The notes under the pieces: generated by a model
What the model was told of the DNA's origin: nothing
The model's database searches: none
Seen by the model: the letters and a program-made list of their open reading frames with translations, nothing else
In this document: positions 1 to 64,000 of the stretch, piece by piece
Position numbering within the stretch: the first letter of the stretch is position 1
Layout of the letters: each line of letters begins with the position of its first letter
Origin: an uncultured Myxococcales bacterium
GTDB taxonomy: Bacteria > Myxococcota > Kuafuiibacteriia > Kuafuiibacteriales > Kuafuiibacteriaceae
Length of the DNA: 64,000 nt
Assembly (NCBI GenBank): GCA_964473255.1
Contig: CAYYOT010000003.1
Location: 50,449 to 114,448, forward strand
Direction of reading: 5' to 3'
Position numbers and translations under genes: made by a program

Positions 1-1172
1 TCCGCCGCCGCTCGAAGCCCGCTGGTGGTGATGGGAACGTCTTCGCGGATCAGTCGCCGAACCACGAGGTCCAAATAGGCGCGGTCGTCGGTCTGATCGC
101 GGATGATCTGATCCAGGCGGGCCAGGACGGCGACGGCGCGAGCGGTGACGGCGCCCCGGCTATCCCCCGTGGCCAGACTCGCGACCTTGTTCCCCCGGCG
201 CCGCAGGTCTCGATGGGTGCGGCGTCGTTCTTCGCCGCTCATACCGCCGCTCCGATACAGGACCTCGATGGCGTAGTACTCGGCCAGGCCTTCGACGATC
301 CAGTCTCCCCCCGGTCCCGACTTTGCTCCCATGAAGACGTGGGCCAGCTCGTGAAGGAGCGGGCTCGTGCCGTCGTCGTCGACCAAGGGGCGGTCGCGGT
401 GGACGAAAAGCGACTCCTGGCCGGAGAGCCCCCCCCGCCACATCGGGTCCCCGGCTCCGACGATGACGATCCGCGGAGGGAGCGCTCCCAAGACCGACTC
501 GAAAGCGGGCAGGGTCCAGCGCAGAAACGACCGGACTTCCATCAAGGCGAGGCCCAGGCGCCGGGTCGTGCAAAGGACGACCTCCGTCGTCGAGATCTCG
601 GCGACCTCGGTTTTCAGGCGCCCGGCCATCATCCATCCCGAGGGTCGAAGAAAGAAGCGACGGTCGTCGCGCAGCACGCGTCGGCCGTTGGTCTCCACCG
701 GGTGGCGGCTCACCAGCTTCCATCGCTTGGGGAGGACGAATCGTGCTTCCCCGGTCGAGGTGCTTCCGCCGACGAAGCGTGACGCGGCTGGGGGCACCAG
801 GTCGGAGCCGCGAAACAGCGCCCAGTTCGTGCCCATCCGGGCGTCGTAGCTCACCGCATCTCGGAGGTGATCGAGTCGGCTCGTCCATCGCAGCCGGCCG
901 CCCTGCGCGGGAACGTTCCAGGTTACGTATTCGTCACCTTCGGTCTCGATGACGCCATCCCCACGAAAGCTCGAATGCTGGTCCGGATCGATGTGAAAAC
1001 GCAGGAGCGAGATGCCGGGCCGGTCCTGCTGCACCCGCAGCTCCACCGTCGCCGCCCGCTCCGCGGTCTTCAGACGCACATCGTAGGCGAAGTGAACAGC
1101 CGTCGCCTCGGTGGTTCCGCTGGGACCGACTACCTGCGCGAGCGCCAGCCAAAGCCAAACCGGCGAACTCAT
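1..1172 (-). CDS. Secreted MA-clan (gluzincin, Peptidase_MA_2-like) HExxH metallopeptidase; the 3' end lies beyond the window start
   Basis: I translated the minus strand by hand from the ATG at 1172..1170 to the window edge and found no stops. The frame is missing from the ORF track because it leaves the window. The N-terminus MSSPVWLWLALAQVVGPSGTTEA looks like a signal peptide. The motif LLHELAHVF...DWIVEGLAEYY is an HExxH plus a downstream Glu about 20 residues later, which is the gluzincin signature. The ATG overlaps the stop of the upstream ATP-grasp gene (ATGA). Confidence 0.65.
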   Translation of the reverse strand, partial: MSSPVWLWLALAQVVGPSGTTEATAVHFAYDVRLKTAERAATVELRVQQDRPGISLLRFHIDPDQHSSFRGDGVIETEGDEYVTWNVPAQGGRLRWTSRLDHLRDAVSYDARMGTNWALFRGSDLVPPAASRFVGGSTSTGEARFVLPKRWKLVSRHPVETNGRRVLRDDRRFFLRPSGWMMAGRLKTEVAEISTTEVVLCTTRRLGLALMEVRSFLRWTLPAFESVLGALPPRIVIVGAGDPMWRGGLSGQESLFVHRDRPLVDDDGTSPLLHELAHVFMGAKSGPGGDWIVEGLAEYYAIEVLYRSGGMSGEERRRTHRDLRRRGNKVASLATGDSRGAVTARAVAVLARLDQIIRDQTDDRAYLDLVVRRLIREDVPITTSGLRAAA

Positions 1173-2113
1173 GAGCCCCACGCCCTCGCGAGTTCCCTCG
1201 ATATTTCGAGACGCTCGGCGACCTCGCGTTTGTCATCGCCCAGCCGGTCGACCGACGCGATCCGCGGGAGGAGCCCGGCCTGATTGCACAGCTGGATGGC
1301 CAGCCCCGGGCGCGCGTTCATTTCCAGGACGACCGGACCCAGTTCGGCGTCGATTACGACGTCGACGCCGAGATAGCCCATCTCCGTCCGATCGGACGCG
1401 GCCACCGCGATCTCGACCGTCCGCTCGAACTCCGGGATGCGCCGTCCCGGCAGGCGGGCACCAGTATCGGGATGATCGGTGATGGTACGATTTCGGACGA
1501 TGGCCGAACGCATGCGACCGGCGGCCAGATCGATGCCGACGCCGACCGCGCCTTGATGAAGGTTGGCTCGTCCGGCCGAAGCGCGCGTGGGCAAGCGGAC
1601 CATGCCCATGATCGGGCAGCCTCGGTACACGATGATGCGAACATCGGGTACGCCTTGGTAGACCACGGGGGCGAGGTCGGGGTGCACCCGCAGCCGCTCC
1701 TCGACCATGGCCATGTCGGCTTGTCCACCCAGGGCGTACAGACCCGAGATGATCCCCGAGGCGTGATACTGGACGTCGCTGCGCGACAATCGCCGACCGC
1801 CGCTTCTTTGATACACGGCGCCCTCGTGGCTCAGGATCACCATGATCCCGTTGCCCATCGCCCCGCGCGCCGGTTTCAGGACGAAATCGTCGAGCTCCTC
1901 CAGGCGGGTCATCAGGGCACCGAGCTCGAAATGGTGCTCGGCTTTTGCGAGCAGGCGCGGGACGGGGATGCCGGCGGCCGAGCACATGGCTTTGGTCTGC
2001 AGCTTGTTGTCGACCAGCGGATAGAGCTTTCGTCGATTCCACTTCGAGGTGAAATCGATGTTGCGCCGATTGATCCCGAGGATGCCCCGTTCGTGCAAGC
2101 GAGCAAAGATCAC
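1169..2113 (-). CDS. RimK-like ATP-grasp amidoligase (alpha-L-glutamate ligase-related protein, TIGR02291 type)
   Basis: This is the C-terminal 314 aa of ORF 1169..2527. The segment ERGILGINRRNIDFTSKWNRRKLYPLVDNKLQTKAM...GIPVP...KPARGAMGNGIMV...DVRIIVYRG...GVDVVID matches the conserved N-terminus and ATP-grasp core of the RimK-related family. No ATG lies near that point. A GTG at 2113 overlaps the stop of the upstream 7TM gene (GTGA), and a TTG at 2098 is an alternative start. The N-terminal 138 aa of the ORF are Arg-rich junk. Confidence 0.8.
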   Translation of the reverse strand: MIFARLHERGILGINRRNIDFTSKWNRRKLYPLVDNKLQTKAMCSAAGIPVPRLLAKAEHHFELGALMTRLEELDDFVLKPARGAMGNGIMVILSHEGAVYQRSGGRRLSRSDVQYHASGIISGLYALGGQADMAMVEERLRVHPDLAPVVYQGVPDVRIIVYRGCPIMGMVRLPTRASAGRANLHQGAVGVGIDLAAGRMRSAIVRNRTITDHPDTGARLPGRRIPEFERTVEIAVAASDRTEMGYLGVDVVIDAELGPVVLEMNARPGLAIQLCNQAGLLPRIASVDRLGDDKREVAERLEISRELARAWGS

Positions 2114-3738
2114 GGCTTGGAGCTCTCCGGCGGTGTCGGCTCGAAGTCTTCCATGGGATGGGTCTCCGTCGTTCCGCCGCGGACGGTCAGCATTCGGAAG
2201 CGAATGAGGTCGGTGACCCGAAAGCCCATGTATCCGCCGATGAATACGAGCAAGCCCATGATGACAAGGACGAGCTCGGGAAAGCCGAACATCACGTGCT
2301 CCGCGCGGGTGCTGCGAAAGAGTGGATAGGAGCAGACCGCGACCACGACCGACACGAGAAAGCGACTCAGAGCCTCGGTGAGCCCTTCCTCCGCCGTGAC
2401 GAGGTGGAAGCGTTCGATCATCATCGTCAAAACGACGATGGGAAAGACCACGCCAGCGAAGAAATCGCGTCGTCCCACGCTGTCGCCCAAGAGGGCGAGA
2501 CCCGCGACGCAGATGATGGTCAAACACAGCAGGAAGCTCACGCGGGGAACGACAAGCAGTCGCAGCCCATCCAAGAAGCGACGGGTCGCTACACCGATCA
2601 CGAGCACCGTACCCAGCATCGACAAGCCGAACACCAGCTGCGTCTCGCGGAGGGCCAAACCGAGCAAAATCGGCATGAAGGTTCCGAACGTGCGGACCCC
2701 GATGAAGTTGCGGAAGATCGAAACGATGATGGCTCCCAGCGGAATCAGAAGAAGGAGACGGAGCGCTTTTTGGGCGGGCAGCGGCAGCCGGTACAGCGAC
2801 AGCGACGCGAACACCACATTCTCGGGGATCATCATGTTCGCCAGCTCTTGGGGTCCGAGCCGCTCTTTCAGCGAGTAGAAGCGAACGTCGACTGCATCGA
2901 CGTTGAACGCCTCGACGATGTCGCCGGGCTCGTAGCGGAGGGCCAACAGGTTGTTGGAGCGCTCACCGAACAGGCGTGCCGACGTGGAAACCGGAATCCA
3001 CTCGCCGGCCAGCCAGACTTCGATCCACTGCACGAGATCAGGCTCCTCGTCCTCGACGAGCTCCAGTCCGCTGACCATTCGCGCCGGAATCCCGACGTTG
3101 CGGAGGAGCGTCGTGAGCAGCTTCGTCCTCCCCAGGCGGCTGCCCTCGCGCTCGACCAAGGTGAGAATGGCGTCGGATGGTCCATTGCGGACTTTGGCGA
3201 TCCGATGGTCGACGAAAGCAAAGACGGTTCGGACTCGTCCCGATGGGTCGTCGGTCGGAGGCAGAGCCAGCCCCTCCACGACGGTTTGCACGCGGGGTGA
3301 CTCGGCGGGAAACTCGGCGGTCGAGGCGAGGTAGCGTTCGGCCACGTCGGGCGGCACCGGGTTCGGCGTGGGCGCAACCGGGAGCTCGTAGGTCGCGCCG
3401 CTCAGGCGGGCCCGGAACGAGTAGATGACGCGGTGAATGCCGTCCAGTTCCCCGGACCACACCCCGAGGCGACCGGGCCCCTCGTTGTCGATGGATAGGT
3501 TGAGACCGTCCGACGACGTCGTTTCGTCGAATACGACTTGGTGGAGGTCGTTGCTGGGGAGCGCCGCCTGGACCGCGCCGGCGCCCGCACCGCGGGCGTT
3601 GATCTGAACCTCCACCTGCCACACGCCCTCGGGGTTGGAGGGGACCAACGGCAGGTTGAGTCCGAAGTACTTGTACGCAAAAAGCCCCCCTCCGACGAGA
3701 ACCAGCGCGCTGCCGACGATGAGCACGGGCCGATTCAT
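2110..3738 (-). CDS. Inactive transglutaminase-like domain fused to 7 transmembrane helices (Transglut_i_TM / 7TM_transglut architecture)
   Basis: ORF 2110..4017, trimmed to Met94 (MNRPVLIVGSALVLVGGGLFAY, a TM anchor). A large extracytoplasmic N-domain is followed by about seven hydrophobic helices in the C-terminal third (LLLLIPLGAIIVSIF, ILLGLALRETQLVFGLSMLGTVLVIGV, FLLCLTIICVAGLALL, FFAGVVFPIVVLTMMI, LVSVVVAVCSYPLF, LVLVIMGLLVFIGGYMGF). This gene class is the known partner of TIGR02291-type ATP-grasp ligases. Its ATG overlaps the stop of the upstream AstE/AspA gene. Confidence 0.7.
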   Translation of the reverse strand: MNRPVLIVGSALVLVGGGLFAYKYFGLNLPLVPSNPEGVWQVEVQINARGAGAGAVQAALPSNDLHQVVFDETTSSDGLNLSIDNEGPGRLGVWSGELDGIHRVIYSFRARLSGATYELPVAPTPNPVPPDVAERYLASTAEFPAESPRVQTVVEGLALPPTDDPSGRVRTVFAFVDHRIAKVRNGPSDAILTLVEREGSRLGRTKLLTTLLRNVGIPARMVSGLELVEDEEPDLVQWIEVWLAGEWIPVSTSARLFGERSNNLLALRYEPGDIVEAFNVDAVDVRFYSLKERLGPQELANMMIPENVVFASLSLYRLPLPAQKALRLLLLIPLGAIIVSIFRNFIGVRTFGTFMPILLGLALRETQLVFGLSMLGTVLVIGVATRRFLDGLRLLVVPRVSFLLCLTIICVAGLALLGDSVGRRDFFAGVVFPIVVLTMMIERFHLVTAEEGLTEALSRFLVSVVVAVCSYPLFRSTRAEHVMFGFPELVLVIMGLLVFIGGYMGFRVTDLIRFRMLTVRGGTTETHPMEDFEPTPPESSKP

Positions 3739-4880
3739 CAGAGCTCTTCGCCTTCCGAGTGTTCGGCTGCCGGGTCGTCGGTTTCGTCGACCGGAATGCT
3801 CTCCGTGGGATCGAAGCCGACGTGATACGCGGGAAAGCCGGGCAGGACGAGCTGTGGTTCGGACAGGCCGATGACCAGACCGCTGCGGGTCGCGACGATT
3901 TCGTAGCTCGTTTCGTCGAACGGTGACTGGACGACGCCGAGGATCTGGCCTTTCTCCACCGAATCGCCGAGCTGCACGCGGTTGGTCAAAATACCGCCGC
4001 GGTCCACTCGGATCCATCGCGACTGCAGGATGACCTCCGGGAGTTCGTCTGGATACGGCGGCAGCGTGAAGCGTCCCGACCTATCGGCCAGCGACGTCGT
4101 GACGTCGTGAACGACCCCTTCGATCACATCGAGCTGAAAGCGCATGGCCTCGCCGGCCTCGTAGGTTACGGCCGCCAGGCCGATCTCGTTCAAGGCTCGG
4201 CGCAGCATTCCGTCGCTTCCGTTCGAATGAACGATCATGGGGGGTGTCATGCGAAACGCGAGCTCCAGCGATGGGAGGTGCTCCGTATCGACCCGCACTT
4301 GCGGGAAGTTCGACCGGCGCGCCGAACCGGTGTGGAAGTCGATCGCTTGGTCGCACCACTGCTCGAGGAACGTGAAAACGCGGTACGCGACCCGAGATGC
4401 CGCGCTGCCCTTTCGTCGCCCGGGAAAATGCCGATTGAGGTCGCGGCGGTCGGGTAGGTCCCTCTCGCCCCGCCGAAACCCGTGGAGATTGACGACCGGA
4501 AGCCCGACGACCATCCCGCTGAGGCGGTCCGGGTCGAGTCGAGCCAAGACCCGGCGGACGGTCTCGATCCCGTTCAGCTCGTCCCCGTGCGTGCCGCCGG
4601 TCAGGCACACCGTGGGACCGGGCTGGTGTCCGCGCACCATCAAGACGGGAATCGCCAGGCGCTGACCCGAATAGGAGGCGCTCGTCACCAGCTCGGCGGC
4701 ACCTCGGGTGCCCGTAGAGAGCTTGGTGCCCTGGATCTTCACCGGGCCCCAGGGCGGTAACAGGGGTTTTTGCGGGCCTCCGGCCGGAGGCTCGGCGACC
4801 GCGCTCTTCTCGGGTCCAGCGGCCGCCAGCGCAACGCCGCCGGACATGAGGACAATCAGGGGGATCACTACGCTCCGCAT
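3738..4880 (-). CDS. Succinylglutamate desuccinylase / aspartoacylase (AstE/AspA) family zinc deacylase with an N-terminal signal peptide
   Basis: The motifs LTGGTHGDELNG ... HFPG ... DFHTG give the Zn-binding His/Glu pattern of the AstE/AspA (M14-like) family. The N-terminus MRSVVIPLIVLMSGGVALAAAGPE is signal-like. This is the first gene of a four-gene minus-strand cassette. Confidence 0.75.
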   Translation of the reverse strand: MRSVVIPLIVLMSGGVALAAAGPEKSAVAEPPAGGPQKPLLPPWGPVKIQGTKLSTGTRGAAELVTSASYSGQRLAIPVLMVRGHQPGPTVCLTGGTHGDELNGIETVRRVLARLDPDRLSGMVVGLPVVNLHGFRRGERDLPDRRDLNRHFPGRRKGSAASRVAYRVFTFLEQWCDQAIDFHTGSARRSNFPQVRVDTEHLPSLELAFRMTPPMIVHSNGSDGMLRRALNEIGLAAVTYEAGEAMRFQLDVIEGVVHDVTTSLADRSGRFTLPPYPDELPEVILQSRWIRVDRGGILTNRVQLGDSVEKGQILGVVQSPFDETSYEIVATRSGLVIGLSEPQLVLPGFPAYHVGFDPTESIPVDETDDPAAEHSEGEEL

Positions 4881-4995
4881 GCGGTCGAGGTCGGTCCAGG
4901 CACCGTCCAGCGGCCCCGAGTGTGCCCCAGGTCCGAGCCCGATCCGAGTCTCATCTTGCGATCGATAGCCGCGGCGGGTGTTCGGGTAACCTCGC

Positions 4996-5024
4996 TTGGA
5001 TACGACGGAATTCGATGCTATATC
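4996..5024 (+). promoter_or_regulatory. Candidate sigma70-like promoter for the dksA-like gene (TTGGAT, 17 nt spacer, TATATC); coordinates approximate
   Basis: A 4/6 match to TTGACA and a 4/6 match to TATAAT lie 17 nt apart, about 25 nt upstream of the ATG at 5049. They sit in the 170-bp divergent intergenic region between the AstE-like cassette and dksA-like. Confidence 0.25.
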
Positions 5025-5048
5025 CCCCGTCCCTCGCGGGAACCGCCG

Positions 5049-5450
5049 ATGACTACCCGAACGCGTCGTTCTGAAAAGGAAAAACCGCTCACCAAGAAGG
5101 AGCTCGAGTACTTCAAGAACAAACTCCTCGGCCTCCAGGAAGAAGTTCGCTCGCGGGTTCGCGACCGGGCGAGCACCGCCCGTATCGATGAGAACGACCT
5201 GATCGAGGAGATGGACCAGGCCAATCGCGCGACCGAGGAAGCTTTCAACATGCGGCTGCTCGACAAGGAAGTGAAGCTCCTCCGCGAGATCGAGGGCGCC
5301 CTCGCGAAGTTCGACGAGGGCACGTACGGGATCTGTGAGGGCACCGAGGAGCCGATCGAACGTCGCCGCCTGGAAGCCCGACCCTGGACTCGGTACTCGG
5401 TCGCTTACAAAGAGCAGCTCGAACGCGAGAAGAAGGGCCGCGCCCGCTAG
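5049..5450 (+). CDS. dksA: DksA/TraR-family transcription factor with an incomplete C4 zinc finger
   Basis: ORF 4770..5450 trimmed to Met94 (MTTRTRRSEKEKPL). A coiled-coil region (LLGLQEEVRSRVRD...) is followed by the DksA C-terminal motif YGICEGTEEPIERRRLEARPWTRYSVAYKEQ. Only one Cys is retained where DksA normally has CxxC...CxxC. Confidence 0.7.
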   Translation: MTTRTRRSEKEKPLTKKELEYFKNKLLGLQEEVRSRVRDRASTARIDENDLIEEMDQANRATEEAFNMRLLDKEVKLLREIEGALAKFDEGTYGICEGTEEPIERRRLEARPWTRYSVAYKEQLEREKKGRAR

Positions 5451-6727
5451 CCCGGTCCTGCGATGCCTCGAGGCACGGTCGGCCGCAGCGGATCCTCCGG
5501 TCCTCGGCGAGGAAGCCTCATGCGGATGACGAGTCCGTGGGGCGATGCCAGTCGGGCTTCGACCTTGCCTTCGTGGAGCTCGGCAATCTGTCGGGCGATC
5601 ATGAGGCCCAGGCCCCAGCCGGTCGCCTGCCTCCGATTGCGGCCACGGAAGAACGGTTCGAAGAGTTGGTCCAGCTCGCCGGGTTCCACCCCCGGCCCTC
5701 GATCCTCGACCTCCAGTCCGTCGGCCAGATGCCGAACCGTCGCCTGCGAGTCCGCCGGGGCGTACTTCTCGGCGTTCTGAACCAGATTCTTGAGCAAGCG
5801 CTTCAGCTGGGTGCGGTCACCCTGCACCGTGGTCGGCGCTCCCTCGACGTTCCACGTCAGGCGTCCACTGGATGTCTCGGCCAAGACTTCTTCCACCAGT
5901 TCCCCGAGGGGCACGGGGCGCAGGTCCACCGAGCGCTTTGAGAAGGACAGCCGAGAAAGGGTGAACAGCTCGTCGATCAGTCGGTCCAGCTCCTGAAGGT
6001 CGGCCTCCATGGCCGGTAGGCGTCCTGGTACCTCGGCTCGTTCTCGCATGAGCTCGAACTCCAAGCGCAGCCGGGCGAGCGGCGTTCGCAGCTCGTGGCT
6101 CATCCCCGCCATCAGCGTGCGCTCCGCGTCGAGCATGGCCTGCATGCGGTCCGCCATGCGATTGAATGCTCGGTGCGCTTCCCGCTGCTCGGGACTGCCC
6201 TCCGGCTCGAGACGGTGGCGAAGGTCGCCCTGCGCCATGCGCTCCATGCCGGTCAGGGTGGCCTTCAGGGGTCGGGTCAACCGGCCGGACAGCCACCAGG
6301 CGAAGGCGCCCAGCAGAGCGGCCAGTACGACCAGAGCCACGCCCAGCCGGCGCCCGACCGCACGGGCATCGAACCCGCGTCGGACCAGGAGCCACCCTCG
6401 GGAGAGCTCGGCCGCGGCCACGCCTTCGCCCCCCCGACACATCAAGAGCCGACGCCCATCCACGACGGTTGGGCGGCAGCGTTTGTGAAGTCGGGGCGGT
6501 GGCCGGCGACGAAGGTCGAGGCGCAGCCCGAGGCGACGGGACAGCTCGCGGGGATCGCGACCCTGCTCGATCTCGTTGGCCACGAACGCGACCTGCTGTT
6601 CGTAGGCCGTGACGAGATGACGAAGGACCGGACCGTGCAGGGTTCGCGCGACGATCGACCACGCCAAGAGCAACGCCAGGAGCACCACGCCGAACAGGAG
6701 CAGGGCGAGTCGCAGGCGCAGACTCAC
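5447..6727 (-). CDS. Sensor histidine kinase (TM, HAMP, HisKA, HATPase_c)
   Basis: The N-terminus is a TM helix, MSLRLRLALLLFGVVLLALLLAW. The H-box is AGMSHELRTPLARLRLEFELM. The C-terminus carries the G-boxes DRGPGVEPGELDQLFEPFFRG ... GWGLGLMIARQIAELHEG. The start overlaps the stop of the response-regulator gene. Confidence 0.85.
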   Translation of the reverse strand: MSLRLRLALLLFGVVLLALLLAWSIVARTLHGPVLRHLVTAYEQQVAFVANEIEQGRDPRELSRRLGLRLDLRRRPPPRLHKRCRPTVVDGRRLLMCRGGEGVAAAELSRGWLLVRRGFDARAVGRRLGVALVVLAALLGAFAWWLSGRLTRPLKATLTGMERMAQGDLRHRLEPEGSPEQREAHRAFNRMADRMQAMLDAERTLMAGMSHELRTPLARLRLEFELMRERAEVPGRLPAMEADLQELDRLIDELFTLSRLSFSKRSVDLRPVPLGELVEEVLAETSSGRLTWNVEGAPTTVQGDRTQLKRLLKNLVQNAEKYAPADSQATVRHLADGLEVEDRGPGVEPGELDQLFEPFFRGRNRRQATGWGLGLMIARQIAELHEGKVEARLASPHGLVIRMRLPRRGPEDPLRPTVPRGIAGPG

Positions 6728-7434
6728 CCGGCGGGCTCCCGGGGCACGAAGTAGCCAACGCCTCGCACCGTCTTCACCAGGCGTGGCCGCCGGGGGTCGT
6801 CGCCGATCTTGCGCCGGATGTGGCTCACGTGGACGTCGATCGAGCGGTCGAACGCCGCGAACTCGGCGCCTCGCGCCTCCTCCATGAGCCGCTCGCGGGG
6901 CACGACGCGGCCGGCGGCGGCTACGAGGGTCCGGAGAATGTCGAACTCGGTCGACGTCAGCTCGACCTCCACGCCGTCGAGATAGACGCCGCGCCGGGAG
7001 GGATCGACCCGCAAGCGCCCGGCCACGAGGCCGTCCTCCGCGTTCGAAGACGTGGCGCGCCGCAGCACGGCCTCGATGCGAGCGAGGAGTTCTCGGGGAT
7101 TGAAGGGCTTGGGAAGATAGTCGTCGGCCCCGACCTCGAGACCGACGATCCGGTCCGTGTCCTCGCCTCGCGCGGTGAGCATGACGATCGGGAGTCGCGA
7201 CGTGGCGCGGATGCGCCGGCAGACCTCGAGACCGTCGGCGCCGGGGAGCATCAGGTCCAAAACGACGAGGTCGAACGTCTCCTGCTGGAGACGTTCGAGC
7301 GCCGCCTCTCCCGACTCGACGGAGGCGACGGCGAAGCCGCGACCGCCGAGATACTCGGCCAGGAGTTCCCGGAGGCGCTCGTCGTCATCGACCACGAGCA
7401 GTCTCCGGGATGGCGAGGGGTCGGCCACGCTCAC
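6724..7434 (-). CDS. OmpR-family response regulator (receiver plus winged-helix)
   Basis: The receiver domain is LLVVDDDERLRELLAEYL...DLVVLDLMLPGADGLEVCRRIR...PIVMLTARGEDTDRIVGLEVGADDYLPKPF. The C-terminal trans_reg_C segment is LTSTEFDILRTLVAAAGRVVPRERL...VDVHVSHIRRKIGDD...VKTVRGVGY. Confidence 0.9.
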   Translation of the reverse strand: MSVADPSPSRRLLVVDDDERLRELLAEYLGGRGFAVASVESGEAALERLQQETFDLVVLDLMLPGADGLEVCRRIRATSRLPIVMLTARGEDTDRIVGLEVGADDYLPKPFNPRELLARIEAVLRRATSSNAEDGLVAGRLRVDPSRRGVYLDGVEVELTSTEFDILRTLVAAAGRVVPRERLMEEARGAEFAAFDRSIDVHVSHIRRKIGDDPRRPRLVKTVRGVGYFVPREPAG

Positions 7435-7883
7435 TCGGCCCAGCGCTGGCGCCGTCGCGACTCCGCTTGGTCCATCTTCTCGATCAGCGTCGCTCGCTGC
7501 TCATCGGTCAAGGTCGCGTGCAGCTGCAGCAGTCGGTCGATCATGGCGTGTCCCATCTTGGTCCTCGACTCTGCGATCTCATCCATGATCGCGTGGAGTC
7601 GGTCCTGATCGGGGTCGGGCTGGGACAGCTGAAGCTTGATCTCCTGCAACAGCCCCCGGTTCGACTCGTGCTGGGCCTTCATTTCGTCCCGAGCCTGCCG
7701 TCGCAGTCGGACCGCGAGCACCTCTTGGTCTTCGGTCAGGTCGAGGCTCGCGATGAGGCGCTGAAGCGCCATCCCCGGCCCTCCACCTCCATGCGGACCA
7801 CGTGCGTGGGCGACCAGGCCCAGCGCGACCAAAGCGGCGGCCAAGCCACCGGCGAGCGTTCCTCGGATGAGCAATGTTTTCAT
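7431..7883 (-). CDS. CpxP/Spy-like periplasmic LTxxQ-motif protein
   Basis: ORF 7431..7925 trimmed to Met15, MKTLLIRGTLAGGLAAALVALGLVAHA, which is a signal peptide. The RBS aaaggag lies 7 nt upstream. Two LTxxQ-type motifs are present (LDLTEDQ and ATLTDEQ). The gene lies directly upstream of, and co-oriented with, the regulator/kinase pair, as cpxP does with cpxRA. Confidence 0.7.
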   Translation of the reverse strand: MKTLLIRGTLAGGLAAALVALGLVAHARGPHGGGGPGMALQRLIASLDLTEDQEVLAVRLRRQARDEMKAQHESNRGLLQEIKLQLSQPDPDQDRLHAIMDEIAESRTKMGHAMIDRLLQLHATLTDEQRATLIEKMDQAESRRRQRWAE

Positions 7884-7899
7884 TATAGACTCCTTTCGA

Positions 7900-7917
7900 G
7901 ACGATGTTTGCTTCGTC
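7900..7917. promoter_or_regulatory. Inverted repeat GACGA-N8-TCGTC in the leader/promoter region of the cpxP-like operon; coordinates approximate
   Basis: The repeat has 5-bp perfect arms. It sits 17-35 nt upstream of the cpxP-like ATG. It is a candidate operator for the downstream OmpR-type regulator. Confidence 0.2.
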
Positions 7918-7948
7918 ATGCACACAGCCTAAGCCCGGACGCCGTATC

Positions 7949-7968
7949 GTTGGACGAAGGCGTCCAAC
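7949..7968 (-). terminator. Stem-loop GTTGGAC-gaaggc-GTCCAAC downstream of the 8005..8646 gene; coordinates approximate
   Basis: A perfect 7-bp stem with a 6-nt loop lies about 37 nt past the stop at 8005. There is no clear U-tract, so it may be an attenuator or insulator hairpin rather than a classical terminator. Confidence 0.3.
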
Positions 7969-8004
7969 CGTTCGTGAAGAACTGTGAAGGTGCGGAGGGT
8001 GGGC

Positions 8005-8646
8005 TCACCCGCCCGCCCTCCGCACGACGGTGGCCAGGTCGGGCCACACTTCGACCCCCGAGGCGTTGAAGCGCGGAGCGTCCGGGGAACGTCCGGTGAG
8101 CCCGACCTGCAGGTCGGGCGGGAGCTTCACGCGCTCGATGCCGCTCACCGCATCCACGACGGGGGCGTCGTCGGTGACGTACGTCACGTCGATGGCGGCG
8201 ATGCGGGCCCGGCGGCCGATGGCGAGCTGAAAGAGGCGGGCGCATACGTGCTCGACGACATCGCCGGATACCTCCGGGCCGAGGAATGCGGCCACGACCT
8301 TCGGACTGACCGAAAGCACGGGCGTCAGACGCCGAGCGCGCTCCCGATGCCAGGCGTCGTTGCGTGTGGCCGCGCCGATCGCATGCGCGTTGGCCGCGAC
8401 CTGGACGAGGTCGGATGTCAGGCGACGCGCCGCCTCGGAGGGGGCGTCGAGCTCGAGCCACCGAGCGAGGGGGGCGCTCGCCGGGCGCCCGTGCTCCCCC
8501 GCTTCGCGCGCCTCGAGAGCCACGCGCTCCAGGAGCGAGGTGCGCGCCTCGAGGTCGCCGGCGGTCGCGGCCGCCCACAGCGGCCACCACGCGGCTCGAA
8601 GGTCGCGCTCCGCCCCCGGGTTCGTGTCCTTCCATCCGTCGGTCAC
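8005..8646 (-). CDS. Hypothetical protein (about 213 aa) with no confidently recognised domain
   Basis: ORF 8005..8778 trimmed to the GTG at 8646 (VTDGWKDTNPG...). It is the only non-junk frame across 8000-8650, and its amino-acid composition is protein-like with conserved-looking blocks (IAAIDVTYVTDDAPVVDAVSGIERV). The competing plus-strand ORF 7984..8673 and minus-strand ORF 7916..9211 are Arg/Gly-rich. Confidence 0.35.
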   Translation of the reverse strand: MTDGWKDTNPGAERDLRAAWWPLWAAATAGDLEARTSLLERVALEAREAGEHGRPASAPLARWLELDAPSEAARRLTSDLVQVAANAHAIGAATRNDAWHRERARRLTPVLSVSPKVVAAFLGPEVSGDVVEHVCARLFQLAIGRRARIAAIDVTYVTDDAPVVDAVSGIERVKLPPDLQVGLTGRSPDAPRFNASGVEVWPDLATVVRRAGG

Positions 8647-8704
8647 ACCCGCAGTATACCTTCGCTCGCTTGACGCCGGACTCCGGCCTCCCGAACGTCC
8701 CGTC

Positions 8705-9664
8705 GTGACCTTCGACGTCTTGGTCTTGATGGACCCGATCGAGCGCATCGACATCCGCGCCGACTCGACCTTCGTCATGCTTGTCGAGGCTCAGGCCCGC
8801 GGGCATCGGATCTACTACGCCCACCCCAAGGACCTTTATCTCCAGGGCGACTCGCCGGGGGTCCGGGCGCGTTCCCTCGAGGTCGAGCCGGTCGAGGGGG
8901 CACACTATCGGCTCGGCGATGCCCGCACGATCGAGCTCTCGGCCTTCGGCGCGATCCTGATGCGCAAAGACCCGCCCTTCGATACCGATTACCTCCTCGC
9001 AACCCTCGTTCTGGACCGCGTCGACCGCCGGCGGGTCGTGCTCTTCAACGACCCTCGGGCGCTTCGCGACCTCAACGAGAAGATGTCGGCGCTGCGCTGG
9101 TCTCATCTCATGCCGCCTACCCTCATCACGGCCGACCATGAGCGCATTCGAGCCTTCATCGGCGAGCACGGCGCGTGCGTGATCAAGCCGCTCCTGGATG
9201 CCGGAGGTCACGGCATTCTACGTCTCGAACGGAACGACAAGAACACGCGCTCGGCGTTGGATCTGCTCACGCACCAGGGCCGAACGATGATCGAGGTCCA
9301 GGCCTACGTGGCGGCCGTCGAGCAGGGCGACAAGCGGATCCTCTTGGTGGACGGCGACGCGGCCGGCGCGATCAACCGAGTGCCTTCGCCTTCCGATCTC
9401 GCCGCGAACATGCACGTTGGCGGGCGGGCCGAAGCCACGGAACTCACCGAACGAGACCAGGAGATATGCCGAACGCTCGGGCCCGAGCTCGAGGCTCTGG
9501 GCCTCATCTTCGTCGGTCTCGATGTGATCGGCGGCTATTTGACCGAGATCAACATCACCAGTCCGACCGGTCTGCAGGAGTACACTCGGTTCACCGGAGT
9601 ACGGGTTGAGAAGTTGATCCTGGACAGCATCGCGCGGCGCCATCGCCAGCTCGGGGACGCCTGA
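8705..9664 (+). CDS. gshB: Glutathione synthetase (prokaryotic ATP-grasp GshB)
   Basis: ORF 8360..9664 trimmed to the GTG at 8705 (VTFDVLVLMDPIERIDIRADSTF...). It aligns along its length with E. coli GshB (MIKLGIVMDPIANINIKKDSSF...ILMRKDPPFDT...DKRILLVDGD...GLIFVGLDVIG..LTEINVTSPT). The upstream 115 aa of the ORF are junk. Confidence 0.85.
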   Translation: MTFDVLVLMDPIERIDIRADSTFVMLVEAQARGHRIYYAHPKDLYLQGDSPGVRARSLEVEPVEGAHYRLGDARTIELSAFGAILMRKDPPFDTDYLLATLVLDRVDRRRVVLFNDPRALRDLNEKMSALRWSHLMPPTLITADHERIRAFIGEHGACVIKPLLDAGGHGILRLERNDKNTRSALDLLTHQGRTMIEVQAYVAAVEQGDKRILLVDGDAAGAINRVPSPSDLAANMHVGGRAEATELTERDQEICRTLGPELEALGLIFVGLDVIGGYLTEINITSPTGLQEYTRFTGVRVEKLILDSIARRHRQLGDA

Positions 9665-9665
9665 A

Positions 9666-10217
9666 GTGGCGTTCGTGGATCTGTCTCGATCTCGACTGGT
9701 CCTGAAGGCTCTTCTCGCGGGCCCACCGGCCGTGGGCAAGACTCAACGCCTCCTGCAGGTCGCCCGCCGGGGAGGACACGAGACGTTCGGTATGACGCCG
9801 CTCGGCCCCCAGAGGATGGCTTCGCTGCCCCTCGCGTCGGAGCGCACCGAGCGAGACGTCGAGCTGGAGGTCTACGAGTGGCACGGTCCGGAGCGTGCCG
9901 ATGTGCGCGCGCGGGGGCTCTTCGTCGGTCTGGATGGACTGGTCTTCATCGCCGACGCCCGTGAAGACCGCATGGTGGATAGCGTGCGTCAGCTCGAGTT
10001 CCTGGTGGCCCAGGCCGGTAAGTCCCGCATGGCTCGCCTCGCGAGTCTCCTGGTACTCGGGCATCGAGATGAGGGCCTGCTCCGCCTCGCCTCCTACGCG
10101 GACGGGTTGACAGGAGTTCAGTGGAGTCATCGCTTCGAGGGGGGCATCGAGGATGAAGAGGGCTTCATCGAAGCGCTCCGGCTGTATGCGGAAGTCATGC
10201 TGCTGCGTACCTCGTGA
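9666..10217 (+). CDS. Ras/MglA-like small GTPase-fold protein with degenerate G3/G4 motifs
   Basis: The GTG start lies 1 nt after the gshB stop. It has a P-loop LLAGPPAVGKT. The positions where DxxG and NKxD are expected read YEWHG and LGHRD. Confidence 0.5.
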   Translation: MAFVDLSRSRLVLKALLAGPPAVGKTQRLLQVARRGGHETFGMTPLGPQRMASLPLASERTERDVELEVYEWHGPERADVRARGLFVGLDGLVFIADAREDRMVDSVRQLEFLVAQAGKSRMARLASLLVLGHRDEGLLRLASYADGLTGVQWSHRFEGGIEDEEGFIEALRLYAEVMLLRTS

Positions 10218-10246
10218 AGCGACGAGTTCCGGGTTAGAACCGCGTC

Positions 10247-12619
10247 ATGCGTACTCGGTGGCCGCTCGGTATCGTCATCGTGGTGTCGGCCTGCAACAGT
10301 GGATCGGACGACGACCGACCGAAGATCGACGGCCGAGTGGTCGACGCTACGGACGACCGTCCGATCGCGGGCGCGCGGGTCGCGACCAGCCCCGAAACCG
10401 AGACGGTGCAGACCGCCAGCGACGGAACGTTTGAGATCGTGCGCGGCGTGCGTCCCAACCGGTTGGTCCGCGTGACGGCGCGGGCGGAGGGATTCGACGT
10501 CGAGAGTCAGGATGTGACCCCGAGCGTCGGCGGCGGAACCAACCTCGTCTTTCGTCTAGAGCCGCGCGTGATCTGCGTTCCCGGTTCGCGTCGCTGCGCT
10601 CAGGGCGGCGAAACCGATGGCTTTCAGGTATGCAACGAGCGCGGGAATGCGTACGACCCGGCGATCGCGTGCACGGACACCGAAGTGTGCGTCCCGGAGG
10701 CTCCCGGCTGTTCACCCGCTCGCCGGGTCACGGTGACCAGCGAAGGTGGCCTGGTCTCGTCTTCGCCCTCCGGAATCTCCTGCGCGCCGACTTGTGAGGC
10801 GTCGTTCGTCGACGGGACGTTCCTGAGGCTGACGGCCCAGCCATTCCCTGGGGGGAGCTTCTCCGGGTGGACGGGAGACTGCTCGGTCCAGGGGACGGAG
10901 CCCGTCTGCGACCTTGTCGTCGACCGCGATCTGGCGGTGGGCGCTTCCTTCCTCGAGACCCTGGCCACCGTCGAGGTCGAGTTCACCACCGAAGATGGAG
11001 CGAGTGGCGAGGTTCAACTCGACGGGACTCGGGACGGCGAGGCGCTGTCCGAGACCTGCCGAGACGACTGCGCCATCATTTTCGATCGCGGCACTCCGGT
11101 CGACCTCGCCGCCCGGGCGGACCCGGGTTTCGAGTTCGCGGGGTGGGGTGACGACTGTGAGGGTGAAGGCGACAACGAAAACTGCCGGTTGACTCTGGAC
11201 GGAGCACGAAGGGCCGGGGTGCGCTTCACGCCGGTCCGCTTCCGCCTGACCGCCGACGTGGCCGAAGGGGCGGGCACGATCGCCTCGACGCCGGCGGGGA
11301 TCGACTGTGGCTCGGACTGCGAAGCGGACTTCAACGAAGGCACGACGGTATCTTTGGTGGCGACGCCGGCACCCAGCAATCGGTTCATCGGCTGGTCCGG
11401 GGCGTGTTCGGGAAGCGTCGCCGATGCGTGCACGGTCACCATGGACCGCGACCTGGCGGTGACGGCCCGCTTCGAGGGCGAGTCGTATGATCTTACGGTC
11501 AGCCGCACGGGGGATGGTACCGGTACGGTTACTTCGAGCCCATCGGGCATCGACTGTGGTGGTGATTGCTCCCAGGTCTACGGCGGCGGACAGGCGGTCA
11601 CGCTCACCGCTTCCGCGGCCGCCGGAAACGTCTTTACCGGCTGGGGCGGCGACTGCTCGGCGTCCGGGGCCGACCCGTCGTGCATGCTGGTCATGGATGC
11701 GGCTCGGTCCGTGTCGGCGGCGTTCGACGCGGTTGCTCTCGACGTGACCGTGTCCGTGACCGGTGCGGGGCGAGTGCGGTCGACCCCTCCCGGCATCGAC
11801 TGTCCGGGGTCGTGTACGGCTGGATTCGTCGCCGGCACCTCCTTGACCTTCGAGGCCGCCCCGGACGTCGACCAAGGCGTGTCCGCGTGGACCGGGCCGT
11901 GCGCTTCCGCCGGCCGCGATACGAGCTGCACTTTCGTCGTCGATCGGGCGGCTTCGGTCGACGTCGCCTTCGACGACTTCTTCGTCCTCCCGCTGCGCGC
12001 CGATATGTCGTGCGAAGCCCTCTTTCGCTTCGAGGCAGCAGCGCCGAGGCAGAATAGCTGCGGGGGGGGCGGCAACGCCGTCGAAGTGGGCAGCTGGACC
12101 GCAGCCGTTTCGCGCTCGAGCGCGCTCGGTGACGCATACCGGCCGGGAGCGGAAGGCGATGCGCTGGACACCACCGTGCTGCTCGGCGACGCGGCGCCCT
12201 TCACCTTCGAGCTTTCCGTCCGTCGGACGGGTACCGCCTTCGGTGGCTTCGGCTCGGGCGTTCTGGTCTCGGACCGGGATGCCGCCGACCCGGGAGGGCC
12301 GGGATTCGAGCTGCTCGCCCTCGACGACGGAGCCGTCGAGCTTCAGACCTTCACCAGCAGCGTCACTTTTTCATCGGTACGCACCTCGACCGATACGTTG
12401 GCCGTCGATCGATGGGTCCACCTTACAGTCGTTCGAAGGAGTCAGGACGTCGAGTTGTTCGTGGATGGAGCGTCGGCGGCCAGTCTGGGCAGCGCTCCAA
12501 ACTGGACGGCTTCGTCGAGTACGGCGATCGTAGGAGCTCGACGCGATGGTTCCGGATACCGACAGACCCTGCAGGGTGACGTCGACGAGATTCGCTTCAG
12601 CAGTGTGGCTCGCCGGTAG
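10247..12619 (+). CDS. Large lipoprotein: N-terminal CarboxypepD_reg-like domain, five tandem Cys-pair repeats of about 90 aa, and a C-terminal LamG/concanavalin-like domain
   Basis: The lipobox is MRTRWPLGIVIVVSAC. The segment DGRVVDATDDRPIAGARVATSPETE...DGTFEI is carboxypeptidase-regulatory-like. The repeated unit is S.PSGIDCG.DC...F..GT.V.L.A.P..G..F.GW.G.C, seen at SSPSGISCAPTCEA, STPAGIDCGSDCEA, SSPSGIDCGGDCSQ and STPPGIDCPGSCTA (InlB B-repeat-like). The C-terminal DVDEIRFSS is LamG-like. Confidence 0.75.
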   Translation: MRTRWPLGIVIVVSACNSGSDDDRPKIDGRVVDATDDRPIAGARVATSPETETVQTASDGTFEIVRGVRPNRLVRVTARAEGFDVESQDVTPSVGGGTNLVFRLEPRVICVPGSRRCAQGGETDGFQVCNERGNAYDPAIACTDTEVCVPEAPGCSPARRVTVTSEGGLVSSSPSGISCAPTCEASFVDGTFLRLTAQPFPGGSFSGWTGDCSVQGTEPVCDLVVDRDLAVGASFLETLATVEVEFTTEDGASGEVQLDGTRDGEALSETCRDDCAIIFDRGTPVDLAARADPGFEFAGWGDDCEGEGDNENCRLTLDGARRAGVRFTPVRFRLTADVAEGAGTIASTPAGIDCGSDCEADFNEGTTVSLVATPAPSNRFIGWSGACSGSVADACTVTMDRDLAVTARFEGESYDLTVSRTGDGTGTVTSSPSGIDCGGDCSQVYGGGQAVTLTASAAAGNVFTGWGGDCSASGADPSCMLVMDAARSVSAAFDAVALDVTVSVTGAGRVRSTPPGIDCPGSCTAGFVAGTSLTFEAAPDVDQGVSAWTGPCASAGRDTSCTFVVDRAASVDVAFDDFFVLPLRADMSCEALFRFEAAAPRQNSCGGGGNAVEVGSWTAAVSRSSALGDAYRPGAEGDALDTTVLLGDAAPFTFELSVRRTGTAFGGFGSGVLVSDRDAADPGGPGFELLALDDGAVELQTFTSSVTFSSVRTSTDTLAVDRWVHLTVVRRSQDVELFVDGASAASLGSAPNWTASSSTAIVGARRDGSGYRQTLQGDVDEIRFSSVARR

Positions 12620-12637
12620 CGTTTCGCGGGGAAAACG

Positions 12638-13762
12638 ATGATCGACACCGTCGAGGCGTTGCTCGGCGCGCAAGGGCTGGCGGTTCTGTCGTCGGTCAGC
12701 CCTCCGTCGGAGCGTTCGAAGGTCGAGGACGGGATTCAAGCCTGTGGCCGGTCCCTCGAGGTCATCCGCCGCATCGATCTGACGCCTCACGAGTTGGCTG
12801 ACGCCGGTGTGGCCGACCTCGCGACCTGGAACGCCTTGGCCCCGGAGATTCGAAGCCTGCTGGTGAGCGTGCGCTCCACCGTCCACGCACTGCGGGAACT
12901 GTTTCCCGCGGACGATCCGAGCGCCGGGACCGATTCGATCGATCTCGATGGAGCCTTCCAGGAGGCCGAGGACTTCACCCCGGATCGAGGTCCTCAGGTC
13001 GACGCGGCGCTCGCCGACGAGAGGACGTCGGGGGCCGTCGTCGGGGTACTCACCGCGATGCTGGAAGAGGATATCGTTCGGTTCGGACAGCGGATGCGGT
13101 CGCCTCAGCTGGTCGCGGATCGCTGGGCGCTGCTCGGCGAGCTACACGAGCTCAAGAGCCACTGTGCTCAGTGCCTCGATGCGGTGGTCGCGGCTTTGCT
13201 CCGCCCCCATACCACCCAGCCGGTCGAAAACTGGCTCCCCACTTACGCCAGTGCCGGTACCCGGGCTGCCCGTCTACGTCGCGACATCGTGGATCTCCAC
13301 CGTGCGGTCGTCGAACTTCATGCGCGGCTCACCGCAGACTCGAGTCAGCTGAGCGACATTTGCCGAGAGGTCGAGAGGCTTCTTCGCGAGTTCGCGACGC
13401 AGCCGTCCTATGCCGACCTGAGACCCCTGGACAAGCAGCAGATCCTTCAGTTCCGGATCTGGCTTCTCCAAGCCCAGCGAGCGGATGCCGGTCCCCGCTT
13501 CGAAGACTTCGGTCGCTGTCTGGAAGTGATGCAGGACATCAATCGTCGCCCGGTTCTTCGGGACCACGATCGAGCCCAGCTCGACCTCGCCGTGATGCTG
13601 CTCGAGTCCGAAGAGCCGGTCGACGCCACCCGCGCCTGCCTAGAAGCCGTCTACGGCCGGTCGGCGGAGCTCGACGCGCTCTTGCGTCGCTGGCCGGACG
13701 ACCCTCCCTCACCGGATGTCCTGCTGGCCGGCGTCCTTCAGGTCCGCGACGGCCTCAACTAG
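12638..13762 (+). CDS. Hypothetical cytoplasmic protein (374 aa)
   Basis: A clean ATG at 12638 lies 19 nt after the lipoprotein stop. The composition is protein-like (Leu/Ala/Asp/Arg-rich and helical-looking). I recognised no motif. Overlapping ORFs in other frames are Arg/Pro-rich. Confidence 0.5.
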   Translation: MIDTVEALLGAQGLAVLSSVSPPSERSKVEDGIQACGRSLEVIRRIDLTPHELADAGVADLATWNALAPEIRSLLVSVRSTVHALRELFPADDPSAGTDSIDLDGAFQEAEDFTPDRGPQVDAALADERTSGAVVGVLTAMLEEDIVRFGQRMRSPQLVADRWALLGELHELKSHCAQCLDAVVAALLRPHTTQPVENWLPTYASAGTRAARLRRDIVDLHRAVVELHARLTADSSQLSDICREVERLLREFATQPSYADLRPLDKQQILQFRIWLLQAQRADAGPRFEDFGRCLEVMQDINRRPVLRDHDRAQLDLAVMLLESEEPVDATRACLEAVYGRSAELDALLRRWPDDPPSPDVLLAGVLQVRDGLN

Positions 13763-13810
13763 GGTCTGGACCCGGGTGCCCCGCGCACCGGAAAGCGCTA
13801 TGTCCCGCTC

Positions 13811-14590
13811 ATGGTGGATTACGAGAACATCGCTTTCGAGGAGCACGACGGCATTGCTCGCCTGACGGTCGACCGTCCTCGTGCTCTCAACGCCCTGAAC
13901 GCCGCCACGCTGCGGGAGATCCATGCCTGCGTGGACGCCCTTCCTTCCTCGGTCCGGGTCCTGATCGTCACCGGTGCCGGCGACAAAGCCTTCGTGGCTG
14001 GCGCGGACATCAAGGAGATGGCTTCGATGTCGTCGACCGAGGTCCTCGGCTTCACGCAGGAAGGCCACGCCGCGCTCGCGGCGCTCGAAGCGCTGCCTCT
14101 CCCGGTGATCGCAGCCGTCAACGGTTTCGCGCTCGGCGGCGGCTGCGAGCTCATGCTCGCCTGCGACTTCGCGGTCGCGGCGGAGACGGCGCGTTTCGGC
14201 CAGCCGGAAGTCGCTTTGGGCGTCACCCCCGGCCTGGGCGGAACGGTTCGTTTGAGCCGGAGAGTCGGACCCGCCTGGTCGCGTCGGCTGCTGGTGACCG
14301 GTGAGCAAATCGATGCTCGACAGGCGCTGACCATCGGTCTCGTCACCGAGGTGGTTCCCGCAACGACCCTTCACGAGCGCTGCCAGGAACTCGCGGTCCA
14401 GATTCGCAGTCAGGCACCCCTCGCCGTCGCGTGGGCCAAGCGGGCTTCGCAGCTCGCCGAAGAAGCAGCGCTTTCCGCGGGGCTCGAGCATGAGCAGCGC
14501 GTGTTCGCGTCCGCGTTCGCCACCGAAGACCAGAAGGAAGGAATGGCCGCCTTCGTCGAAAAGCGGACCGTAACCTGGAAGGGGCGATGA
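13811..14590 (+). CDS. Enoyl-CoA hydratase (crotonase family)
   Basis: Crotonase motifs are present: ARLTVDRPRALNAL, VLIVTGAGDKAFVAGADIKEM, AAVNGFALGGGCELMLACDFAV and RFGQPEVALGVTPGLGGT. Confidence 0.9.
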   Translation: MVDYENIAFEEHDGIARLTVDRPRALNALNAATLREIHACVDALPSSVRVLIVTGAGDKAFVAGADIKEMASMSSTEVLGFTQEGHAALAALEALPLPVIAAVNGFALGGGCELMLACDFAVAAETARFGQPEVALGVTPGLGGTVRLSRRVGPAWSRRLLVTGEQIDARQALTIGLVTEVVPATTLHERCQELAVQIRSQAPLAVAWAKRASQLAEEAALSAGLEHEQRVFASAFATEDQKEGMAAFVEKRTVTWKGR

Positions 14591-14620
14591 AGCCGGGTCG
14601 CCTTGTGCTAAGCCGGGAGC

Positions 14621-15736
14621 GTGGAAGCGACGTTGACGCCCGAGCTTCGCGACTTGCGCGAAAGAGTACGGTCGCTGGCCGACGAAGCCATCGCGCCGAA
14701 AGCCGAGACGACCGACCGCGAGGCACGGTTTCCTCGGGCGCAGATGCAGGTTCTCGCCGAGGCCGGCCTGCTTGCGATGCTGGTTCCCGAAGACCGGGGG
14801 GGAAACGGCCATGGATCGACCGCCTACGCCTTGGCGATTGCGGAGGTCGCTCGAGCGTGCGCGTCGACTTCGGTCACCATGGCAGTGACCAACATGGTGG
14901 CCGACGCCGTGTCGGCCTGGGGCGACCCGGATCAGATTGCCGAGCACGTTCCGCGGATCGCCGACGGTACCTACGTTGCCGGATCGTTCGCCCTGTCCGA
15001 GCCTGAAGCCGGCTCGGATGCGGGAAGCCTGAAGGCGACCGCGGTCCGCGATGAAGCTGGCTACCTGCTGAACGGAAGCAAGGCCTGGATCACCAGCGGC
15101 GACCACGCGGGCCTGGTCTTGGTCATGGCCAAGACGGATCCGCACGCGGGGAGTCGCGGGATCTCGACCTTCCTGGTCGACCCCGGAACGCCCGGCTTTT
15201 CGGTGGGGCGTCACGAGGACAAGATGGGTCTCCGCGGCTCGACGACCGTCACCCTCAACCTGGAGGACGTCCGCGTTCCCGAACATGAGCGCCTGGGCGA
15301 CGAGGGCGTCGGTTTCAAGGTCGCAATGCGGGCGCTCGACGGCGGACGGATAGGGATCGCCGCCCAGGCGACGGGCATCGCCCGGGGCGCCTATGAGGCG
15401 GCGGTCGAGCTCATCGGTTCGGCGCGCGGCGAGCTGGTCGACGCCGCCGCTCGATTGGACGCGGCCGAGGCCATGATCCTTCGCGCGTCGGCCGGCAAGG
15501 ACGCCGGCGTTCCGTTTTCTCTCGAGGCTTCGATGGCGAAGCTCTTCGCCACCGAGTCGGCCAACCGGATCGTTCAAGCGGCGTTCGCCGCCGTGGCCGA
15601 GGCCGGTTTCGATCCGCCTCATCGGCTCGAGCAGGGCGTCCGGGATGTTCGGGTGACGACTATCTACGAGGGGACCAGCGAGATTCAGCGGATCGTGATC
15701 GCCCGCAAGCTGTTCGAATCGGCCGCCGTCTCGTAA
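14621..15736 (+). CDS. Acyl-CoA dehydrogenase
   Basis: Acyl-CoA dehydrogenase signatures are present: GSFALSEPEAGSDAGSLKATA, YLLNGSKAWITSG and IYEGTSEIQRIVIARKL at the C-terminus. The start is a GTG. Confidence 0.9.
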   Translation: MEATLTPELRDLRERVRSLADEAIAPKAETTDREARFPRAQMQVLAEAGLLAMLVPEDRGGNGHGSTAYALAIAEVARACASTSVTMAVTNMVADAVSAWGDPDQIAEHVPRIADGTYVAGSFALSEPEAGSDAGSLKATAVRDEAGYLLNGSKAWITSGDHAGLVLVMAKTDPHAGSRGISTFLVDPGTPGFSVGRHEDKMGLRGSTTVTLNLEDVRVPEHERLGDEGVGFKVAMRALDGGRIGIAAQATGIARGAYEAAVELIGSARGELVDAAARLDAAEAMILRASAGKDAGVPFSLEASMAKLFATESANRIVQAAFAAVAEAGFDPPHRLEQGVRDVRVTTIYEGTSEIQRIVIARKLFESAAVS

Positions 15737-15792
15737 GGGGTCGACGGTTTCCGGGTTGACGCCCGCCTGTGCCCGCGACTACCCGATCGCTG

Positions 15793-16326
15793 ATGCGGCC
15801 GTCGATGCTCGCCGTGGCGTTGCTCTTGGCACCGAACTCGGCCTTGGCCCTCAAGATCGGGGTCGTGGACATGGAGCGCGCGATTCGCGCGTCGGACCAT
15901 TTCGACCAGGTGCGGAGCCGGCTCGAGCAGGAGCGTGCCAAGCTCCAAGCGGTTCTCGATCAGCAGGAGTCCGATCTCGAACGCCGCCGCCAGGAGCTGG
16001 AGGCCAAGAGCGCCGTGAGTACGGCGGAGAGCCTTCAGGCCGAGCAGGCTCAGCTGATGACCGACCTTCAGCGCGTCGGTCAGCAGTTCATGGTGCTGCA
16101 GCAGCAGCTCCAGGCGCTGGAACAGCGCTACACCGGACAGCTGTTCGTACGCTTTCAGGCCATCGTGCGCAGTGCCGCGGTCGAGCGAGATCTCGACTTC
16201 GTCTTTGACGAGGGAGCGGACGGCGATCCCAACGTGCTGTTTTCGACCAAGGCGCTCGATCTCACCGAGATCGTCGTGGAGCTCTACCAAAAGCAGTACA
16301 AGGACAAGCCGCTGGAGCTGGACTGA
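15793..16326 (+). CDS. skp: Skp/OmpH periplasmic chaperone
   Basis: ORF 15769..16326 trimmed to Met9, MRPSMLAVALLLAPNSALA (signal peptide). The mature protein is coiled-coil, Gln/Glu/Leu-rich (LQAVLDQQESDLERRRQELEAK) and OmpH-like. It lies immediately upstream of lpxD, as in the classical cluster. Confidence 0.8.
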   Translation: MRPSMLAVALLLAPNSALALKIGVVDMERAIRASDHFDQVRSRLEQERAKLQAVLDQQESDLERRRQELEAKSAVSTAESLQAEQAQLMTDLQRVGQQFMVLQQQLQALEQRYTGQLFVRFQAIVRSAAVERDLDFVFDEGADGDPNVLFSTKALDLTEIVVELYQKQYKDKPLELD

Positions 16327-16329
16327 GCC

Positions 16330-17370
16330 ATGTCGGGCACGACCCAGTCCCTCGCCGAGCTCTTGGCGAGGATCCAGGGTCGGACGGTCGGTGGCAGTTT
16401 CGAACCCTCATCCGTGCGCATCGTTCCTCCGGCGGAAGCGGGTCCGGGGACGGTGACGTTCCTCGATTCGGCGCGGCACCTGCGCGAGCTGTCTTCGCCA
16501 GCCGGTGTCCTCGTCGTGCGGTCCGGTCTCGAGGGACGACTGGCGGAGTTCGACTGTACGGCGCTCGTCGTCGTCGACGACGCCTATGTTGCCCTGGCCC
16601 GGGCGGCGGCAGCGATCGACTCCGAACCCGCCCCGCCCCCCGGGGTGGATCCCACCGCTCGCGTGGACGGCACGGCCCGACTCGGTCCGGACGTGCGGTT
16701 GGGCCCGTACGTGGTCGTCGGTCCTCGGGTCGTGGTCGGTGAAGGCACGATCCTCGAGGCCGGTGTCCATGTACGCGAGGGTGCCTCCGTGGGTGCGTAC
16801 GCGCATCTTCACGACCGCGTCGTCATCGGGGCGGGGTGTCGGGTGGGAGATCGATGTGTCCTCCACCCTGGCGTCGTGGTCGGAGCCGACGGCTTCGGAT
16901 TCGCTCGGCCCGAGCGCGGCCCGCCCTTGAAGCTCCCGCAGTGGGGGACTGTCGAGATCGGTGACGACGTCGAAATCGGAGCCAACAGCTGCATCGATCG
17001 CGGCACCTTTGGCCCCACCCGCGTAGGACGCGGTACGAAGATCGACAACCTCGTACAGGTCGGGCACAACGCTCAGGTCGGCGAAGAGTGCGTGCTGGTC
17101 GCACAGAGCGGCGTGGCCGGCTCGGCTCGGCTCGAGTCGGGAGCGATCGTTGCTGCGCAGGCCGGCGTGGCCGGTCATCGGCGCGTTGGGCACCGGGGCA
17201 TCGCGTCCGCGCAAGCGGGGGTCATGCGCGATGTGCCCGACCATACGATGGTCGTTGGTTCTCCCGCGGAGCCCCGCTGGCGCTACTTCCGACGGTTGGC
17301 GTATCTGCGCCGGCTCGAAGAGCTGTTCCGTCGCGTTCGCATTTTGGAGCGAGAAAGGATCTCTCGATGA
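16330..17370 (+). CDS. lpxD: UDP-3-O-acylglucosamine N-acyltransferase
   Basis: It has a left-handed beta-helix with hexapeptide repeats ([29 protein letters not shown]...[16 protein letters not shown]...[32 protein letters not shown]). The position between skp and fabZ fits. Confidence 0.9.
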
Positions 17371-17861
17371 CCACGCTCAACATCAATCAGATCAAGCGGT
17401 ACCTCCCTCATCGCCAGCCTTTTCTGCTGGTCGACCGGGTCGATGAGGTCGTCCCCAACGAGTCGATCGTCGCGCGGAAAGCGATCTCGGTGAACGAAGC
17501 CTTCTTCAACGGACATTTTCCCGGGAACCCGGTCATGCCGGGGGTCCTTCAGCTGGAAGCCATGGCCCAGGCCGCCGCGCTGCTTGCCGTGACCAGCGGC
17601 GCGACGATCGACCGTAAGAATTCCATATATGTGACGGGTTTCGACGGCTGCAAGTTTCGACGACCCGTCGTTCCTGGCGACGTACTCGTCCTGACGGCGA
17701 AGATACTGAAGCGCCGTCTGAGCCTGTGGAAGCTTTCCTGCGAAGCGCACGTGGATGGAGTCATGGCGAGCTGTGCGGTGATCACCGCGACGTCGGGACC
17801 GTCGGCCAGTACGGACGACCGACCCGACGGTCTGCCGGAGTTCGGGTTCGAAGCGGTCTGA
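17367..17861 (+). CDS. fabZ: 3-hydroxyacyl-ACP dehydratase
   Basis: ORF 17088..17861 trimmed to Met94. [25 protein letters not shown]...[19 protein letters not shown] is the canonical FabZ sequence. The ATG overlaps the lpxD stop (ATGA). Confidence 0.9.
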
Positions 17862-17868
17862 GACGTCG

Positions 17869-18675
17869 ATGCCGAGCGTCCATGCCACGGCCGTCGTCGC
17901 GGCGGGAGCGCATCTGGCGGACGGCGTGACGATCGGTCCATACGCAGTGATCGGTTCGCATGTCCGTCTGGAGGACGGCGTTCGCATCCACGCCCACGCG
18001 GTGGTCGATGGGCATACCGTGGTGGGACCCGATTCCGAGATCTACCCCTTCGCCGCCGTGGGGCTGCGGCCGCAGGACCGCAAGTACGATGGCTCGGATA
18101 CGCGGCTGACGATCGGTCGCGCGTCCGTCGTTCGAGAATACGTGACGATCCAACCCGGCAGTCGCGAAGGGGGCCTCACTCGAATCGGGCACCGGACGCT
18201 CATCATGGCGTATAGTCACATTGCTCACGACTGCTGGATTGGCGACCGGGTTACCATCGCGAATGCAGCCCAAATTGCAGGACACTGCCGGATCGAAGAC
18301 CACGCCGTCCTCGGAGGCGTTACGACCGTCCATCAGTTCGTGCGCGTCGGCCGTCACGCCATGACCGGGGCAGCGACGCGGACCGTTCGTGATGTCCCTC
18401 CGTTCATGCTGGTCGACGGCAACCCCGCCCGCGTCGTCGGCCTCAACAAGGTGGGCCTCGAGCGAGCGGGTTATGACCGAGCCGGGGTGGATCGGCTCAA
18501 ACGCGCGTTTCGATGTCTCTACGGCTCTCCGACTCTTCAGCGAGGACTCGAGACCTTGACCGCCGACGCTCGGACGCCCGAGGAGCGGGCGCTCGTGGAG
18601 TTCGTGGCCTCCTCAACTCGAGGGATCACTCGGCCCCGGCGCCGCGTGCGGCCCCCGGTGCCTCGTACTTCGTGA
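17869..18675 (+). CDS. lpxA: Acyl-ACP--UDP-GlcNAc O-acyltransferase
   Basis: The hexapeptide-repeat start is MPSVHATAVVAAGAHLADGVTIGPYAVIGSHVRLEDGVRIHAHAVV. The LpxA core HIAHDCWIGDRVTIANAAQIAGHCRIED is present, and the C-terminal helical domain includes LNKVGLERAGYDRAGVDRLKRAF. Confidence 0.9.
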   Translation: MPSVHATAVVAAGAHLADGVTIGPYAVIGSHVRLEDGVRIHAHAVVDGHTVVGPDSEIYPFAAVGLRPQDRKYDGSDTRLTIGRASVVREYVTIQPGSREGGLTRIGHRTLIMAYSHIAHDCWIGDRVTIANAAQIAGHCRIEDHAVLGGVTTVHQFVRVGRHAMTGAATRTVRDVPPFMLVDGNPARVVGLNKVGLERAGYDRAGVDRLKRAFRCLYGSPTLQRGLETLTADARTPEERALVEFVASSTRGITRPRRRVRPPVPRTS

Positions 18676-19784
18676 AGAGGCTCAAGCTGTTCGTTTCCGC
18701 GGCCGAGGCGAGCGGCGATGCCTTGGCCGCCGGCGTCCTCCGGTCGCTGCAGAGCGGGGGCGCGAGGGTCGAGGCGTTCGGCATGGGAGGGCCAGCGAGT
18801 ATCGCCGCCGGCTTGGACGCGTGGTCCTCACCGCCCAGCGTGAGCGGATTGGTCGAGGTCGCGGGTCATCTTCCGCGGCTCCTTCGTCTTCGCTCGGAGC
18901 TCCTTCATCGAGCACGTCGACATCGCCCCGACCTGGCGATCTTGGTCGATGCTCCGGATTTTCATCTGGGCCTGGCCCGCGGCCTGCGCCGGAGCGGGAT
19001 CCGAACCGTCGCGTACGGGGCGCCGTCCGTCTGGGCCTGGCGCCCGGGTCGAGCGAAGGCGTTCTCTGCCGCCTTCGACCGCATTCTGGTTCTCTTTCGC
19101 TTCGAGGTGGCTGCCTGGCCGGTGGGCGATGTGCACTGGGTCGGGCATCCGGCCTTCGACGACCCGACCCCGCCACAACCGGCGGCTGACCGGCCCCGTC
19201 TGGTGCTTCTTCCGGGTTCACGGGCCGCCGAAGTAGGGCAGCACCTTCCGCGCATGCTGGCGGCCGCCGAGAAGATTCGATGCGAACGGCCCGAGCTCGA
19301 AGTCGCGTTGTCGGTCGCGCCCGGACTCGACGGTCGTCTTCATCGCCGAGCGGTCGAGCGTCGTGGCCTGGATGTGCGGTGGCTGCGCGGCGCCGTGGCC
19401 AAGGACATCGGGTCGGCCTCGGCCTGCTGGGCGGCGTCGGGCACGGTGACGCTGAGATTGGGTCTGTGGGGCGTTCCCCAGGCGGTTGTCTACCGCCTTC
19501 ATCCGGTGACCTACGCCGTCCTTCGCCGGTTGGTCCGGGTGTCTCACGTGGCGCTGCCGAACCTCCTGACCGGTACCGCGGCCGTACCCGAGTTCATTCA
19601 AGCGCGGTGGACGACCGATGCGCTGGTCGAGTGGACGCGGACCGCGCTCGATGTTCCCGCGATCCGCGAAGACGCCGTGCGCCTTGCGGAAGGTCTTCGT
19701 CGCGCGGGTGGCGCTCCGGGAAGCTCACGACGGGCAGCCCGGGCAGTCCTCGACCTCCTGGGCTCCGACGGTCTCGTGTTATGA
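18672..19784 (+). CDS. lpxB: Lipid-A-disaccharide synthase
   Basis: ORF 18513..19784 trimmed to the GTG at 18672 (VKRLKLFVSAAEASGDALAAGV), which matches the LpxB N-terminus and the GT-B fold (LLPGSRAAEVGQHLPRMLAAAE). The GTG overlaps the lpxA stop. Confidence 0.85.
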   Translation: MKRLKLFVSAAEASGDALAAGVLRSLQSGGARVEAFGMGGPASIAAGLDAWSSPPSVSGLVEVAGHLPRLLRLRSELLHRARRHRPDLAILVDAPDFHLGLARGLRRSGIRTVAYGAPSVWAWRPGRAKAFSAAFDRILVLFRFEVAAWPVGDVHWVGHPAFDDPTPPQPAADRPRLVLLPGSRAAEVGQHLPRMLAAAEKIRCERPELEVALSVAPGLDGRLHRRAVERRGLDVRWLRGAVAKDIGSASACWAASGTVTLRLGLWGVPQAVVYRLHPVTYAVLRRLVRVSHVALPNLLTGTAAVPEFIQARWTTDALVEWTRTALDVPAIREDAVRLAEGLRRAGGAPGSSRRAARAVLDLLGSDGLVL

Positions 19785-19791
19785 CCCGGCC

Positions 19792-20304
19792 GTGGAGACG
19801 GTGATCCTCAGCTCGGGCCCGGTGCTGGGCTTCGAAACCGCCGCGGAGCAGACCGTCCGGCCGCTCCCGAAGTCGGCTCCGCCTGCTCAGGCGATCCGGG
19901 ACGCCTTCATCCAGGGGGCCCGGCAAGTCATCTTGACGGCAGTCCGTCTCGAGGAGCGCGAGCTCCGTCGCGGCTTGGAACAGCTGCGGGTCGGAGACTT
20001 CGTGGGCTGGGCCGACCCCCTGCCGCTCGGACCGTCGAGATCTCGGTACCGGCTCCGGGAGCGGGCGGCGACGCCGCCGCACCTCGGAGCCCTGGGCATC
20101 AAGAAGCACGCCTGGGATGCGGTTGGAAATGGAGGCTGGGCGCTCGAGCCGCGCACCTTGATGGTCGAGCTCGCGGTGCGGGCGCTGCACCTCGGCCTGT
20201 CTTTGGAGACCATGCCGAGCGAAGCCGCTCCCTTTTGGTCCCTCCGCGATGGCGCGAGTCTCCTCCGAGGCTGGGCCCTGGGTCTTCGACGGTACGACCC
20301 GTGA
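19792..20304 (+). CDS. Hypothetical protein (about 170 aa) between lpxB and the MsbA-like exporter
   Basis: ORF 19618..20304 trimmed to a GTG just after the lpxB stop. Codon third positions are strongly G/C, which is consistent with coding. Its stop overlaps the GTG start of the downstream ABC exporter. I recognised no domain. The competing minus-strand ORF 19594..20190 is Arg-rich junk. Confidence 0.35.
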   Translation: METVILSSGPVLGFETAAEQTVRPLPKSAPPAQAIRDAFIQGARQVILTAVRLEERELRRGLEQLRVGDFVGWADPLPLGPSRSRYRLRERAATPPHLGALGIKKHAWDAVGNGGWALEPRTLMVELAVRALHLGLSLETMPSEAAPFWSLRDGASLLRGWALGLRRYDP

Positions 20305-22055
20305 ATGCGGTCGTCGGCCAACTTCGAGGTCACCGGGCGGAAGTCGCCTCGGTGGTCGCGCTGCTGGGGGTCGCGGCCATCGCCAGCAGTCTCTATCCCG
20401 TGCTGCTGGACCTGCTGACGACCTACCTCATGGAGGGAGATGCCGGCGTCGAGCGCGTCGCTCGCGAGACCACGGCCCGGCTCGCTTTGCCCGAGCTTCC
20501 GCCGCTCGATGGCGCGCGAGTCCTTGGGGGACTGGTGGGGATCGTCTTTTTGAAAGCGGTGGCGGCCGCGGTTGCGGCGCTGGAAACGGCGCGCATTCGG
20601 CGGCAGATTTCGGCCGAGCTTCGCCAGCGGGTGTACGCCGGTCTCGTCGAGCAGTCGGTCGACGCGCCGGCTTGGCGGGGTCGCGGACGCCAGCTCGATC
20701 ATGCGCTCGGGGATGTTGCGGAAGTGGAGCAAGGGGTCGACCTGCTTCTCGGGCGAGTCTTGGCCGATGGGCTCAAAGCGATCGCGGTCGCCGTCGTCGT
20801 CTCGGTGGCCTATCCGCGCCTTCTGTTCGTGGCCATCTTCATGGCTCCGGTCGTGGTTCCTCTCGTCCTTTGGCTGGCGCGTCGGGCAAGTCGGAGCGCG
20901 GCTGCCGTCCACGCGGCTCGCGGCGGCTTGAGTCAGCACGTCAGCGAGTCTTTGGCCGGGCTCCGGACGATCCGCGTCTTCGGCGGCGAGGCTCGGGCTC
21001 GGGCGAAGTTTGGCCGGCTCGTTCAGCAGCACGCGCGAGCCCGGCGTGAGCTCGATGTCCTTCAGGCCCTGCAAAGGCCGGTGATGGAGCTGATCGGCGT
21101 TGGGCTCCTCGTTGCGGCGGTGATCCTGGGCTCCTGGGTCCACGGAACCGTCCGACCCGGGGCCGTCGTAGGCTTCGTGCTCGGCCTGGTTTTGCTGTAC
21201 GAGCCGCTGAAGGCGGTCGGCCGGTCGCTGGCCGGGCTCGCCTCGGCCGCGGAAGCCAAAGAGCGCATCCGCGACCTGCAGCAGCCAGCGGCCGAGGTCG
21301 CACCGCCCCTTCCCGCAGATGTCCCCTTTCGCGAGCTCGAGCTCCTGGACGTGCACTTTCGCCATGCTCGATCCTCGTGCGACGTCCTGCGGGGCATCAG
21401 CGTGCGGCTGGGCCGCGGCCGACCGGTTGCTTTGGTCGGAGCCTCGGGTGCGGGCAAATCGACGCTGGTGGCGGTCCTCTGTCGCTTGTTCGAGCCGACG
21501 GCCGGTCAATTGACGATCGATGGGGTGCGCGTGGGGGACCATTCGGCGGCGGATTGGCGGAGGCACGTTGCGCTGCTCGACCAGGAACCCTTCATCTTCG
21601 ACGCCACGGTTGCCGACAACATTCGCTACGGCGCGCCGCATGCGTCCGCTCCGGAGGTCCAGCGCGCCGCTCGACAGGCCCGACTCCACGAGACGATCCG
21701 CGCGCTGCCCAAGGGGTACGAAACGCGATTGGGCGAGGGCGGGTACCGGCTATCCGGGGGCGAGCGCCAGCGACTCGCACTGGCCCGAGCGTTCTTGAGG
21801 AATGCGCCGATCCTGATCGTCGATGAGCCCACCAGCGCGCTCGATGCTGCGACCGAGGCGTCGCTGCTCGATGCGTTCGAGGCACTGTGGGCGGATCGCA
21901 TCACGCTGATCATCACCCATCGTGCCGCGCTCATGGAGCGCACCGTCGAGCGGATGGCTTTGATCGACGGACAGCTAAAGTTGTTGAAACCCAAAGGTAT
22001 TCCGCCTTCGATGGCTCCGGCGGCTCTTGTCGACTCACTCAAATCGGCGTGCTAA
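20301..22055 (+). CDS. msbA: ABC exporter, fused permease and ATPase (MsbA-like; lipid A flippase candidate by context)
   Basis: The N-terminal half is a 6-TM ABC_membrane domain. The C-terminal ATPase has Walker A GASGAGKST, signature LSGGERQR and Walker B ILIVDEPTSALD. It directly follows lpxB. Confidence 0.8.
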   Translation: MNAVVGQLRGHRAEVASVVALLGVAAIASSLYPVLLDLLTTYLMEGDAGVERVARETTARLALPELPPLDGARVLGGLVGIVFLKAVAAAVAALETARIRRQISAELRQRVYAGLVEQSVDAPAWRGRGRQLDHALGDVAEVEQGVDLLLGRVLADGLKAIAVAVVVSVAYPRLLFVAIFMAPVVVPLVLWLARRASRSAAAVHAARGGLSQHVSESLAGLRTIRVFGGEARARAKFGRLVQQHARARRELDVLQALQRPVMELIGVGLLVAAVILGSWVHGTVRPGAVVGFVLGLVLLYEPLKAVGRSLAGLASAAEAKERIRDLQQPAAEVAPPLPADVPFRELELLDVHFRHARSSCDVLRGISVRLGRGRPVALVGASGAGKSTLVAVLCRLFEPTAGQLTIDGVRVGDHSAADWRRHVALLDQEPFIFDATVADNIRYGAPHASAPEVQRAARQARLHETIRALPKGYETRLGEGGYRLSGGERQRLALARAFLRNAPILIVDEPTSALDAATEASLLDAFEALWADRITLIITHRAALMERTVERMALIDGQLKLLKPKGIPPSMAPAALVDSLKSAC

Positions 22056-22064
22056 ACCCGGCCC

Positions 22065-23489
22065 GTGGATCAGCGTTATGAAGCCGTGGTGGTCGGTGGA
22101 GGTCCCGGAGGATACGTGGCCGGAATCCGGCTCGGGCAGCACGGGAAGAAGGCTCTCGTCGTCGAACGCGAGCACCTCGGTGGAGTGTGCCTGAACTGGG
22201 GATGCATCCCCAGCAAGGCCCTCATTCACGCCGCCAATCTGCGCTCCGAGATCTCCAACTTCGGCGATGTCTTCTCCGACGTTCCGTCCATGGACACCAC
22301 CAAGCTCCAAGCCTGGAAGGATGGGATCATTCGGAAACAGCGGGGCGGCGTGGGCTCGTTGCTCAAATCGAACCACTGCGACCAGGTGCAGGGTTCGGCA
22401 CGGCTGACCGGCGCGCACTCACTCGAGATCGAAACCAAAGAGGGGAAGCAGACGGTCCAGTTCGACAATCTCATCCTGGCGACCGGAGCTCAGGTCATCG
22501 AGATCCCTGGGTTCCCCTTCAGCGATGACCGGATCGGATACGCGCGGGATGCCGTCGCTTACGATCCCATGCCGGAGAAGCTGGTGATCATCGGCGGTGG
22601 CGTCATCGGTTCCGAGTTGGGCATGGCCTACGCCAAGATGGGAGCGCAGGTGACGATCGTCGAGATGCTCGACAGCATTCTACCGGGCATGGACCCCGAC
22701 CTCGTTCGCCCGGTGGCGAAGGCCATGAAGAAGGCGGGCATCGACGTCATGACCGGAGCGAAGGCCAAGGGCTACGAGTCGAAAGGTCAGCACGTCGACG
22801 TCGAAGTCGAGACGAAGGATGGGTCGACGCAGAAGCTCGAAGCCGACCAGGTCCTGGTCGCGGTGGGCTTCAAGCCCAATACGGCGGGGCTCGGCCTGGA
22901 GAGTGCCGGGATCCGGACCGACGACCGGGGCTGGGTTCCGGTGGACCAGGAGTGCCGGACCAACGTCCCGCACATCTTCGCCATCGGCGATCTGACCGGC
23001 CCGCCGCTGCTCGCTCACCGTGCGCACTACATGGGCGAGGTTGCGGCCGAAGTGATCTCGGGAAAGAAGGCGGCCACCGACGCTCGCGCGATGCCGCTCG
23101 GTGTCTTCACCGATCCGGAGGTCGCTCAGGTGGGAATGACCGAGCAAGAGGCTCGCGATGCGGGGCATGACCCGAAGGTCGGCGTCTTTCCCATGACCGC
23201 GCTCGGAAGAGCTGCAGCCATGAATGCCAGTGAGGGGCTGGTCAAAGTCGTGGTCGACGAGAAGACCGATCGCATTCTCGGCATGGGTATCACCGCCTAC
23301 AACGCGTGTGACTTGATCGCGGAGGCGGCGCTGGCCCTCGAAATGGTCGCCGTCTCCGAGGACATCAGTCTGACAGTGCACGTCCACCCAACGATGTCGG
23401 AGGCGGTCATGGAGGCGGCGATGGCGGCACGCGGCGAGGCGGTCCACATCATCAACCGCGCTCGACGGATGGCGAAGAAAGCCTCGTAG
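22065..23489 (+). CDS. lpdA: Dihydrolipoyl dehydrogenase (E3)
   Basis: The FAD site is VVVGGGPGGYVAGIR. The redox disulfide is GGVCLNWGCIPSK. The NAD site is IIGGGVIGSELG. The C-terminal dimerisation motif HVHPTMSEAV carries the catalytic His. Confidence 0.9.
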   Translation: MDQRYEAVVVGGGPGGYVAGIRLGQHGKKALVVEREHLGGVCLNWGCIPSKALIHAANLRSEISNFGDVFSDVPSMDTTKLQAWKDGIIRKQRGGVGSLLKSNHCDQVQGSARLTGAHSLEIETKEGKQTVQFDNLILATGAQVIEIPGFPFSDDRIGYARDAVAYDPMPEKLVIIGGGVIGSELGMAYAKMGAQVTIVEMLDSILPGMDPDLVRPVAKAMKKAGIDVMTGAKAKGYESKGQHVDVEVETKDGSTQKLEADQVLVAVGFKPNTAGLGLESAGIRTDDRGWVPVDQECRTNVPHIFAIGDLTGPPLLAHRAHYMGEVAAEVISGKKAATDARAMPLGVFTDPEVAQVGMTEQEARDAGHDPKVGVFPMTALGRAAAMNASEGLVKVVVDEKTDRILGMGITAYNACDLIAEAALALEMVAVSEDISLTVHVHPTMSEAVMEAAMAARGEAVHIINRARRMAKKAS

Positions 23490-23497
23490 CTCGCTTC

Positions 23498-24160
23498 ATG
23501 CGCGAGGTTGAGGTCATCCGGCTCGGCCGGATCGGCTACGCCGATGCGATGACGCGCATGGAGGAGCGGGTGGCGGAGCGCGCCGCGGGCCGCGTCCCCG
23601 ATGCGCTCTTCCTCCTGGAGCACGACCCGGTTCTCACGCTGGGGCGCCGGGCATCCTCCGACCACGTCCTGGTCTCGCGAGACGGTCTGGCTGCTCGCGG
23701 GATCGATGTCGTCGAGTCGGGACGCGGGGGCGACGTCACGTATCATGGACCCGGTCAGGTGGTGGGCTATCCGGTCGTCGACCTCCGTCCGGACCGCCGC
23801 GATGTTCGACGATTCGTGGGCGCCTTGGAGGAGACCATGATCCGCACCTGCGGCACCTTCGGCGTCCGCGCGGGAAGAGTCTCGGGCCTGACCGGAGCCT
23901 GGGTCGACGAGCAGCGCAAGGTCGGAGCCATCGGAGTGCGGATCTCCCGGTGGATCACGAGTCACGGCTTCGCTCTCAACGTGGCCGATGCGCTGGATGC
24001 GTTCTCGCTCATCGTGCCCTGCGGCATCCGCGACAAAGCCGTGACCTCCTTGAGTCTCGAAGCCGGACGACCGATCTCGATGGCTCGGGCTTTCGATGCC
24101 GTGGAGGCGAACTTCATGGCTCTCTTTGCCTCGGAGCGACTGCCCGAGCGCGCCGCGTGA
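23498..24160 (+). CDS. lipB: Octanoyl-[ACP]:protein N-octanoyltransferase
   Basis: LipB motifs are present: LLEHDPVLTLGRRA, RGGDVTYHGPGQVVGYP, KVGAIGVRISRWITSHGFALNV and the PCGI catalytic Cys. Confidence 0.85.
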   Translation: MREVEVIRLGRIGYADAMTRMEERVAERAAGRVPDALFLLEHDPVLTLGRRASSDHVLVSRDGLAARGIDVVESGRGGDVTYHGPGQVVGYPVVDLRPDRRDVRRFVGALEETMIRTCGTFGVRAGRVSGLTGAWVDEQRKVGAIGVRISRWITSHGFALNVADALDAFSLIVPCGIRDKAVTSLSLEAGRPISMARAFDAVEANFMALFASERLPERAA

Positions 24161-25038
24161 CGGGACCCGATGCTCGCCGCGGGCTGTGGGCCGGGATTGG
24201 CGCCTATGGGCTGTGGGGGGTTCTCGCCCTTTACTGGCGGCTCCTCGACACCGTCCCCCCCGCCGAGATCCTGGCGAATCGGATCGTCTGGTGCTTTGTA
24301 TTCGCCGCCGCCGCGCTCCGCTTGCGGGGGTCGCTGCAGCCGGCCGTCGACGTCCTCTGCGACCCATCGTCTCGTCGAGCGGTTTTCGCTTCCACGGCGC
24401 TCATCGGCATCAATTGGTTCCTGTTCATCTGGGCGGTCGCCGAGCGCCGGGTGACCGAAGTCAGCCTCGGCTACTACATCAATCCCCTCTTCAACGTCGC
24501 CCTCGGAGCCCTCGTACTCGGGGAGCGTCTATCTCGACTCCAGCTGGTGTCCGTCGCCCTGGCTGCCCTCGGCATCGTCAGCTTCACGGTGAGCCTCGGG
24601 AGTCTTCCCTGGCTCTCGGTCGTGTTGCCGTTGACCTTCGGACTGTATGGTTTGGTTCGAAAGACGGCTCGCGCAGGGCCGCTGGTGGGGCTGGTGCTGG
24701 AAACGGCGCTTCTCGCTCCGGGGGCGCTTGTCTACCTGGTGGTTTGGCCGCCCGTAGTCGGCGGACACCTCGTGCACGGTCCGGCGCCGGAGACGGCGCT
24801 TCTCCTCTTTGGTGGGCCGCTGACGGCTCTGCCCTTGCTGCTGTTCGCCGCCGCCGCGCGACGGCTCGAGTACGCGACTCTGGGTATGCTTCAGTACATT
24901 GCTCCGACGCTGCAGCTCGCGTGCGCGGTCTGGGCCTTCGACGAGCCGTTCACCGCTCGTCATGCGGTGACGTTCGCCTTCGTTTGGGCCGGGGTCTTCA
25001 CGTACGCCGTCGCTGCCCGCCGCCGTCTCGAAGCTTGA
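24157..25038 (+). CDS. rarD: RarD-type EamA/DMT-family transporter
   Basis: ORF 23950..25038 trimmed to the GTG at 24157, which overlaps the lipB stop. The N-terminus GIGAYGLWGVLALYW matches the RarD N-terminus YFIWGIAPAYF. There are about ten TM helices. Confidence 0.75.
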   Translation: MTGPDARRGLWAGIGAYGLWGVLALYWRLLDTVPPAEILANRIVWCFVFAAAALRLRGSLQPAVDVLCDPSSRRAVFASTALIGINWFLFIWAVAERRVTEVSLGYYINPLFNVALGALVLGERLSRLQLVSVALAALGIVSFTVSLGSLPWLSVVLPLTFGLYGLVRKTARAGPLVGLVLETALLAPGALVYLVVWPPVVGGHLVHGPAPETALLLFGGPLTALPLLLFAAAARRLEYATLGMLQYIAPTLQLACAVWAFDEPFTARHAVTFAFVWAGVFTYAVAARRRLEA

Positions 25039-25046
25039 AAAGCTTC
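25030..25046. terminator. Perfect hairpin GAAGCTT-gaa-AAGCTTC between the convergent rarD and TPR/PEGA genes; coordinates approximate
   Basis: A 7-bp stem with a 3-nt loop spans both stop codons (rarD ends at 25038 and the minus-strand gene ends at 25045). It is a candidate bidirectional terminator, although it is AT-poor and lacks a U-tract. Confidence 0.3.
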
Positions 25047-26208
25047 AGAAGCGGATCCGGGCGCTCGGAGACAAACCGGGGACGAGCTCGATGCCGGACT
25101 GGGGCGCCGCCGGACTCGGCTTGTCCAGGACCAGGAGCAGGAGTCCCGCGACCCCGGCGACGACCGCTCCCCCGATCAGCAGGCCCGACGCCAGCCGAAA
25201 GTCGTCCCGCTCGGAGGTGAGGGCCGCCAGCTCGTCACGTTCCTGCGGAGTGAGCGGTGGTCCGCTTTCCACCCGGTCCGAGAGGTCCTGCGCCTGGGTG
25301 TCGGCGTCGATGGCGAGACCGGTGGTGACGCCACCGGCCACCAGCAGGCCGCCGCTCAGCCCGACGATGGTCCAGGCGACTTTCCGCTGCGTCGTAGGCC
25401 GCAGCTCGGCCTTCAGCGTTTGCGACTCGCCGCGCGCTAGCTCCAGCTCCTGGGACACGGGTATGGCTCCCGTCTTCCGCACCGACACCAGGTAGCGGCC
25501 GGCCGAAAGCCGCAGCGGCCGTTCCAGGGGTGTCGTGCCCACGATCCGGCCCGAAACCGCGACTTCGGCGCCGCGGGAGGTCTCGATGGCGAGCTCCGCG
25601 GGGAGCTCGTCGAGCTCCCCGTCGACGACCACCAAGCGTCCCTGGACCGCTTGCACCCGAACCTCCTTCGATTCGTAGCCCTTCGCTTCGATCCGGACGA
25701 CGTGCTCGCCCGGATCGACCTGGGCCACGAGGGGAGCTTCCCGCAAGGTGCCGTCGTCGATCGCGGCCCGAGCGCCTTCGATCGCGGTCGAGACCATGAC
25801 CTGGGTCTGCTCGGCCCGCTCCGTCTTCAGCGATTCCAGTCGCTGCTCCTGCTGCAGCCGTAAGAGGATCGGTTCGAGCGTGGACAGATGGTCCACGGCA
25901 TCGGGTCGCCGGCGTCCCTGAGGTGAACGCCTCAAGTAGAGTCGATACAGCTCGACCGCGCGCTCGAGCTTGTAGGGGTCTCGGTCGACGAAGAACTGCA
26001 GCCGCAGCGCCTGAGCGAGCGAAAAGGCAAGTCCGCTCCGGGGGGCGAGCTTGTAGGCTTCCTCGAACGCCGCGATCGCCGCCTCGTAGCGGCTGCGCTC
26101 GTAGGCTTTACGGCCGGCTTCAAAGTACTCTTTTGCGCGTTCGACGTCTTCCGTGGCCGATGCGGCCAGGAGCGCCGCGCAGATGGCGGCCGCTCCTCCG
26201 AAACTCAC
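25045..26208 (-). CDS. Membrane-anchored protein with a signal peptide, TPR-like helical repeats, a PEGA-like domain and a C-terminal TM helix
   Basis: The signal peptide is MSFGGAAAICAALLAASA. The TPR-like region includes AKEYFEAGRKAYERSRYEAAIAAFEEAY. The PEGA-like segment is GRYLVSVRKTGAIPVSQELEL. The C-terminal TM helices are WTIVGLSGGLLVAGGVTTGLAI ... LLIGGAVVAGVAGLLLLVL. The ATG overlaps the stop of the upstream FG-GAP gene. Confidence 0.6.
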   Translation of the reverse strand: MSFGGAAAICAALLAASATEDVERAKEYFEAGRKAYERSRYEAAIAAFEEAYKLAPRSGLAFSLAQALRLQFFVDRDPYKLERAVELYRLYLRRSPQGRRRPDAVDHLSTLEPILLRLQQEQRLESLKTERAEQTQVMVSTAIEGARAAIDDGTLREAPLVAQVDPGEHVVRIEAKGYESKEVRVQAVQGRLVVVDGELDELPAELAIETSRGAEVAVSGRIVGTTPLERPLRLSAGRYLVSVRKTGAIPVSQELELARGESQTLKAELRPTTQRKVAWTIVGLSGGLLVAGGVTTGLAIDADTQAQDLSDRVESGPPLTPQERDELAALTSERDDFRLASGLLIGGAVVAGVAGLLLLVLDKPSPAAPQSGIELVPGLSPSARIRF

Positions 26209-29000
26209 GGACGCGGACCTCGTTCCGCAACACCCAGGAAGACCTCGAACCGATCGCCTTGGGTCACCACGAGGTCGTCGACACCGTCTCCATCGAGGTC
26301 GGCGCTCTCCACGTTCATCGCCTCCAGGCTGTTGTCGATCGTCACCGAGTGCACGGGCGTGAATCGTAACCCGGGACGGTCGAGTTTGACCAAAAACAGG
26401 CCCTCCGAAGACAGCATGGCGACCTCGGTATCCGGTTCGGCATCGGCCTGAATGAGGCTCAGGCTTCGCACGCCGTTCATCTGCGAGGCTTCACCAAGGC
26501 CATCGGCACCGGGCGCGGCCGCGTCCTCGCCTACCGGTGACACCCCGGGCCCGTAGCTTTCGACGCCCCCGGCGAACGCGTCGACCCCCTCCACCGAGCC
26601 CGAGGACCCAGCGTAGGCCGACGGGTCCAAGTCCCAGTAGATACCGAGGCCGGTTTCGCGGGCGGCCGCCCCGAGGTTGGCGAAGACCGAATTGCGGAGC
26701 GGTGACGCATCGAAGCCGTAGGCCACGATCACTTCACGTACGCCGTTGCCGTCCAGGTCGGCGACCTCCAGGTCGGCCGGGACGCCGCCGCGGGGCCCGA
26801 CCAGGCTGGTCCACCAGCAGCCCCCGTCGTCGGTGTTCTGTTGACGGATGAGGAGACTGGCCGAGCAGTCCTGCTCGAAGCACACGGGCTTGTCGATCAG
26901 GAAGAGCGAGTCGGCGGTATCCGTGTCGCGGAGCTTCTCTACCAGGATGCTGGAGGTTCGAAGGTCGAAGCCGACTTCACATTCGGAAAACTCTAGATCC
27001 TCGAAGCCGTCCGACGAGAAGACGCCGGTTCCGTCGCCCGCGACCAGAGAAAGGGTCGTGGCCCGGCCCGAGGCGTCCTCGGTGGTTCGTGTTTGACGGC
27101 CGACCAGCAGGTCCGTCGGCCCGGAGGCAACCTCCCGCAGCGCGCCGGCTCGGACGGTGTAGCTCTGCTGGGCCTCCCCTTCGATCAGATTCCCGATGAA
27201 GGCCACGAGTCGCCCGTCGGTGCTCCCTTCGAGAAACGCGAGCTGCGGCGGGCCCTGCCCGTCCGGCCGGTCCGACGATTGGACGAGAACATCCTCGATC
27301 AAATTCGGCTCCGATGCGCCGAGGAAAAGCGTGGGCTGCAGGTCCTGGATGAAGGCGAGGCGGCCGACCTCCACCGTCGGTCCCGGGGGACCCTGCAGCT
27401 TTCCTGGAGCGAGGAAGAGCGTCGTCTCCTCGCCCTCGACGTCCTCGAACGTCCGCTCGGCGAAGAGCAGGTCGGTCACGAAGTCCCCGTTGAAGTCGCC
27501 CGCGGCCAGCCGCTGGATTGCAGCCGATGTATCGAGTCGGCTGCGGTTCAATAGGGCGCTGCCTCCGGGAAAGAAGGCGCCGGTGCCGACGAAGACGTCG
27601 ACGCCTTCGACGAAGATGCTGGCGGCCGCGATGTCCAGGCTCCCATCGCGGTTCAGGTCTTCGATCACGGCTTCCGTCCAGTCGTCGAGAGCGGCGACGG
27701 CGACGTAATCGTTGCGGAGCGAGGACCAAACGCCCTTGGTCGTGACCTGATCCGGCTGGCCATCACCGTCGAAGTCGCCGAAGGCCAGGGGCCATTCGCG
27801 GGCTTTCAGCGGAATGGCGAGGCGGTCCTCCGCGGCGCGCGCGATGAAGGGCTGGTCGAAGGCGGGACTTGCCCACACGACGACTTCGCGGACGCCGGAC
27901 GAGCGCTCGTAGAGCGCAATGACGTCGTCCTGCGCGTCGCCGGTCACATCAGCCAGATGCAAGGCGGGTTCGGGCGCCCACTCACCGCTCGCGGGGGGCG
28001 TGCGCGAACGGATGGTCGTCAAGGCCGCGTCCGCCAGCGACGCTGGAGGTTCGAGCACGCGGACGGTGATCGACTGCTCTGCCCAGCACGGCGCGACGCA
28101 GTCCTCGGCGACGCCGACCTGGAAGAGCCCCAGCGTGTTCTGTCCCGTGAAGCCGACGACGGCCCACAGTTCGTTCGTGCTCGTCGCGAATCGCTGCTGA
28201 AACCCGGGAAAGCTCTGACCGAACGGAATCGGAAGGGCGGTTCCCGTCGCGGCCCCGTTCTCCTTGAAGAGGCCGTAGCGCGTCCACGCTTCGTTTGGGC
28301 ACGGGCGGGGATCGTCGGCCGTCGGAGTGCAGGGTCCGATGAACGCAAAGACCGAGGGCGCATCTGGCTCGGCCGGGGCGACCGACGGGAACACACGGCT
28401 GGCCGGGGTATCGCTGAGGGTCGTGAGGAACGGCGCCGGCACCAATACCCGGTCCGGCTGCCCGAGCAGAACGAGCGCCCCCGATTCCAAAGGCAGGACG
28501 GCATCGTCGCGACCGTCGAGGTCGACGTCGGCCAGGTCCGCCTGGCCCCCGGTCAGCTGGACCGGAAACTCGAACTCGTCGACGAAGCGTCCGTCACCTT
28601 GTCCGAACCGAACGGAGAGTCCGCGAAGCGTGAACGCGACGAGGTCGGGATGACCATCGCCGTCAACGTCGCCGATCTTGAGCTGAGTGGACGGTCCGAG
28701 GAAGTCTCCGCTCGACACGGCGGGCGTGAAGGACCCGGTCGCCGCTCGACAGGCTCCGTCCTGCCCACAGCCCAGGCCGGTCGGACATGCCGCTCCGCCG
28801 CCTTGAACTCCACAGACGAACCGGCATGCGTTCACGGAGTTGGGATCGCCGCACGCCGTCGCTGGATCCTCGACGAACCCATCACAGTCCTCACCTTCCT
28901 CGAGCACGCCGTTGCCGCAGGCGTTCGGTTCGATGGTCACGAGCTCCGTGCACGCCGTGGCGGCGAACGCGGCGAACAGCCCGGTCTGTATTCGCTTCAT
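26205..29000 (-). CDS. Secreted FG-GAP/VCBS-repeat protein with N-terminal Myxococcus-type cysteine-rich repeats
   Basis: ORF 26205..29165 trimmed to Met56, MKRIQTGLFAAFAATA (signal peptide). ACGNGVLEEGEDCDG is the CGNG..E.GE.CD cysteine-rich repeat typical of Myxococcales. Many DxDGDG motifs (IGDVDGDGHPDLV, GDFDGDGQPD, EDLNRDGSLD, GDFNGDFVTD, ADLDGDGVDD) indicate an FG-GAP/integrin-alpha-like beta-propeller. Confidence 0.7.
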   Translation of the reverse strand: MKRIQTGLFAAFAATACTELVTIEPNACGNGVLEEGEDCDGFVEDPATACGDPNSVNACRFVCGVQGGGAACPTGLGCGQDGACRAATGSFTPAVSSGDFLGPSTQLKIGDVDGDGHPDLVAFTLRGLSVRFGQGDGRFVDEFEFPVQLTGGQADLADVDLDGRDDAVLPLESGALVLLGQPDRVLVPAPFLTTLSDTPASRVFPSVAPAEPDAPSVFAFIGPCTPTADDPRPCPNEAWTRYGLFKENGAATGTALPIPFGQSFPGFQQRFATSTNELWAVVGFTGQNTLGLFQVGVAEDCVAPCWAEQSITVRVLEPPASLADAALTTIRSRTPPASGEWAPEPALHLADVTGDAQDDVIALYERSSGVREVVVWASPAFDQPFIARAAEDRLAIPLKAREWPLAFGDFDGDGQPDQVTTKGVWSSLRNDYVAVAALDDWTEAVIEDLNRDGSLDIAAASIFVEGVDVFVGTGAFFPGGSALLNRSRLDTSAAIQRLAAGDFNGDFVTDLLFAERTFEDVEGEETTLFLAPGKLQGPPGPTVEVGRLAFIQDLQPTLFLGASEPNLIEDVLVQSSDRPDGQGPPQLAFLEGSTDGRLVAFIGNLIEGEAQQSYTVRAGALREVASGPTDLLVGRQTRTTEDASGRATTLSLVAGDGTGVFSSDGFEDLEFSECEVGFDLRTSSILVEKLRDTDTADSLFLIDKPVCFEQDCSASLLIRQQNTDDGGCWWTSLVGPRGGVPADLEVADLDGNGVREVIVAYGFDASPLRNSVFANLGAAARETGLGIYWDLDPSAYAGSSGSVEGVDAFAGGVESYGPGVSPVGEDAAAPGADGLGEASQMNGVRSLSLIQADAEPDTEVAMLSSEGLFLVKLDRPGLRFTPVHSVTIDNSLEAMNVESADLDGDGVDDLVVTQGDRFEVFLGVAERGPRP

Positions 29001-30508
29001 TGGAACGGATCCTCCAGATCGTTGCGGCCCGGCCGACGACGCTTTGGTGTCTTTTTCACCTTGGGCGCCTTCGGAACCGGAGCGAGCTCGACGGCAAGCT
29101 CTTGCTCGCGATCCGGAATGATCGATTTCTCGACCGTCACGTAACCCCGAGCCTGAACGCGCCATGTCACCTCACGGTTCGAGTAGGCTACGCGAATCGT
29201 TGCAGGAAGGTTGCCCAAAACCTGACCGTCTTCAGCAATAACCGATGCTCCTACCGGTGATCCTGTGACCTGGATCGTGATCGAGGTCGGCTCGGGTGCG
29301 ACGGTGGGGGAGGTGGGTGCGGGCTCCATCACGGTCTCGGCTGGGGGGGCCGATCGTTCGAGTTCGTCGGGACCTGGGTCGTCGACGGCGTTCGAAGTCC
29401 AGACCCACGCGCCGAGTCCCGCGCCGAAGGCGACGCCGACGACGGCGGGAACCACCCAGCGCCGGGGCCTCGCGACCGGCGCCGCGCTCTGTGGAACCGA
29501 TGACTCCGAAAGGGCCGTCGCCTCCAACGCGCTGGCCTGGACGTCGGGGGGCGGAAGCGATCCCGAAAGCGGAGACAGGCCGGAAGAGCTGCGCGCCAGC
29601 GGATGGACGAGCTCCGCTTGCACGAGGGCGGTCTCGATGGACTCCGCCGCCAGACCGGCCGACGGCGGACGCTTGTCCGGGTCTTTGTCCAACATGGCGG
29701 CGAGAGCTTGGTCGATCTCCGGGGGCAGTTCGGCTCGCAGCGAAGAGGCCAACGGTGCTGGTGCGCCGACGTGTTTCATGAGGAGTTCCACCGCGCTGTC
29801 GGCGGTGAAGGGCAGCTGTCCCGTCAATAGGCGAAAGCTCAGGACGCCGAAGGCGTACACGTCCGTGCGTCCGTCCACGTCGCGACCGAGGCACTGCTCG
29901 GGAGACATGTATGCGGGAGTCCCGATCGCCGCCCCGGTTTGGGTCTGATGCTCGGTCCAGCTCGGCGGTTCCACGATCTTGGCCACGCCAAAATCCAAGA
30001 GCTTGGGCGTGGTCGTGCCCTCTTCGCGGAGGACGAAGACGTTGGCCGGCTTGAGGTCGCGGTGGATGATTCCCTTGGCGTGGGCGGCGTCCAGCGCGCG
30101 TCCGAGACCATGGACGATCGCAACGATGTCTTCGTAGGGCAGCAGGCTCTGCCTCAGGATGCACTCGTCCAGCGGCTCCCCATCGAGGTACTCCATGATG
30201 AAGTACGGTCGCCCGTCGGGGAGCGCGCCGAAGTCGAAGATGTCGACCACGTTTCGGTGGCGGATCTCGTTGACGGCTCGCGCCTCGGAGAGAAAGCGGC
30301 TCACGACCTGCGGGTCGCCCGAGTAGCGTCGGGCCAGGACCTTCACGGCCGCGGTCTTACCGATCATGTGGTGCGTAGCGCGGTAAACGCGACCAAAAGT
30401 GCCCCCTCCGAGCTCGTGTTCGAGCACGAAGTCCCCGACGCGAGTGCCGGGTTCGAGCCCTTCTTCGCCGATGTCCGGGCCCGGGCTGCCGTGGCCCTGG
30501 GAGGTCAC
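28997..30508 (-). CDS. Ser/Thr protein kinase (Hanks-type) with a C-terminal TM segment and a PEGA-like domain
   Basis: ORF 28997..30943 trimmed to the GTG at 30508. Kinase motifs are present: Gly-loop LGGGTFGRVYRA, Lys AAVKVL, catalytic IIHRDLKPANVFV, then DFGVAK and GTPAYMSPEQ. The C-terminus has a TM segment (VVPAVVGVAFGAGLGAWVW) and the PEGA-like segment ITIQVTGSPVGASVIAEDG. The stop overlaps the FG-GAP gene start. Confidence 0.85.
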   Translation of the reverse strand: MTSQGHGSPGPDIGEEGLEPGTRVGDFVLEHELGGGTFGRVYRATHHMIGKTAAVKVLARRYSGDPQVVSRFLSEARAVNEIRHRNVVDIFDFGALPDGRPYFIMEYLDGEPLDECILRQSLLPYEDIVAIVHGLGRALDAAHAKGIIHRDLKPANVFVLREEGTTTPKLLDFGVAKIVEPPSWTEHQTQTGAAIGTPAYMSPEQCLGRDVDGRTDVYAFGVLSFRLLTGQLPFTADSAVELLMKHVGAPAPLASSLRAELPPEIDQALAAMLDKDPDKRPPSAGLAAESIETALVQAELVHPLARSSSGLSPLSGSLPPPDVQASALEATALSESSVPQSAAPVARPRRWVVPAVVGVAFGAGLGAWVWTSNAVDDPGPDELERSAPPAETVMEPAPTSPTVAPEPTSITIQVTGSPVGASVIAEDGQVLGNLPATIRVAYSNREVTWRVQARGYVTVEKSIIPDREQELAVELAPVPKAPKVKKTPKRRRPGRNDLEDPFQ

Positions 30509-30601
30509 CGCCGAACTAATCCCATCGACCGCGACGAAAGGAAAGAAGTCGTCCCCAGGTGTTGCGTGACCCGCCGCCGTAGACCTAGGTTCCCCGACCA
30601 C

Positions 30602-31852
30602 ATGGCGTTCGAATTCAAGCTTCCCGACATCGGCGAGGGGGTGCAGGAGGGCGAGATCGTCCAGTGGCTGGTCAAGCCCGGAGACGTCGTGGAAGCCGAC
30701 CAGCCGATGCTCGAGGTGATGACCGACAAAGCCACCGTCGTCATCGCGGCGCCTCGTGCGGGCACGATCCGCGAAGTGCGGGGGGCCGAGGGCGACATCG
30801 TCCAGGTCCACTCCGTCGTTGCGCTGATCGACGATGGGTCCGGCGGCGACGCGACTCCGGCACCCCCGGCCTCCGCTCAGACCCGGGCTCCGATGGCGGC
30901 AGCGGCGGTCGCCGCGTCCTCCGCACCTCGCACGGCGCCGCAACCCCCCCCCTCAGCGTCGGGCGGCGGTCCGGCTCTGGCCGTCGCGGCCGCACCGGCC
31001 ACGCGGCGGCTCGCTCGCGAGCTCGGGGTCGTGCTCGGCCAGATCGAGGGGACTGGGCCCAAGGGTCGGGTCATGGCCGAAGACGTGCGCCGCGCTGCGT
31101 CTGCCCCCGCCGAGGGACCGAAGCTTCGACTGGCGTCGTCGGCGGCCGAGGATCGCGAACTGCCGGTGCGGGGGCTCCGTCGTCGCATTTGGGAGAACAT
31201 GGCCCGTTCCACGGCTTCGGCCGCCCATTTCACTTTCGTGGAAGAATGCGACTGCACCGAGCTTGTCGCCTTGCGAAGCCGTCTGAACACGCATTTGGCC
31301 GAAGACGATCCGAAGCTCTCGTTCCTCCCTTTCATCGTGAAGGCCGTGGTCTCGGCCCTCCGGCGCGCACCCCACCTCAATGGACAGGTCGACGAAGAGC
31401 GCATGCTCTTCCATCAGCGCGCGGAGGTTCATTTGGGCGTGGCCGTCTCGTCAGACCGCGGACTCTCCGTCCCCGTGCTTCGCCATCCTGACCGCAGATC
31501 GCTCGTCGATATCGCCGGGGAGATCCGACGGCTGGCCGATGCGGTCAGAGACCATACCTTGGGACCCGACGATCTCGGTGGATCGACGTTCACGATCACG
31601 AGTCTCGGCCGCGACGGAGGGCTGTTCGCGACCCCCGTCATCAACCATCCGGAGGTGGCGATCCTCGGGGTTCATCGACTTCGCCGGACCCCGGTGGTTA
31701 CCGATGACGACACCTTCGAAATCCGGTCCGTCATGAATCTTTCGCTCTCTTTCGACCACCGCTGGGTCGATGGGCATGTCGGTGCGGCCTTCACTTATGA
31801 CGTGATTCAGCAGCTCGAGTCGCCCGAACGACTGATGCTCGAGATGACCTGA
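30602..31852 (+). CDS. 2-oxoacid dehydrogenase E2 (dihydrolipoamide acyltransferase) with a single lipoyl domain
   Basis: ORF 29939..31852 trimmed to Met222. The lipoyl domain is MAFEFKLPDIGEGVQEGEIVQWLVKPGDVVEADQPMLEVMTDKATV. There is an Ala/Pro linker and then an E3-binding region (ATRRLARELGVVLGQIEGTGPKGRV). The catalytic domain ends in SLSFDHRWVDG (the DHR motif). Confidence 0.9.
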   Translation: MAFEFKLPDIGEGVQEGEIVQWLVKPGDVVEADQPMLEVMTDKATVVIAAPRAGTIREVRGAEGDIVQVHSVVALIDDGSGGDATPAPPASAQTRAPMAAAAVAASSAPRTAPQPPPSASGGGPALAVAAAPATRRLARELGVVLGQIEGTGPKGRVMAEDVRRAASAPAEGPKLRLASSAAEDRELPVRGLRRRIWENMARSTASAAHFTFVEECDCTELVALRSRLNTHLAEDDPKLSFLPFIVKAVVSALRRAPHLNGQVDEERMLFHQRAEVHLGVAVSSDRGLSVPVLRHPDRRSLVDIAGEIRRLADAVRDHTLGPDDLGGSTFTITSLGRDGGLFATPVINHPEVAILGVHRLRRTPVVTDDDTFEIRSVMNLSLSFDHRWVDGHVGAAFTYDVIQQLESPERLMLEMT

Positions 31853-31866
31853 TCCGCGAGCTGCCC

Positions 31867-31909
31867 TGGCGAGACGAACGGCGCATCCATCGGGCCTCGC
31901 CATTTCTTT
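31867..31909 (+). terminator. Candidate intrinsic terminator after E2: stem TGGCGAG...CTCGCCA followed by TTTCTTT; coordinates approximate
   Basis: A 7-bp stem flanks a 22-nt loop about 15 nt after the E2 stop, followed by a T-rich run. It lies between E2 and the next gene, iclR. Confidence 0.3.
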
Positions 31910-31932
31910 CGAGCAGTGGCAGCATCCCCCGT

Positions 31933-32703
31933 ATGACCGAGGGCGAGCGCAGTTCGGAGTTCGTCGCTTCCCTGTCCAAGGGGCTCAACGTCATCAAGTC
32001 GTTCAGCGCAGAGGCGCCCTCGCTTACCCTTTCGCAGGTTGCCGAACGAACGGGTCTCTCGCGGGCCGCGGCTCGGCGTTTTCTGCTGACACTCGCCGAG
32101 CTCGGGTACGCGGAGAGCGATGGCCGGCGCTTTCGTTTGACCGCTCGCGTGCTGGAATTGGGATTTGCCTATCTGTCGTCGCTGGGTCTGACCGAAGTGA
32201 TCACCCCGGTACTCAAACGTGTGAGCGAAGCCGTCGACGAAAGCTGCTCCGCCTCGGTCTTGGATGGGGCCGAGGTCGTCTATATCGCTCGCGTCCAGAC
32301 CCATCGAATCATGGCCGTCGGGTTGGGCGTGGGGGCACGACTCCCGGCCTACGCAACGAGCATGGGTCGGGTCCTCTTGGCAAACGTCGCCGAGGACAAG
32401 CGCGAGCGCATCCTGGACCAGATCCGCATGGAAAAGTTCACCGACCGGACCGTGACGGACCGAGACGAGCTCACGCGTATTCTTCGACAGGTCCGCGAGG
32501 ACGGCTACTGCATCGTCGATCAGGAGCTGGAGGTTGGCCTGCGGTCCTTGGCCGTCCCTCTACAGGATGGACATGGTCGGGTCCGGGCTGCGATGAACGT
32601 CTCCGGTCACGCCACCCGGATCAGCGTGGAGTCGATGATCGAGCGGTACCTGCCGGTCATGAAGAAGACCGCCGAAGACGTGGCGGTTCTGATACCCACC
32701 TGA
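31933..32703 (+). CDS. IclR-family transcriptional regulator (PcaR/PobR-like)
   Basis: The N-terminal HTH is LTLSQVAERTGLSRAAARRFLLTLAELGY. The C-terminal IclR effector domain includes ASVLDGAEVVYIAR and LRSLAVPLQDGHGRVRAAMNVSG. Confidence 0.85.
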   Translation: MTEGERSSEFVASLSKGLNVIKSFSAEAPSLTLSQVAERTGLSRAAARRFLLTLAELGYAESDGRRFRLTARVLELGFAYLSSLGLTEVITPVLKRVSEAVDESCSASVLDGAEVVYIARVQTHRIMAVGLGVGARLPAYATSMGRVLLANVAEDKRERILDQIRMEKFTDRTVTDRDELTRILRQVREDGYCIVDQELEVGLRSLAVPLQDGHGRVRAAMNVSGHATRISVESMIERYLPVMKKTAEDVAVLIPT

Positions 32704-32709
32704 GCAGCG

Positions 32710-33339
32710 TCAATCGAAGCGGTCGATGGGGTTCAGCTCCAGCGTGTGGTCGACTTTTTCGAGGTCGTCGATGAGACCCGTCTTCATGTCGTAGACCCAT
32801 CCGTGCAGGACCGGACCTTGACGTTCCTTCCAGGCCTTCTGCACGATCGAGGTGCGGGCGAGATTCCGCACCTGCTCGCGTACGTTGAGTTCGACCAGCT
32901 TGGCTTGCAGCGCTTCGGGGTCGTCGCTCAGCGGGTCGAGTTCGTCGGCGTGAAGCCGATAAACGTCTTTGATGTTGCGAAGCCACTTGTTGAGAAGGCC
33001 GAGATCCGAGGAGGTCAAGGCCGCTTTGACGCCGTCGCAGCCGAAGTGGCCGCACAGAATAACGTGATTCACCTTGAGCGTTTGGACTGCGTACTGAAGT
33101 ACCCCCAAGAGGTTGAAGTCGGTGTGAACGACCATGTTGGCGATGTTGCGGTGAATCAGGATTTCGCCCAGGTGCGTCCCCGTGAGCTCACTGGGGGGCA
33201 CGCGGCTATCGGCACATCCGATCCACAGGAACTCGGGGTGCTCGGCCTTGGCCACGTTTGGCAGGTACTGCGGGTCGTTTTTGTTGACCGATTCCGCCCA
33301 CGCCTTGTTCTCGAGGAGGAGCTTTTCGTAGGAGATCAC
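32710..33339 (-). CDS. can: Beta-class carbonic anhydrase
   Basis: ORF 32710..33900 trimmed to the GTG at 33339, with the RBS aagggag upstream. It aligns along its length with E. coli Can (FLWIGCADSRVP...LGEILIHRNIANMV..NHVILCGHFGCDGV..LGLLNKWL..HGWVYDMKTGL). The Zn ligands are CxD(x)R...HxxC. The N-terminal 187 aa of the ORF are junk. Confidence 0.85.
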   Translation of the reverse strand: MISYEKLLLENKAWAESVNKNDPQYLPNVAKAEHPEFLWIGCADSRVPPSELTGTHLGEILIHRNIANMVVHTDFNLLGVLQYAVQTLKVNHVILCGHFGCDGVKAALTSSDLGLLNKWLRNIKDVYRLHADELDPLSDDPEALQAKLVELNVREQVRNLARTSIVQKAWKERQGPVLHGWVYDMKTGLIDDLEKVDHTLELNPIDRFD

Positions 33340-34919
33340 GCGGCTCTCCCTTCGTGGGTCTGAGCTTCGCCTTCCGGCGACAGCTTGAAGTATGGATTGA
33401 ACGCGCCGGGGCGGCGCTTGAGCTCGACCGAGATACCGCGGTCCGGAGCCGTGTTGCAAAAGTCCATGATAGTCTCGACCACGTCGTCGTCCAGGAACTC
33501 CGTCTTCGTTCCGTCGATGATGACGTAGCTGCCTTCGTCGATCCGACTGAACAGGCTTCGGAGGTCCGCCTTGTTGAGAAAGGACACGGTGCGATTCAGC
33601 TTGACCAGATAGCGAGAGCCATCCTGGGTCACGTTGATTGCCGCATGATAGTTCGTCTTCACGACGAAGAACAGACCGACGGCGAGTCCGATGATGATGC
33701 CTATCAAAAGGTCGGTGAAGTAGATGGCGACGATCGTGGTGACGAAGGGAATGAATTGATTCCAACCTCGGGCCCAGGCCGAGCGGTACAGCTGGGGTCG
33801 ATTCAGCTTGAAGCCGACGATCAGCAAGATCGCGGCCAACGAGGACAGCGGAATCATGTTGGCCAGCTGTGCCGCGAAAACCAGGGCCAACAGCAGCCAC
33901 AGACCATGGAGAATGGCCGAGGTTTGACTCATCGCGCCCGCGCTCACGTTGGCCGAGCTGCGGACGATGACCGCCGTCATCGGCAGGCCGCCCAGCAGGC
34001 CAGCCATCAGGTTGCCGGCACCTTGGGCTTTGAGCTCTCGATTGGGCGGCGTCACCCGCTTCAGGGGATCAAGCTTGTCGGTGGCCTCGATGCTGAGGAG
34101 GGTTTCCAGGCTGGCCACGATCGCCAGGATGACCGCCGTACCGTAGATGTCCCCCGAGGACAGGACGGAAAAATCAGGTCGGGTCAGGAGGCTCGCGACG
34201 TCCGTGACGGAGTCGGCGACCGGCAAGGATACGAGTTGTTCGGGGCTGAGAACCCAACCTGCCCCGACGGACCCGTAGACTCCGTTCAGCACCGCACCGA
34301 CGATCACGACGACCAAGGGGCCCGGCAGGAGCTTCGACCAGGCCTTCCCTCTGACCCACTTGGAGTCCCAGACCAAGAGTATGGCCAAAGATACGACGGT
34401 GATCAGCACCGCCCCCGGTGCGACGTGTTCGCCTGCGCGTAGCATGGCGCTGATCGTGGTCTCGCCGTCCGGCTGCCGAAACATCAGGTCGCCCTCGGGG
34501 TCGGCGTCCCAGCCCACGGCGTGGGGGATCTGCTTCATGATCAGGATGATGCCGATCGCGGCGAGCATGCCCTTGATCACGGCATCGGGAATGAAGTCGC
34601 CGAGCAGGCCGGCGCGAAGGTACCCGAAGGCCAGCTGGATGATGCCCGACAGCGCGACGGCCACGACGAACGCCTCGTATCCGTGATGCTCGATCGCCTC
34701 GAGGACGACGATCGCCAGCCCGGCCGCGGGGCCGCTCACGGCGAGTGCGGACCCGGACAAGGCACCCGCGACGAGGCCGCCGACGATCCCGGTGATCACG
34801 CCGCCGACCAGTGGGGCGCCGGACGCCAGCGCGATCCCGAGGCACAGCGGTAGCGCCACCAGGAAAACGACGACCGACGCCGGTACGTCGTCCCGCAGGG
34901 TCGAAAGGCGCGACCGCAT
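33336..34919 (-). CDS. SulP-family anion (sulfate/bicarbonate) transporter with a C-terminal STAS domain
   Basis: It has about eleven TM helices with the SulP signature region (GPAAGLAIVVLEAI, LETLLSIEATDKL, GAGNLMAGLLGGLPMTAVIVRSSANV). The STAS domain is LVKLNRTVSFLNKADL...YVIIDG. The stop overlaps the GTG of the downstream carbonic anhydrase (GTGA). Confidence 0.9.
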   Translation of the reverse strand: MRSRLSTLRDDVPASVVVFLVALPLCLGIALASGAPLVGGVITGIVGGLVAGALSGSALAVSGPAAGLAIVVLEAIEHHGYEAFVVAVALSGIIQLAFGYLRAGLLGDFIPDAVIKGMLAAIGIILIMKQIPHAVGWDADPEGDLMFRQPDGETTISAMLRAGEHVAPGAVLITVVSLAILLVWDSKWVRGKAWSKLLPGPLVVVIVGAVLNGVYGSVGAGWVLSPEQLVSLPVADSVTDVASLLTRPDFSVLSSGDIYGTAVILAIVASLETLLSIEATDKLDPLKRVTPPNRELKAQGAGNLMAGLLGGLPMTAVIVRSSANVSAGAMSQTSAILHGLWLLLALVFAAQLANMIPLSSLAAILLIVGFKLNRPQLYRSAWARGWNQFIPFVTTIVAIYFTDLLIGIIIGLAVGLFFVVKTNYHAAINVTQDGSRYLVKLNRTVSFLNKADLRSLFSRIDEGSYVIIDGTKTEFLDDDVVETIMDFCNTAPDRGISVELKRRPGAFNPYFKLSPEGEAQTHEGRAA

Positions 34920-35012
34920 TGGAACAGCGTTAGGGACGATCGTGCGTCGGGTCTAGCTGCAAACGTACGACTCGACGCGCCATGGGGCCCGGGGAATCCG
35001 AGCAGCCGCCCG

Positions 35013-38000
35013 TCAGGGCGTGACTTGGGTCGTGCCCGGGTCGCCGGCATTGCTCTGACTGGAACCGCCCGAAACGTCCAAGGTGACGAGCGAGCGACCG
35101 ACGATGGACCCGGTCGCCCCGGCGTCGACCTCGATCCGTCCGCCGCCGCCGCCGCCGCCTGCGCCCGCGGCGTTTCCGCCTCGTCCGCCGCGGGCGCTGA
35201 GCCGCGCGCCGGCGGTGAAGGTGATGGTGCCGCCGTCGGTCACGACCTGCAGAACGCCGCCGCTGCCGCCGCCGCCGCCACCGGAGCCGACGGTTCCGTT
35301 GCCCCCGCGGCCGCCATCGACCAGGACCTCGCCGCCGATGGAGATGTCGCCTCCGCCGATGCTCCGAAGCACCAAGAGGCCGCCGCCTCCGCCCCCGCTA
35401 CCGCCGGCGCCGCGTCTGGGCAGGCACGCGTTCCCGCCGCCGCCGCCGGTGCCGGCTCCGAAGTCGCTGGAGCCCGGGGCATCGCCCCCGTCGCCGCCGT
35501 TGGCGCCGCCATCACCGCCGGCGCCCACCGAAGCACCGCCTCCTCCGCCGCCGCCGCAGGCATTCGGGATCTGGGGTGCGCCTTGGCCGGCCTCGGTGCC
35601 GCCTCCGTTGGCGCCGGGCGTACCCACCACCCCCGTACCGGCAGGAGCCGCGGCTCCGGAGGGTGCCCCCGAACCGCCGAGCGCGCCGGGCACGGCGTTG
35701 CCGTCGCCGCCTCCGCCTCCGCCTCCGCCTCCGGGGCCGCCTTCGCCGCCCCGAGGCTCATTGGCGATGCGTCCGTCGATGCCGCGAGCGTCGAGGATCC
35801 CGTCGATGACGATGTCCCCGGTAACCAGGAACACCAGAGGCTCGGTGGAGTTGCCGGCGGCGAGGGTCGCGCCAGCCTGGATGGTCAGCGAGCTAAGAAC
35901 GACGGTACCCGTCTCCCGCGCGTCGACGTCCGAGGGACGAATCACGAGGGCGGGCCCGACGTCGCGGGTCAAGACGATCGTCGCGGCGGCGCCGAGAGCG
36001 TTGCGCAACTGTACGGGAAAGAAACGGTTGGCCGGCGTGGTCCCGGGGACGGCCACGTCGAACTCGGCCCAGGAGCCGTCCGGAGCTTCCACGATGTTAT
36101 CGACGGTCCATCCTCTCGGCCCGGTACCCGATAGCCCCTGGAGGCCTCCGCCGAGAGCGCGAAGCCGGGTCGTTTCGCCGACGACGACGATGTCCGGCAC
36201 CAGCGAAGCGATCGATGGCGGTTCCCCGACCCGGAGGAAGAGCGTGTTCGAAAGGCCGGCCGGTGACCGGACCTGCACCTCGAGCACCGCGGGGGCGGCC
36301 ACGAGATCGGCGGGGAGCGTGAGTCGAATCTCGGTGGGCCGAATGCCGATGACCGCTTGGGCCTGGCCGTCGATCAGCAGCTCGTCGCCCGCCTGAAAGT
36401 CGAAGCCGATGACCGTGAGCAAAGGCGCGGGCGCGCCCACGTCGATCGCTTCCGGACTCAAGCGGGTCAGCGTCGGTATCCGCGTCGAGACGACGGTCAG
36501 ACCCTTGGTACCGACGATGTCGCCGAGTTCGGCGACCAGCTCGGTCTCGCCCTCGGAGAGGGCCCGGAGCAGACCATTGGTCACGGTCGCGACCGCCGGC
36601 TCCGAGGTGGAAACATCGAATCCCGGAGTATCGAACGGAATGACGCGGTCCGATCCATCGGACAGATCGGCGAAGACAAAGATGAACGCGGTGGCGCCTT
36701 CCGCTAGCTCATCGGGGGCATCGATGCGGATCCCGATGACGCTGGGCCCCACGACGGTAACCGGCAAGACAGCTTGCAGACCTTCGAAGAAGGCCTCGAC
36801 CCGCCCGCTTCCGTTGCGGAGCGCCGTCGCGAACGCTTGGCCGCCTTCCCGGCTGACCCACACTTCGCGCGAGCGCACGAGGAGGAGTCGTGGGTCGTTC
36901 GTCACGTCGGTCGTACCATCCGGAGATTGGAGCAGAACCCGGAAGGGAGCGCTCTCCACGGCTTCCAGGCGAAGGGAGTCGGGATCGAACTCCAGCCCGC
37001 CCGGGGGGTCCACCAACCGGGTTACGCGTACGTCGACCCGGTCTTCGAATCCGAGGAACGAAGCGCTGAGCACGCCCTCGCCTTCGCGCAGGCCGCTCAG
37101 GGTTCCCGGGGAGGGCAGGCCCAAGACGTCCGCAGGCTCCACCTCGAGGTTCAGGTCGGGTGATCCGGTGATCACTTGGCCGGTCCCGTCGGTGAAGATG
37201 GCCACCACCTGGAAGTTGGCCGTACGTCCAAGCCGGATCTCTCTCGGCGCGTTGATCACGATCCGATCGAGCTCCGGACGTTCATCGAGCACTTCGACGA
37301 GTGCACGAGCTTCGAGGTCGTCGACCTCCGCCACCAGCTCGGCCGCTCCGGCCGAGCGCCCGCGGATCAGCCCTGGCTCGACCTCGGCCACCGGGTCGGT
37401 GAGCCGGTAGCTGACGAGGGGGAAGAGGGTGATGTCGAACTCGAGGCCGGTGGGGAAGACGGCGATGAGAGTGAAAGGGGTCTGCTCGTCGACGGCCAGG
37501 ACGATCGGGTTTGGCTCGATGCGGAGCTCGACCTCGTCGATATCGTCGAAGACGACGAAGGGGACGTCGGTGCGGGCCCCGCGAAACGTGAAGCCAAAGT
37601 CGCCGAATCCCTCACGGATACCCGTCAGAGTTCGCCGCTCGGCGTCATAGCGAAGGACGTCGCCCGGGGGAGCCGTGAAGGCGGCTTCGGCGGTCACGTC
37701 GCGCAGCTCGCCGCTCTGAAAACGTGCCTGGACGAGAACCTCGGTCGACCCGCCGACCTCCAGGGCGACCGGGTTCGGCTCGACGACCAGCTCGAGGACC
37801 GGGGAGTCGCCGAAGACGGCGACGGAAGCCTCCGCGGTCCGCCCGCCGAAGGCCGCACGGACGACGTCGTCGCCTGCGCTTTGACCCACCACCAGGCCTT
37901 CCGCGCTGACGGTGACGGCCCCGCTCTCCGATGTGTAGGCGGTCTGGGGATCGGACGAGACGTCGGTCTGCAGGCCGTCATCGAAGACCGCCCGAACCTC

Positions 38001-38939
38001 GAGTTGTTGGCGGCCTCCGACCTCGAGCTCGAACTCGGCGGGTTCGATTCGGAGGTCGACCAGGCGCCGCTCGGGGTCGCCCACCACGACGTCGGCCGTC
38101 GCGGACAGGCCGCGAAAGTCGACGCGAAGCGTAGTTTCGCCGGCAGGGCTCACCGCTCGAACGATCCCTTCAGCGTCTACGGTGGCGATGGCTGGCCCGT
38201 CGGTCGAAAACGTCAGCTCGGACGCCGGAAGAACCACCTCGCCTTCACCGGCACCGATCACGGTGACCCGGCGCTGTGCGCCCGATTCCAGCTGCACTGG
38301 ATTCGGTTCGATGCGGATCGACGTGATGTCGTCCGGCAGGTCGACCACGGTCACCCGAACCTCGGCCGCAGCCCCCGCTTGGTTGACCGTCACCACCGCC
38401 GAACCGAGCGATCGTCCCTCGAGGAGGCCATCGGGCGAGATGTCGGCCACCCCGGTCGGGCTCACGCCGTAGCGCGTGCCCGAGGACTCGGGCGTGAGGT
38501 CGATGACCCGACCGTCGGACAGGCGCCCGAAGACCTCCAGCTGAACGCGGGCACCGACCGCGATCGTCACGTCGGCCGGCTCGACCGAAAGGCTCTCCAG
38601 CGTCGCATCGACCACCGTGATGCGGGTCTGACCTTGCGCCCCGTCGAGCCGGGCGAGCAGCTCCGTCGTTCCCGGTCCGACGGAGACCACCGAAGTCCCG
38701 ATCAGCGTAGCGACGCCGTCGTTGGTCACCGCGAGCTGGAGGCCGGGATCGTCGGTCACGACCTCGATCCCTTCGGCGGTCACGCGCTCCACATCGAACA
38801 CGTACGTTTGGCCGACGAAGAGCGGCTCGCTGTCGGGGACGATCCGCAGGACGACTCGGTCGTCGGGGGCGCCGCCGCTCAGCGCATCCCGCCCACACCC
38901 AGCCAACACGAGCAGGAGAAAAAGAAGGAGCCGCCTCAT
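35013..38939 (-). CDS. Giant lipoprotein (about 1308 aa): multiple Big_2/Ig-like domains plus a roughly 280-aa poly-Gly, Gly/Ala/Asp-rich C-terminal tail
   Basis: ORF 35013..39032 trimmed to Met32, MRRLLLFLLLVLAGC (lipobox). There are at least ten Ig-like segments of about 90 aa with recurring motifs (..VTV.D...L.S......I..G....L.V......G....D.T). The C-terminus is PGGGGGGGGGDGNAVPGALGGSGAPS...GGSGGGGGGLLVL...GGGGGGSGGVLQV...GGGGGGGRIEVD. The competing plus-strand ORFs 35025..36134 and 35083..36396 are Ala/Pro homopolymer artefacts from the same GCC/GGC repeats. Confidence 0.75.
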   Translation of the reverse strand: MRRLLLFLLLVLAGCGRDALSGGAPDDRVVLRIVPDSEPLFVGQTYVFDVERVTAEGIEVVTDDPGLQLAVTNDGVATLIGTSVVSVGPGTTELLARLDGAQGQTRITVVDATLESLSVEPADVTIAVGARVQLEVFGRLSDGRVIDLTPESSGTRYGVSPTGVADISPDGLLEGRSLGSAVVTVNQAGAAAEVRVTVVDLPDDITSIRIEPNPVQLESGAQRRVTVIGAGEGEVVLPASELTFSTDGPAIATVDAEGIVRAVSPAGETTLRVDFRGLSATADVVVGDPERRLVDLRIEPAEFELEVGGRQQLEVRAVFDDGLQTDVSSDPQTAYTSESGAVTVSAEGLVVGQSAGDDVVRAAFGGRTAEASVAVFGDSPVLELVVEPNPVALEVGGSTEVLVQARFQSGELRDVTAEAAFTAPPGDVLRYDAERRTLTGIREGFGDFGFTFRGARTDVPFVVFDDIDEVELRIEPNPIVLAVDEQTPFTLIAVFPTGLEFDITLFPLVSYRLTDPVAEVEPGLIRGRSAGAAELVAEVDDLEARALVEVLDERPELDRIVINAPREIRLGRTANFQVVAIFTDGTGQVITGSPDLNLEVEPADVLGLPSPGTLSGLREGEGVLSASFLGFEDRVDVRVTRLVDPPGGLEFDPDSLRLEAVESAPFRVLLQSPDGTTDVTNDPRLLLVRSREVWVSREGGQAFATALRNGSGRVEAFFEGLQAVLPVTVVGPSVIGIRIDAPDELAEGATAFIFVFADLSDGSDRVIPFDTPGFDVSTSEPAVATVTNGLLRALSEGETELVAELGDIVGTKGLTVVSTRIPTLTRLSPEAIDVGAPAPLLTVIGFDFQAGDELLIDGQAQAVIGIRPTEIRLTLPADLVAAPAVLEVQVRSPAGLSNTLFLRVGEPPSIASLVPDIVVVGETTRLRALGGGLQGLSGTGPRGWTVDNIVEAPDGSWAEFDVAVPGTTPANRFFPVQLRNALGAAATIVLTRDVGPALVIRPSDVDARETGTVVLSSLTIQAGATLAAGNSTEPLVFLVTGDIVIDGILDARGIDGRIANEPRGGEGGPGGGGGGGGGDGNAVPGALGGSGAPSGAAAPAGTGVVGTPGANGGGTEAGQGAPQIPNACGGGGGGGASVGAGGDGGANGGDGGDAPGSSDFGAGTGGGGGNACLPRRGAGGSGGGGGGLLVLRSIGGGDISIGGEVLVDGGRGGNGTVGSGGGGGGSGGVLQVVTDGGTITFTAGARLSARGGRGGNAAGAGGGGGGGRIEVDAGATGSIVGRSLVTLDVSGGSSQSNAGDPGTTQVTP
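35040..35800. repeat. GC-rich triplet low-complexity region (GCC/GGC/GCG runs) containing a perfect (GCCTCC)x4 hexanucleotide microsatellite at about 35709..35732
   Basis: Runs such as gccgccgccgccgcc, ccgccgccgccggtgcc and gcctccgcctccgcctccgcctcc encode the poly-Gly tail of the 35013..38939 protein on the minus strand. The microsatellite is in frame, giving nine consecutive Gly. Confidence 0.6.
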
Positions 38940-39055
38940 GCGATGAGTATACCGGGGATCGCCGAGCGTCGGCATTAATGGGTCGAAACACTCAGCTTGC
39001 TCGGGCCTGCCGCTCGGTTGTATCCGCTCCACACCTGGGCTGACCCCAACGCACC

Positions 39056-41029
39056 ATGGAAGCGATCACCGCCACGAGCCCGTCAACGACCCTTCCACCC
39101 CGGGAATCCGACCGGGCAGCCGCCTGGTGGCGCTGGCTCGAATCGCAGGTTTCTAGCGATCGTACGGCCACTTTGACGGTGTTCGCGCTGGCCGCGCTCG
39201 TGTTTATGCCGCGGCTGGGTTCGGTGGGATTATGGGATCCTTGGGAGACGCACTACGCCGAAGTCGCACGTGAGATGCTCGTCCGCCGCGATTTCGTACA
39301 TCCGCACTGGGAGAGCGCGTATTTTTTCAGCAAGCCCGCTTTCCCCCTCTGGCTGATGGCCTTGGGCATGGCCTTCTTCGGGGCCGAGCCCTACGAGGGG
39401 GAAGGCCCCCTCGGATCCTGGGTCGAGTGGGGCGTTCGGCTACCGAATGCGCTTATCGCGATCTTTACCGTCTGGGCCGTATATCGGATGGGTCGACGGG
39501 TCGCGGGCCGCATAACCGGACTGGTCTGCGCGCTGGTGGTGGCCACCTGCCCGCAGTTCATCTTCATCGGCAAGCAAGCGATGGCCGACATGCCGTTCGT
39601 CGGGTTGATGACGATCGGACTGGCATTCTTCATCGACGCCGTCTTCGGCTCCACCGAGGAGAACGAGGCGCCGGCCGGACCCGGTCTCCGCTATGGGAGT
39701 GCGCTCGGGCTCCTGTCGGCCGTCGGAATCCAAGTGCTGTTCATCGGCATGCAGAGTACGTCGACCCTCGGCTGGGTGGGCCTCGCCGCCGCGCTGTTCG
39801 GCGCCGGAGCCGTGGCGATGCTCGTCGTTCAACGAGGCCGAGTGAGAGAGTCCCGTCTGGTCCTCTTCTACGTCCTGGTGGGGCTGGCCGCCCTTTCGAA
39901 GGGGCTGGCTCCTTTGGCGGTGGTCGGACCGACCGTGCTGCTGTACATGCTGTTCGCTCGAGACTGGAGTCTCCTCGCTCGCTCCGGAGTCCTTTGGGGG
40001 GGGCCGCTCTTTCTCCTCGTCGCTTCCCCGTGGTACGTCGCCATGAGTCTCTTCCCCGGACGCGACGACGAGGGTCTGACTTTCGTCCAGCGCTTTTGGC
40101 TCCACGACAATCTGAACCGCGTCGGGTCCGGCGTGCACGGCGATCGGGGAGGCGTGGGCTATTACTTCGAGCAGCTCGTCTACGGGATGTTTCCGTGGTT
40201 TGCGCTGGTCCCCTCCGCCATCCTGTTCGCGGTTAGCGGTGAGCCGTCGGGCAAGCTGGACGGGAAGCGCAAGACCCTCCTTTTTGTCACCCTGTGGGCT
40301 CTCTGGAGCTACGTCTTCTTTTCCGCCTCCCAGACGAAGTTCCACCACTACATCTTTCCGGCGGTCCCGGCCCTCGCCGTGCTCGTTGGGTCTTGGTTTT
40401 CGTACGTCGCCCGGGATCCCGGTCGGCGATTCGGGGCGTTCGTGTTCGTTCCCGTTGCCGCGCTTCTCGCGGCAGGGGCGGCGGACCTCATCAACCGTCC
40501 CCAGCTGCTCGTGAACTTGTTCACCTACAAATACGACCGCCAGTACCCACTCGGCCTTCATGCGCAGACCTTCCTGATTTCGTTCGTGGCCGTCAGCGGC
40601 GCGCTGATGGTCTTGGCGTATCTGCTTCGCCGGCGAGGCGACATGCAGCTCGCTTTCCTCGGCTTGGCGGTGGCGACGGGGCTTTGGGTCTCGCACCACC
40701 ACTTCAACATGCTGTCGCCCCACTGGAGCCAGTACCACCTGTGGAAGACGTACTACGCCGAGCGTCGGGGCCACGAACCGATCTATGCCTACCAGCTCAA
40801 CTGGAGAGGCGAGGCCTTCTACAGTCGAAATCGCGTCCTTCAGGTGATGCGCAACAACGCGAATCAGCGGATCCGAGAGCTCGTCGAGCAGCCGGGCCGG
40901 GAATTCATCATCACCGAGCAGGGGCGCTACGCGGCGCTGCGGTCCGCACTGCCGGCCAATATGCGGACAAAGCTGAAGATCCTGGACCAGTCGAACAACC
41001 ACTTTTATCTGATGGTCGTAGAAGAATGA
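39056..41029 (+). CDS. GT39/PMT_2-family membrane glycosyltransferase (ArnT or dolichyl-phosphate-mannose protein mannosyltransferase-like, GT-C fold)
   Basis: It is a polytopic protein of about 12 TM helices. The first periplasmic loop is conserved (LWDPWETHYAEVAREML...HWESAYFFSKPAFPLWLMALG) and fits DxD/DE-loop GT-C enzymes that use undecaprenyl-phosphate sugars. Confidence 0.75.
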   Translation: MEAITATSPSTTLPPRESDRAAAWWRWLESQVSSDRTATLTVFALAALVFMPRLGSVGLWDPWETHYAEVAREMLVRRDFVHPHWESAYFFSKPAFPLWLMALGMAFFGAEPYEGEGPLGSWVEWGVRLPNALIAIFTVWAVYRMGRRVAGRITGLVCALVVATCPQFIFIGKQAMADMPFVGLMTIGLAFFIDAVFGSTEENEAPAGPGLRYGSALGLLSAVGIQVLFIGMQSTSTLGWVGLAAALFGAGAVAMLVVQRGRVRESRLVLFYVLVGLAALSKGLAPLAVVGPTVLLYMLFARDWSLLARSGVLWGGPLFLLVASPWYVAMSLFPGRDDEGLTFVQRFWLHDNLNRVGSGVHGDRGGVGYYFEQLVYGMFPWFALVPSAILFAVSGEPSGKLDGKRKTLLFVTLWALWSYVFFSASQTKFHHYIFPAVPALAVLVGSWFSYVARDPGRRFGAFVFVPVAALLAAGAADLINRPQLLVNLFTYKYDRQYPLGLHAQTFLISFVAVSGALMVLAYLLRRRGDMQLAFLGLAVATGLWVSHHHFNMLSPHWSQYHLWKTYYAERRGHEPIYAYQLNWRGEAFYSRNRVLQVMRNNANQRIRELVEQPGREFIITEQGRYAALRSALPANMRTKLKILDQSNNHFYLMVVEE

Positions 41030-42561
41030 GTTCCGAGGCCCGCCGCCTGCTGATCTTGTCCGACCTGCACCTCGGGCGAGACTGCAAGGCCATCACGGGT
41101 TTCGAGAGCATGAGCCGGCCGGACCCGAGCTTCGACCAGGCCTTCGTCGATCTCCTGGGGCACTATACGTCGGGCCGTGAGTCCGAGTGGCGCCTGATCT
41201 TGGCGGGTGACTTCATCGACTTCGTCGAGGTGGTGGTGGTGCCCGATGAAGGAGGACCCGGTAACCTCCTCTTGACCTTCGACATATCAAAGGAAGAGCG
41301 GGCCTACGGACTAGGAAGCGAAGCCGAACGAGCGGTGGTCAAACTCGAGATGACGCTGAACTACCACCGCCGGTTCTTCGTGGCGCTGGCGGACTTCATC
41401 CGCGCGGGGGGCGAGGTGGTCTTTCTTCGAGGAAATCACGACGTGGAAATGCACTGGCGGAAGGTGCAGCGCGTCTTCCGCCGACGCCTCGGCGAGCTGG
41501 CCTATCGGAACCGCACGGACGGGCTCGATCTCGACCAGCTGCTCGAGCAGCGCTCCGCGTTTCAGCAGAGGATCGAGTTTGCGCCGTGGTGCTACCTCGA
41601 GCCCGGTCGCATCTATGTGGAACACGGCCACCAATACGACACGTACTGTTCCTTCGACCATCAACTGTACCCGGTGAGTCCATCCAACCCGCGGCGCATC
41701 GACACGCCGCTCTTCGTTTTCGCCATGCGGTACTTCGTCAACATGATGACGGACTTTTCGCCGCACTCGATCCAGGGCTGGACGTTCCGCAACTACTACG
41801 AATGGCTTCGGGCCAAAGGGCCCGCCGGCGCTCTGTACACCATGCGCATGGCGGGCGGCGCGGTGGGGCGAGCAGTGTGGTACGCGGTCCAGTTCACCAT
41901 CGGGCGGGTCGGGCGATACAGCCAGGAACACGCCAAGCGTCTCGCGGACGAAGCCGTACGCTTCGACGTGTCCGCCGAGCGGCTTCGGGCCGTCGATGCC
42001 TTGCGCGTCACGCCGATCACCCGGAATCTTCCGGAGCTCCTTCGGCTCCTCTTCCTCGACCGGGTCCTACTCGTGCTCGTGTCGCTCGTTCTCGTGTTCG
42101 TGGTTTTGGTGGTTTTCGACCGCGTTTGGACGCAGCTCGCCGGTGTCGCGCTCGTCGGCCTGGCCGCTTATCGCTTCAACCAGCGTTTAGCTCCTAGGCG
42201 CTTCTTGGTGCCGGGACCGAAGCAGGCGCAGGCCGCGGTCGACATCGCGCGGGGGCTGGATGTGCCGGTGGTGGTCATGGGGCACAGCCACGTCCGGCGG
42301 ATGGCCGATCTCGGCGATGGTCGGCAGTACGTCAATACTGGTTGCTGGCTGCCGCCCGCCCCGGGGCGCGAGCATCTCGATCCCAGCGCGCCCTGCACCT
42401 GCAAGCTGTCGCACCTGGTCATGGAGGAGACGACGCCCGAGCTTCGAGTGTTCTGCCGGGCGGCCAAGACCGTGCGAGTGGCTACGGTTCCCCGCACCGC
42501 TTCACCCCAAGAAGGCCCCGAGCCTCCGGGCCTCGACTCGACGGTCACTCTGGCCCCATGA
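41026..42561 (+). CDS. Calcineurin-like metallophosphoesterase with internal TM segment(s)
   Basis: ORF 40294..42561 trimmed to Met245, whose ATG overlaps the GT39 stop (ATGA). Phosphoesterase motifs are present: ILSDLHLG, LAGDFIDF, GNHD, VEHGHQYD and MGHSHV. A hydrophobic stretch LLRLLFLDRVLLVLVSLVLVFVVLVVF splits the catalytic fold. Confidence 0.75.
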   Translation: MSSEARRLLILSDLHLGRDCKAITGFESMSRPDPSFDQAFVDLLGHYTSGRESEWRLILAGDFIDFVEVVVVPDEGGPGNLLLTFDISKEERAYGLGSEAERAVVKLEMTLNYHRRFFVALADFIRAGGEVVFLRGNHDVEMHWRKVQRVFRRRLGELAYRNRTDGLDLDQLLEQRSAFQQRIEFAPWCYLEPGRIYVEHGHQYDTYCSFDHQLYPVSPSNPRRIDTPLFVFAMRYFVNMMTDFSPHSIQGWTFRNYYEWLRAKGPAGALYTMRMAGGAVGRAVWYAVQFTIGRVGRYSQEHAKRLADEAVRFDVSAERLRAVDALRVTPITRNLPELLRLLFLDRVLLVLVSLVLVFVVLVVFDRVWTQLAGVALVGLAAYRFNQRLAPRRFLVPGPKQAQAAVDIARGLDVPVVVMGHSHVRRMADLGDGRQYVNTGCWLPPAPGREHLDPSAPCTCKLSHLVMEETTPELRVFCRAAKTVRVATVPRTASPQEGPEPPGLDSTVTLAP

Positions 42562-43580
42562 CGAAAACCGACGATACCCCCGCTTCGACCGTGGTCGGTT
42601 GGGGCGAGGACGCGATCATTCGTCTTTTCGCCGATGGGGGTCCTCCGCCGGGTCCCGAGGTCGTCGTGGCTAACGGCGACGATGCCGCGGTCTACCGTGC
42701 GTCGGCGCCGCAGGTGGTCACGACCGATGTCCTGGTCGAGGGCGTCCATTTCGATCTCGCCTACACGCCGTGGTCTTCGGTCGGAGGCAAGCTCGTGGCG
42801 GTCAATCTGTCGGACCTCGCCGCCATGGGCGCAGTGCCGCGCTACGCTGTGCTGTCCTGCGTGCTGGCCGAAGGTCTACGGCGCGACGACGCACGCGCTC
42901 TGGCCGAAGGCATTCACAGTGCTTGCGATGCCTACGGCGTGTCGATCCTCGGCGGAAACGTGAGCCGAACGCCGGAACGAACGGTGCTCACGGCGACGAT
43001 GATCGGCGAGGCCGAGGGCGCTCGGCCGCTGACCCGCCGCGGGGCTCGTCCGGGCGACGATCTCTGGGTCACCGGCGACCTCGGTGGTCCGCGGGCGGCG
43101 CTCGCCTTCCTCTCGTGCTCCGAGTTCGCTTCCGTGCCCGGCCCTCTCTTGCGTCGACTGTTCGAACCAGCCCCGAGGTGCGTCTTCGGTCGTCAGCTCG
43201 CAGTCCGGGGTTTGGCGCGGTCGATGTGCGACGTGTCGGACGGCCTTGCGCAAGACCTCAACCATCTGCTGGCTGTCGATGCGCTCGGCTGTCGTCTGCA
43301 GGCATCCAGCCTGCCGCTGGCGCCCGGGGTGGAAGAGGTCGCCCGACGGGTGGGGGCCGACCCGTGGACCTGGACCCTCGAGGGCGGCGAGGAATACGAG
43401 CTCTTGTTCGCCGCGGAGCCGGGGGTTCGTGAGGCGGTCTCTGCCCTGGGGCGGGACCTCGGTCTCGACGTGCACCGGATCGGCGAGGTCGAAAGGGCTG
43501 GCCCTCGTCGGCTGATTCTGATGGATGGGTCCGAACGACCGATCGGCGGTGGTTTCGACCACTTCGGGGGAATTGACTAG
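42558..43580 (+). CDS. thiL: Thiamine-monophosphate kinase
   Basis: ORF 42342..43580 trimmed to Met73, which overlaps the previous stop. The AIRS-like fold includes NGDDAAV, VTTDVLVEGVHFDL, GGKLVAVNLSDLAAMGA, GGNVSRT and GDDLWVTGDLG, all characteristic of ThiL. Confidence 0.85.
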   Translation: MTKTDDTPASTVVGWGEDAIIRLFADGGPPPGPEVVVANGDDAAVYRASAPQVVTTDVLVEGVHFDLAYTPWSSVGGKLVAVNLSDLAAMGAVPRYAVLSCVLAEGLRRDDARALAEGIHSACDAYGVSILGGNVSRTPERTVLTATMIGEAEGARPLTRRGARPGDDLWVTGDLGGPRAALAFLSCSEFASVPGPLLRRLFEPAPRCVFGRQLAVRGLARSMCDVSDGLAQDLNHLLAVDALGCRLQASSLPLAPGVEEVARRVGADPWTWTLEGGEEYELLFAAEPGVREAVSALGRDLGLDVHRIGEVERAGPRRLILMDGSERPIGGGFDHFGGID

Positions 43581-43582
43581 CG

Positions 43583-44353
43583 GTGCAGCGCGACGAGATC
43601 CGACAGCTTCTTCAGCGGCTCAAAGACGGCAGCGTCACGGTCGAGGATGCGGAGGTGCAGCTGAAGGACCTGCCCTTCGAAGCGATCGACTTCGCGCGCA
43701 TCGACCATCACCGGGAGCTTCGAACCGGCGCACCGGAGGTCATCTATGCTCCCGGTAAGACCGATGCGCAGCTCGCGGAACTCCTGGGCCGCATGGCGGA
43801 GCGCGGCGGCCTCGTGATCGCCACCCGAGTCGATGCGTCCCGAGTCGACGCCGTGCGAAGGCAGTTGGCCGAGGACGTCGCCGGGGAACTCGTCTACGAA
43901 GCGGTGCCGAGCCTCCTTCACTTGGGCTCGCCTCGTCCCGATGGCGGTCGGGGGGTGGTGGCCGTGGTCTCCGCCGGGACGTCCGACATTCCGGTGGCCG
44001 AGGAAGCGGCGCGGACGCTGGAGCTCTTGGGCAATCGGGTCGACCGCGTATGGGACGTCGGCGTGGCCGGTCTTCAGCGAGTCCTCTCGGTGCGTGATCG
44101 CATCGCGCAGGCCGAGGTCGCCGTCGTGGCGGCGGGGATGGAAGGCGCCCTCTTTTCCGTCTTGAAGGGTCTCGTGCCCTGTCCCGTCATCGCGGTTCCG
44201 ACCCGGATCGGCGGCGGATTCGACGGTCTGGCCGCGCTTCTGTCCGCCCTGCACGGCTGCGCGCCGGGGGTGACCGCCGTCGGTGTGGACAACGGATTCG
44301 GCGCTGGATACGCCGCCCACCTCTTCAATCGTCGTCGGGAGCGGCGGGAGTGA
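43583..44353 (+). CDS. larB: LarB-like PurE-fold protein (nickel-pincer nucleotide cofactor biosynthesis carboxylase/hydrolase)
   Basis: The GTG start lies 2 nt after the thiL stop. The C-terminal half is PurE-like (VVAVVSAGTSDIPVAEEAARTLELLGNRV...VAVVAAGMEGALFSVLKGLVPCPVIAVPT), and there is a roughly 110-aa N-terminal extension typical of LarB. It lies immediately upstream of, and overlaps, a LarC/DUF111 gene. Confidence 0.7.
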   Translation: MQRDEIRQLLQRLKDGSVTVEDAEVQLKDLPFEAIDFARIDHHRELRTGAPEVIYAPGKTDAQLAELLGRMAERGGLVIATRVDASRVDAVRRQLAEDVAGELVYEAVPSLLHLGSPRPDGGRGVVAVVSAGTSDIPVAEEAARTLELLGNRVDRVWDVGVAGLQRVLSVRDRIAQAEVAVVAAGMEGALFSVLKGLVPCPVIAVPTRIGGGFDGLAALLSALHGCAPGVTAVGVDNGFGAGYAAHLFNRRRERRE

Positions 44354-45585
44354 CCGAACGCGTCCTGTACTGGGACTGCGTCGGCGGGGCTGCCGGCGAC
44401 ATGCTGATGGCGTCGCTCATCGACGCTGGCGCCGATGTCGAAGCGGTCCGTCGCGCCCACCGGGCGCTCGGCCTGAATCACGTGACCATGGAGGTGCATC
44501 CGGTCCGGTCGGCTGGACTTTCGGCGCTCCAGGTCGATGTCCGGATCGACGGACAGCTTGCCGACGTCGGGCGTGAAGGACTGCCGATGTCCGGCCGGGA
44601 TGCCCATCGGCCGTATCGCTCGATCCGCGCCCGTCTCGACGAGGCCGACCTTTCCCCCGCGATCCGCGACGTCGCGCAGGCCGCCTTCCGGCTCCTCGCC
44701 GAGGCGGAGGCCCGAGCTCACGGCATCGACGTGGAAGAGGTACACTTTCACGAAGTGGGTTCCGACGACGCGATCGCGGACATCGTGGGCGTGGCGGTCT
44801 GCCTGGCCAGTCTCGGTATCGACCGCGTGCTGGCCTCGCCCGTGCCCCTCGGCCGAGGCATGGTCCGGGCGGCCCACGGGCCGATTCCCGTCCCTGCGCC
44901 GGCGACCCTCCACATTCTTCGCGGCGTGCCCGTCGACGAGACGGACCTGCAGGGGGAAACGGTGACGCCCACGGGGGCGGCCCTCCTCAAGGCCACCGCT
45001 TCGTCGTTCGGGCCCATTCCGAGCCTCGTGCTGAGCGAAGTCGGCATGGGAGCCGGGCACAAGGAATGGCCCGACCGGCCGAACGTCGTCCGGGCGCTGA
45101 TCGGCGAACTTCGTGAAGAGCGCGGCCGGCGGGCCGACGAGTGCATCGTCGAAGCGAACCTGGACGACCTGTGGCCCGCGCATCTTCCTCTCCTGCTCGA
45201 GGCCCTCTTCGACGCCGGTGCCATCGACGCCTGGGCCGAGACGCTGCTCATGAAGAAGGGGCGTCCCGGGCATCGGGTGTGCGCCCTGGTGCGTCGCTCC
45301 GGGGCGGAGGCAGTGACCGAGGCCTTCTTCCGCTACGGCTCCACCCTCGGCGTCCGCCGCTACGACGTGGAGCGCACGCTGCTCGAACGGCGCCTCGAGC
45401 CGGTCTCGACCGAGTACGGCGAAGTCCGAGTGAAGGTGTCGGTGCGGCCCGGCGGAGTCCGGCTCGCGGTCCCCGAATTCGAGGACTGCCGCCGCGTCGC
45501 GGCGGAAGCGGGCACGACCGTGCGCGACGTCTTCGATGCCGCTCTGGCTGCGGCCCGGCAGCGCTCCTCCGGAGAGGTCCCGTGA
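44350..45585 (+). CDS. larC: LarC-like (DUF111) nickel insertion protein
   Basis: The GTG overlaps the larB stop. The N-terminus TERVLYWDCVGGAAGDMLMASLIDAG matches the LarC motif LYLDC.SGISGDM. The N-domain is CTP-binding-like and the C-domain is ferredoxin-like. Confidence 0.75.
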   Translation: MTERVLYWDCVGGAAGDMLMASLIDAGADVEAVRRAHRALGLNHVTMEVHPVRSAGLSALQVDVRIDGQLADVGREGLPMSGRDAHRPYRSIRARLDEADLSPAIRDVAQAAFRLLAEAEARAHGIDVEEVHFHEVGSDDAIADIVGVAVCLASLGIDRVLASPVPLGRGMVRAAHGPIPVPAPATLHILRGVPVDETDLQGETVTPTGAALLKATASSFGPIPSLVLSEVGMGAGHKEWPDRPNVVRALIGELREERGRRADECIVEANLDDLWPAHLPLLLEALFDAGAIDAWAETLLMKKGRPGHRVCALVRRSGAEAVTEAFFRYGSTLGVRRYDVERTLLERRLEPVSTEYGEVRVKVSVRPGGVRLAVPEFEDCRRVAAEAGTTVRDVFDAALAAARQRSSGEVP

Positions 45586-45632
45586 CCGAACAGTTCGACC
45601 GACCGACGCCGGGTCGGCGATATACCCAGACG

Positions 45633-46412
45633 ATGCGGGCGCTGGTCGTGGGATGGCTCGTGGTCGGCTTCGCGTGCGCCGACGATGGTACGGGAACAGG
45701 AGGCCGTCCGGATTCCGGAGCAGACTTCGACGGTGGTGCCCCGGACGCCGCCGTTTTCCCCGATGCCGCCGCGTGCCTGCCGTCCGACGAGCCAGCCCCC
45801 TTCCCCTGTAACCCCGTCGATGGGACGCGGTGCGAAGTCTCGACCGGCACGCGCTGTGTGCTGGAGCCCCAGCTCGATGAGGGGCGATGTGTCTGCCTGG
45901 AGGGGAGCAAGGGCTTTCGCGAGTCCTGCGCCGACGGCGAGCCCGAGTGCCAACCCGGCTTTGCCTGCTTCGGTCTCGTCGGGCAGGGCGGCCCGACCTG
46001 CCAGAAGATCTGCGATTTCGAGAGTGGGAGAGGCTGCGAGGAAGTCGATGAAACCGGCATCGAAGCCTACGAGTGCGGCGGGCTCGACGATGGAACCGGG
46101 ATGGCCGCGACCCATGGCATCTGCTTCTTCGTCGGTGAGGCCTGTGACCTTCTCATCAATGACTGTCCGCCGTCGCAGACGTGCACCGTGACCGGCCTGC
46201 AGAGCGCGTGCGTCGACGTCGGGAACCAAGCGGAGGGCGAGGACTGCAGCCTCGACGCTCGCTGTCAGCGAGACCTCGTTTGCTGGCGAGGCCGCCTGGA
46301 CCTCCGCCCCAATTGCAAACCCGTATGCGATCCCGACCTGCCGGAGGATCCCTGCGGAATCGGACGTCGGTGTCGGCCTTTTCAGGATCTCAGCGGCGGC
46401 ATCTGCGACTGA
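45633..46412 (+). CDS. Cysteine-rich secreted lipoprotein (about 259 aa, about 30 Cys)
   Basis: ORF 45141..46412 trimmed to Met165, MRALVVGWLVVGFAC (lipobox). The mature part has CxxxC/CxC spacing reminiscent of EGF/disintegrin-like or Myxococcus Cys-rich modules (CVCLEGSKGFRESCADGEPECQPGFACFG, CDFESGRGCEE). Confidence 0.55.
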   Translation: MRALVVGWLVVGFACADDGTGTGGRPDSGADFDGGAPDAAVFPDAAACLPSDEPAPFPCNPVDGTRCEVSTGTRCVLEPQLDEGRCVCLEGSKGFRESCADGEPECQPGFACFGLVGQGGPTCQKICDFESGRGCEEVDETGIEAYECGGLDDGTGMAATHGICFFVGEACDLLINDCPPSQTCTVTGLQSACVDVGNQAEGEDCSLDARCQRDLVCWRGRLDLRPNCKPVCDPDLPEDPCGIGRRCRPFQDLSGGICD

Positions 46413-46493
46413 TTCGCGCGGTTTGGTCCTTCGGGGCCGATGGAGCCCCCCAACGCCTTGCATAACGCAGTGCGATAGAGCCAAGTTGGGTTC

Positions 46494-48284
46494 ATGACGC
46501 CGTACGCCGCGCCCCTCGAGGACATGCGATTCGTTCTCGAACACCTGATCGGTCTCGACGCGCTCCAGCGCTTGCCCGGATGCGAGGAAGCCACTCCCGA
46601 CATGGTGGAGGCCATTCTGGAAGAGGCGTCGAAGCTTGCGACGGCGACGCTCGACCCGATCAACGCAGTGGGCGACCGGCAGCACGCGCAGCTCGTGTCC
46701 GAGGGGGTCGTACGGATGCCCGATGGCTTCAAGGAGGCCTACGACGCCTATCGCGACGGCGGCTGGAACGCCGTGCCGTTCGACCCGGAGTACGGCGGGC
46801 AGGGACTGCCCTGGTCGATCGCCTTCGCCATTCAGGAGATGTGGCAGGCGTCCAACATGTCGTTCGGTCTCTGCCCGATGCTGAACCAGGGCGCGGTGGA
46901 GCTGCTTCAGGAGCACGGCTCCGAGCATCAAAAGCGAACCTTCCTGCCGAACCTGATTTCCGGGGTGTGGACGGGGACCATGAACCTGACCGAGCCGCAG
47001 TCGGGCTCCGACCTTTCGACGGTCCGCACGCTGGCAACGTCGGCCGAAGACGGTACGTATCGGATCAAGGGACAGAAGATCTACATCACCTTCGGTGAGC
47101 ACGACCTGGCGGACAACATCATCCATCTGGTCCTCGCCCGCACGCCGGACGCCCCGGAAGGGACGCGGGGCATCAGTCTCTTCCTGGTTCCGAAGTTCAT
47201 GGTGAACGAGGACGGCACCCCCGGCGAGCGCAACGACGTCACCTGCGTGTCGCTGGAGTCCAAGATGGGCATCAACGCCAGCCCCACCTGCACCATGGCG
47301 TACGGAGAGGCGACCGAGGGAGCGGTCGGCTACCTCATCGGCAACGAGCGCGAAGGCCTCAAGCTCATGTTCACGATGATGAACAATGCTCGGCTCGCTG
47401 TGGGCCTTCAGGGCATCGCCGTGGCCTCGCGCGCGTTCGGTCAGGCTCTGGCATACGCTCGGGATCGCGTTCAGGGGCGGAGCCTCGACGGGACAGCTGC
47501 GGGTTCAGTCCGGATCATCGACCACCCCGATGTTCGGCGCATGCTGCTCGCCATGAAAGCCGAGACCGAGGCGGGCCGGGCGCTCACCTACCACGCGGCC
47601 TACTGTCTGGACGTGGCCAAACGGCACCCCGACCCCAACGAGCGGGCGAAGGCGCAGGCCTACGTCGATCTCTTCACGCCGGTGGTGAAGGCCTGGGGAA
47701 CCGATCTCGGATGCGAGGTCGCTTCACTCGGTGTGCAGGTGCACGGGGGCATGGGCTACGTCGAAGAATCGGGCGCGTCGCAGCTGTACCGCGATGCGCG
47801 GATCGCGCCCATCTACGAGGGAACGAACGGGATCCAGGCGAACGACCTCGTGTTCCGCAAGGTGCAGCGCGACGGCGGCGCTGCGGCCGCGGCCTTCGTG
47901 GAAGACGTACGCGCCGTCGCCGTGCGACTCGAGGCGTCGAACGATGAGAGGCTGCGGTCGATCCAGCCGCTGCTTTCGGAGGCGGCCGACGCCCTGGCCG
48001 ACGCAACGGCGTGGGTCGTCGGTCACGACGGGGAACCGCGGTCGGTGGCGGCGGCGGCGTACGGGTATCTCGATCTCTTTGCCGCGGTCGCGGGAGGCTG
48101 GGCGACCTCCCGCGCCGCTTTGGCCGCGGTGTCGTCCGACGACCTGCGCCCGGCCTTCATCGAGGGCAAGGTCGCGGCCGCCCGCTATTTCGCCGACTTC
48201 CGGCTGACTCAGGCGAAGGGCTTCTTGCAGGCGCTCTTGCGCGGACCCGAAGCCGTCGTCGCGGTCAGTGAAGACGCGCTCTGA
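46494..48284 (+). CDS. Long-chain acyl-CoA dehydrogenase with an extended C-terminal domain (AidB/FadE-like)
   Basis: Acyl-CoA dehydrogenase signatures are present: GTMNLTEPQSGSDLS, YRIKGQKIYITFGEHD, GISLFLV and IYEGTNGIQANDLVFRK. A C-terminal helical extension of about 170 aa follows. Confidence 0.85.
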   Translation: MTPYAAPLEDMRFVLEHLIGLDALQRLPGCEEATPDMVEAILEEASKLATATLDPINAVGDRQHAQLVSEGVVRMPDGFKEAYDAYRDGGWNAVPFDPEYGGQGLPWSIAFAIQEMWQASNMSFGLCPMLNQGAVELLQEHGSEHQKRTFLPNLISGVWTGTMNLTEPQSGSDLSTVRTLATSAEDGTYRIKGQKIYITFGEHDLADNIIHLVLARTPDAPEGTRGISLFLVPKFMVNEDGTPGERNDVTCVSLESKMGINASPTCTMAYGEATEGAVGYLIGNEREGLKLMFTMMNNARLAVGLQGIAVASRAFGQALAYARDRVQGRSLDGTAAGSVRIIDHPDVRRMLLAMKAETEAGRALTYHAAYCLDVAKRHPDPNERAKAQAYVDLFTPVVKAWGTDLGCEVASLGVQVHGGMGYVEESGASQLYRDARIAPIYEGTNGIQANDLVFRKVQRDGGAAAAAFVEDVRAVAVRLEASNDERLRSIQPLLSEAADALADATAWVVGHDGEPRSVAAAAYGYLDLFAAVAGGWATSRAALAAVSSDDLRPAFIEGKVAAARYFADFRLTQAKGFLQALLRGPEAVVAVSEDAL

Positions 48285-48293
48285 TCGAGCGCG
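48275..48293. terminator. Hairpin CGCGCTC-tgatc-GAGCGCG between the convergent acyl-CoA dehydrogenase gene and the 48300 gene; coordinates approximate
   Basis: A 7-bp stem and 5-nt loop overlap the acyl-CoA dehydrogenase stop codon, in a 15-nt convergent gap. It is a possible bidirectional terminator. Confidence 0.3.
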
Positions 48294-48299
48294 ACCGCC

Positions 48300-48956
48300 T
48301 CACTCGGCCTCGAACGCTTCCTCGACCGGAAGCTCGAGTTTGTACCTCTTCAGGCCCGCGTAGTAGAGCACTTCGAGCCCGAGAACGATCCCCCACGACT
48401 GGATGTCGGATCCGGCCAAGTACTCCGCGTCCAGGACGACGGCCAAGGCCAGGCCTCCCGAAGCGAGCGGGTCTTTGCGGAAGGGAAAGAAGTCATAGCT
48501 GGCCCCGCCGGCGACGATGGGGCCGAAAGCGCCCCCGGGATCGTCTTCCAGAACGAGAGCTGCGTCGGCCCGAGTCAGGTTTTGGCCGTACGCACCCAGC
48601 GCCAACCGAAAGGCCAGGTCGAGCTTCTTCCACGGTTGCACCTGTCCTTCCATCATGCCCGCTCCATAGAACGTGCTGAAGTCTTCATTGCTGCCCCCGG
48701 CGAAGCGGACCTGCCCGCCGAAGCCCAGCCATTCGTTCACCATCTCACCGCCGCGGAGGACTCCGCCGAAGACGACGAATGGGTCCAGCCTTCCGAGCTG
48801 GCCGGCATCCAAGAACTGTCCGCCGCCGCGGAAGCCCCCGCCGAAGAAATAGCCCTGACGAGGTCCGGGGGGCCGAAGCTTCTGGGCGGCGGCCGGCGGA
48901 GGGGCGCCGGTCACGACGGCGGCGACGACCACGGCGGCGAGGGCCATTCGCGTCAT
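48300..48956 (-). CDS. Secreted Gly/Phe-rich protein, possibly a small outer-membrane beta-barrel
   Basis: The signal peptide is MTRMALAAVVVAAVVTGAPPPAAAQ. Alternating hydrophobic and Gly-rich segments (YFFGGGFRGGGQF, VVFGGVLRGGEM, LGFGGQVRFAGG, ALGAYGQNL) suggest beta-strands. It is the last gene of the TonB/TBDT operon, and its ATG overlaps the TBDT stop by 1 nt. Confidence 0.45.
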   Translation of the reverse strand: MTRMALAAVVVAAVVTGAPPPAAAQKLRPPGPRQGYFFGGGFRGGGQFLDAGQLGRLDPFVVFGGVLRGGEMVNEWLGFGGQVRFAGGSNEDFSTFYGAGMMEGQVQPWKKLDLAFRLALGAYGQNLTRADAALVLEDDPGGAFGPIVAGGASYDFFPFRKDPLASGGLALAVVLDAEYLAGSDIQSWGIVLGLEVLYYAGLKRYKLELPVEEAFEAE

Positions 48957-51610
48957 CAGAAGTCGATCCTCACGCCGAGGTTGGGAAACACGGGCAAGCC
49001 GGACACCTGCCCCTGCTCCGAAAAGTCGAAGTTGTAGGTCACGCCCTCGGCGTTCTGGCGGTTGTAGGCGTTCAGGACCTCGAGGAACGCCGCGACCGTC
49101 AGAGCCTTGAAGACCCAGCGCTTGTCGAGCCGGATGTCCAAGGAGTGAAACACCGGCAGGCGGTCCGAGTTTCGGTCGCCGTTGATCGCCGCGTACGCAT
49201 CTTGATCGTCGAGGTACACGGAGCCCGTCACCGGCGTGAAGGGATTACCGGACGTCAGACGAAAGCGAGCGCTGAGCTCCCAGTTCTCCGGAAACAGATA
49301 GCTCGCGACCAGGGCGAGGATGTGCGTCTGGTCGAAATCGAAGAGCCGGGTCTCGGTTTCACCGGAGTCGATACGGGTCGAGCGACTGAGCGTGTACGCC
49401 AGCCAGCCTCGGAAGTTCTTGTTGAAGTCGTGCTTCAGATAGACTTCCAGGCCAACGACGTTTCCGGTCGTTTCGTTGTCGAAGATGGCGGGGACCTCGT
49501 TGCCGTCTTCGTCGGTACGGAAGGCGTTCGACGTGCCGGCGAGGTCGTACAGATACTTGTAGAAGAGGGTGATGTCGGCCTTGAAATAGTCGACGGGGTT
49601 CCACTCGAAGCCTGCCGACACCTGGACCGACTTTTCGATGGCCAAGTCGGGGTTGCCGAACTCCTCGGAAAGCTCGGGCGGCGTCGGCGACTGGCTGAAG
49701 AGTCCAACGCCCCCCTTCACCGTCCAGCCTTCGGCGACGATGTAGCGTGCGTTGATCCGCGGGTCGACGGTGACGTCTTCTGCCTGGCCCCAAGTATCGA
49801 CGCGAACTCCGGGAATGAGGGTCAGTCGATCGGTCACGTCCCAGTTGGCCTCGACGTAGGGTGCGATCTGCGGATCGAAGAACCCGCGGATCGAGGTCGC
49901 GAGGAGGTCACTCGCGTCCGGATTGGCCGGATCCTGATTCGGATTCGGCGCCACCACGTCGACGTCGGAAAGCCGGAACAGGCCGTCGACCCCGAAGTCG
50001 ACCAGCAGGTTCTCCGAAAAGCGTACCCGCAGACGGTCGCGGACTTGCCACTGGTAGTTCAGGAAGTCGAACTCGAAGACGTCGAAGAACTGGGTCGAGA
50101 CGTCGTCGACGCCAAATGCGATCTGCAGCTCGTTCGAGATCTTCTGGTTCGGCCGGTAGTCGTACTGTGCGATCACGCGGTTGAACGTATTCCGGCTTTG
50201 GACGGCACCCGAGGTTAGCTGGAGAGAGAGCTGCTGCGCATCTTGAAACAACAGGCGTAGTTCGTCGCGCGACCCGAAGAAGAAAAGCCGAACTTCGTGT
50301 CCGGCTTTGGGTCGCCATCGCGCCAAGGTCTGGTAGTCGATGTACGCCGGCGCCGAGATCACGTCCACCGAGTTGACGTTGTCGCCGACGACGCCTTCGA
50401 TGATGGCGTCCACGTAGCTTCCACGGAATCCACCGGCGACGCTGAACGTATCCCCCAGGGGAGCCTCCAGGTAGCCGTTGGCGTCGAGCAACGTCAGCTG
50501 CGCGCTTCCGTGAACTTGATCGGGGTCGATGCGCTTCAGCTTGACGTCGAGGATGCCGCCGGTCCGTCGCCCATAGAACACGGAGAAGTTCCCGGGAATG
50601 AAGGCCACGCTGTCGATCAGTTCGGCGGGAACGACGCTCTTGACTGACCCGAAGTGGAAGACGAACGGCGTCTCGATCCCTTCGAACAGATAGCCGGTGT
50701 CGGCCGGGGCCGAACCACGGACCGGAAACTGACCGGCTCCGACCGCCGGCCGCGCCGCGCCCGGAAGGTTTTGGACGACGGAGACCGGGTCGCCGAACGC
50801 TCCAGGCACGCGGTACGCTTCCTGCGCGGTGATGACTCTGCGATTGACCTCTTTGACCACACGATCCGTCTCTACGAGAACGTCGTACTCGCTGTAGGCC
50901 CCTTTCTCCGCGAAGTAGGTGACCTCGGTGATCTGTCCGGCCACGACTCGCTCCGATGTCCGAACCGGAAAGTAACCGTCGGCCTCCACCAGGACCTTCC
51001 AGGTGCCGGGAGCGAGGTCGAAGAATGTGAAGCGTCCGTCGTCCCCGGTGATGGACTCGAAGCCCTGGTCGCCTTCCTCGGCGTCGAGACGGAAGACCGT
51101 GACCACCGCTCCCTTCAAGAGCCGTCGGGTCCCCCGTTCTCGCACCCGACCCACCAGATTGGCGATGCCCGGACTCGCCGCCGTCTCCGCGGTGGGTTGG
51201 GGCGGCGGGGGCAGGACGAATCGATAGCGGTAGCCGATGGTGACCTCTACCGGTTCTCCCCCGGCCTCTGCGGGCTCGAACCGAAACATCTTCACCGCGG
51301 CCATCGCCGCTTCGTCGAAGCCGTAGTTGGCGACCGTGCCATCGGCGAGGATGGCCCCGTCGGGCTGAACCTCGGCTCGGGTCGAGGTCCGGACCACGAC
51401 GGCCCGGGCAACGGCGCCGGTCGCGGTGATGGTGATCTCGAGTTCGACCTCCGCTTCGACCCGGTCCCGGAGTGCCGCCTCGGGATACACGGCGCCTTCC
51501 TCGATGATCAGCTTCGGAAGTTTGGTGATCGGAGGAGGCTCTTGGGCCGCGGCGACGAATCCCACGAAGCCAGGGACGAGCGCCGCGGCGAGGACGATGA
51601 CCGGTCTCAA
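48956..51610 (-). CDS. TonB-dependent outer-membrane transporter (Oar-like) with an N-terminal TonB-C-like domain and a CarboxypepD_reg domain
   Basis: The signal peptide is MRPVIVLAAALVPGFVGFVAAAQ. Residues about 25-125 resemble the TonB C-terminal domain (YPEAALRDRVEAEVELEITITATGAV...DEAAMAAVKMFRFEPAEAGGEPVEVTIGYRYRF). A CarboxypepD_reg-like segment follows (LLKGAVVTVFRL...GDDGRFTFFDLAPGTWKV). After that come the plug and a 22-strand barrel, ending in the OMP C-terminus PNLGVRIDF. Confidence 0.8.
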   Translation of the reverse strand: MRPVIVLAAALVPGFVGFVAAAQEPPPITKLPKLIIEEGAVYPEAALRDRVEAEVELEITITATGAVARAVVVRTSTRAEVQPDGAILADGTVANYGFDEAAMAAVKMFRFEPAEAGGEPVEVTIGYRYRFVLPPPPQPTAETAASPGIANLVGRVRERGTRRLLKGAVVTVFRLDAEEGDQGFESITGDDGRFTFFDLAPGTWKVLVEADGYFPVRTSERVVAGQITEVTYFAEKGAYSEYDVLVETDRVVKEVNRRVITAQEAYRVPGAFGDPVSVVQNLPGAARPAVGAGQFPVRGSAPADTGYLFEGIETPFVFHFGSVKSVVPAELIDSVAFIPGNFSVFYGRRTGGILDVKLKRIDPDQVHGSAQLTLLDANGYLEAPLGDTFSVAGGFRGSYVDAIIEGVVGDNVNSVDVISAPAYIDYQTLARWRPKAGHEVRLFFFGSRDELRLLFQDAQQLSLQLTSGAVQSRNTFNRVIAQYDYRPNQKISNELQIAFGVDDVSTQFFDVFEFDFLNYQWQVRDRLRVRFSENLLVDFGVDGLFRLSDVDVVAPNPNQDPANPDASDLLATSIRGFFDPQIAPYVEANWDVTDRLTLIPGVRVDTWGQAEDVTVDPRINARYIVAEGWTVKGGVGLFSQSPTPPELSEEFGNPDLAIEKSVQVSAGFEWNPVDYFKADITLFYKYLYDLAGTSNAFRTDEDGNEVPAIFDNETTGNVVGLEVYLKHDFNKNFRGWLAYTLSRSTRIDSGETETRLFDFDQTHILALVASYLFPENWELSARFRLTSGNPFTPVTGSVYLDDQDAYAAINGDRNSDRLPVFHSLDIRLDKRWVFKALTVAAFLEVLNAYNRQNAEGVTYNFDFSEQGQVSGLPVFPNLGVRIDF

Positions 51611-52773
51611 TTCGTACCCGCCGAAGTGAAGATGACCCGTCGGGAGGTGAACGCCCTCCCTCCACGGTTGTCGCGCATGACGATGTGAAGCGTGCCGGGG
51701 ACATCGTCACCCACGTCGATCAGCCGCGGCGTCGTCCACGCATTGGTGGCGGCACGCTCGGCCGTGCTGCTTTCGCTGCCTTGCTCGAAAGCCGTCCGAT
51801 TACGATCGATCTCCCCGCTCTCCACGAACCAGCTGAGCGTCAAGCGCTCCTGTTCTTCGGGCCCGGGCAGCAGGTCATCGTCGAGCGGTCGAAAAAACTC
51901 GGCGTCGATGTCGAAGTTGCCGGGCAGGACGACGACATCGGTGGCCAGCCCGAGCGTCTGGTCGAGCGGGAGCGGGTTCGGGTCGCTCGGATCGAGGATG
52001 ACCCACCCGAAGTCGGGATTCGCGATCTGACAGGGCTCACCAAAGAGCACCCCGGCGCCGGTCGACGTCGTGGAGCGGATGCAGACCTGATCGAGGCTGG
52101 GGTTGCGGTTCGGAACGACGACGTCCTGAGCGTAGATGATCTCGAGCGGTCGCTGCGCCCGAACGTCGGTCGGCGGGACGTCCCCGGGCCGGCTGTCCTC
52201 GAGCGCGACCAAGACTTCCAGCCGCGCCTCGAACGTGCCGTTGCAGGTGGGACGCTGCACGAAATCCGTGAACTCGACCGTCTGGAGAAACTCACACGCT
52301 GCGGCGAGAAGGGCCTCGAGCCCTTCATCGGTCACCGGTGCGTTCGGCTCGAGCAGGACGTCGCGAAAGTTGAACGTGGCCTCGGGGTTCGTGCCGAGGT
52401 CGAAATCGACGTCGAGGACCTCGTCGGTGGGCGTACCATCGGGCAGCTCGGGGAAGACTTCGATGATCAGCGCCTGGAACTGCTCCGCGGTGACGATGCA
52501 CCCGAAGTCGGCATCCGAGCCGAAAGCGACGGGGCAGAAGGTCCATCGATAATCCGCGGCGCGGGGATCGAATGGCGTCACGTCGGTTACGAGAGCCGTC
52601 AGCGTCGCGGTCTCGCTCACCCGCGGCCAGGCCGAGTCTTGCTCGCCGACGCTCACTTTGACGGTGAGGACCCGAAGGCGGTCGACCTCGCTCTGGGGGG
52701 TGAAGTCGGTTCCACAGGCCCCTTGCAGCGCGGCGCCGAAGGTCAGGAGTATCGCGGGTGCGCTGCGGGTCAT
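51607..52773 (-). CDS. Lipoprotein of unknown function within the TonB operon
   Basis: ORF 51607..52839 trimmed to Met23, MTRSAPAILLTFGAALQGAC (lipobox). The ATG overlaps the tonB stop, and the stop overlaps the TBDT start. I recognised no domain. Confidence 0.55.
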   Translation of the reverse strand: MTRSAPAILLTFGAALQGACGTDFTPQSEVDRLRVLTVKVSVGEQDSAWPRVSETATLTALVTDVTPFDPRAADYRWTFCPVAFGSDADFGCIVTAEQFQALIIEVFPELPDGTPTDEVLDVDFDLGTNPEATFNFRDVLLEPNAPVTDEGLEALLAAACEFLQTVEFTDFVQRPTCNGTFEARLEVLVALEDSRPGDVPPTDVRAQRPLEIIYAQDVVVPNRNPSLDQVCIRSTTSTGAGVLFGEPCQIANPDFGWVILDPSDPNPLPLDQTLGLATDVVVLPGNFDIDAEFFRPLDDDLLPGPEEQERLTLSWFVESGEIDRNRTAFEQGSESSTAERAATNAWTTPRLIDVGDDVPGTLHIVMRDNRGGRAFTSRRVIFTSAGTN

Positions 52774-53723
52774 TCTCGAATCCGGTAACGAACGGTGTAG
52801 GTGACGGTCCATGGGATCGGCTGCCCGTCCTTCAGGCAAGGGCTGAAGCGCGTCTTTTTTGCCGCGGCGAGGGCCGGGGCATTGAATGCTTCGTACTTCG
52901 AAGGCACGACGAGTCGAGCTTCGATGACTTCACCGGTCTCGTCGATCCGGACCTTGACCACCACGTCGGCCTCCAGGTTCTGGGCCCGGTACAGCTGCGG
53001 ATACTCGGGCTCGACCCGGTCCAAAACCTTGGGCCGCACCAGGCCCTTGCCGCCGGCCGCCGCGGCTGGAATGCGCGTTGCCGCCTGATTCTGCCCTCGC
53101 TGCGGGGACTCGTCATTGGAGAGTGATCCGGGTGTCGGATCCTCGGCGATGCGGTCCGTGGTGCCCATCCGCGTGTTGCCGATGGCGAAGGCGGGACCTT
53201 GGCTGCCTTCGACCGTTGATTCCATGCTCAGGCCCACGATGCGTCTCGGCGGGGGCTTGGTCGGCTCCGGCTCGTCATTGGGCGTGTCGATGGGGTCGGC
53301 GGAGGGCGTCGGCTCTCTGCGCTCGGGTTTCGGCCGGGGCTTGGGCTGCGGTGCGACCGGCTGCTCGACGGCCGGCGCGGGAGGTTCGGGTTCCGGCGGG
53401 AGCTCCGGCGCCGGCTCGGGTTGGGGCTCGGGGGGAGGCCGTCGGATCTCCAGCTCGACCCGCCCATCGTTGTGCGACGGAGGGGGTGGCCGAAACATCG
53501 CGGCGTTGGCGGCCGCGAACACGCCGGCCGTCGCGACGTGAAGGCCGACCGCAGCCAGCACCCACGCGGCCCACCTCCAGACGGGTGTCTCGGGGCGCCG
53601 CAGCGGGTCCGGCCAGCGATCGGCGTCGACGCTGCGGGCGACGCGCGTCCGCGCCGCGGCCGCCCGCGCGGCCCGCGCCGCCTGCCGCTGGGCGGCATAG
53701 GATTGTGAGTCGTGATCGGTCAT
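52770..53723 (-). CDS. tonB: Energy transducer TonB
   Basis: The N-terminal anchor is WRWAAWVLAAVGLHVATAGVFAAA. There is a long Pro/Glu-rich spacer (PPEPQPEPAPELPPEPEPPAPAVEQPVAPQPKPRPKPE). The C-terminal TonB_C domain is EPEYPQLYRAQNLEADVVVKVRIDETGEV...AAKKTRFSPCLKDGQPIPWTVTYTVRY. Confidence 0.8.
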   Translation of the reverse strand: MTDHDSQSYAAQRQAARAARAAAARTRVARSVDADRWPDPLRRPETPVWRWAAWVLAAVGLHVATAGVFAAANAAMFRPPPPSHNDGRVELEIRRPPPEPQPEPAPELPPEPEPPAPAVEQPVAPQPKPRPKPERREPTPSADPIDTPNDEPEPTKPPPRRIVGLSMESTVEGSQGPAFAIGNTRMGTTDRIAEDPTPGSLSNDESPQRGQNQAATRIPAAAAGGKGLVRPKVLDRVEPEYPQLYRAQNLEADVVVKVRIDETGEVIEARLVVPSKYEAFNAPALAAAKKTRFSPCLKDGQPIPWTVTYTVRYRIRE

Positions 53724-54148
53724 GGACCCAGATCGACCGGTGCCTCGACCTTCTCGATGTTCAACGCGAAGCTGGAGATCCCGTTGGTCTTCACGGCATC
53801 GATGACGGCCACGACGCGCCCGTAGGCAACGCCCTGGTCGGCAGCGATGACCGCTTGAGCTTTGGGGTCGGTCCGTCGGAGACGCTCGACGGTCTCGATC
53901 AGGTCCTCGCCGGTGGCGGGGGAGCCGTCGAGTAGCAGGCTTCCGTCCTTCAGCAAGGTGATGTTCAGCGTCGACGGTACCGTCACGCCCCCGCTCGCCG
54001 CCTGCGGAAGGTCGACCATCAGCTGGGCGCGAACGATCTGGGTGGACGTAACCATGAGCATCACGAGGAGCACGAGCACGACGTCCACGAAGGGCGTCAC
54101 GTTGATCGACGCGATCGCGTCGTCGTCGTCGTCGATGTTTGCCGCCAT
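53720..54148 (-). CDS. exbD: Biopolymer transport protein ExbD/TolR
   Basis: INVTPFVDVVLVLLVMLMV is the single TM helix, and TLNITLLKDGSLLLDG...VIAADQGVAYGRVVAVIDAVK is the ExbD periplasmic domain. The ATG overlaps the tonB start region (ATGA). Confidence 0.85.
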   Translation of the reverse strand: MAANIDDDDDAIASINVTPFVDVVLVLLVMLMVTSTQIVRAQLMVDLPQAASGGVTVPSTLNITLLKDGSLLLDGSPATGEDLIETVERLRRTDPKAQAVIAADQGVAYGRVVAVIDAVKTNGISSFALNIEKVEAPVDLGP

Positions 54149-54150
54149 GG

Positions 54151-54804
54151 TCAGGATTCCGGCGCCGAGGGCAAGGCGGACTTGAGCTGGCTGAGCAGCG
54201 TCTTGCTGAGCAGGGTGCTTCGGCCCAACACGCGCTTCACCGTCCCGTTGAAGGCGTTGTAGGCCACCACGGCAGGGATGGCCACGAGGAGGCCCACCGC
54301 CGTGGCGACCAAGGCTTCCGAGATACCGACCATGACGCTACCACCGGCGTTGGCCAGGTCCGCCGACAGGTCTTTGAAAGCCTTGATGATTCCCAGGACC
54401 GTACCGAACAGCCCGATGAAGGGTGCGTTGCTGCCGACGGTCGCGAGGAAACTGAGCCGCTGCGTGTACCGAAGCTTCTCCTGGCTCTCTGCCCCCTCCA
54501 TCAAGTCCTGCACCGCCTCCGGGCCTCGTTCGTGCTCCCGCAGACCGAACAGCACGACGTTGGTCTCGAGGCTGTCGAACTGAGCCAGATACTCCGCGGC
54601 CCCGTCGTAGTCGCCCTGCTCGAGCAGGGCGTCGAGCCGACGGCGGACCTCATTCGTGTCGACACGATGGCGCCGATAGAACCCCCCGCGCTCGACCATC
54701 ACCGCCACCGAGAGGAGCGCCAAGAGGAACAATAAATACAGCACCCACTCGGCTTGAAATACGGGCAAGCCGATGATCGTCCGGATCAAACCGTCGGACT
54801 GCAT
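54151..54804 (-). CDS. exbB: MotA/TolQ/ExbB proton-channel protein
   Basis: ORF 54151..54843 trimmed to Met14. It has three TM helices with the ExbB signature region LSFLATVGSNAPFIGLFGTVLGIIKAF...GISEALVATAVGLLVAIPAVVAYNAF. Confidence 0.85.
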   Translation of the reverse strand: MQSDGLIRTIIGLPVFQAEWVLYLLFLLALLSVAVMVERGGFYRRHRVDTNEVRRRLDALLEQGDYDGAAEYLAQFDSLETNVVLFGLREHERGPEAVQDLMEGAESQEKLRYTQRLSFLATVGSNAPFIGLFGTVLGIIKAFKDLSADLANAGGSVMVGISEALVATAVGLLVAIPAVVAYNAFNGTVKRVLGRSTLLSKTLLSQLKSALPSAPES

Positions 54805-54891
54805 GAATGCCGGACACCTAGCGACAGGAACGGTCAGGGCCAAGTCGAACCGCGGGTCTGGGTAGGTTTCGCACGCGAAGCGCTCCCGTTT

Positions 54892-55947
54892 TCAGCGCTC
54901 CGCTCTCGGAGCGTCGCCGCCAAAAGCGCGGGCGATCACATCTTCGGCCGGCTTGTTGAGGGGATTGAAACCGTGCGGGGGTTCCGACGCCGGGTCGTCG
55001 GGGTCCGTCGGAACGACCCAGATCATCACGCCGCGGACCCCGGGGGTCCCCAGCCACTGAGCGAGCACCGCGGCCCAGGATCGGGCCTGGCTGTCCAGGT
55101 CGACCAGCGGCTGGAGGTCTTCGGGCCACTCCCATGGCCGAACGTGCGACAGGGGCCCGCTCCGATAGCCGGCCTCGAGAACCAGGACGGGGCGGTCGGT
55201 CCGGAGCGACAGCGCCTGAAGTCTTCGGGCGACGGCTTCGGCTCCGCGGACTGGCTCCGGCTGCAGCGGGTAGTATCCGTTCACGCCGACGATGTCGACG
55301 AGGTCCCAAAACGGGACCGACTCGGCTTCGTCCCAGTTTGCGCTGTAGGTCAAGAGCCCGTCGTATTCGGCACGCACCCGTTCGACGAGACGCGCGAACC
55401 GGACCCGGGTCTCCGGGCGCGAGGAGAGTGCCTTCAGCTCGACGCCCACGGACAGGGCCGTCGCGCCGCTGGCGGTGGCGATGTCGGCCGCCGTCAGCAT
55501 GAAGGTCTCGTACGAGGTCCACCATTCGTCGGCGGCATCGTCGAGGGCGAGGTCTCCGCGCCAGGACCCGTCGTCGAAATAGATGTGGGGGACGACCACG
55601 GTGGCGATGCCCAGTTCGTTGGCGTCGAGGAGCTTTCGCCGGATCGGGTCGAGCTCGCCACGGGACGCGACGTCGACCGTTCGGTCCGACAGGTCGGCCA
55701 TCCGTCCTTCCATCAAGACCGCAATCGTATTCACGCCCAATCGCGATAGACGCTCGAGCGTGCGTCGAGCCGTCGCGGTTCCGTATCCCCGACGCTCGTC
55801 ACCGACGGGGCGGAGATTCGCTCCCTTGACGATTTCGGGGAGCGGAACCGGTTTCGGGGGCGGGGGTGAGCGGGTCGAGAACGGAGAGCAGGCCGCGGAG
55901 GCGAGCACCAGGGACAGGGATCGCCGTGTCCTCCATCCCTTCGTCAC
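54892..55947 (-). CDS. Secreted TIM-barrel glycoside-hydrolase-like protein
   Basis: ORF 54892..56022 trimmed to the GTG at 55947, with the lipobox-like LSLVLASAAC. Alternating beta/alpha pattern suggests a TIM barrel: GVNTIAVLMEG, IATVVVPHIYFDDGSWRGD and LTYSANWDEAESVPFWDLVDIVGVNGYYPL, which resembles GH catalytic Glu/Asn-Glu environments. The family is uncertain. Confidence 0.45.
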   Translation of the reverse strand: MTKGWRTRRSLSLVLASAACSPFSTRSPPPPKPVPLPEIVKGANLRPVGDERRGYGTATARRTLERLSRLGVNTIAVLMEGRMADLSDRTVDVASRGELDPIRRKLLDANELGIATVVVPHIYFDDGSWRGDLALDDAADEWWTSYETFMLTAADIATASGATALSVGVELKALSSRPETRVRFARLVERVRAEYDGLLTYSANWDEAESVPFWDLVDIVGVNGYYPLQPEPVRGAEAVARRLQALSLRTDRPVLVLEAGYRSGPLSHVRPWEWPEDLQPLVDLDSQARSWAAVLAQWLGTPGVRGVMIWVVPTDPDDPASEPPHGFNPLNKPAEDVIARAFGGDAPRAER

Positions 55948-55993
55948 GACGCGGTACCCTAGCCAGCTCCGTGCGTGGCGCCAAGCCGAGCGG

Positions 55994-56434
55994 TCAGTTT
56001 CCGAGCACGACCTGCTTGGCACCCAGTTGCGTCAAGATGTCCTGCAGTCGGTGCAGCGGTGCGCCCTGAACGAGCAGGTCGGTGCCGTCGGTCCGAGCTC
56101 CGAGACCCAGACGCTCCTTGAGGTGGGTCGTGACCGCCGACTGCACTTCCATGCCGAGGTCGAGGCCCCGGACGCGGGTCACGGTCTTTCCGCCGTGCCC
56201 CTTCCGCTCGCGCTGGAGCACCAGCTTCGAGCTTCGAGAGAGGTCGAGCATGTCGACCTCGGGTTTGTCATAGATCGTGGTCGCGGCCGACTCGGAAGCC
56301 TCAGCCGGCTCGGCAGCGGCGGTTTCGGGACCCGCCATCTGGTCGCGGAGCGTCTTGAGGCCCGCGAAGGCCGGGTTGAAGGGAACGTTGCGCGGATGAG
56401 ACGTCGTAGGTCGATTCCGGGGCTTCTTTGCCAC
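55994..56434 (-). CDS. yciH: SUI1/eIF1-family translation initiation factor homologue (YciH-like)
   Basis: The C-terminal SUI1 domain is KLVLQRERKGHGGKTVTRVRGLD...LKERLGLGARTDGTDLLVQGAPLHRLQDILTQLG. The N-terminal extension is disordered. The start is a GTG. Confidence 0.8.
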   Translation of the reverse strand: MAKKPRNRPTTSHPRNVPFNPAFAGLKTLRDQMAGPETAAAEPAEASESAATTIYDKPEVDMLDLSRSSKLVLQRERKGHGGKTVTRVRGLDLGMEVQSAVTTHLKERLGLGARTDGTDLLVQGAPLHRLQDILTQLGAKQVVLGN

Positions 56435-56468
56435 GGCGCGTCAGCTACCATAGGGTTCCCTCATCGAA

Positions 56469-56484
56469 AAGGCGTTAATGCCTT
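56469..56484 (-). terminator. Candidate intrinsic terminator AAGGC-attaac-GCCTT followed by TTTC, on the minus strand after the 56483..57826 gene; coordinates approximate
   Basis: A 5-bp stem and 6-nt loop are followed by a short T-tract. It overlaps the TAA stop. This is one of the few AT-containing intergenic spots in the window. Confidence 0.25.
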
Positions 56485-57826
56485 ACTGCGCGAACCACTC
56501 GCGAACCCGGTCGATATAGCTTCTCGCTCCGTCCGGCTCCGTTTGAAAATGGGGCGGAAGCGGGACCAATCGAGCGCGGATCGAAGCGCGGTCCCACCCC
56601 GTCAGGGACGCGAGAGCGTCGACTTCCTTCTCCCGTCGAGTCTTGACCCCCGAGAAGTACTCGGCGGCGGCCGGGCACTCGGTCGGACGCTCGAACGGAT
56701 TACGGAGTACGAACCGCACTTGGTAGTTTTTGGCATCGCGCGTCGCTTTGAGCACCAGGTCTTCCGGAAAACTCTGCTGGTCATACCGTGCGTGCAGACG
56801 CGTGACGTAGGCGTTGGTCCCACGGGACGGCCCCCCGGGTTCCGGGGGATTCCACCAGACGCCGAGGGTTTCGAGTTCCTCCGTCGATAAGGGATCCGCG
56901 GCACACGGATCGCACCAGGACATGTTCCATCCATACTCGGTGAAAACGGCGCGACCACCCGCTCGCTCGACCTGCTGGTCGAAAACGGCCCGGTAGACGT
57001 CCGCGAACTCGCTCTTCACGAAGGTGGGGATCTCGGCGTTCGTCGGCATCTTGATGTTGCGGTAGTTTGCCGTCTCGACGCGGAAGTCTTGGGTGATCAC
57101 GTAGGCGATCAGGTCCTGCGGACCGTCCGCGTTCAGCATCCCCAGCCGCACGGGAAGCATGAATCGTCGGTCGGGAAAGGCGAACTGAAGCGGACGGAGT
57201 TTGCTTTGTCTTCCTCTCAGGGACTCGAGGTTCACCTTGGCCACGAAGAACTTCATGCCGGAGCGCACGTACGGCCGCAGCGCCGATGATGTTCCGGTCG
57301 GAATTCGGTAATCGTTTTTCCGAAGCCATGACTCCAAGCTGTCCGATTGGCTCGCTGATAGTATGACGATGTCGTACTCCCCAACCGTGTAGCTTGCTTC
57401 GACCAATACCTTGCCGTCGTCGGTGTCGGCCGCGGCCTCCGCCGGAGGCGCGGCCGACATCATCAGCATTCGGTCGAATCGGCGCGGCGGCGGCGCGTGG
57501 CACGGATCGGGGTCGTGGTACTCGGCCAGCCGCGGTGCCGTGTACGCATCGAGGTGGTCGCTCGCCGCCATGTCGACCACGCGCACCACGTCCTCGCGAA
57601 GGACGACGGGGACGGGCACGACGAGGGCGAAGTTCTCCGGCGGCCCGCGATAGTCGTTGACCATCGTGAGCACGGTCTTGCCGTCATCGTGCACGATCAC
57701 GACCTGAGAAGCGGAGTTGAAGAGCTGGGCATCGGCTCGTCCCACGAAGAATCCGCAGAAGGCCTCCGCCGCAATCGGGTTGGCCGTGACGAGGACGGCG
57801 CTGACCAGAAAAGATTGAGTATTCAT
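56483..57826 (-). CDS. Secreted hypothetical protein (447 aa; possibly DUF2330-like)
   Basis: ORF 56483..58756 trimmed to Met311, MNTQSFLVSAVLVTANPIAAEAFCGFFV (signal peptide). The upstream 310 aa of the ORF are Arg-rich. The body is protein-like with conserved-looking blocks (YDIVILSASQSDSLESWLRKNDYRIP, KFFVAKVNLESL, MSWCDPCAADPLS). The ATG overlaps the stop of the upstream membrane-protein gene. Confidence 0.55.
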   Translation of the reverse strand: MNTQSFLVSAVLVTANPIAAEAFCGFFVGRADAQLFNSASQVVIVHDDGKTVLTMVNDYRGPPENFALVVPVPVVLREDVVRVVDMAASDHLDAYTAPRLAEYHDPDPCHAPPPRRFDRMLMMSAAPPAEAAADTDDGKVLVEASYTVGEYDIVILSASQSDSLESWLRKNDYRIPTGTSSALRPYVRSGMKFFVAKVNLESLRGRQSKLRPLQFAFPDRRFMLPVRLGMLNADGPQDLIAYVITQDFRVETANYRNIKMPTNAEIPTFVKSEFADVYRAVFDQQVERAGGRAVFTEYGWNMSWCDPCAADPLSTEELETLGVWWNPPEPGGPSRGTNAYVTRLHARYDQQSFPEDLVLKATRDAKNYQVRFVLRNPFERPTECPAAAEYFSGVKTRREKEVDALASLTGWDRASIRARLVPLPPHFQTEPDGARSYIDRVREWFAQ

Positions 57827-58653
57827 CGTCGATCCTTGTTGGGCACGACCGAGGCGTCGAGCCGGCTGTCGAGCATCGGTACCAGCGGAGCGCACACCAG
57901 GAGCGCCCATAGAAACGAGTCTCGGAGATAGAGAGTTTGCTGCAAGGTGATGGCGAGCAGCGCGACCAGCAGACCGTGGGTGAGCCGATGGGCACGGAGC
58001 CGAGGCGTGGTCTTGGGGTCGGTGATCATGTAGAGCGCAAAGAGCCAGAGGGTTCCGCTCCTGAGTCCGTGTGCGAGGATGGGCCATGGGTAGCCGAAGA
58101 CGATGATCCTCAGCGTCGAGAAGGCCAGCCACCCGCCGATGAAGGCCAACGCGGTGTCCCAGCGAGCCGCTCGACTCAGCACGACGAAGGCGCCGGACGC
58201 GATCACGAAGACGATGACGACGTCGTGGCCCCACTGACCGGACGCGATCCAGCCGGGGAGGAGGAGACTGCCGGCCAAGATGGCGCCATTGGTGGGATTG
58301 ATGAAGTGTCGCCCTCGTACGCGGACCCAGTGCTTCGACAAAACGGCGATCCCCGCGACCACCGCGTAGGTCCACGGTTCGGTCGACCGGAAGAGCAGCA
58401 AGGTCGAGACGGCCGATATGACCGCGCTCGGATGTCGCGGGGTCCAGAGTCGACGCCCGGCGAGGGACGCGGCGAGCCACGCTCCGGCCGGAGCGGCGAA
58501 GATGCTGAACGGGTGGAGGATGAAACCTCGGGTGACGGCGCCGAAGACGAACAGCGCAGAGAGGATCACGATCTGCGCGGTTCGGGGGTCTCCGGGCGCC
58601 CGGACTTGCCGGGCCGCGCGCTGGACTTGAGCCTCGGCGGCGAGAGCCGTCAT
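57823..58653 (-). CDS. Polytopic membrane protein (about 8 TM) of unknown function, translationally coupled to the downstream secreted protein
   Basis: Hydrophobic helices include IVILSALFVFGAV, FSIFAAPAGAWLAASLA, VISAVSTLLLF, YAVVAGIAVLS, ILAGSLLLPGWIA, VVIVFVIASGAFVVL, LAFIGGWLAFSTLRIIVFGY and LWLFALYMI. The stop overlaps the ATG of the 56483..57826 gene. Confidence 0.5.
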   Translation of the reverse strand: MTALAAEAQVQRAARQVRAPGDPRTAQIVILSALFVFGAVTRGFILHPFSIFAAPAGAWLAASLAGRRLWTPRHPSAVISAVSTLLLFRSTEPWTYAVVAGIAVLSKHWVRVRGRHFINPTNGAILAGSLLLPGWIASGQWGHDVVIVFVIASGAFVVLSRAARWDTALAFIGGWLAFSTLRIIVFGYPWPILAHGLRSGTLWLFALYMITDPKTTPRLRAHRLTHGLLVALLAITLQQTLYLRDSFLWALLVCAPLVPMLDSRLDASVVPNKDRR

Positions 58654-58719
58654 GTTCGCTATGGACGGTCGACGGCGCCAGAAGGTCTGCGCCGCGACGA
58701 AAAGTCGCGGTGGCTTCGC

Positions 58720-59640
58720 CTACGCCTGCCAGGCGGTCAGCGTGGCCCGCACGCATGCGGTCAGCCCGGGCAGGTCATAGCCTCCTTCGAGCATGCCCGC
58801 GATGCGGCCCTGGCAGACCTCGTCGGCCAGGTTCTTCCAGCGTCCGGCCAGCGCTTCGAAACCTGCAGCGGTCAATCGAAGGCCCCCGAGTGGGTCGTCG
58901 ATGAAGCCATCGTAGCCGGCCGAGATCAGTATGACGTCCGGATCGAATCGTCGAACTCGGGGCTCCAATGTGTCTCGGCTCACCGCGATGAGCGCAGCGT
59001 CGTCGGTGCCGGCGGGAAGCGGAACGTTGACCGTGGTCCCGTGACCTTCTCCGGCTCCGACGTCGGTCGCTGCTCCGGTGCCCGGGTACAGGGGCGATTG
59101 GTGGGTCGACAGGTAAAGCACCGATGGGTCCTCCCAGAAGATCGCCTCGGTGCCGTTGCCGTGATGAACGTCCCAGTCATAGATGGCGACACGCTCCGCC
59201 AAGCCGGCCGCCTGCAGAGCGCGGGCGGCGATCGCGATCGAGTTCAGCAAACAAAAGCCCATCGACCGGTCGGGCGTCGCGTGATGACCGGGTGGGCGAA
59301 CGAGCGCCAAGCCGGGCGGAACTTCGCGCTTGGCGACCGCCAGCGCCATCTCGATGGTCGCCCCGGCGGCGACGCGAGCCGCCGAAACGCTGTCCGGACT
59401 GGTGGCCGTGTCGGGGTCGATGTGCACGCTGCGGCCGCGGGCGCGCTCCAGCGCGGCGAGATGACGGTCCGTGTGCACTCGTAGGACCTCCTCGTCGTTT
59501 GCTTCGCGGGCCGAGATCCTGACCACGTCCAGACCCTCGGCGCCGGCGACGGCCGCAGCTTGCCGACCGGGTCGCTCCGGATGGCCGGGGCCGGGGTCGT
59601 GCAGGGTGAAGATCGTCTCGTGGGCGATGGAAACCGTCAC
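58720..59640 (-). CDS. Histone-deacetylase-family (arginase-fold) amidohydrolase (AcuC/HdaH-like)
   Basis: ORF 58720..60036 trimmed to the GTG at 59640. HDAC motifs are present: RPPGHHA, GFCLLNSIAIAA, IYDWDVHHGNGT, HQSPLYPGTG and SAGYDGFIDDPLGGL. Confidence 0.8.
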   Translation of the reverse strand: MTVSIAHETIFTLHDPGPGHPERPGRQAAAVAGAEGLDVVRISAREANDEEVLRVHTDRHLAALERARGRSVHIDPDTATSPDSVSAARVAAGATIEMALAVAKREVPPGLALVRPPGHHATPDRSMGFCLLNSIAIAARALQAAGLAERVAIYDWDVHHGNGTEAIFWEDPSVLYLSTHQSPLYPGTGAATDVGAGEGHGTTVNVPLPAGTDDAALIAVSRDTLEPRVRRFDPDVILISAGYDGFIDDPLGGLRLTAAGFEALAGRWKNLADEVCQGRIAGMLEGGYDLPGLTACVRATLTAWQA

Positions 59641-59694
59641 CGGGCGACTGTACGTCGTTGGACGTGGTCTCGAAAACTGTGGCAGGGCAGACCC

Positions 59695-60255
59695 ATGCTG
59701 CATCGAACCGGGCTGGTGCTTGTGGCGGCGCTGGCTCAGTTCAGCTGCGCCGTCACCACGGCCTACGAGTCGGGCCGGGTCGAGCGCCTGGCCACCCTGG
59801 AGCAGCGATCCTCGGGCTACGTCGTGGTTCGGTGCGGACGCGCGGTTCCCGTGGGCGGGCGCTTTCGCCTCAGTCGCGTACCCGATGCCTTTCCGCCGGC
59901 TTCCAGCGCGCAGCCGTACGCCGCCGAGGCGGTCCGCCGAGCCAAAGCCGGCGCCGGACTCGCTTGGCTCAGCATGGGACTTGCGGTTTCGGGGGGCGTC
60001 CTGGGCGGTATCGGCATTTCGACTGCAAGTGACCAAGACGATGTGCCGGCAACCTTCTGGGCGGGAGTCGGCTTCGTCACCGCGGCCTTGGTCGTCGCCG
60101 GTTTCAGTGGCTTTCAGACCGGGATGTCAGAGGCCCGTCTGGTCGACGCCCTGAATGCCTATAACGACGAGGTCGCCGATCTCGACCCGGCCGATGCGTG
60201 TGTCGAGTCATTCCCGGAAGCGTTGGACGATGGGGAAGATGCGCCCGGTCCATGA
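59695..60255 (+). CDS. Small membrane-associated hypothetical protein (186 aa)
   Basis: ORF 59560..60255 trimmed to Met46, MLHRTGLVLVAALAQFSCAV, which is a signal or anchor. Two further hydrophobic helices follow (LAWLSMGLAVSGGVLGGIGI and FWAGVGFVTAALVVAGFSGF). The 3' end overlaps the convergent nadE by 48 nt. Confidence 0.4.
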   Translation: MLHRTGLVLVAALAQFSCAVTTAYESGRVERLATLEQRSSGYVVVRCGRAVPVGGRFRLSRVPDAFPPASSAQPYAAEAVRRAKAGAGLAWLSMGLAVSGGVLGGIGISTASDQDDVPATFWAGVGFVTAALVVAGFSGFQTGMSEARLVDALNAYNDEVADLDPADACVESFPEALDDGEDAPGP

Positions 60256-61911
60256 CTTGCGGCTGACGCGCAGCGTGGGGGGCAGCTGCTTGCGCTTGAA
60301 CTCGGCCCGAAAGATCGCCTGGTTCACGCTGCGAACGAGACTTTCGGAAACGCCGACTCGCTCGGCGACCTCGGCGATGGTAGCCCGATGCTCGATCAGA
60401 AGTCGCAGCATCTCGTCGAGCTGATCGTAGGGGGGCAGACTGTCTTCGTCTTTCTGGTTTGGCTTCAGCTCCGCGGATGGCGCCTTGTCGATGATGGCTC
60501 GGGGAATGATCTCCCCATCCCGATTCGCCTCCTCCGCGAGCTCGTACACCTGGTGCTTGTAGAGGTCGCCCAAGACCGATAGCGCCCCGATCGCGTCACC
60601 GTACAAGGTGGCGTAGCCCATGGCGGCCTCGCTCTTGTTACCGGTGTTGAGCACGATCGCCTTACGCTTGTTGGCGATCGCCATCAGCATCGTCCCCCGA
60701 ATACGGCTTTGCAGATTCTCCTCCGTGACGTCGGGTTCGAGGCCGGCGAAGACCGGGGACAGAGCCTCCAAGAAAGAGGCGAACATGCCTTCGATGGGAA
60801 GGGTCCAGAACTCGATACCGAGCCTATGGGCGAGCTCTCGGGCATCGACGACCGAGCCTTCGCTCGAATAGCGGCTGGGGAGCGCCACTCCGGTCACCCG
60901 TTCGGGGCCGAGGGCCCGAACGGCCAGGTGAGCAGTGACGGCCGAGTCGATCCCGCCGGACAAGCCCACCACTGCGCGTTCTATCTGCGTCTTGCCTAAG
61001 TAGTCCCGGATCCCGACCTCCAGCGCGGCCTGGATCTCGCCCGGGCCGGGCCGGTCCGGAGGCGGGGTCGGGCGGGCCTCGGTGTCGACGATCTCTATGG
61101 CTTCAGCCCAGCCGGGGCCGGTGGCCAGATGGCCGTCCGGCGAAAAGGCACAGCTATGTCCATCGAAGAGGAGTCCGTCGTTTCCCCCCACGAGATTGCA
61201 GTACGCCATCAGCACCTGGTGCCTGCGGGCGAGGTGCTGAAGGATGCGCCGTCGGACCTGTTCTTTGCCTGAGGCCCACGGGGATGCGGAGAGGTTGACG
61301 ATGACGTCCGGGTTGTCCGAACGCATGACTTCGAGTACCGGGTCGCGCGAGTAGAGACGGTACGAACCGGGGGCTTTGTCGCGCCACAAGTCGTGGTTCT
61401 GCCACAAGTCTTTGTCGTTCCAGATGTCTTCGCAGATCGTGACCGCGACCCGTCTTCCATCAACGTCGAACGCGACCGAGTGATCGTCGCGTCGGGGCTC
61501 GAAGTACCGGGCTTCGTCGAAGACGTCGTAGGTCGGGATGAGCGTCTTCACCACTTGGAGGATGCGGCGTCCTCGCTCGGCGACGACGGCGATGTTCTGC
61601 AGCGCTCGACCCTTGAGCGGGGGGGTCGGACGCCGACGGACGTTACCGAAGACGGCGGTCAAGCCCTCGGGAAGCTGCTCGACGATGGCCGCCTCCGAAC
61701 GGGCGGCTTCCTCGACGAAGGTGGGCCGCTCCAGCAGGTCGAGGGGCGGGTAGCCGGGAACCGCAAGCTCGGGAAACACGGCAAGCCGGGCGCCTCGCGC
61801 CCGGGCGTCGGCGGCGAAGTCCAGGATGCGACGGCGGTTCCCCTCGAAGTCCGCCACCGTCGTGTTGATCTGACACAATGCGAGCTTCACGGGGCCACCG
61901 ACGGAAACCAC
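60208..61911 (-). CDS. nadE: Glutamine-dependent NAD+ synthetase (nitrilase/CN-hydrolase domain plus NAD synthetase domain)
   Basis: The N-terminal nitrilase domain is VKLALCQINTTVADFEGN...LAVFPELAVPGYPP...VAVTICEDIW. The C-terminal PP-loop domain is VVGLSGGIDSAV, with LNTGNKSEAAMGYATLYGD. The start is a GTG at 61911, with an alternative GTG at 61890. Confidence 0.9.
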   Translation of the reverse strand: MVSVGGPVKLALCQINTTVADFEGNRRRILDFAADARARGARLAVFPELAVPGYPPLDLLERPTFVEEAARSEAAIVEQLPEGLTAVFGNVRRRPTPPLKGRALQNIAVVAERGRRILQVVKTLIPTYDVFDEARYFEPRRDDHSVAFDVDGRRVAVTICEDIWNDKDLWQNHDLWRDKAPGSYRLYSRDPVLEVMRSDNPDVIVNLSASPWASGKEQVRRRILQHLARRHQVLMAYCNLVGGNDGLLFDGHSCAFSPDGHLATGPGWAEAIEIVDTEARPTPPPDRPGPGEIQAALEVGIRDYLGKTQIERAVVGLSGGIDSAVTAHLAVRALGPERVTGVALPSRYSSEGSVVDARELAHRLGIEFWTLPIEGMFASFLEALSPVFAGLEPDVTEENLQSRIRGTMLMAIANKRKAIVLNTGNKSEAAMGYATLYGDAIGALSVLGDLYKHQVYELAEEANRDGEIIPRAIIDKAPSAELKPNQKDEDSLPPYDQLDEMLRLLIEHRATIAEVAERVGVSESLVRSVNQAIFRAEFKRKQLPPTLRVSRKSWTGRIFPIVQRFRE

Positions 61912-62003
61912 GGGCTGACCCTTGGCGACAAGGTGAACCCGCGCGGTTCACTCAAGCGCGACTTGGTCTCGACATTCGGGGCGACGCGGCCGATGCTTTA
62001 CCC

Positions 62004-62483
62004 GTGTTCGGCCTCGGCTTTTGGGAGATCGCGATGCTCTTCGCGGTGGCGTTGCTCGTCTTGGGGCCCACCAAGCTCCCGGAGCTCGCGAAGAGCCTCG
62101 GCAAGGGGCTCCGAGAGTTTCGCAAAGCAACGGAGGAGTTCAAGTCCACCGTCGACGACGAGCTTCACCGTCCCGAACCGGCGGCCCCTCGGATCGAGCA
62201 GCCTCGGGAGGCGGTTCCGATGCCCGAACCGCCGCAGGAGCCGACGCAAGAATCCGGCCCCAGTTCCGAGTCGAAGGCCGAGTCCGAGCCACTCGAAGAG
62301 CCGGCGGTCGGTGCCTCCGCCGAGACGGTCGAAGAGCCTCCTCGCGAGCCGGTCGCCAGCGCGCCCTCGCAGCCGGTCATCGAACGGAAGTCCGGGCCCG
62401 AGGCGCCTCCGGCCGCCCCGAAACCGGTCGAGAGTCCGCCGGCCGTGGGCGAGGCGGAGTCGACCGAGTCCAAGGCCTCCTGA
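62004..62483 (+). CDS. tatB: Twin-arginine translocase TatA/TatB-type subunit with a long acidic Pro-rich tail (TatB-like)
   Basis: ORF 61878..62483 trimmed to the GTG at 62004. FGLGFWEIAMLFAVALLVLGPTKLPELAKSLGKGLREFRKA gives the TM helix and amphipathic helix of the TatA/B family. A roughly 100-aa Pro/Glu/Ser-rich tail follows. It is divergent from nadE. Confidence 0.75.
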   Translation: MFGLGFWEIAMLFAVALLVLGPTKLPELAKSLGKGLREFRKATEEFKSTVDDELHRPEPAAPRIEQPREAVPMPEPPQEPTQESGPSSESKAESEPLEEPAVGASAETVEEPPREPVASAPSQPVIERKSGPEAPPAAPKPVESPPAVGEAESTESKAS

Positions 62484-62510
62484 ATCCGGCTCGGACCGGG
62501 TCACTCGGCC

Positions 62511-63680
62511 ATGCTCAAGGATCTCGACGATACCGCCTACACCCTGACCGAGCACCTGGGAGAGCTTCGGGGTCGACTCTTCAAGGGGTTGCTCGCGGTC
62601 TTGGTCACGAGCGGCGCTTGTCTCGCCTTCGCGCCGACGATCCTCGACTACGCGACCGAGCCGCTCCGCGCGACGCTGCGGGACGGCAACCGGGTCGAGA
62701 CCTTGATCGTCCATCAGCAGCCCGAAGGGCGAGCTGCACTCGAGCGTACGTTGGCCGGGCTCGACCGCGCCCGCATCCGAGGCGCGGACGCAACTTTGAA
62801 GGAGGCCGTCTCTTTGGTCCGGAGCGCGGCGTCCTCGCGCTACCCGATCGACCTCCTCCTGGTCACCGCCGAATCGATCGGTGCCGACGGGGCCTATGTC
62901 TCGGACCTCCTGGAGGGCGTCGAACCGGCCCCATACGTTGTGTACCTGGTGGCCGATCCCGAAGCCCCCGCCGTGCGCGAGCTTCAGCTCGACGGGGCCA
63001 CCGTCGTGCTCGAACCGGTCCGCGTGCCGGTCATGAGGCGTCTGGTCCGCCGGGCCGCAGGGGCTGCGGGTAAGGCGAGCAATCCCGATCGGCTCGTGGT
63101 GCTTTCACCGCTGGAAGTCTTCTTCGCTTACCTCAAGATCGCGATCGTCTTCGGCCTCTTCTTGGCGTGTCCGATCTGGCTCTACCAGGCGTGGGCCTTC
63201 GTGGCTCCCGGACTATACGCCCACGAAAAGCGCCTAGTGCTGCCGGTCGTTCTGAGTGCATCGCTCCTCTTCGTCAGCGGCGGTCTCTTCGCCTACTACG
63301 TGATGTTCCCGGTCATGTTCGATTTCCTCGTGAACCAGATGCTTCCGCAGACGCTGACCGCATCGTTTACGGTGGAGAACTACATCGGCCTGCTCCTGCG
63401 GCTGACGGTTGCGTTCGGAGTCGTGTTCGAGCTTCCGCTCGTCATTGCTCTGTTGGCCTATGTGGGGATCGTCGATGTGCCGATGCTCTCCCGCATGCGA
63501 AAGTACGCGGTCATCTTTGCGTTCGTGTTGGGCGCGTTCCTGACGCCGGCCGACCCGATGTCTCAGCTCCTGATGGCCATACCGCTGGTCGTGTTCTACG
63601 AGGTCGGCATCATCGTGGCCCGGGTCGTCGGGAAAAAGCGCAAATCGCCCTCCGCCGGCGCTCTCGCCGAGCGTGAGTAG
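62511..63680 (+). CDS. tatC: Twin-arginine translocase TatC with a roughly 135-aa insertion in the first periplasmic loop
   Basis: The TatC N-terminus is LTEHLGELRGRLFKGLLAVLV. After the insertion, the conserved TatC core resumes at PLEVFFAYLKIAIVFGLFLACPIWLYQAWAFVAPGLYAHEKR, followed by four more TM helices. The segment between (about 60..195) has no TatC counterpart. Confidence 0.85.
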   Translation: MLKDLDDTAYTLTEHLGELRGRLFKGLLAVLVTSGACLAFAPTILDYATEPLRATLRDGNRVETLIVHQQPEGRAALERTLAGLDRARIRGADATLKEAVSLVRSAASSRYPIDLLLVTAESIGADGAYVSDLLEGVEPAPYVVYLVADPEAPAVRELQLDGATVVLEPVRVPVMRRLVRRAAGAAGKASNPDRLVVLSPLEVFFAYLKIAIVFGLFLACPIWLYQAWAFVAPGLYAHEKRLVLPVVLSASLLFVSGGLFAYYVMFPVMFDFLVNQMLPQTLTASFTVENYIGLLLRLTVAFGVVFELPLVIALLAYVGIVDVPMLSRMRKYAVIFAFVLGAFLTPADPMSQLLMAIPLVVFYEVGIIVARVVGKKRKSPSAGALAERE

Positions 63681-63726
63681 GCCGCACCCCACTAGCCCCC
63701 CTGGACGCGCGGGCCGACCTCGTGGG

Positions 63727-64000
63727 ATGAACCCAAACATGACCCGCCACCTGCCGGAACAGGCCCGGCGGGAGCAGATCCTCCGGGCCGCCCGACGCTG
63801 CTTCGTCGAGAACGGCTTTCACCCGACGAGGATGGACGACATCGCGCGGGCGGCCGAGTTGTCCAAAGGGGGGGTCTACTTCCATTTCAAGTCGAAGCAG
63901 GAAGTGTTCGAGCGGCTCGTCGAAGAGGAATACGAGCGGTCGATACAGTTCCTCGAGCGGGTCGAAGAGGGCGATGCGCCCATCGGCGAGAAGATGCAGA
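63727..64000 (+). CDS. TetR/AcrR-family transcriptional regulator, 5' part (continues past the window end)
   Basis: The TetR HTH is RAARRCFVENGFHPTRMDDIARAAELSKGGVYFHFKSKQEVF. The start is ATG at about 63727, with an alternative ATG 12 nt downstream. The frame is open to the window edge. Confidence 0.7.
   Translation, partial: MNPNMTRHLPEQARREQILRAARRCFVENGFHPTRMDDIARAAELSKGGVYFHFKSKQEVFERLVEEEYERSIQFLERVEEGDAPIGEKMQ

Follow-up and report, generated by a model that had tools for sequence, protein, structure and literature searches.

A Myxococcota form of the rlo envelope system with two zinc hydrolases in place of the secreted aspartic protease RloA

The locus analysed here represents the rlo envelope system as it occurs in Myxococcota, with two zinc hydrolases encoded in place of the secreted aspartic protease RloA. 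Its four genes, designated g1 to g4, form a conserved and tightly packed operon at the start of the window (the whole 64-kb stretch of DNA that was analysed), and in both hydrolases export signals are present and the zinc sites are intact.

The rloABC system of P. aeruginosa was characterised by Lormand et al. (mBio 2025; PMC12239564). In Pseudomonas it has been linked to hypo-osmotic tolerance, cell shape, biofilm formation and antibiotic resistance, and Rlo mutants show cell-shape defects and beta-lactam sensitivity, peptidoglycan homeostasis being raised as a possibility by the authors (PMC12239564). In P. aeruginosa, removing every RloA paralogue is toxic to the cells under hypo-osmotic stress, and an additional deletion of rloB or rloC relieves this toxicity; polyglutamate is an in vitro substrate of RloA, which cuts runs of at least eight glutamates (PMC12239564). 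An earlier reading of this DNA, made without database searches (the sequence-only reading), had stated that no function was known for any variant of the system, a statement overtaken by that study and by the RloB model available in NCBIfam.

Organization of the locus

The features of the locus are the following:
g1, 3738..4880, minus strand: AstE/AspA-family (M14-like) zinc deacylase or carboxypeptidase-type hydrolase, predicted exported, 380 aa.
g2, 2110..3738, minus strand: RloB-like membrane protein, 542 aa.
g3, 1169..2113, minus strand: RloC-like cytoplasmic ATP-grasp ligase, TIGR02291 'alpha-L-glutamate ligase-like', 314 aa, GTG start.
g4, 1..1172, minus strand: M61/M1-like gluzincin of an unnamed family, predicted exported, full length 412 aa.
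Intergenic region of about 170 bp, 4881..5050, no strand: between g1 and a divergent DksA-like gene, presumed from its position only to hold the operon promoter.

The sequence-only reading had described four minus-strand genes joined into one unit by ATGA or GTGA overlaps. All four open reading frames were present at the coordinates given there and overlapping, and their order recurs in relatives, in agreement with a single four-gene unit. The type of overlap was as described at the g2/g3 junction (GTGA, 4 nt, positions 2113-2110) and at the g3/g4 junction (ATGA, 4 nt, positions 1172-1169), whereas the g1/g2 junction, as read from the sequence, is a TGATG with an overlap of 1 nt. Junctions just as tight were found in L001 and L002, two orthologous loci with 46-57% identity, and the GTG start of g3 aligns with the starts of its orthologues. 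The window contains 390 of the 412 codons of g4, the final 22 codons and the stop lying beyond the window start; the full-length g4 protein is represented by a 100% identical sequence (P0001). When the region 4881..5050 was scanned with the sigma-70 consensus, no match was obtained. The divergent DksA-like neighbour is kept in the closest relatives, L003 and L020.

The RloB/RloC core

The g2 product has a transmembrane helix at its N-terminus, an inactive transglutaminase-like domain on the periplasmic side and, at the C-terminus, a multi-helix (7TM) domain. It matched PF14402 (E 2.9e-58), PF14400 (E 2.8e-09) and PF01841 (E 7.4e-10); no conserved Cys or His was found in its transglutaminase region, and its C-terminus contains several hydrophobic helices. 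Against the NCBIfam RloB model NF052267 it aligned over its full length with 187.6 bits, compared to a cut-off of 900. From these data, g2 is assigned as a homologue of RloB and not as an 'exception'-level member of NF052267, that is, a strict orthologue of Pseudomonas RloB.

The g3 product exceeded the cut-off of TIGR02291 (356.3 bits against 314.2) and matched PF14397 with an E of 2e-75, and no hydrophobic segments were detected in it. Its identity to RloC proteins is 43-50% for canonical rloABC loci and 50-66% for Myxococcota-type loci. An assignment of g3 as RimK itself was rejected, as it reached 40.7 bits of the 143.4 required by TIGR00768, has no RimK_N domain, and its RimK match covers 40 residues with 32 bits. 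By sequence homology, g2 and g3 thus correspond to the inner-membrane protein RloB and the RimK-related ATP-grasp enzyme RloC, and both the ATP-grasp/7TM-inactive-transglutaminase core and the TIGR02291 assignment, which had been proposed from the letters of the DNA, were borne out by the profiles.

The two hydrolases

The g1 product matched the catalytic domain model PF24827 (AstE_AspA_cat) with an E of 3.9e-37 and 128 bits, over a cut-off of 25. The DoeB structure 6twl aligns with g1 (E 7e-19) in the catalytic domain, at the zinc ligands and in the C-terminal barrel region, and the metal and catalytic motifs HGDE...DFH...YEAGE are retained. However, g1 differs from the AstE/AspA/DoeB deacylases in having a signal peptide and in sitting in a peptide-ligase operon and not in arginine or ectoine catabolism. 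None of the functionally defined NCBIfam equivalogs could be assigned to g1: it scored 78.5 bits for DoeB (cut-off 402.7), 24.2 for AspA (180), 22.1 for AstE (305.7) and 20.7 for MpaA (157).

In g4, the motifs HELAH (residues 274-278) and EGLAEYY (294-300) are both invariant in the family, with H274, E275, H278, E294 and E298 conserved in all 31 family sequences compared, together with the motif D242-P-x-W-R-G-G-L-S250. No Pfam or NCBIfam family was matched above threshold: the sole Pfam match was to Peptidase_M61 (PF05299), below threshold (12.7 bits against a cut-off of 22, E 0.17), the M1 model PF01433 did not match, and a PDB sequence search with the g4 family profile gave no match. The family is large, with 1543 clusters at 50% identity (E<=1e-3), and by its sequence g4 is a member of a protein family that has no name so far.

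The AlphaFold (AF2) model of g4 has a pLDDT of 91, and Foldseek searches with this model returned as top matches the structures 7xyo (E 9.8e-18), 4fgm (E 1.2e-17, TMq 0.71) and 8j9c (E 2e-15), of which 7xyo and 8j9c are M61 aminopeptidases and 4fgm is an APN-family protein. Further matches were the M1 enzymes IRAP, ERAP and F3, the overall E values ranging from 1e-17 to 1e-13. In its predicted structure, g4 therefore has the two-domain M61/M1 aminopeptidase fold of the gluzincins of clan MA(E), in which a beta-rich domain at the N-terminus precedes a thermolysin-like catalytic domain, and its WxxEGxAE glutamate helix after HExxH resembles the 'WLNEGFA' motif of M1. Unlike the M61/M1 enzymes, which are 520-870 aa long, g4 has 412 aa and is devoid of a PDZ or C-terminal helical domain, and its sequence similarity to these families lies below their thresholds. 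About 34 residues before HExxH, g4 carries an invariant GAGDPMWRGG, a spacing that we take to be equivalent to the GxMEN position in M1 enzymes. The GxMEN exopeptidase motif itself, to which the N-terminus of the substrate binds, is not clearly present in g4, where GAGDPMW is found instead (GxMEN in M1 enzymes, GAGDPMWRGGLSG in g4).

Both proteins had been proposed to be exported zinc hydrolases, and their zinc-hydrolase motifs are intact, as judged from the DoeB alignment of g1 and the invariant residues of g4. Regarding the signal peptides, that of g1 is clear, with a basic 'MR' followed by a hydrophobic segment at residues 4-22, whereas the N-terminus of g4 itself is short and uncharged and its signal peptide is weak, although a hydrophobic N-terminus was found in 114 of 120 g4 homologues, preceded by K/R in 97 of the 114. 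The gluzincin nature of g4 was upheld by the predicted fold but not by the Pfam model that had been expected for it, PF13485 (Peptidase_MA_2), to which full-length g4 showed no match at E<=1.

Conservation of the arrangement and absence of RloA

The core was compared in 64 non-Myxococcota and 18 Myxococcota-type loci in addition to the window, and RloA was searched for with an HMM derived from four RloA sequences that were either Pfam-verified or Pfam-typical. In the RloC tree, the 18 Myxococcota-type loci and the window form one monophyletic clade. The secreted retropepsin RloA (PF05618) is encoded directly upstream of RloB in 54 of the 64 non-Myxococcota loci, in line with the earlier description of this gene as the usual partner of the core. 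In contrast, no PF05618/RloA gene was detected by the HMM directly upstream of RloB in any of the 16 Myxococcota-type loci whose sequence extends that way, nor among the open reading frames of the 64-kb window, so the absence of this partner from the window, already noted by the sequence-only reading, was confirmed. Two PF05618 genes do lie near Myxococcota-type cassettes; as they lack a signal peptide and one of them is beside rimK, they are RimB-like.

In each of the 17 Myxococcota-type loci whose contig extends there, a g4 gene immediately follows RloC, and it is still linked to RloC where the orientation is reversed and convergent. RloB is immediately preceded by an orthologue of g1 in 13 of the 16 loci with upstream sequence, and in the other three the AstE-like gene is missing. 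A further peptidase swap on this core was seen in L018, where an S41 peptidase is encoded upstream of RloBC. The complete order AstE-RloB-RloC-g4 is present in L001 and L002 with different flanking genes. Therefore, the check that had been suggested, conservation of gene order in relatives, gave a positive result (RloB-RloC-g4 in 17/17), and the partner set, far from being peculiar to this locus, is the standard arrangement of the whole Myxococcota-type clade.

Compared to rloABC of P. aeruginosa, the locus shares an RloB with an inactive transglutaminase and 7 TM helices, a cytoplasmic RimK-related RloC, co-oriented and tightly spaced genes, and exported hydrolase(s) within the operon. It differs in the lack of RloA, and in having an AstE/AspA-type hydrolase upstream and an M61/M1-like peptidase downstream, so that the order A-B-C becomes hydrolase-B-C-hydrolase. 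The RimK/RimB pair, in which polyglutamylation of ribosomal protein S6 is trimmed by a retropepsin, also couples an ATP-grasp alpha-L-glutamate ligase with a removing hydrolase, but in the window the hydrolases have export signals and the unit includes a membrane protein as an integral part.

The earlier reading had not seen this partner set described, but an AstE-like partner is not new to such systems. Genes for AstE-like proteins predicted to be exported follow canonical rloABC in five loci of Gammaproteobacteria (L023, L025, L034, L039 and L067), and in L014 a cytoplasmic AstE-family gene, 35% identical to g1, overlaps a genuine rimK (L014:9449-10759). Genes of the AstE family are repeatedly found beside ligases of the RimK type.

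Proposed role and alternative explanations

By analogy with P. aeruginosa, RloC would carry out the ATP-dependent synthesis of a glutamate-rich peptide or peptide tail, and RloB would couple this product to the periplasmic side, where export by RloB is an assumption, since no likeness to known transporters was found for the 7TM domain of g2. The product would then have to be degraded or trimmed, and in the Myxococcota-type clade two metallo-hydrolases would have taken over this trimming from an aspartic protease of the endo-acting type. We infer the substrate specificity and the exo or endo mode of g1 and g4 from family and fold only: the M61/M1-like g4 would probably act from the N-terminal end of the product, and the AstE/AspA-like g1 would probably release C-terminal acidic residues, because its family hydrolyses the amide bonds of N-acyl-Glu and N-acyl-Asp. 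That g1 and g4 take over the role of RloA, degrading an RloC-dependent and probably glutamate-rich product, is the reading towards which the analogy leans us. Also in favour of it, one protein, P0361, is a fusion of an M14 carboxypeptidase domain with a g4-family domain. The cycle in which a cytoplasmic ligase adds and periplasmic hydrolases remove, put forward previously for this locus, fits the Pseudomonas genetics, in which deletion of rloB or rloC suppresses the loss of the secreted proteases (PMC12239564). No support was obtained for the further suggestion of the sequence-only reading that the ligase modifies a loop of the 7TM protein.

The ligase and both hydrolases could otherwise constitute a cell-wall module acting on peptidoglycan stem peptides or precursors, with activities of the MpaA or glycyl-aminopeptidase type on muropeptides. 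The shape defects and beta-lactam sensitivity of Rlo mutants and the suggestion of a role in peptidoglycan homeostasis (PMC12239564) favour this explanation, as do the S41 C-terminal processing peptidase that takes the place of the partners in L018, the name of the M61 enzymes (glycyl aminopeptidases) and a weak match of g1 to MpaA, an amidase of murein tripeptides (E 1.7e-4), although the latter falls far below its cut-off. We nevertheless consider it unlikely, as RloC falls in the RimK-related alpha-L-glutamate-ligase group and not with the Mur or Ddl ligases, the displaced RloA requires at least eight consecutive glutamates in vitro (PMC12239564), and no conserved peptidoglycan genes are found beside the cassette in L001 and L002. 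The hydrolases might instead process envelope proteins, for instance RloB in its periplasmic domain, or scavenge nutrient peptides, and be co-expressed with RloBC only through shared regulation, but this seems quite improbable to us. The linkage of g4 to RloC in every clade locus that reaches far enough, the convergent arrangement included, the conserved start/stop overlaps, the exact coincidence of RloA loss with g4 gain and the pairing of AstE with genuine RimK all speak against it, whereas close AstE homologues and distant g4 relatives do occur outside the RloBC context, AstE is dispensable in three of the 16 clade loci, and the net charges of g1 (about -9) and g4 (about +5) give no support to polyanion binding.

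Graspetide pathways include ATP-grasp enzymes, and the structure that matches g4 best, the Myxococcus fulvus entry 7xyo, is of an M61 aminopeptidase discussed in a review on RiPP leader removal. A RiPP-like or secreted-peptide cluster, in which the ATP-grasp enzyme modifies a ribosomal precursor, the peptidases cut the leader and the 7TM protein exports the product, is however very improbable, given that g3 is a RimK-type ligase (TIGR02291) and not a graspetide macrocyclase, that L001, L002 and the window show no conserved small ORF next to the cassette, and that in Pseudomonas this core serves as a housekeeping envelope system (PMC12239564). Finally, the four genes could be unrelated neighbours, each gene family being able to occur alone elsewhere, but the order is kept across loci only 37-66% identical with different flanking genes, and the start/stop overlaps are conserved too; the conserved order in L001, L002 and the Myxococcota-type clade refutes coincidental adjacency, to which we give practically no weight.

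The replacement of RloA by g1 and g4 can be extended to a broader and more doubtful proposal, that Myxococcota, and by extension other RloBC bacteria, keep a periplasmic pool of non-ribosomal poly-alpha-glutamate or polyglutamylated envelope parts, made by RloC and passed across by RloB, whose turnover would be essential. In the Myxococcota-type clade this turnover would proceed from both ends, with g4 as the exopeptidase at the N-terminus and g1 as the one at the C-terminus. If true, this would amount to a periplasmic cycle of an anionic polymer that serves to control osmotic state and cell shape, in which interchangeable degradation modules (retropepsin, M14-like, M61-like and S41) operate on one core.

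The cassette and its RloB-RloC core

Four ORFs follow one another on the minus strand of window positions 1-4880. When these ORFs were re-read, both the four-gene cassette described in the sequence-only reading and the coordinates given there for its genes were found to be correct.

4880-3738, minus strand: g1, predicted AstE/AspA-like hydrolase, 380 aa
3738-2110, minus strand: g2, predicted RloB-like protein, 542 aa
2113-1169, minus strand: g3, predicted RloC-like ATP-grasp protein, GTG start, 314 aa
1172 to beyond the window start, minus strand: g4, HExxH protein, 390 codons inside the window

The full-length g4 (P0001) has 412 residues and is identical to the part encoded in the window. ATGA or GTGA overlaps had been described for the whole chain, and these were present at g2/g3 (GTGA, 4 nt) and g3/g4 (ATGA, 4 nt), with a slight deviation at g1/g2, where TGATG gives an overlap of 1 nt. 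The GTG start of g3 matches the starts of its orthologues in the alignment. A scan of window positions 4700-5500 revealed no promoter or terminator.

The g2 product is a predicted RloB-like membrane protein with PF14400, PF01841 and PF14402 domains, and was matched over its full length by the NCBIfam model "osmotic stress tolerance membrane protein RloB", at a score well under the strict cut-off. Its transglutaminase-like region contains no conserved Cys or His, which fits an inactive domain. The g3 product, which lacks a hydrophobic segment, scored 356 bits with TIGR02291 (cut-off 314) and is a predicted RloC-like ATP-grasp ligase. At the sequence level, g2 and g3 are homologous to RloB and RloC.

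The rloABC operon of P. aeruginosa has been studied by Lormand et al. (mBio 2025; PMC12239564). Its RloA is a secreted retropepsin-like protease (PF05618, with the old label "putative ATP-dependent Zn protease") that in vitro cuts runs of at least 8 glutamates. Deletion of all three RloA paralogues results in hypo-osmotic lethality, defects in shape and biofilm and antibiotic sensitivity, and these defects are suppressed by deletion of rloB or rloC, the system being important in this organism for biofilm formation and for the tolerance of osmotic stress and beta-lactams (PMC12239564). Therefore, the earlier statement that every variant of the system lacks a known function is out of date. The interpretation offered with it was supported in part.

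As judged from sequence, the locus represents a variant, specific to this lineage, of rlo, a system characterised genetically only. In this variant, the secreted aspartic protease has given way to a pair of exported zinc hydrolases, one of which belongs to an M61/M1-like family that has no name. The study of the Pseudomonas operon makes no mention of Myxococcota or of a deacylase, carboxypeptidase or aminopeptidase partner (PMC12239564), and this variant was not described in the searchable literature; a 2009 amidoligase survey, which lay outside the search, may mention such neighbourhoods. What is new here is the peptidase family of g4 and an independent leverage on the unsolved RloB/RloC product, and not a new principle.

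The zinc hydrolases g1 and g4

The g1 product is a zinc hydrolase of the AstE/AspA family, with a match to PF24827 (E 3.9e-37), and scored far under the cut-offs of all the characterised equivalogs in NCBIfam (DoeB, AspA, AstE and MpaA). The established chemistry of AstE and AspA is the cleavage of N-acyl-Glu and N-acyl-Asp amides. When aligned with the DoeB structure 6twl, g1 keeps the HGDE...DFH...E motifs. Its N-terminus, with a basic and a hydrophobic segment, has the look of a typical signal peptide.

When scanned against Pfam and NCBIfam, neither the partial nor the full-length g4 could be assigned to a family at E<=1; the only match was a sub-threshold one with Peptidase_M61 (E 0.17), and the PF13485 match expected by the sequence-only reading was not obtained. 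A search of PDB sequences with the family profile gave only chance coiled-coil matches. An AlphaFold2 model built from 31 homologues was confident (pLDDT 91, pTM 0.87), and its Foldseek neighbours were the M61 aminopeptidases 7xyo and 8j9c, the aminopeptidase-N family structure 4fgm (TMq 0.71) and M1 enzymes, with E values from 1e-17 to 1e-13. Invariant positions are H274, E275, H278, E294 and E298, together with a D-P-x-W-R-G-G-L-S motif around 30 residues upstream of them. By these structural neighbours and invariant residues, g4 is a gluzincin, as had been proposed, of an M61/M1-like family without a name. Both hydrolases of the cassette have intact metal and catalytic motifs.

The export signal, which is clear in g1, is seen in g4 at the level of the family: the N-terminus of g4 itself is a weak signal peptide, short and without K/R, whereas 114 of 120 homologues have a hydrophobic N-terminus, preceded by K/R in 97 of those 114. 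With 1543 clusters at 50% identity (E<=1e-3), 227 of them at E<=1e-30, a sizeable metallopeptidase family without a Pfam or NCBIfam model is now delimited, with a confident model and a clear genomic context. A metagenomic protein of 996 aa (P0361, L087:3491-6481) carries an M14 zinc carboxypeptidase domain fused to a g4-family domain; its 8.4-kb contig contains no RloBC, and the neighbouring genes are without Pfam domains.

Conservation of the cassette

For the comparison, 80 loci were obtained by a scan with an RloC alignment, using one genome per species, and their six-frame ORFs were sorted with HMMs for RloA, RloB, RloC, AstE and g4, the seed sequences of the RloA HMM having been checked against Pfam. 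Eighteen related loci (L001-L017 and L020) and the window make up the Myxococcota-type set, whose RloC proteins group together as one clade in a neighbour-joining tree.

The conserved gene order that the sequence-only reading had proposed to look for in relatives was found: even in L001 and L002, with distant g4 homologues (47% identical), the order AstE-RloB-RloC-g4 is kept with tight junctions and unrelated flanks. Every Myxococcota-type locus that extends past RloC has g4 directly 3' of it (17/17), and among the 16 whose sequence continues upstream of RloB, all but L005, L007 and L008 have an AstE-like gene directly 5' of it (13/16). The four-gene unit is conserved. In one more divergent case the g4 homologue is convergent to RloC, which indicates that the linkage outlasts rearrangement.

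The remaining loci (n=64) come from Gamma-, Beta- and Alphaproteobacteria, Desulfobacterales, Nitrospirales, Omnitrophota, Planctomycetota and other groups. In 54 of these 64, PF05618 is immediately 5' of RloB, in agreement with the earlier claim that a retropepsin is the usual partner of the core, and g4 was detected by its HMM in none. In contrast, PF05618 was found upstream of RloB in 0 of the 16 Myxococcota-type loci with upstream sequence, and an HMM search did not reveal any PF05618 ORF in the 64-kb window. The absence of RloA goes together with the presence of g4 and, in most cases, of AstE. PF05618 genes near the cassettes of L006 and L014 were considered as displaced copies of RloA and rejected, as they look RimB-like: they lack signal peptides, and the L014 copy is beside rimK.

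Other partners of the core

Different exported peptidases are recruited by the RloBC core in different lineages. In five gammaproteobacterial MAGs (L023, L025, L034, L039 and L067), canonical rloA-rloB-rloC is directly followed by an extra exported AstE-like gene. Its identity to g1 is 40-57%, or 40-45% when only the four matches at full length are counted. These proteins are about 450 aa long, with an N-terminal extension of ~150 residues that is not in g1. In a Vulgatibacter incomptus MAG (L018:2065-8970), the gene upstream of RloB-RloC encodes an S41 peptidase of 1046 aa that contains PDZ and CARDB domains, and downstream of the pair there is a gene for a stand-alone protein resembling an inactive transglutaminase.

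At L014:9449-12448, a genuine RimK (RimK_N, RimK and TrkA_C) is encoded immediately after the Myxococcota-type cassette, and its gene overlaps that of a cytoplasmic AstE-family protein, 35% identical to g1. AstE-type enzymes therefore partner both RimK, as a cytoplasmic copy, and RloC, as an exported copy, which mirrors the relationship described for the RimB and RloA retropepsins. No bacterial paper on a pairing of RimK with AstE (succinylglutamate desuccinylase, aspartoacylase, COG3608) was found in the searchable literature. The RimB-like PF05618 gene of this region is on the opposite strand.

Close AstE homologues stand alone in Marinobacter and Wenzhouxiangella, and a distant g4 relative adjoins an M28 peptidase in a region that lacks RloBC. 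Therefore, neither hydrolase family is exclusive to the system. RloB-RloC is without a peptidase gene on either side in two Omnitrophota and one gammaproteobacterium (L024, L030 and L070), in which the hydrolase may sit elsewhere in the genome, like two of the three RloA paralogues of P. aeruginosa.

Putative role of the hydrolases

The locus is a natural experiment, as one clade swaps the retropepsin for two mechanistically unrelated zinc hydrolases, and this narrows the substrate question. Together with the S41 pairing at one locus and the extra AstE-like gene at five gammaproteobacterial ones, the swap argues that the conserved need would be the degradation of a peptide-like product dependent on RloB and RloC. 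A partner of the AstE/AspA type suggests that this product has an acidic residue at a free C-terminus, and one of the M61/M1 type that its N-terminus is free; both hydrolases are new enzymes with which to probe it.

From its kinship to RimK and the in-vitro specificity of RloA, RloC would ligate glutamate-rich peptides. RloB would carry the product to the periplasmic face; its TM domain gave no match to known transporter folds, and an export role for RloB could not be supported. The two zinc hydrolases would then take the product away, g4 by an aminopeptidase-like step and g1 by a carboxypeptidase-like step that, following AstE/AspA chemistry, would release C-terminal acidic residues. Polyanion binding was not indicated by net charge, which is about +5 for g4 (median of its family +7), about -9 for g1 and about -14 for the periplasmic domain of RloB.

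The most serious alternative is a role in the remodelling of peptidoglycan peptides, with which the cell-wall-like phenotypes of the Pseudomonas mutants and a faint match of g1 to MpaA agree, although nothing at this locus speaks positively for it. The hydrolases might also serve other substrates and be merely co-regulated with RloBC, a reading opposed by the strict linkage of g4 to RloC. A RiPP-like cluster is unlikely, as no conserved precursor ORF was found and g3 is a ligase of the RimK type, and adjacency by chance is excluded by a four-gene order that persists between unrelated flanks.

Neighbouring genes

A DksA/TraR-like gene (PF21157 and PF01258; 4770-5450, plus strand) is divergent from the cassette, with an intergenic region of ~170 bp between them. 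The two closest relatives, L003 and L020, carry copies of this gene at the equivalent place, with 88-90% identity. Beyond it, three minus-strand genes with start/stop overlaps (5447-7925) resemble a Cpx-type envelope-stress module:

7431-7925, minus strand: LTXXQ/CpxP-like periplasmic protein
6724-7434, minus strand: OmpR-type response regulator
5447-6727, minus strand: HAMP histidine kinase

Among the relatives, this unit adjoins the cassette only in L003, where the locus stops after the histidine kinase, and in L020, where kinase and response regulator are present. Control of the rlo genes by the VxrAB two-component system has been reported for Vibrio cholerae (PMC12239564). The Cpx-like system as a regulator of the cassette was set aside because the neighbourhood is kept only in these two relatives. 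A glutathione synthetase match (GSH-S_N and GSH-S_ATP; 8360-9664, plus strand) is a further ATP-grasp ligase nearby, unrelated to the cassette.

Follow-up and report, generated by a model that had tools for sequence, protein, structure and literature searches.

An uncultured bacterium of the Myxococcota carries, as the last gene of an rloBC-like operon, a predicted mono-zinc peptidase with the fold of the M1 and M61 aminopeptidases. The peptidase is predicted to be exported and, somewhat more probably than otherwise, serves to turn over the product of RloBC. Its gene lies at the left edge of the window, by which is meant here the whole 64-kb stretch of DNA that was analysed.

The rlo system, an envelope-stress system, entered the literature only in 2025, as the rloABC operon of Pseudomonas aeruginosa (Lormand et al. 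2025, mBio; PMC12239564). RloA is a secreted retropepsin that cleaves stretches of at least eight Glu, and a triple rloA mutant is rescued by deletion of rloB or rloC, the loss of the protease being harmful only when RloB and RloC are present (PMC12239564). In P. aeruginosa, the system affects osmotic tolerance, biofilm formation and beta-lactam sensitivity (PMC12239564). The RloB hits reported there lie mostly in Proteobacteria (96%; PMC12239564), whereas the host of the window belongs to the Myxococcota.

Results

The peptidase gene

The first-pass annotation had proposed that the minus strand is open over about 390 codons from an ATG at 1172 to position 1, and translation of positions 1-1172 bears this out: from the ATG at 1172-1170 to base 1 there are 390 codons and no stop. 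The frame is missing from the list of open reading frames because it runs off the window. An identical full-length protein of 412 aa (P0001, E 1.7e-257) confirms a real gene truncated by the edge and places its last 22 codons beyond it; an in-frame stop just outside the window, which would have made the product much shorter, does not occur, and the full product is 22 residues longer. Upstream of the ATG, an in-frame stop is met at 20 codons, and the sole alternative start in between is a GTG three codons upstream. More than 2037 homologues scored at E ≤ 1e-3, a profile of the family matches 1558 clusters at 50% identity, and the family extends over at least 582 species-level genomes. Given the identical protein, the homologues and the clusters, the frame is therefore not a chance open frame of high-GC DNA.

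Table 1. Positions in the window of the four operon genes and of the main features of the peptidase
Feature	Positions	Strand	Remarks
Zinc peptidase gene, M1/M61-like gluzincin fold	1..1172	-	Codons 1-390 of 412 inside the window
N-terminal export-like segment, residues 1-23, MSSPVWLWLALAQVVGPSGTTEA	1104..1172	-	Short hydrophobic core, no Lys/Arg
Loop G241-D-P-M-W-R-G-G248 at the position of M1 GxMEN	429..452	-	No Glu in the loop
H274-E275-L-A-H278	339..353	-	Two predicted zinc ligands and catalytic base; invariant 34/34; helix 271-281; codons 353-339
E294-G-L-A-E298 on helix 290-307	279..293	-	E294 (codon 293-291), predicted third zinc ligand; E298 (codon 281-279), one helical turn later
RloC-like cytoplasmic ATP-grasp ligase	1169..2113	-	314 aa from GTG 2113; TIGR02291, PF14397
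RloB-like inner-membrane protein	2110..3738	-	542 aa from ATG 3738; PF14400, PF01841 and PF14402 all match
AstE/AspA-family (M14-like) zinc hydrolase, exported	3738..4880	-	380 aa; first gene of the cassette; PF24827 E 3.9e-37

The operon

The four genes form a translationally coupled operon, in which an AstE/AspA-like hydrolase, an RloB-like protein, an RloC-like protein and the peptidase follow one another with overlaps of TGATG, GTGA and ATGA at the junctions. At the last junction, TCATGA at 1174-1169 contains the ATP-grasp stop (TGA, 1171-1169) in a 4-base overlap with the peptidase ATG. This overlap had been noticed earlier, as had the terminal place of the peptidase, which is also the last conserved gene in relatives; none of the genes downstream of it is conserved. 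What had gone unrecognised is that the cassette is a Myxococcota version of the rloBC-type operon. Neighbourhoods that combine an ATP-grasp protein with a 7TM-transglutaminase protein were reportedly first described by Iyer et al. 2009, in work on amidoligases.

The RloC-like ligase scores 354.7 bits against TIGR02291 (cut-off 314.2) and matches PF14397 at E 7e-75. Its GTG start is joined by the GTGA overlap to the upstream stop, and its homologues are 316-324 aa long; the 452-aa ATP-grasp frame of the mechanical list is over-extended. The RloB-like protein, whose gene shares TGATG with the upstream stop, consists of an N-terminal transmembrane helix, an inactive transglutaminase domain and a seven-helix membrane domain. 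Its alignment to the NCBIfam RloB model covers positions 12-505 of 508 with an E of 6.6e-55, and its score of 187 bits is below the exception-level cut-off, which is 900. In its transglutaminase domain, Arg and Gln stand, as judged by eye, where the catalytic Cys and His would be expected. The N-terminus of the AstE-like protein, MRSVVIPLIVLMSGGVALAAAG, resembles a classical signal peptide; the protein has the H-G-D-E metal motif and a weak match to the murein tripeptide amidase MpaA (E 1.7e-4). Pfam detected no PF05618 retropepsin among the cassette genes, and a retropepsin profile built from five locus-derived sequences had no match in the six-frame translation of the 64-kb window at E ≤ 1. 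Directly upstream of the cassette lies a CpxP/CpxR/CpxA-like envelope-stress module, as it does in the related locus L003.

Fold and family

The peptidase has the two-domain M1/M61 aminopeptidase fold, with an N-terminal beta-sandwich followed by a thermolysin-like catalytic domain. Its best structural matches are all aminopeptidases, of M1 or M61, and the match to solved M61 structures spans both domains. The HExxH on a helix, a predicted ligand Glu on the next helix and the thermolysin-like fold are those of the gluzincins, clan MA(E). The earlier assignment to the gluzincins thus stands, but not that to the Peptidase_MA_2 type, because PF13485 gave no match at E ≤ 10 in any of 34 family members and the architecture is the full two-domain one of M1/M61, not a minimal, lone MA domain. 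The consensus of PF13485 presumably combines HExxH with an E-G-L-A-E-Y-like motif, both of which it has in common with the peptidase.

PF01433 (M1) likewise had no match at E ≤ 10 in any of the 34 members. Among Pfam models, Peptidase_M61 alone recurs, below threshold in 24 of the 34 (best E 2.2e-4), with M61_N matches in three. P0001 scores 12.7-12.8 bits against the Pfam M61 models (PF05299 / PF17899), below the cut-off of 22. Scanned against Pfam and NCBIfam, the 390-aa fragment had no match at E ≤ 0.01, and when the Pfam search was relaxed, M61 alone appeared, at E 0.16; NCBIfam has no match to the peptidase, and PDB chain sequences, searched by sequence and by profile, yielded only noise (E ≥ 0.44). 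The family is covered by neither Pfam nor NCBIfam.

Compared with structures of M61, the glycyl aminopeptidase family (4fgm of Idiomarina loihiensis, 8j9c and 8j9d of Xanthomonas campestris, 7xyo of Myxococcus fulvus), the peptidase shows just 13-15% identity, and all scores of P0001 lie under the Pfam gathering cut-off. It is also shorter (412 aa against 520-605), has neither a PDZ domain nor a C-terminal extension, and is set apart by a family-specific GDPMWRGGLSG loop and by its location in an rloBC operon. The M1 relatives compared were ERAP1, IRAP, tricorn factor F3, LTA4H and the two-domain M1 of Deinococcus radiodurans (6a8z), from which the peptidase differs by the absence of an ERAP1_C domain and at several positions of the active site.

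Active site

In an alignment of 34 family members (38-65% identity), H274, E275, H278, E294 and E298 are invariant, and HExxH, E294 and E298 are kept also in the more distant P0188. E275, E294 and E298 are the sole Glu among 93 conserved columns. When this alignment was compared with one of M1 proteins (hhalign, E 7.2e-5, 140 columns), HELAH paired with HEFGH and DWIVEGLAEY with AWLDEGFDTY, which sets E294 against the zinc-ligand Glu of the M1 motif W-L-D-E-G-F. The spacing is HExxH-x15-E in the peptidase and HExxH-x18-E in M1, and hhalign places a 3-residue gap there. With a single M1 sequence as the target, hhalign and hmmsearch of the family alignment reached the C-terminal motif only and not the active site. 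From the profile-profile alignment, E294 is predicted to be homologous to the Glu that binds zinc in M1 enzymes, and E298 is probably a second-shell residue. The HExxH-(19)-E motif read earlier is therefore present, with an invariant Glu (E298) at x19, but the ligand Glu indicated by hhalign is E294, at x15.

About 25-35 residues before HExxH, where M1 enzymes have the GxMEN exopeptidase motif, that motif is absent from the family alignment and G-D-P-M-W-R-G-G is found. D242, P243 and W245-G248 of this loop are invariant, and G241 and M244 are conserved in at least 90% of the sequences. Strand 234-240 precedes the loop, and HExxH comes 30 residues after it; from this spacing and secondary structure, and by eye against the GMEYP of a Pfam-confirmed M1 protein, we infer that it is equivalent to GxMEN. 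Farther on, in a low-confidence stretch of the hhalign alignment, T343 stands opposite the Tyr of the M1 alignment's NSY motif, an invariant residue which we take to be the M1 catalytic Tyr. The lack of GxMEN, together with this low-confidence Thr, suggests that the chemistry of the peptidase may differ from that of canonical aminopeptidases.

The same two departures from M1 would suit a protein that has kept the zincin fold for a non-catalytic or regulatory task, for example as a periplasmic partner that binds the inactive transglutaminase domain of RloB, and one dead domain, that of RloB, is already present in the cassette. Pseudoenzymes, however, normally lose active-site residues. Here these residues are invariant down to 38% identity and in P0188, and the three conserved Glu are exactly the predicted active-site ones, so that a non-catalytic role appears very improbable.

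Export and charge

The first-pass annotation had assigned a signal peptide to the peptidase. An export-like segment is indeed present at the N-terminus, but as a signal peptide it is atypical, being about 12-16 residues long and without a basic n-region. In the AF2 model, pLDDT is about 52 over this segment and the folded domain begins at residue 25. Of 164 full-length sequences of the family, 96% have a hydrophobic 9-mer at the N-terminus, while an internal stretch used as a control gave 0.6%; Lys or Arg precedes it in 84% of members and is missing in the closest subclade of the window protein. It is mainly this family-wide hydrophobic segment that points to export of the window peptidase, which would thus be periplasmic.

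The family is basic, with a median net charge of +7, a median pI of about 9.4-9.45 and 73% of members above pI 8. For 120 M1 proteins, found by a search with a Myxococcota M1 protein, the corresponding values are -12, 5.8 and less than 1%.

Related loci

The order RloB-RloC-peptidase occurs in 41 of the 84 loci examined, which are all the loci with RloB/RloC. Among these 41, 30 include an AstE-like gene, and it lies upstream of RloB in every case except L039; three loci (L001-L003) have the cassette order of the window at 45-51% identity. Linkage to RloBC follows the peptidase tree, requiring 2 parsimony steps where 500 shuffles needed 13.2 on average and never fewer than 9. The other 43 loci, chiefly from Gammaproteobacteria, Planctomycetota, Verrucomicrobia and Nitrospirales, have no RloB/RloC match, which shows that the family's link with RloBC is not an obligate one. 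Many of them include 7 kb of upstream sequence with no conserved neighbour, while certain contigs end too early for a judgement; no neighbour is common to more than five of the 43. In one, L059, an AstE-like gene adjoins the peptidase, which connects the two kinds of peptidase independently of RloBC, as does P0121, where an M14 carboxypeptidase domain and the peptidase share a called protein.

That the family stands alone in about half of the loci, and that its top structural matches are all aminopeptidases, would also agree with a general-purpose exported aminopeptidase scavenging nutrient peptides, whose position beside rloBC is a convenience of co-expression. We consider this unlikely, given the single gene order in all RloB/RloC loci, the few steps on the tree and the 4-base start/stop overlap in the window. 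The amino-terminus anchor GxMEN is, moreover, replaced by a different conserved loop, and by the standard of M1 proteins the family is unusually basic.

In two loci, L014 and L017, a retropepsin (PF05618, confirmed by Pfam in L014) without a visible signal peptide takes the usual place of the AstE-like gene, alongside the peptidase. Because both enzymes occur there together, the peptidase is not a one-for-one replacement of RloA, and a simple model in which the zincin replaces RloA was rejected. Two called proteins join the peptidase to another domain, an M14 carboxypeptidase in P0121 and an aminotransferase in P0188; they are probably merged gene calls and not true fusions, as an internal hydrophobic segment is retained in the former and an internal signal peptide in the latter.

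Discussion

The cassette resembles the rlo operon of P. aeruginosa in that RloB-type and RloC-type genes are adjacent and co-oriented, with exported peptidases in the same operon. It differs in having an AstE/AspA-like hydrolase upstream and an M1/M61-like gluzincin downstream, and not RloA. We propose that RloC would build an amide-linked product, possibly Glu-rich, and that RloB, its inactive transglutaminase domain lying in the periplasm, would expose this product at the periplasmic face. Both exported zinc hydrolases may then trim or degrade it, as RloA does in P. aeruginosa. In the peptidase, by homology, H274, H278 and E294 would hold the zinc and E275 would activate water. The function of the peptidase would depend on RloBC.

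The basic character of the family, seen against the acidic M1 set, is the reason for proposing an anionic substrate. A poly-alpha-glutamate-like substrate is a tentative suggestion, with the balance still somewhat against it. More doubtful again is the wider idea that, outside Gammaproteobacteria, the AstE-like hydrolase, an enzyme of carboxypeptidase type, and the basic gluzincin without GxMEN serve RloBC as a dedicated periplasmic pair, having come convergently to the role of RloA.

Alternatively, the peptidase and the AstE/MpaA-like hydrolase might remodel or recycle peptidoglycan stem peptides, RloBC being a sensor or regulator and not the maker of the substrate. The weak MpaA match of the AstE-like protein and the CpxP/CpxR/CpxA-like module that precedes the cassette both here and in L003 would fit such a role. 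Pseudomonas rlo mutants also have defects in cell shape, beta-lactam sensitivity and hypo-osmotic growth, for which peptidoglycan was raised by the authors (PMC12239564). This explanation nevertheless seems improbable: it accounts neither for the invariable co-encoding of a cytoplasmic ATP-grasp ligase nor for the suppression of protease loss by rloC deletion (PMC12239564), and no resemblance of the peptidase to any known family of peptidoglycan endopeptidases was found, its top fold matches all being M1/M61.

Turnover of an RloBC product remains our preferred reading. Our results place an RloB-RloC core in another phylum, where two exported zinc hydrolases accompany it in place of the aspartic protease, and thereby provide independent comparative evidence for the idea that the product of the cytoplasmic ligase needs cleavage in the periplasm. 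The C-terminal residue released by AstE/AspA enzymes is Glu or Asp. This specificity and the strongly basic peptidase family narrow the likely chemistry. A sizeable gluzincin family, at present outside Pfam and NCBIfam, is also newly defined. If the wider idea of a convergent pair is true, this would be the first gluzincin specialised for a non-ribosomal, ATP-grasp-made, poly-alpha-glutamate-like product of the envelope, and its strict operon linkage would offer an independent handle on the identity of the RloC product.

The peptidase gene and its predicted fold

The peptidase gene is real and conserved. As the first-pass annotation had described, the minus-strand frame is open from the ATG at 1172 to the window edge. 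It comprises 390 sense codons, begins with MSSPVWLWLALAQVVG, and is identical to P0001, a 412-aa protein in the public collection (E 1.7e-257), so only the final 22 residues fall outside the window, with no early stop just beyond its edge. P0001 and its homologues, which number more than 2037 at E<=1e-3, rule out a chance high-GC ORF; almost all of the homologues are unnamed or 'hypothetical', and most come from metagenome-assembled genomes of Myxococcota. An in-frame stop occurs 20 codons upstream of the ATG, and the sole other candidate start is a GTG three codons upstream. The frame is absent from the mechanical ORF list because it runs off the window.

This family falls outside the curated libraries. 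No Pfam or NCBIfam model matched the peptidase at E<=0.01; at E<=10 the sole match was Peptidase_M61, whose 12.8 bits fall short of the cut-off of 22, and PDB sequence and profile searches returned only noise. Scanned one by one, 24 of 34 family members gave weak M61 matches (best E 2.2e-4) and three matched M61_N. None matched PF13485 or PF01433, and the Peptidase_MA_2 label proposed earlier is thus not supported. The AlphaFold2 model, built on alignment A1 of the homologues, is confident (pLDDT 92.6, pTM 0.88), and Foldseek matched it to the M61 structure 7xyo (E 7e-20) and to 4fgm (TM 0.72). Together, the fold matches and the weak M61 scores point to a clan MA(E) gluzincin with a predicted two-domain M1/M61 architecture.

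At its core the earlier assignment, 'secreted gluzincin', is right: the fold and the intact HExxH are those of a gluzincin, and export is likely, with an atypical signal peptide. By a Kyte-Doolittle heuristic (9-mer score >=2.0 in the first 45 residues), a hydrophobic N-terminal 9-mer was present in 96% of 164 full-length members vs 0.6% for an internal control stretch, and Lys or Arg preceded the hydrophobic segment in 84% of them. In the window's peptidase and the members nearest to it (P0001-P0014) the hydrophobic core is short and a basic residue is usually missing, and the N-terminal segment of the window's peptidase contains no lipobox Cys.

Features of the window, of the peptidase model (residues counted from Met1) and of loci of peptidase relatives
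Feature	Location	Strand	Remarks
AstE/AspA-like zinc hydrolase	4880-3738	minus	PF24827 E 3.9e-37; clear signal peptide MRSVVIPLIVLMSGGVALAAAG; H-G-D-E metal motif
RloB-like protein, 542 aa	3738-2110	minus	PF14400, PF01841, PF14402; NCBIfam RloB E 6.6e-55
RloC-like ATP-grasp ligase, 314 aa	2113-1169	minus	TIGR02291 354.7 bits, cut-off 314.2
Peptidase	1172-1	minus	Frame, P0001, A1, fold matches
DksA-like gene	5049-5450	plus	PF21157, PF01258; divergent from cassette
EnvZ/CpxA-like histidine kinase	6727-5447	minus	Cpx-like module
OmpR-family response regulator	7434-6724	minus	Cpx-like module
CpxP/Spy-like LTXXQ protein	7925-7431	minus	Cpx-like module
Glutathione synthetase	8360-9664	plus	GSH-S_N + GSH-S_ATP, E 7e-62
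790-aa protein	10247-12619	plus	CarboxypepD_reg-like; three divergent InlB B-repeats (Flg_new_2); Laminin_G_3/ConA-like domain
Peptidase model, disordered part	residues 1-20
Peptidase model, beta-rich domain	residues 25-202
Peptidase model, mixed catalytic domain	after residue 202		HExxH on helix 271-281; E294/E298 on helix 290-307
Peptidase model, helical part	C-terminal end
PF05618 retropepsin	L014 304-795		Directly upstream of RloB; PF05618 confirmed; no visible signal peptide
RimB/RloA-type retropepsin	L017 1148-1657		Directly upstream of RloB; no visible signal peptide
RimB/RloA-type retropepsin	L037 5927-6355		Near cassette; PF05618 confirmed; no evident signal peptide
RimB/RloA-type retropepsin	L039 2718-3170		Near cassette; no evident signal peptide
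RimB/RloA-type retropepsin	L052 1086-1805		Near cassette; no evident signal peptide

The active site

Across the 34 homologues of A1 (38-65% identity), H274, E275, H278, D290, W291, E294, G295, A297, E298 and Y300 are invariant, and the loop G241-D-P-M-W-R-G-G-L-S-G251 is also conserved; that the protein is a non-catalytic partner is very improbable. Aligned by hhalign with A2, an M1 alignment seeded with an M1 protein that locus L003 encodes and Pfam confirms (E 7.2e-5, 140 columns), HELAH of the family pairs with HEFGH of M1, DWIVEGLAEY, with three residues gapped in the query, lies opposite AWLDEGFDTY, and the C-terminal motif PITTSGLRAAAEEVSGRSLETFF is common to both. By this pairing E294 corresponds to the zinc-ligand Glu of M1, and the predicted motif is HExxH-x15-E. 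The Glu at +19 favoured previously is E298, one helical turn after E294, and its role as ligand is not supported by the alignment. In thermolysin, the E166-x3-D170 pattern offers D170 as a model for a second-shell residue, and by analogy E298 is probably one. Glu occurs in just three of 93 conserved columns, at E275, E294 and E298.

The GxMEN exopeptidase motif of M1 is absent from the family when A1 is compared by eye with M1. Its place, as we judge by eye, is taken by G-D-P-M-W-R-G-G, which follows strand 234-240 and precedes HExxH by 30 residues. T343 lies opposite the Tyr of NSY, which is invariant in A2 and presumably the M1 catalytic Tyr, in a low-confidence stretch of the alignment. With GxMEN lacking and Thr at this position, the enzyme may be either an amino- or an endopeptidase; a general scavenging aminopeptidase seems unlikely.

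The cassette and its conservation

The four genes of the cassette all overlap, the junctions being TGATG, GTGA and ATGA in gene order, which suggests translational coupling. The last of these was correctly described before: the peptidase ATG (1172-1170) overlaps the ATP-grasp TGA (1171-1169) within TCATGA. The listed ORFs for the ATP-grasp protein (452 aa, 1169-2527 minus) and the RloB-like protein (635 aa, 2110-4017 minus) are over-extended; judged by model coordinates, by how long the homologues are and by the overlaps at the junctions, the genes start at GTG 2113 and ATG 3738. In the RloB-like protein the catalytic Cys and His positions read as Arg and Gln. The RloC-like ligase is a relative of RimK-type alpha-L-glutamate ligases.

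Operon linkage of the peptidase to RloB and RloC, usually with an exported AstE-like hydrolase, is tight and clade-wide. Loci L001, L002 and L003 keep the four-gene order at 45-51% peptidase identity, with otherwise different flanks. When each GTDB species was represented by a single genome, at least 582 genomes contained a peptidase relative, and of 84 loci examined by tblastn with the window's proteins, 41 carry RloB-RloC-peptidase, 30 of these also with an AstE-like gene, upstream of RloB except in L039, where it is downstream of the peptidase. Nothing downstream is conserved across loci, so the peptidase is the last cassette gene, as had been claimed. The other 43 loci gave no RloB or RloC match within the locus sequence and share no conserved neighbour, many with 7 kb of upstream sequence; they include Gammaproteobacteria (Halioglobus and Thioalkalicoccus among them), Planctomycetota, Verrucomicrobia and Nitrospirales. 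RloBC linkage requires two parsimony steps on a neighbour-joining tree built from 56 peptidases, vs a mean of 13.2 for shuffled labels (never below 9); linked and unlinked peptidases thus form distinct clades, and the window's falls within the linked one. Stand-alone loci are L034, L036, L040-L045, L047-L050, L053-L058, L061-L065, L067-L082 and L084; this clade also occurs in Woeseia and Chromatiales (Gammaproteobacteria), with no conserved neighbours at the loci.

At L014 and L017 a retropepsin occupies the slot held elsewhere by the AstE-like gene, so by position the retropepsin may correspond to the AstE-like enzyme and not to the gluzincin. Without RloBC, an AstE-like gene adjoins the peptidase in L059 (3357-5787), and in the 996-aa called protein P0121, possibly a merged gene call, the gluzincin comes after an M14 carboxypeptidase domain.

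Directly upstream of the cassette lies a Cpx-like envelope-stress module (7925-5447 minus), and L003 is arranged alike. The VxrAB two-component system reportedly controls the rlo operon of Vibrio cholerae (PMC12239564). The zinc-finger region of the DksA-like gene, as read, retains one of four canonical cysteines (GICEGTEEPI...RYSVAY), and L003 has a DksA-like gene at the equivalent place. A 431-aa minus-strand ORF (7916-9211) that overlaps the glutathione synthetase is probably a high-GC shadow ORF, with no family match; the 790-aa protein is probably a secreted surface protein.

A proposed role in the rlo system

AstE/AspA-family enzymes hydrolyse amides at C-terminal Glu or Asp. The peptidase family is basic (median net charge +7, median pI 9.45), the M1 comparison set (n=120, found by a Myxococcota M1 query) having medians of -12 and 5.8, and Arg occupies 10 of 93 conserved positions. 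The RimK-type RloC, the AstE/AspA chemistry, the basic family and its ten conserved Arg hint at an acidic, Glu-rich substrate; a poly-alpha-glutamate-like one is a possibility, at less than even odds.

The rloABC genes were named in P. aeruginosa by Lormand et al. 2025 (PMC12239564). RloA, a secreted retropepsin whose channel is positively charged, cuts runs of at least eight Glu in vitro; a triple rloA mutant does not grow in hypo-osmotic medium and shows biofilm, beta-lactam and cell-shape defects, and these are suppressed by deletion of rloB or rloC (PMC12239564). According to the authors, 96% of RloB hits are in Proteobacteria (PMC12239564). The literature searched contains no description of a zinc-peptidase version of this operon. 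We propose that cytoplasmic RloC would form an amide-linked product, that RloB would display it at the periplasmic face, and that two exported zinc hydrolases, the AstE-like enzyme and the peptidase, would process it in the role of RloA. Hydrolysis of peptidoglycan peptides is a doubtful alternative; the peptidase is rather likely to act in the periplasm on the RloBC product. It stands for a gluzincin family, M1/M61-like and so far unclassified, that is embedded in an rlo operon of metallopeptidase type.

Follow-up and report, generated by a model that had tools for sequence, protein, structure and literature searches.

A Myxococcota operon encoding a TonB energiser, a lipoprotein, a small barrel and a TonB-dependent transporter that carries its own TonB_C domain

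Why would a TonB-dependent transporter (TBDT) that is encoded together with a complete TonB carry a second TonB C-terminal domain (TonB_C) of its own, and what would such a module do? The question is raised by a gene cluster found in the 64,000-nucleotide stretch of DNA from an uncultured Myxococcales bacterium that was analysed here (GCA_964473255.1 CAYYOT010000003.1:50449-114448, referred to as the window). All coordinates are counted from the first nucleotide of the window.

Organisation of the operon

The first-pass annotation placed six co-directional genes on the minus strand at 48300-54804, and all six ORFs were recovered with the coordinates given there. Their order is exbB-exbD-tonB-lipoprotein-TBDT (884 aa)-218-aa protein:

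54151..54804, minus strand: exbB, MotA/TolQ/ExbB proton-channel subunit (Pfam PF01618, E 3e-33)
53720..54148, minus strand: exbD, ExbD/TolR (Pfam PF02472, E 2e-29)
52770..53723, minus strand: tonB (PF03544, 60 bits; TIGR01352, 59.7 bits)
51607..52773, minus strand: lipoprotein, 388 aa, with lipobox LQGA-C20 and four conserved Cys, predicted tandem beta-sandwich
48956..51610, minus strand: TBDT, 884 aa, TTG start, signal peptide at residues 1-22 (Pfam domains, homologues and alignment)
48300..48956, minus strand: 218-aa outer-membrane protein, signal peptide and predicted 8-stranded beta-barrel (AlphaFold2 model)

Adjacent genes overlap by 4 nt at the exbD/tonB (ATGA), tonB/lipoprotein (ATGA) and lipoprotein/TBDT (TTGA) junctions, and by 1 nt at the TBDT/218-aa ORF junction (TGATG). 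A chain of 1-4-nt overlaps had been described for the whole cluster and holds at these four junctions; the only detail requiring correction is exbB/exbD, where a 2-nt gap follows the exbB stop codon. A convergent gene lies 15 nt past the last stop codon, and the tight coupling of the six genes (four overlaps and one 2-nt gap) leads us to read the cluster as one operon. The exbB ORF is open up to 54843, and the alignment of homologues begins at residue 14-16, which supports the ATG at 54804, the start chosen originally, as the likely one.

The first three genes predict every domain feature of an ExbB-ExbD-TonB energiser: a MotA_ExbB domain, an ExbD domain with Asp22 in its N-terminal membrane helix, and a TonB with an N-terminal membrane helix containing His62 (both residues read from the sequence), a Pro-rich spacer (residues ~78-160) and a TonB_C (238-315). 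The presence of a separate canonical TonB with its own TonB_C two genes upstream of the TBDT, as first described, is confirmed by the 60-bit PF03544 match. Among NCBIfam models, TolQ and TolR score higher on the two motor subunits than do ExbB and ExbD, but none reaches its equivalog cut-off (exbB product: TolQ 118 bits, cut-off 221, ExbB 85 bits, cut-off 206; exbD product: TolR 84 bits, cut-off 127, ExbD 57 bits, cut-off 153). Genes for TolB and Pal are absent.

A TonB C-terminal domain on the transporter

The following segments were identified in the TBDT:

51212..51523, minus strand: TonB_C fused to the mature N-terminus, residues ~30-133 (PF03544, TIGR01352, NF038079)
50918..51157, minus strand: CarboxypepD_reg extension, residues 152-231 (PF13620, 40.7 bits, cut-off 32.3)
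50864..50887, minus strand: candidate TonB box YDVLVETD, residues 242-249 (homologue alignment, computed position)
50558..50863, minus strand: plug, residues 250-351 (PF07715, 26.4 bits, cut-off 23.9)
48959..50248, minus strand: beta-barrel, residues ~455-884 (PF00593 at 455-840, 82.8 bits, cut-off 27)

The Pfam profile search reproduced the domain order read initially, i.e. signal peptide, TonB_C, a Pro-rich linker (residues 134-150), CarboxypepD_reg, TonB box, plug and barrel. The PF07715 plug, the PF00593 barrel and the candidate TonB box preceding the plug place the protein in the TBDT class. At sequence level, a TonB-box-like consensus, YDVxVTA, is conserved across the family directly N-terminal of the plug and is similar to the D-T-x-V-V-T-A of classical TonB boxes. 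PF25183 (OMP_b-brl_4), which we take to be the Oar-class barrel profile, reaches ~21 bits (21.2) on the barrel, below the cut-off of 30; many distant relatives carry PF25183.

The N-terminal segment had been assigned to TonB_C on the understanding that TonB_C profiles should recognise it, and it passes the cut-offs of both PF03544 (44.6 bits, cut-off 24.6) and TIGR01352 (47.5 bits, cut-off 27.1). The PF03544 match is split by an insertion into residues 42-81 and 95-133 (profile positions ~3-79), and this insertion of ~20 aa (residues ~76-97) is found in the closest relatives only. The domain is 26% identical to the C-terminal domain of the operon TonB, and its sequence matches in the PDB, which are weak (best E 0.046), are to TonB C-terminal domains only. 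In the TBDT family alignment, invariant columns make up 10.6% of TonB_C, 11.8% of the plug and 4.9% of the barrel, and the conserved positions of TonB_C are those of the canonical core (YP, FEPA and the last strand). Judged by its sequence, this cis TonB_C is an entire TonB C-terminal domain under strong constraint, predicted to be tethered to the outer membrane. It has no membrane helix and no link to the motor, which leaves it unable to transduce force itself.

Distribution among relatives

At least 591 relatives of the TBDT were found in species genomes. The best 80 loci of these at least 591 are all labelled as Myxococcota or Deltaproteobacteria-type MAGs, and nearly all of 82 TBDT homologues share a single precomputed architecture. 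TonB_C is present in 67 of the 68 related TBDTs that have their N-terminus on the contig, at identities of 29-67%. The full order exbB-exbD-tonB-lipoprotein-TBDT-barrel occurs in ~30 loci that represent different Myxococcota lineages and extend to ~40% TBDT identity. In an alternative order, tonB is immediately upstream of the TBDT gene (loci L051, L054 and L061). The TonB_C consensus does not differ between loci that have the small barrel and those that lack it.

The architecture was originally described as unusual. This stands in relation to characterised TBDTs, as TonB_C is absent from the five N-terminal architectures listed in a survey (PMC6434023), but for this transporter family the fusion is the rule in Myxococcota, given its retention in nearly all of the relatives and its inclusion in the NF038079 model. 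The TonB_C-TBDT fusion is thus genuine and common across the phylum, and our literature search found no paper describing it.

The lipoprotein and the small barrel

Neither the lipoprotein nor the 218-aa protein matches any Pfam or NCBIfam model (for the latter, described families such as PF01389 and PF13505 included), in agreement with the earlier statement that they lack recognisable sequence domains. The lipoprotein model is a tandem beta-sandwich, mostly beta, with no solved relative. No similarity of SusD, TbpB or HmuY type was seen, nor a match to any known substrate-binding partner. In 56 of 81 loci, a member of the lipoprotein family adjoins the TBDT, either upstream or immediately downstream, and adjacency on either side suggests a functional pair rather than synteny.

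The 218-aa protein is Gly-rich and had been guessed to be a small barrel, a guess that its AlphaFold2 model (pLDDT 83) bears out with 8 strands between residues 35 and 200. Foldseek searches of the PDB with this model returned OmpA-TM, Ail, NspA, OmpX and OmpW (E 5e-7 to 1e-4), with a probability of 1.0 for the first four and 11-18% identity to solved barrels. As modelled, the protein is an OmpA/OmpX-like 8-stranded barrel. Its gene is directly downstream of the TBDT gene in 34 other loci, so that both it and the lipoprotein are conserved partners, as anticipated. No sign was found that would favour the further suggestion of either protein being cargo over a role as accessory subunit.

One segment of the barrel is distinguished by its conservation:

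48303..48356, minus strand: C-terminal tail of the 218-aa protein, periplasmic and conserved, GLKRYKLELPVEEAFEAE (motif in the family, GLPxxxLxLPxxEA[FYW])

Across 32 loci, this tail and an N-terminal xLxxPxxRQGYY block, both periplasmic, are the best-conserved parts of the barrel family. Among all ORFs of 80 loci, the tail motif occurs only in these barrel genes. Low pLDDT suggests that the tail is unstructured on its own, and the strong conservation of the periplasmic termini fits what would be expected of docking peptides.

Comparison with known systems

The myxobacterial siderophore receptor MxcH (myxochelin, TonB-dependent; NF038079) is a TBDT for which the curated model likewise begins with TonB_C. 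Positions 2-99 of NF038079 match the N-terminus of the window TBDT (57.7 bits) and also the C-terminal domain of the operon TonB (54.8 bits). The TBDT is not MxcH, as 57.7 bits compares with an equivalog cut-off of 925 and the TonB_C part alone matches. Unlike in MxcH, the CarboxypepD_reg, plug and barrel do not align to the 792-position model, and there is no siderophore context.

With Oar (MXAN_1450, the TonOar system of M. xanthus), which exports PopC, the TBDT shares CarboxypepD_reg, TonB box, plug, barrel and exbB/exbD/tonB alongside (PMC6434023). The Oar-type trait, CarboxypepD_reg between signal peptide and plug, is represented by the PF13620 match. However, compared by description, the published domain account of Oar includes neither a TonB_C nor a partner lipoprotein nor a small barrel (PMC6434023).

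Genetic pairing of a TBDT with an outer-membrane lipoprotein recalls SusC/SusD and TbpA/TbpB, and in SusC-like proteins the TonB box is preceded by a CarboxypepD_reg-type extension that is implicated in TonB interaction (PMC12204202). Those systems lack a cis TonB_C and a small barrel. The lipoprotein here is a predicted tandem beta-sandwich. A SusC/SusD-like pair was rejected: there is no SusC-family match among the 20 NCBIfam matches listed, and the mostly beta-sandwich lipoprotein does not resemble SusD, which is helical and TPR-like.

TonB/TolA-like periplasmic domains, TonB-box-like strands on barrels and a partner lipoprotein (CglB) are also found in the gliding motor of M. xanthus (GltG/GltJ and the Glt platform), but there AglRQS drives the inner-membrane proteins that bear the TonB-like domains, and none of the barrels is a TBDT (PMC9946355). 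No Glt homology was seen in the operon. The AMIN-TBDTs of cyanobacteria provide a further case of a phylum-restricted extra periplasmic domain fused at the N-terminus (bioRxiv 10.64898/2026.07.30.741596). They differ in phylum and in the domain itself, AMIN being peptidoglycan-binding, whereas the domain fused here is one that normally engages TBDTs in trans.

Predicted function and alternatives

At domain level, the operon encodes an ExbB/ExbD motor, a canonical TonB, a 22-strand-class TBDT, a partner lipoprotein and an 8-stranded barrel. On balance, we consider that these make up a dedicated outer-membrane transport module of a kind typical of Myxococcota, self-contained and energised by Ton, in which the lipoprotein is a partner of the transporter and TonB_C serves for docking. 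The module probably works as an importer. The dedicated TonB would pull on the TonB box of the TBDT to open the plug, and the tandem beta-sandwich lipoprotein may act as a substrate-binding or lid partner, as in other TBDT-lipoprotein pairs. Transport is most probably inward, import being preferred over export for one reason, the majority behaviour of TBDTs. No riboswitch that might have provided a substrate clue was found, nor a Fur-box-like site near the operon, nor an enzyme or ABC transporter consistently linked across related loci. The cis TonB_C would serve as a periplasmic docking domain that binds a partner via beta-strand addition, which is how TonB C-terminal domains bind their targets (PMC12204202). 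Any ligand named for it is a guess, and the tail of the small barrel is a less likely one because it is restricted to this gene arrangement.

In the importers SusCD and TbpAB, TBDT and lipoprotein genes are typically adjacent. The nearly constant adjacency seen here is therefore just as typical of import as of a machine for secretion or surface display, in which the TBDT would export protein by Ton energy, as Oar does PopC, with the lipoprotein as cargo or with lipoprotein and barrel as assembly factors. This is unlikely in our view, though not without support: Oar, a CarboxypepD_reg-type TBDT with adjacent exbB/exbD/tonB, is needed for PopC secretion (PMC6434023), and M. xanthus displays surface lipoproteins yet is without a type 11 (Slam-like) system (PMC9946355). 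However, no TBDT besides Oar is documented to secrete, Oar does so without needing its N-terminal extension, and importers, SusC-like proteins included, share the architecture (PMC6434023), so that secretion, as originally deduced from the Oar-type label, is a weak deduction. The TBDT also falls below the PF25183 cut-off (21 versus 30 bits), unlike many distant relatives, and no evidence specific to secretion was found.

Kaserer et al. (2008) reportedly found that the C-terminal domain of E. coli TonB binds peptidoglycan, and the cis TonB_C might likewise bind it and so fix or localise the TBDT, a role that has been proposed for AMIN in the cyanobacterial fusions. A consensus shared by all family members would fit one common ligand, and a lineage-specific wall-binding fusion is known in the AMIN-TBDTs, found in cyanobacteria only (bioRxiv 10.64898/2026.07.30.741596). 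Such an anchor is about as improbable as secretion, as no peptidoglycan-binding profile (LysM, OmpA_C or AMIN) matches the N-terminal segment and the conserved YP, FEPA and last-strand positions are those used in beta-strand addition. Still more doubtful is binding of the cis TonB_C to the small barrel, at its periplasmic tail or its N-terminal peptide, giving a TBDT-barrel-lipoprotein complex in the outer membrane. The conserved, predicted unstructured termini and the confinement of the tail motif to barrels directly downstream of these TBDTs are consistent with it, but ~40 loci without the barrel keep TonB_C with the same consensus, the tail is unlike the TonB box of the TBDT family, and its partner could instead be the CarboxypepD_reg domain, TonB or the lipoprotein. 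It is very improbable that the domain is a functionless relic of a gene fusion or duplication involving tonB and the TBDT. The position of tonB in L051, L054 and L061 would favour duplication, and identity to the neighbouring TonB is just 26%; however, TonB_C has been kept in 67 of 68 relatives across 29-67% identity, with its core intact and a density of invariant columns twice that of the barrel.

Arrangement of the module

Six co-directional open reading frames on the minus strand fill positions 48300-54843. At the domain level, this packed string of genes encodes a complete inner-membrane energiser and a TonB-dependent transporter (TBDT) that has a TonB box and plug, along with a conserved partner lipoprotein and a small barrel of the outer membrane.

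Products of the module (Pfam/NCBIfam searches)
minus strand: ExbB, PF01618, E 3e-33
minus strand: ExbD, PF02472, E 2e-29
minus strand: TonB, 317 aa, TonB_C at residues 238-315, 60 bits
minus strand: lipoprotein, 388 aa, no match in Pfam or NCBIfam
minus strand: TBDT, 884 aa, identified by Pfam/NCBIfam
48300-48956, minus strand: small barrel, 218 aa, no match in Pfam or NCBIfam

The first-pass annotation named the parts of the module correctly and described all six genes as chained by overlaps. Read directly, four junctions have this form: exbD/tonB and tonB/lipoprotein overlap by 4 nt (ATGA in both), lipoprotein/TBDT overlap by 4 nt (TTGA), and the TBDT and small barrel genes share one base (TGATG). 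The exception is exbB/exbD, where the genes lie 2 nt apart; calling this junction an overlap is the sole slip in that description. The exbB frame is open up to 54843, but the ATG at 54804 is the better start since the alignment of homologues begins at residue 14-16. On the upstream side, 87 nt separate exbB from the end of a GH113-family lipoprotein gene; on the other side, an acyl-CoA dehydrogenase gene converges on the module and stops 15 nt past its final stop codon. From the sequence, ExbD carries a membrane Asp22, and the operon TonB consists of a membrane helix that contains His62, a Pro-rich spacer and the C-terminal domain.

Domain architecture of the transporter

The TBDT signal peptide ends in AAA, directly before QE, and the mature protein is organised as follows.

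Domains of the TBDT (residues of the 884 aa protein)
~30-133, minus strand: TonB_C
134-150, minus strand: Pro-rich linker
152-231, minus strand: CarboxypepD_reg
242-249, minus strand: TonB-box-like YDVLVETD
250-351, minus strand: plug
455-840, minus strand: barrel

The N-terminal segment was proposed in the first-pass annotation to be a TonB C-terminal domain, as opposed to a merely divergent extension, and the profile searches agree, as it lies above two curated thresholds for TonB_C (PF03544, 44.6 bits against a cut-off of 24.6; TIGR01352, 47.5 against 27.1). The match falls in two stretches that jointly cover almost the entire profile and are parted by an insertion of ~20 residues (STRAEVQPDGAILADGTVAN; window 51320-51385, TBDT residues ~76-97), which is limited to the closest relatives (the group of aligned homologues P0002-P0031) and is missing in more distant family members. 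This domain, here called the cis TonB_C, shares 26% identity with its counterpart at the C-terminus of the operon TonB encoded two genes upstream. Among solved structures it matches TonB C-terminal domains only, though these are weak single-sequence matches (best E 0.046).

Conservation was measured as invariant columns in an alignment of 23 TBDT sequences sharing 29-67% identity. Invariant columns make up 10.6% of TonB_C and 11.8% of the plug, and 5.0% of the CarboxypepD_reg domain and 4.9% of the barrel. Within the cis TonB_C, conservation falls on the canonical core, made up of the YP motif, FEPA and the last strand. A relic that has lost its function is therefore an unlikely explanation for the domain, as both its share of invariant columns and the retention of the canonical core contradict decay.

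Distribution of the fusion

The combination PF03544, PF13620, PF07715 and PF00593 is the precomputed architecture of nearly all 82 database homologues. A scan of one genome per species detected at least 591 TBDT relatives, and the best 80 of these loci are all labelled as Myxococcota or as Deltaproteobacteria-type metagenome-assembled genomes (MAGs). Most carry the labels Polyangia, Haliangiales, Kofleriaceae, Bradymonadia, Myxococcaceae or unclassified "Myxococcales", with one Bdellovibrionales and a few labelled simply as "proteobacterium" or "bacterium". The TBDT N-terminus is on the contig in 68 loci, and in 67 of these a TonB_C-like segment lies shortly before the plug. An exhaustive phmmer search with TBDT residues 25-235 against 1.84 billion cluster representatives returned 376 matches at E up to 1e-10. 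Approximately 60 of the best 150 of these are proteins of 850-930 aa with a single N-terminal match that spans the whole query, and the remainder of the 150 are giant CarboxypepD_reg repeat proteins. NF038079, the NCBI equivalog for the myxochelin receptor MxcH, likewise starts with TonB_C, and the TBDT and TonB of the window each match positions 2-99 of this model. The fusion is therefore found on at least two classes of myxobacterial TBDT and is already inside a curated model.

Hence the rarity implied when this architecture was initially called unusual is overstated. Full-text literature searches found no paper describing the TonB_C-TBDT fusion and nothing relevant on MxcH, and a survey of more than 30,000 TBDTs distinguished five N-terminal architectures, TonB_C not being one of them (PMC6434023). 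Within its phylum the architecture is thus common, and databases annotate it, but its function is undescribed. As it is not listed in that survey, and a cyanobacterial AMIN fusion has only just been described, a census would fill a gap.

Gene orders at related loci

The 80 loci were compared using tblastn with the six window proteins and, separately, by clustering all open reading frames. The full order exbB-exbD-tonB-lipoprotein-TBDT-small barrel occurs in ~30 loci, essentially on every contig of sufficient length whose TBDT is at least ~40% identical, and the small gene directly follows the TBDT in 34 loci besides the window. A second order, exbB-exbD-tonB-TBDT-lipoprotein, lacks the small barrel and was found in Bradymonadia-type MAGs (loci L047, L051, L052, L054, L061 and others). 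Here tonB abuts the TBDT gene, which suggests a route by which the transporter could have gained its TonB_C through duplication. In a third group, which includes the Myxococcaceae loci L068 and L074, the TonB_C-bearing TBDT has neither the lipoprotein nor the small barrel as a neighbour.

The lipoprotein family adjoins the TBDT in 56 of 81 loci, upstream of it in the window-type order and immediately downstream in the second order. This adjacency outlasts the change in gene order, which argues that the two form a functional pair. Neighbours of the paralogous loci, read from translations, include a Ser/Thr kinase, a LysM/TPR protein, an Lgt-like protein, PEP carboxykinase, a methyltransferase and a ParA-like ATPase, and have no consistent functional theme.

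The GH113-family glycoside hydrolase gene (54892-56022, minus strand; lipobox-like LASAAC) was considered as a link to glycans. It holds its upstream position in L001, L003-L006, L008 and L009, which are the closest relatives and retain syntenic housekeeping genes alongside it, and it is missing from more distant complete modules. The association is therefore probably one of synteny rather than function.

In four module-bearing loci, L023-L025 (~2500-4800) and L032 (~3000-5000), genes for a histidine kinase and an OmpR-type response regulator lie directly upstream of exbB and diverge from it. This pair could be a dedicated regulator in that lineage.

The small barrel

The 218 aa protein has a signal peptide and is confidently modelled as an 8-stranded barrel (pLDDT 83) that matches OmpA-TM, Ail, NspA, OmpX and OmpW (E 5e-7 to 1e-4, 11-18% identity). 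Across 32 loci the best-conserved blocks are the two termini and not the strands.

Conserved blocks of the small barrel
48849-48884, minus strand: N-terminal block xLxxPxxRQGYY, first residues after the signal peptide
48303-48356, minus strand: 18-residue C-terminal tail GLPxxxLxLPxxEA[FYW], low confidence in the model

Both ends of OmpA-type barrels are periplasmic. The tail motif is restricted to small-barrel genes among all open reading frames of the 80 loci, and the sequence conservation of the two termini fits a role as candidate docking peptides.

Substrate and regulation

Nothing found points to any substrate. No riboswitch or other RNA leader matched Rfam at E up to 1 in 47500-56500, promoter and terminator scans gave nothing above shuffled expectation, and no linked enzyme or inner-membrane transporter was consistent across the loci compared. 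Iron regulation was considered and rejected: no Fur-box-like palindrome lies near the operon, and the single such site, with 3 mismatches, is distant from it at 33692.

In M. xanthus, MXAN_1688 ("TonB family protein") and MXAN_1689 (hypothetical, found in the outer membrane, putatively a barrel) are induced alongside iron-acquisition genes, and the TBDT MXAN_0821, beside the TonB gene MXAN_0820, is reported to be essential and could not be deleted (PMC3986340, PMC3222651, PMC6434023). MXAN_1688, MXAN_1689 and MXAN_0821 might be homologues of module components.

Possible roles of the fused domain

TonB-dependent transport is understood as a trans interaction, in which the motor-linked C-terminal domain of TonB grabs the TonB box of the transporter. 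Here the grabbing domain is also present in cis on the transporter; its conservation is as tight as that of the plug, and it occurs across a whole phylum. The module is a variant TonB-dependent transport system, typical of the phylum but so far unstudied. The operon TonB would pull on the TonB box and open the plug, transport would probably be inward, and the lipoprotein may serve as a receptor or lid partner of the TBDT, a role that lipoproteins have in other pairs with TBDTs.

Lacking both a membrane helix and a connection to the motor, the cis TonB_C cannot deliver force. As the C-terminal domains of TonB and TolA bind their targets by β-strand addition (PMC12204202), the simplest reading of the cis TonB_C would be that of a docking domain held at the outer membrane by its tether. 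One further proposal, which we consider improbable, is that the tethered domain is a new regulatory element of TonB-dependent transport, a cis decoy or latch that holds the TonB box of its own transporter or of a neighbouring one, or else the TonB C-terminal domain, and thereby gates access of the motor-linked TonB; together with the lipoprotein and the docking-peptide barrel it would then form a Myxococcota-specific multi-subunit outer-membrane machine, possibly one that surfaces its lipoprotein.

For the window-type arrangement it is attractive to assign the tail of the small barrel as the ligand. However, the consensus of the cis TonB_C is the same in loci with and without a nearby gene for the small barrel (or for a dedicated TonB), which weakens the case for the tail as its specific partner. 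Peptidoglycan would fit a universal ligand, and anchoring of the TBDT to the cell wall has a parallel in the cyanobacterial AMIN-TBDT fusion, though no wall-binding profile matches the cis TonB_C. A Tol-Pal-like system is suggested only by the motor subunits, as ExbB and ExbD (53720-54804) obtain better scores from the NCBIfam models for TolQ and TolR than from the equivalogs for ExbB and ExbD, all below cut-off. Genes for TolB and Pal are absent. Secretion in the manner of Oar-PopC is possible, but the link drawn to it in the first-pass annotation was too strong, as this is a single precedent and the CarboxypepD_reg extension is dispensable there.

If the cis TonB_C binds a TonB box or TonB, it would offer a natural handle on two questions: how a limited supply of TonB is shared out among many transporters, and how cells avoid futile pulling. 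Two uncharacterised envelope families are also defined by the module, a predicted tandem β-sandwich lipoprotein and a tail-bearing 8-stranded barrel, and since both have clear genetic partners, culturable myxobacteria allow them to be tested directly. The features most worthy of experiment are the TonB C-terminal domain fused in cis and the small barrel with its tail.

Other features of the window

Two further genes were noted.

45657-46412, plus strand: Cys-rich secreted protein of ~250 aa with many CxxC-like spacings and no Pfam match
10247-12619, plus strand: 790 aa protein with InlB B-repeat domains, a sub-threshold CarbopepD_reg_2-like segment at the N-terminus (23.9 bits; cut-off 32.2) and Laminin_G_3 at the C-terminus

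The gene for the Cys-rich protein has a LarC-like nickel-insertion gene on one side and the gene for the acyl-CoA dehydrogenase on the other. The 790 aa protein has the Ig-like extension fold type in common with the TBDT, but without a barrel.
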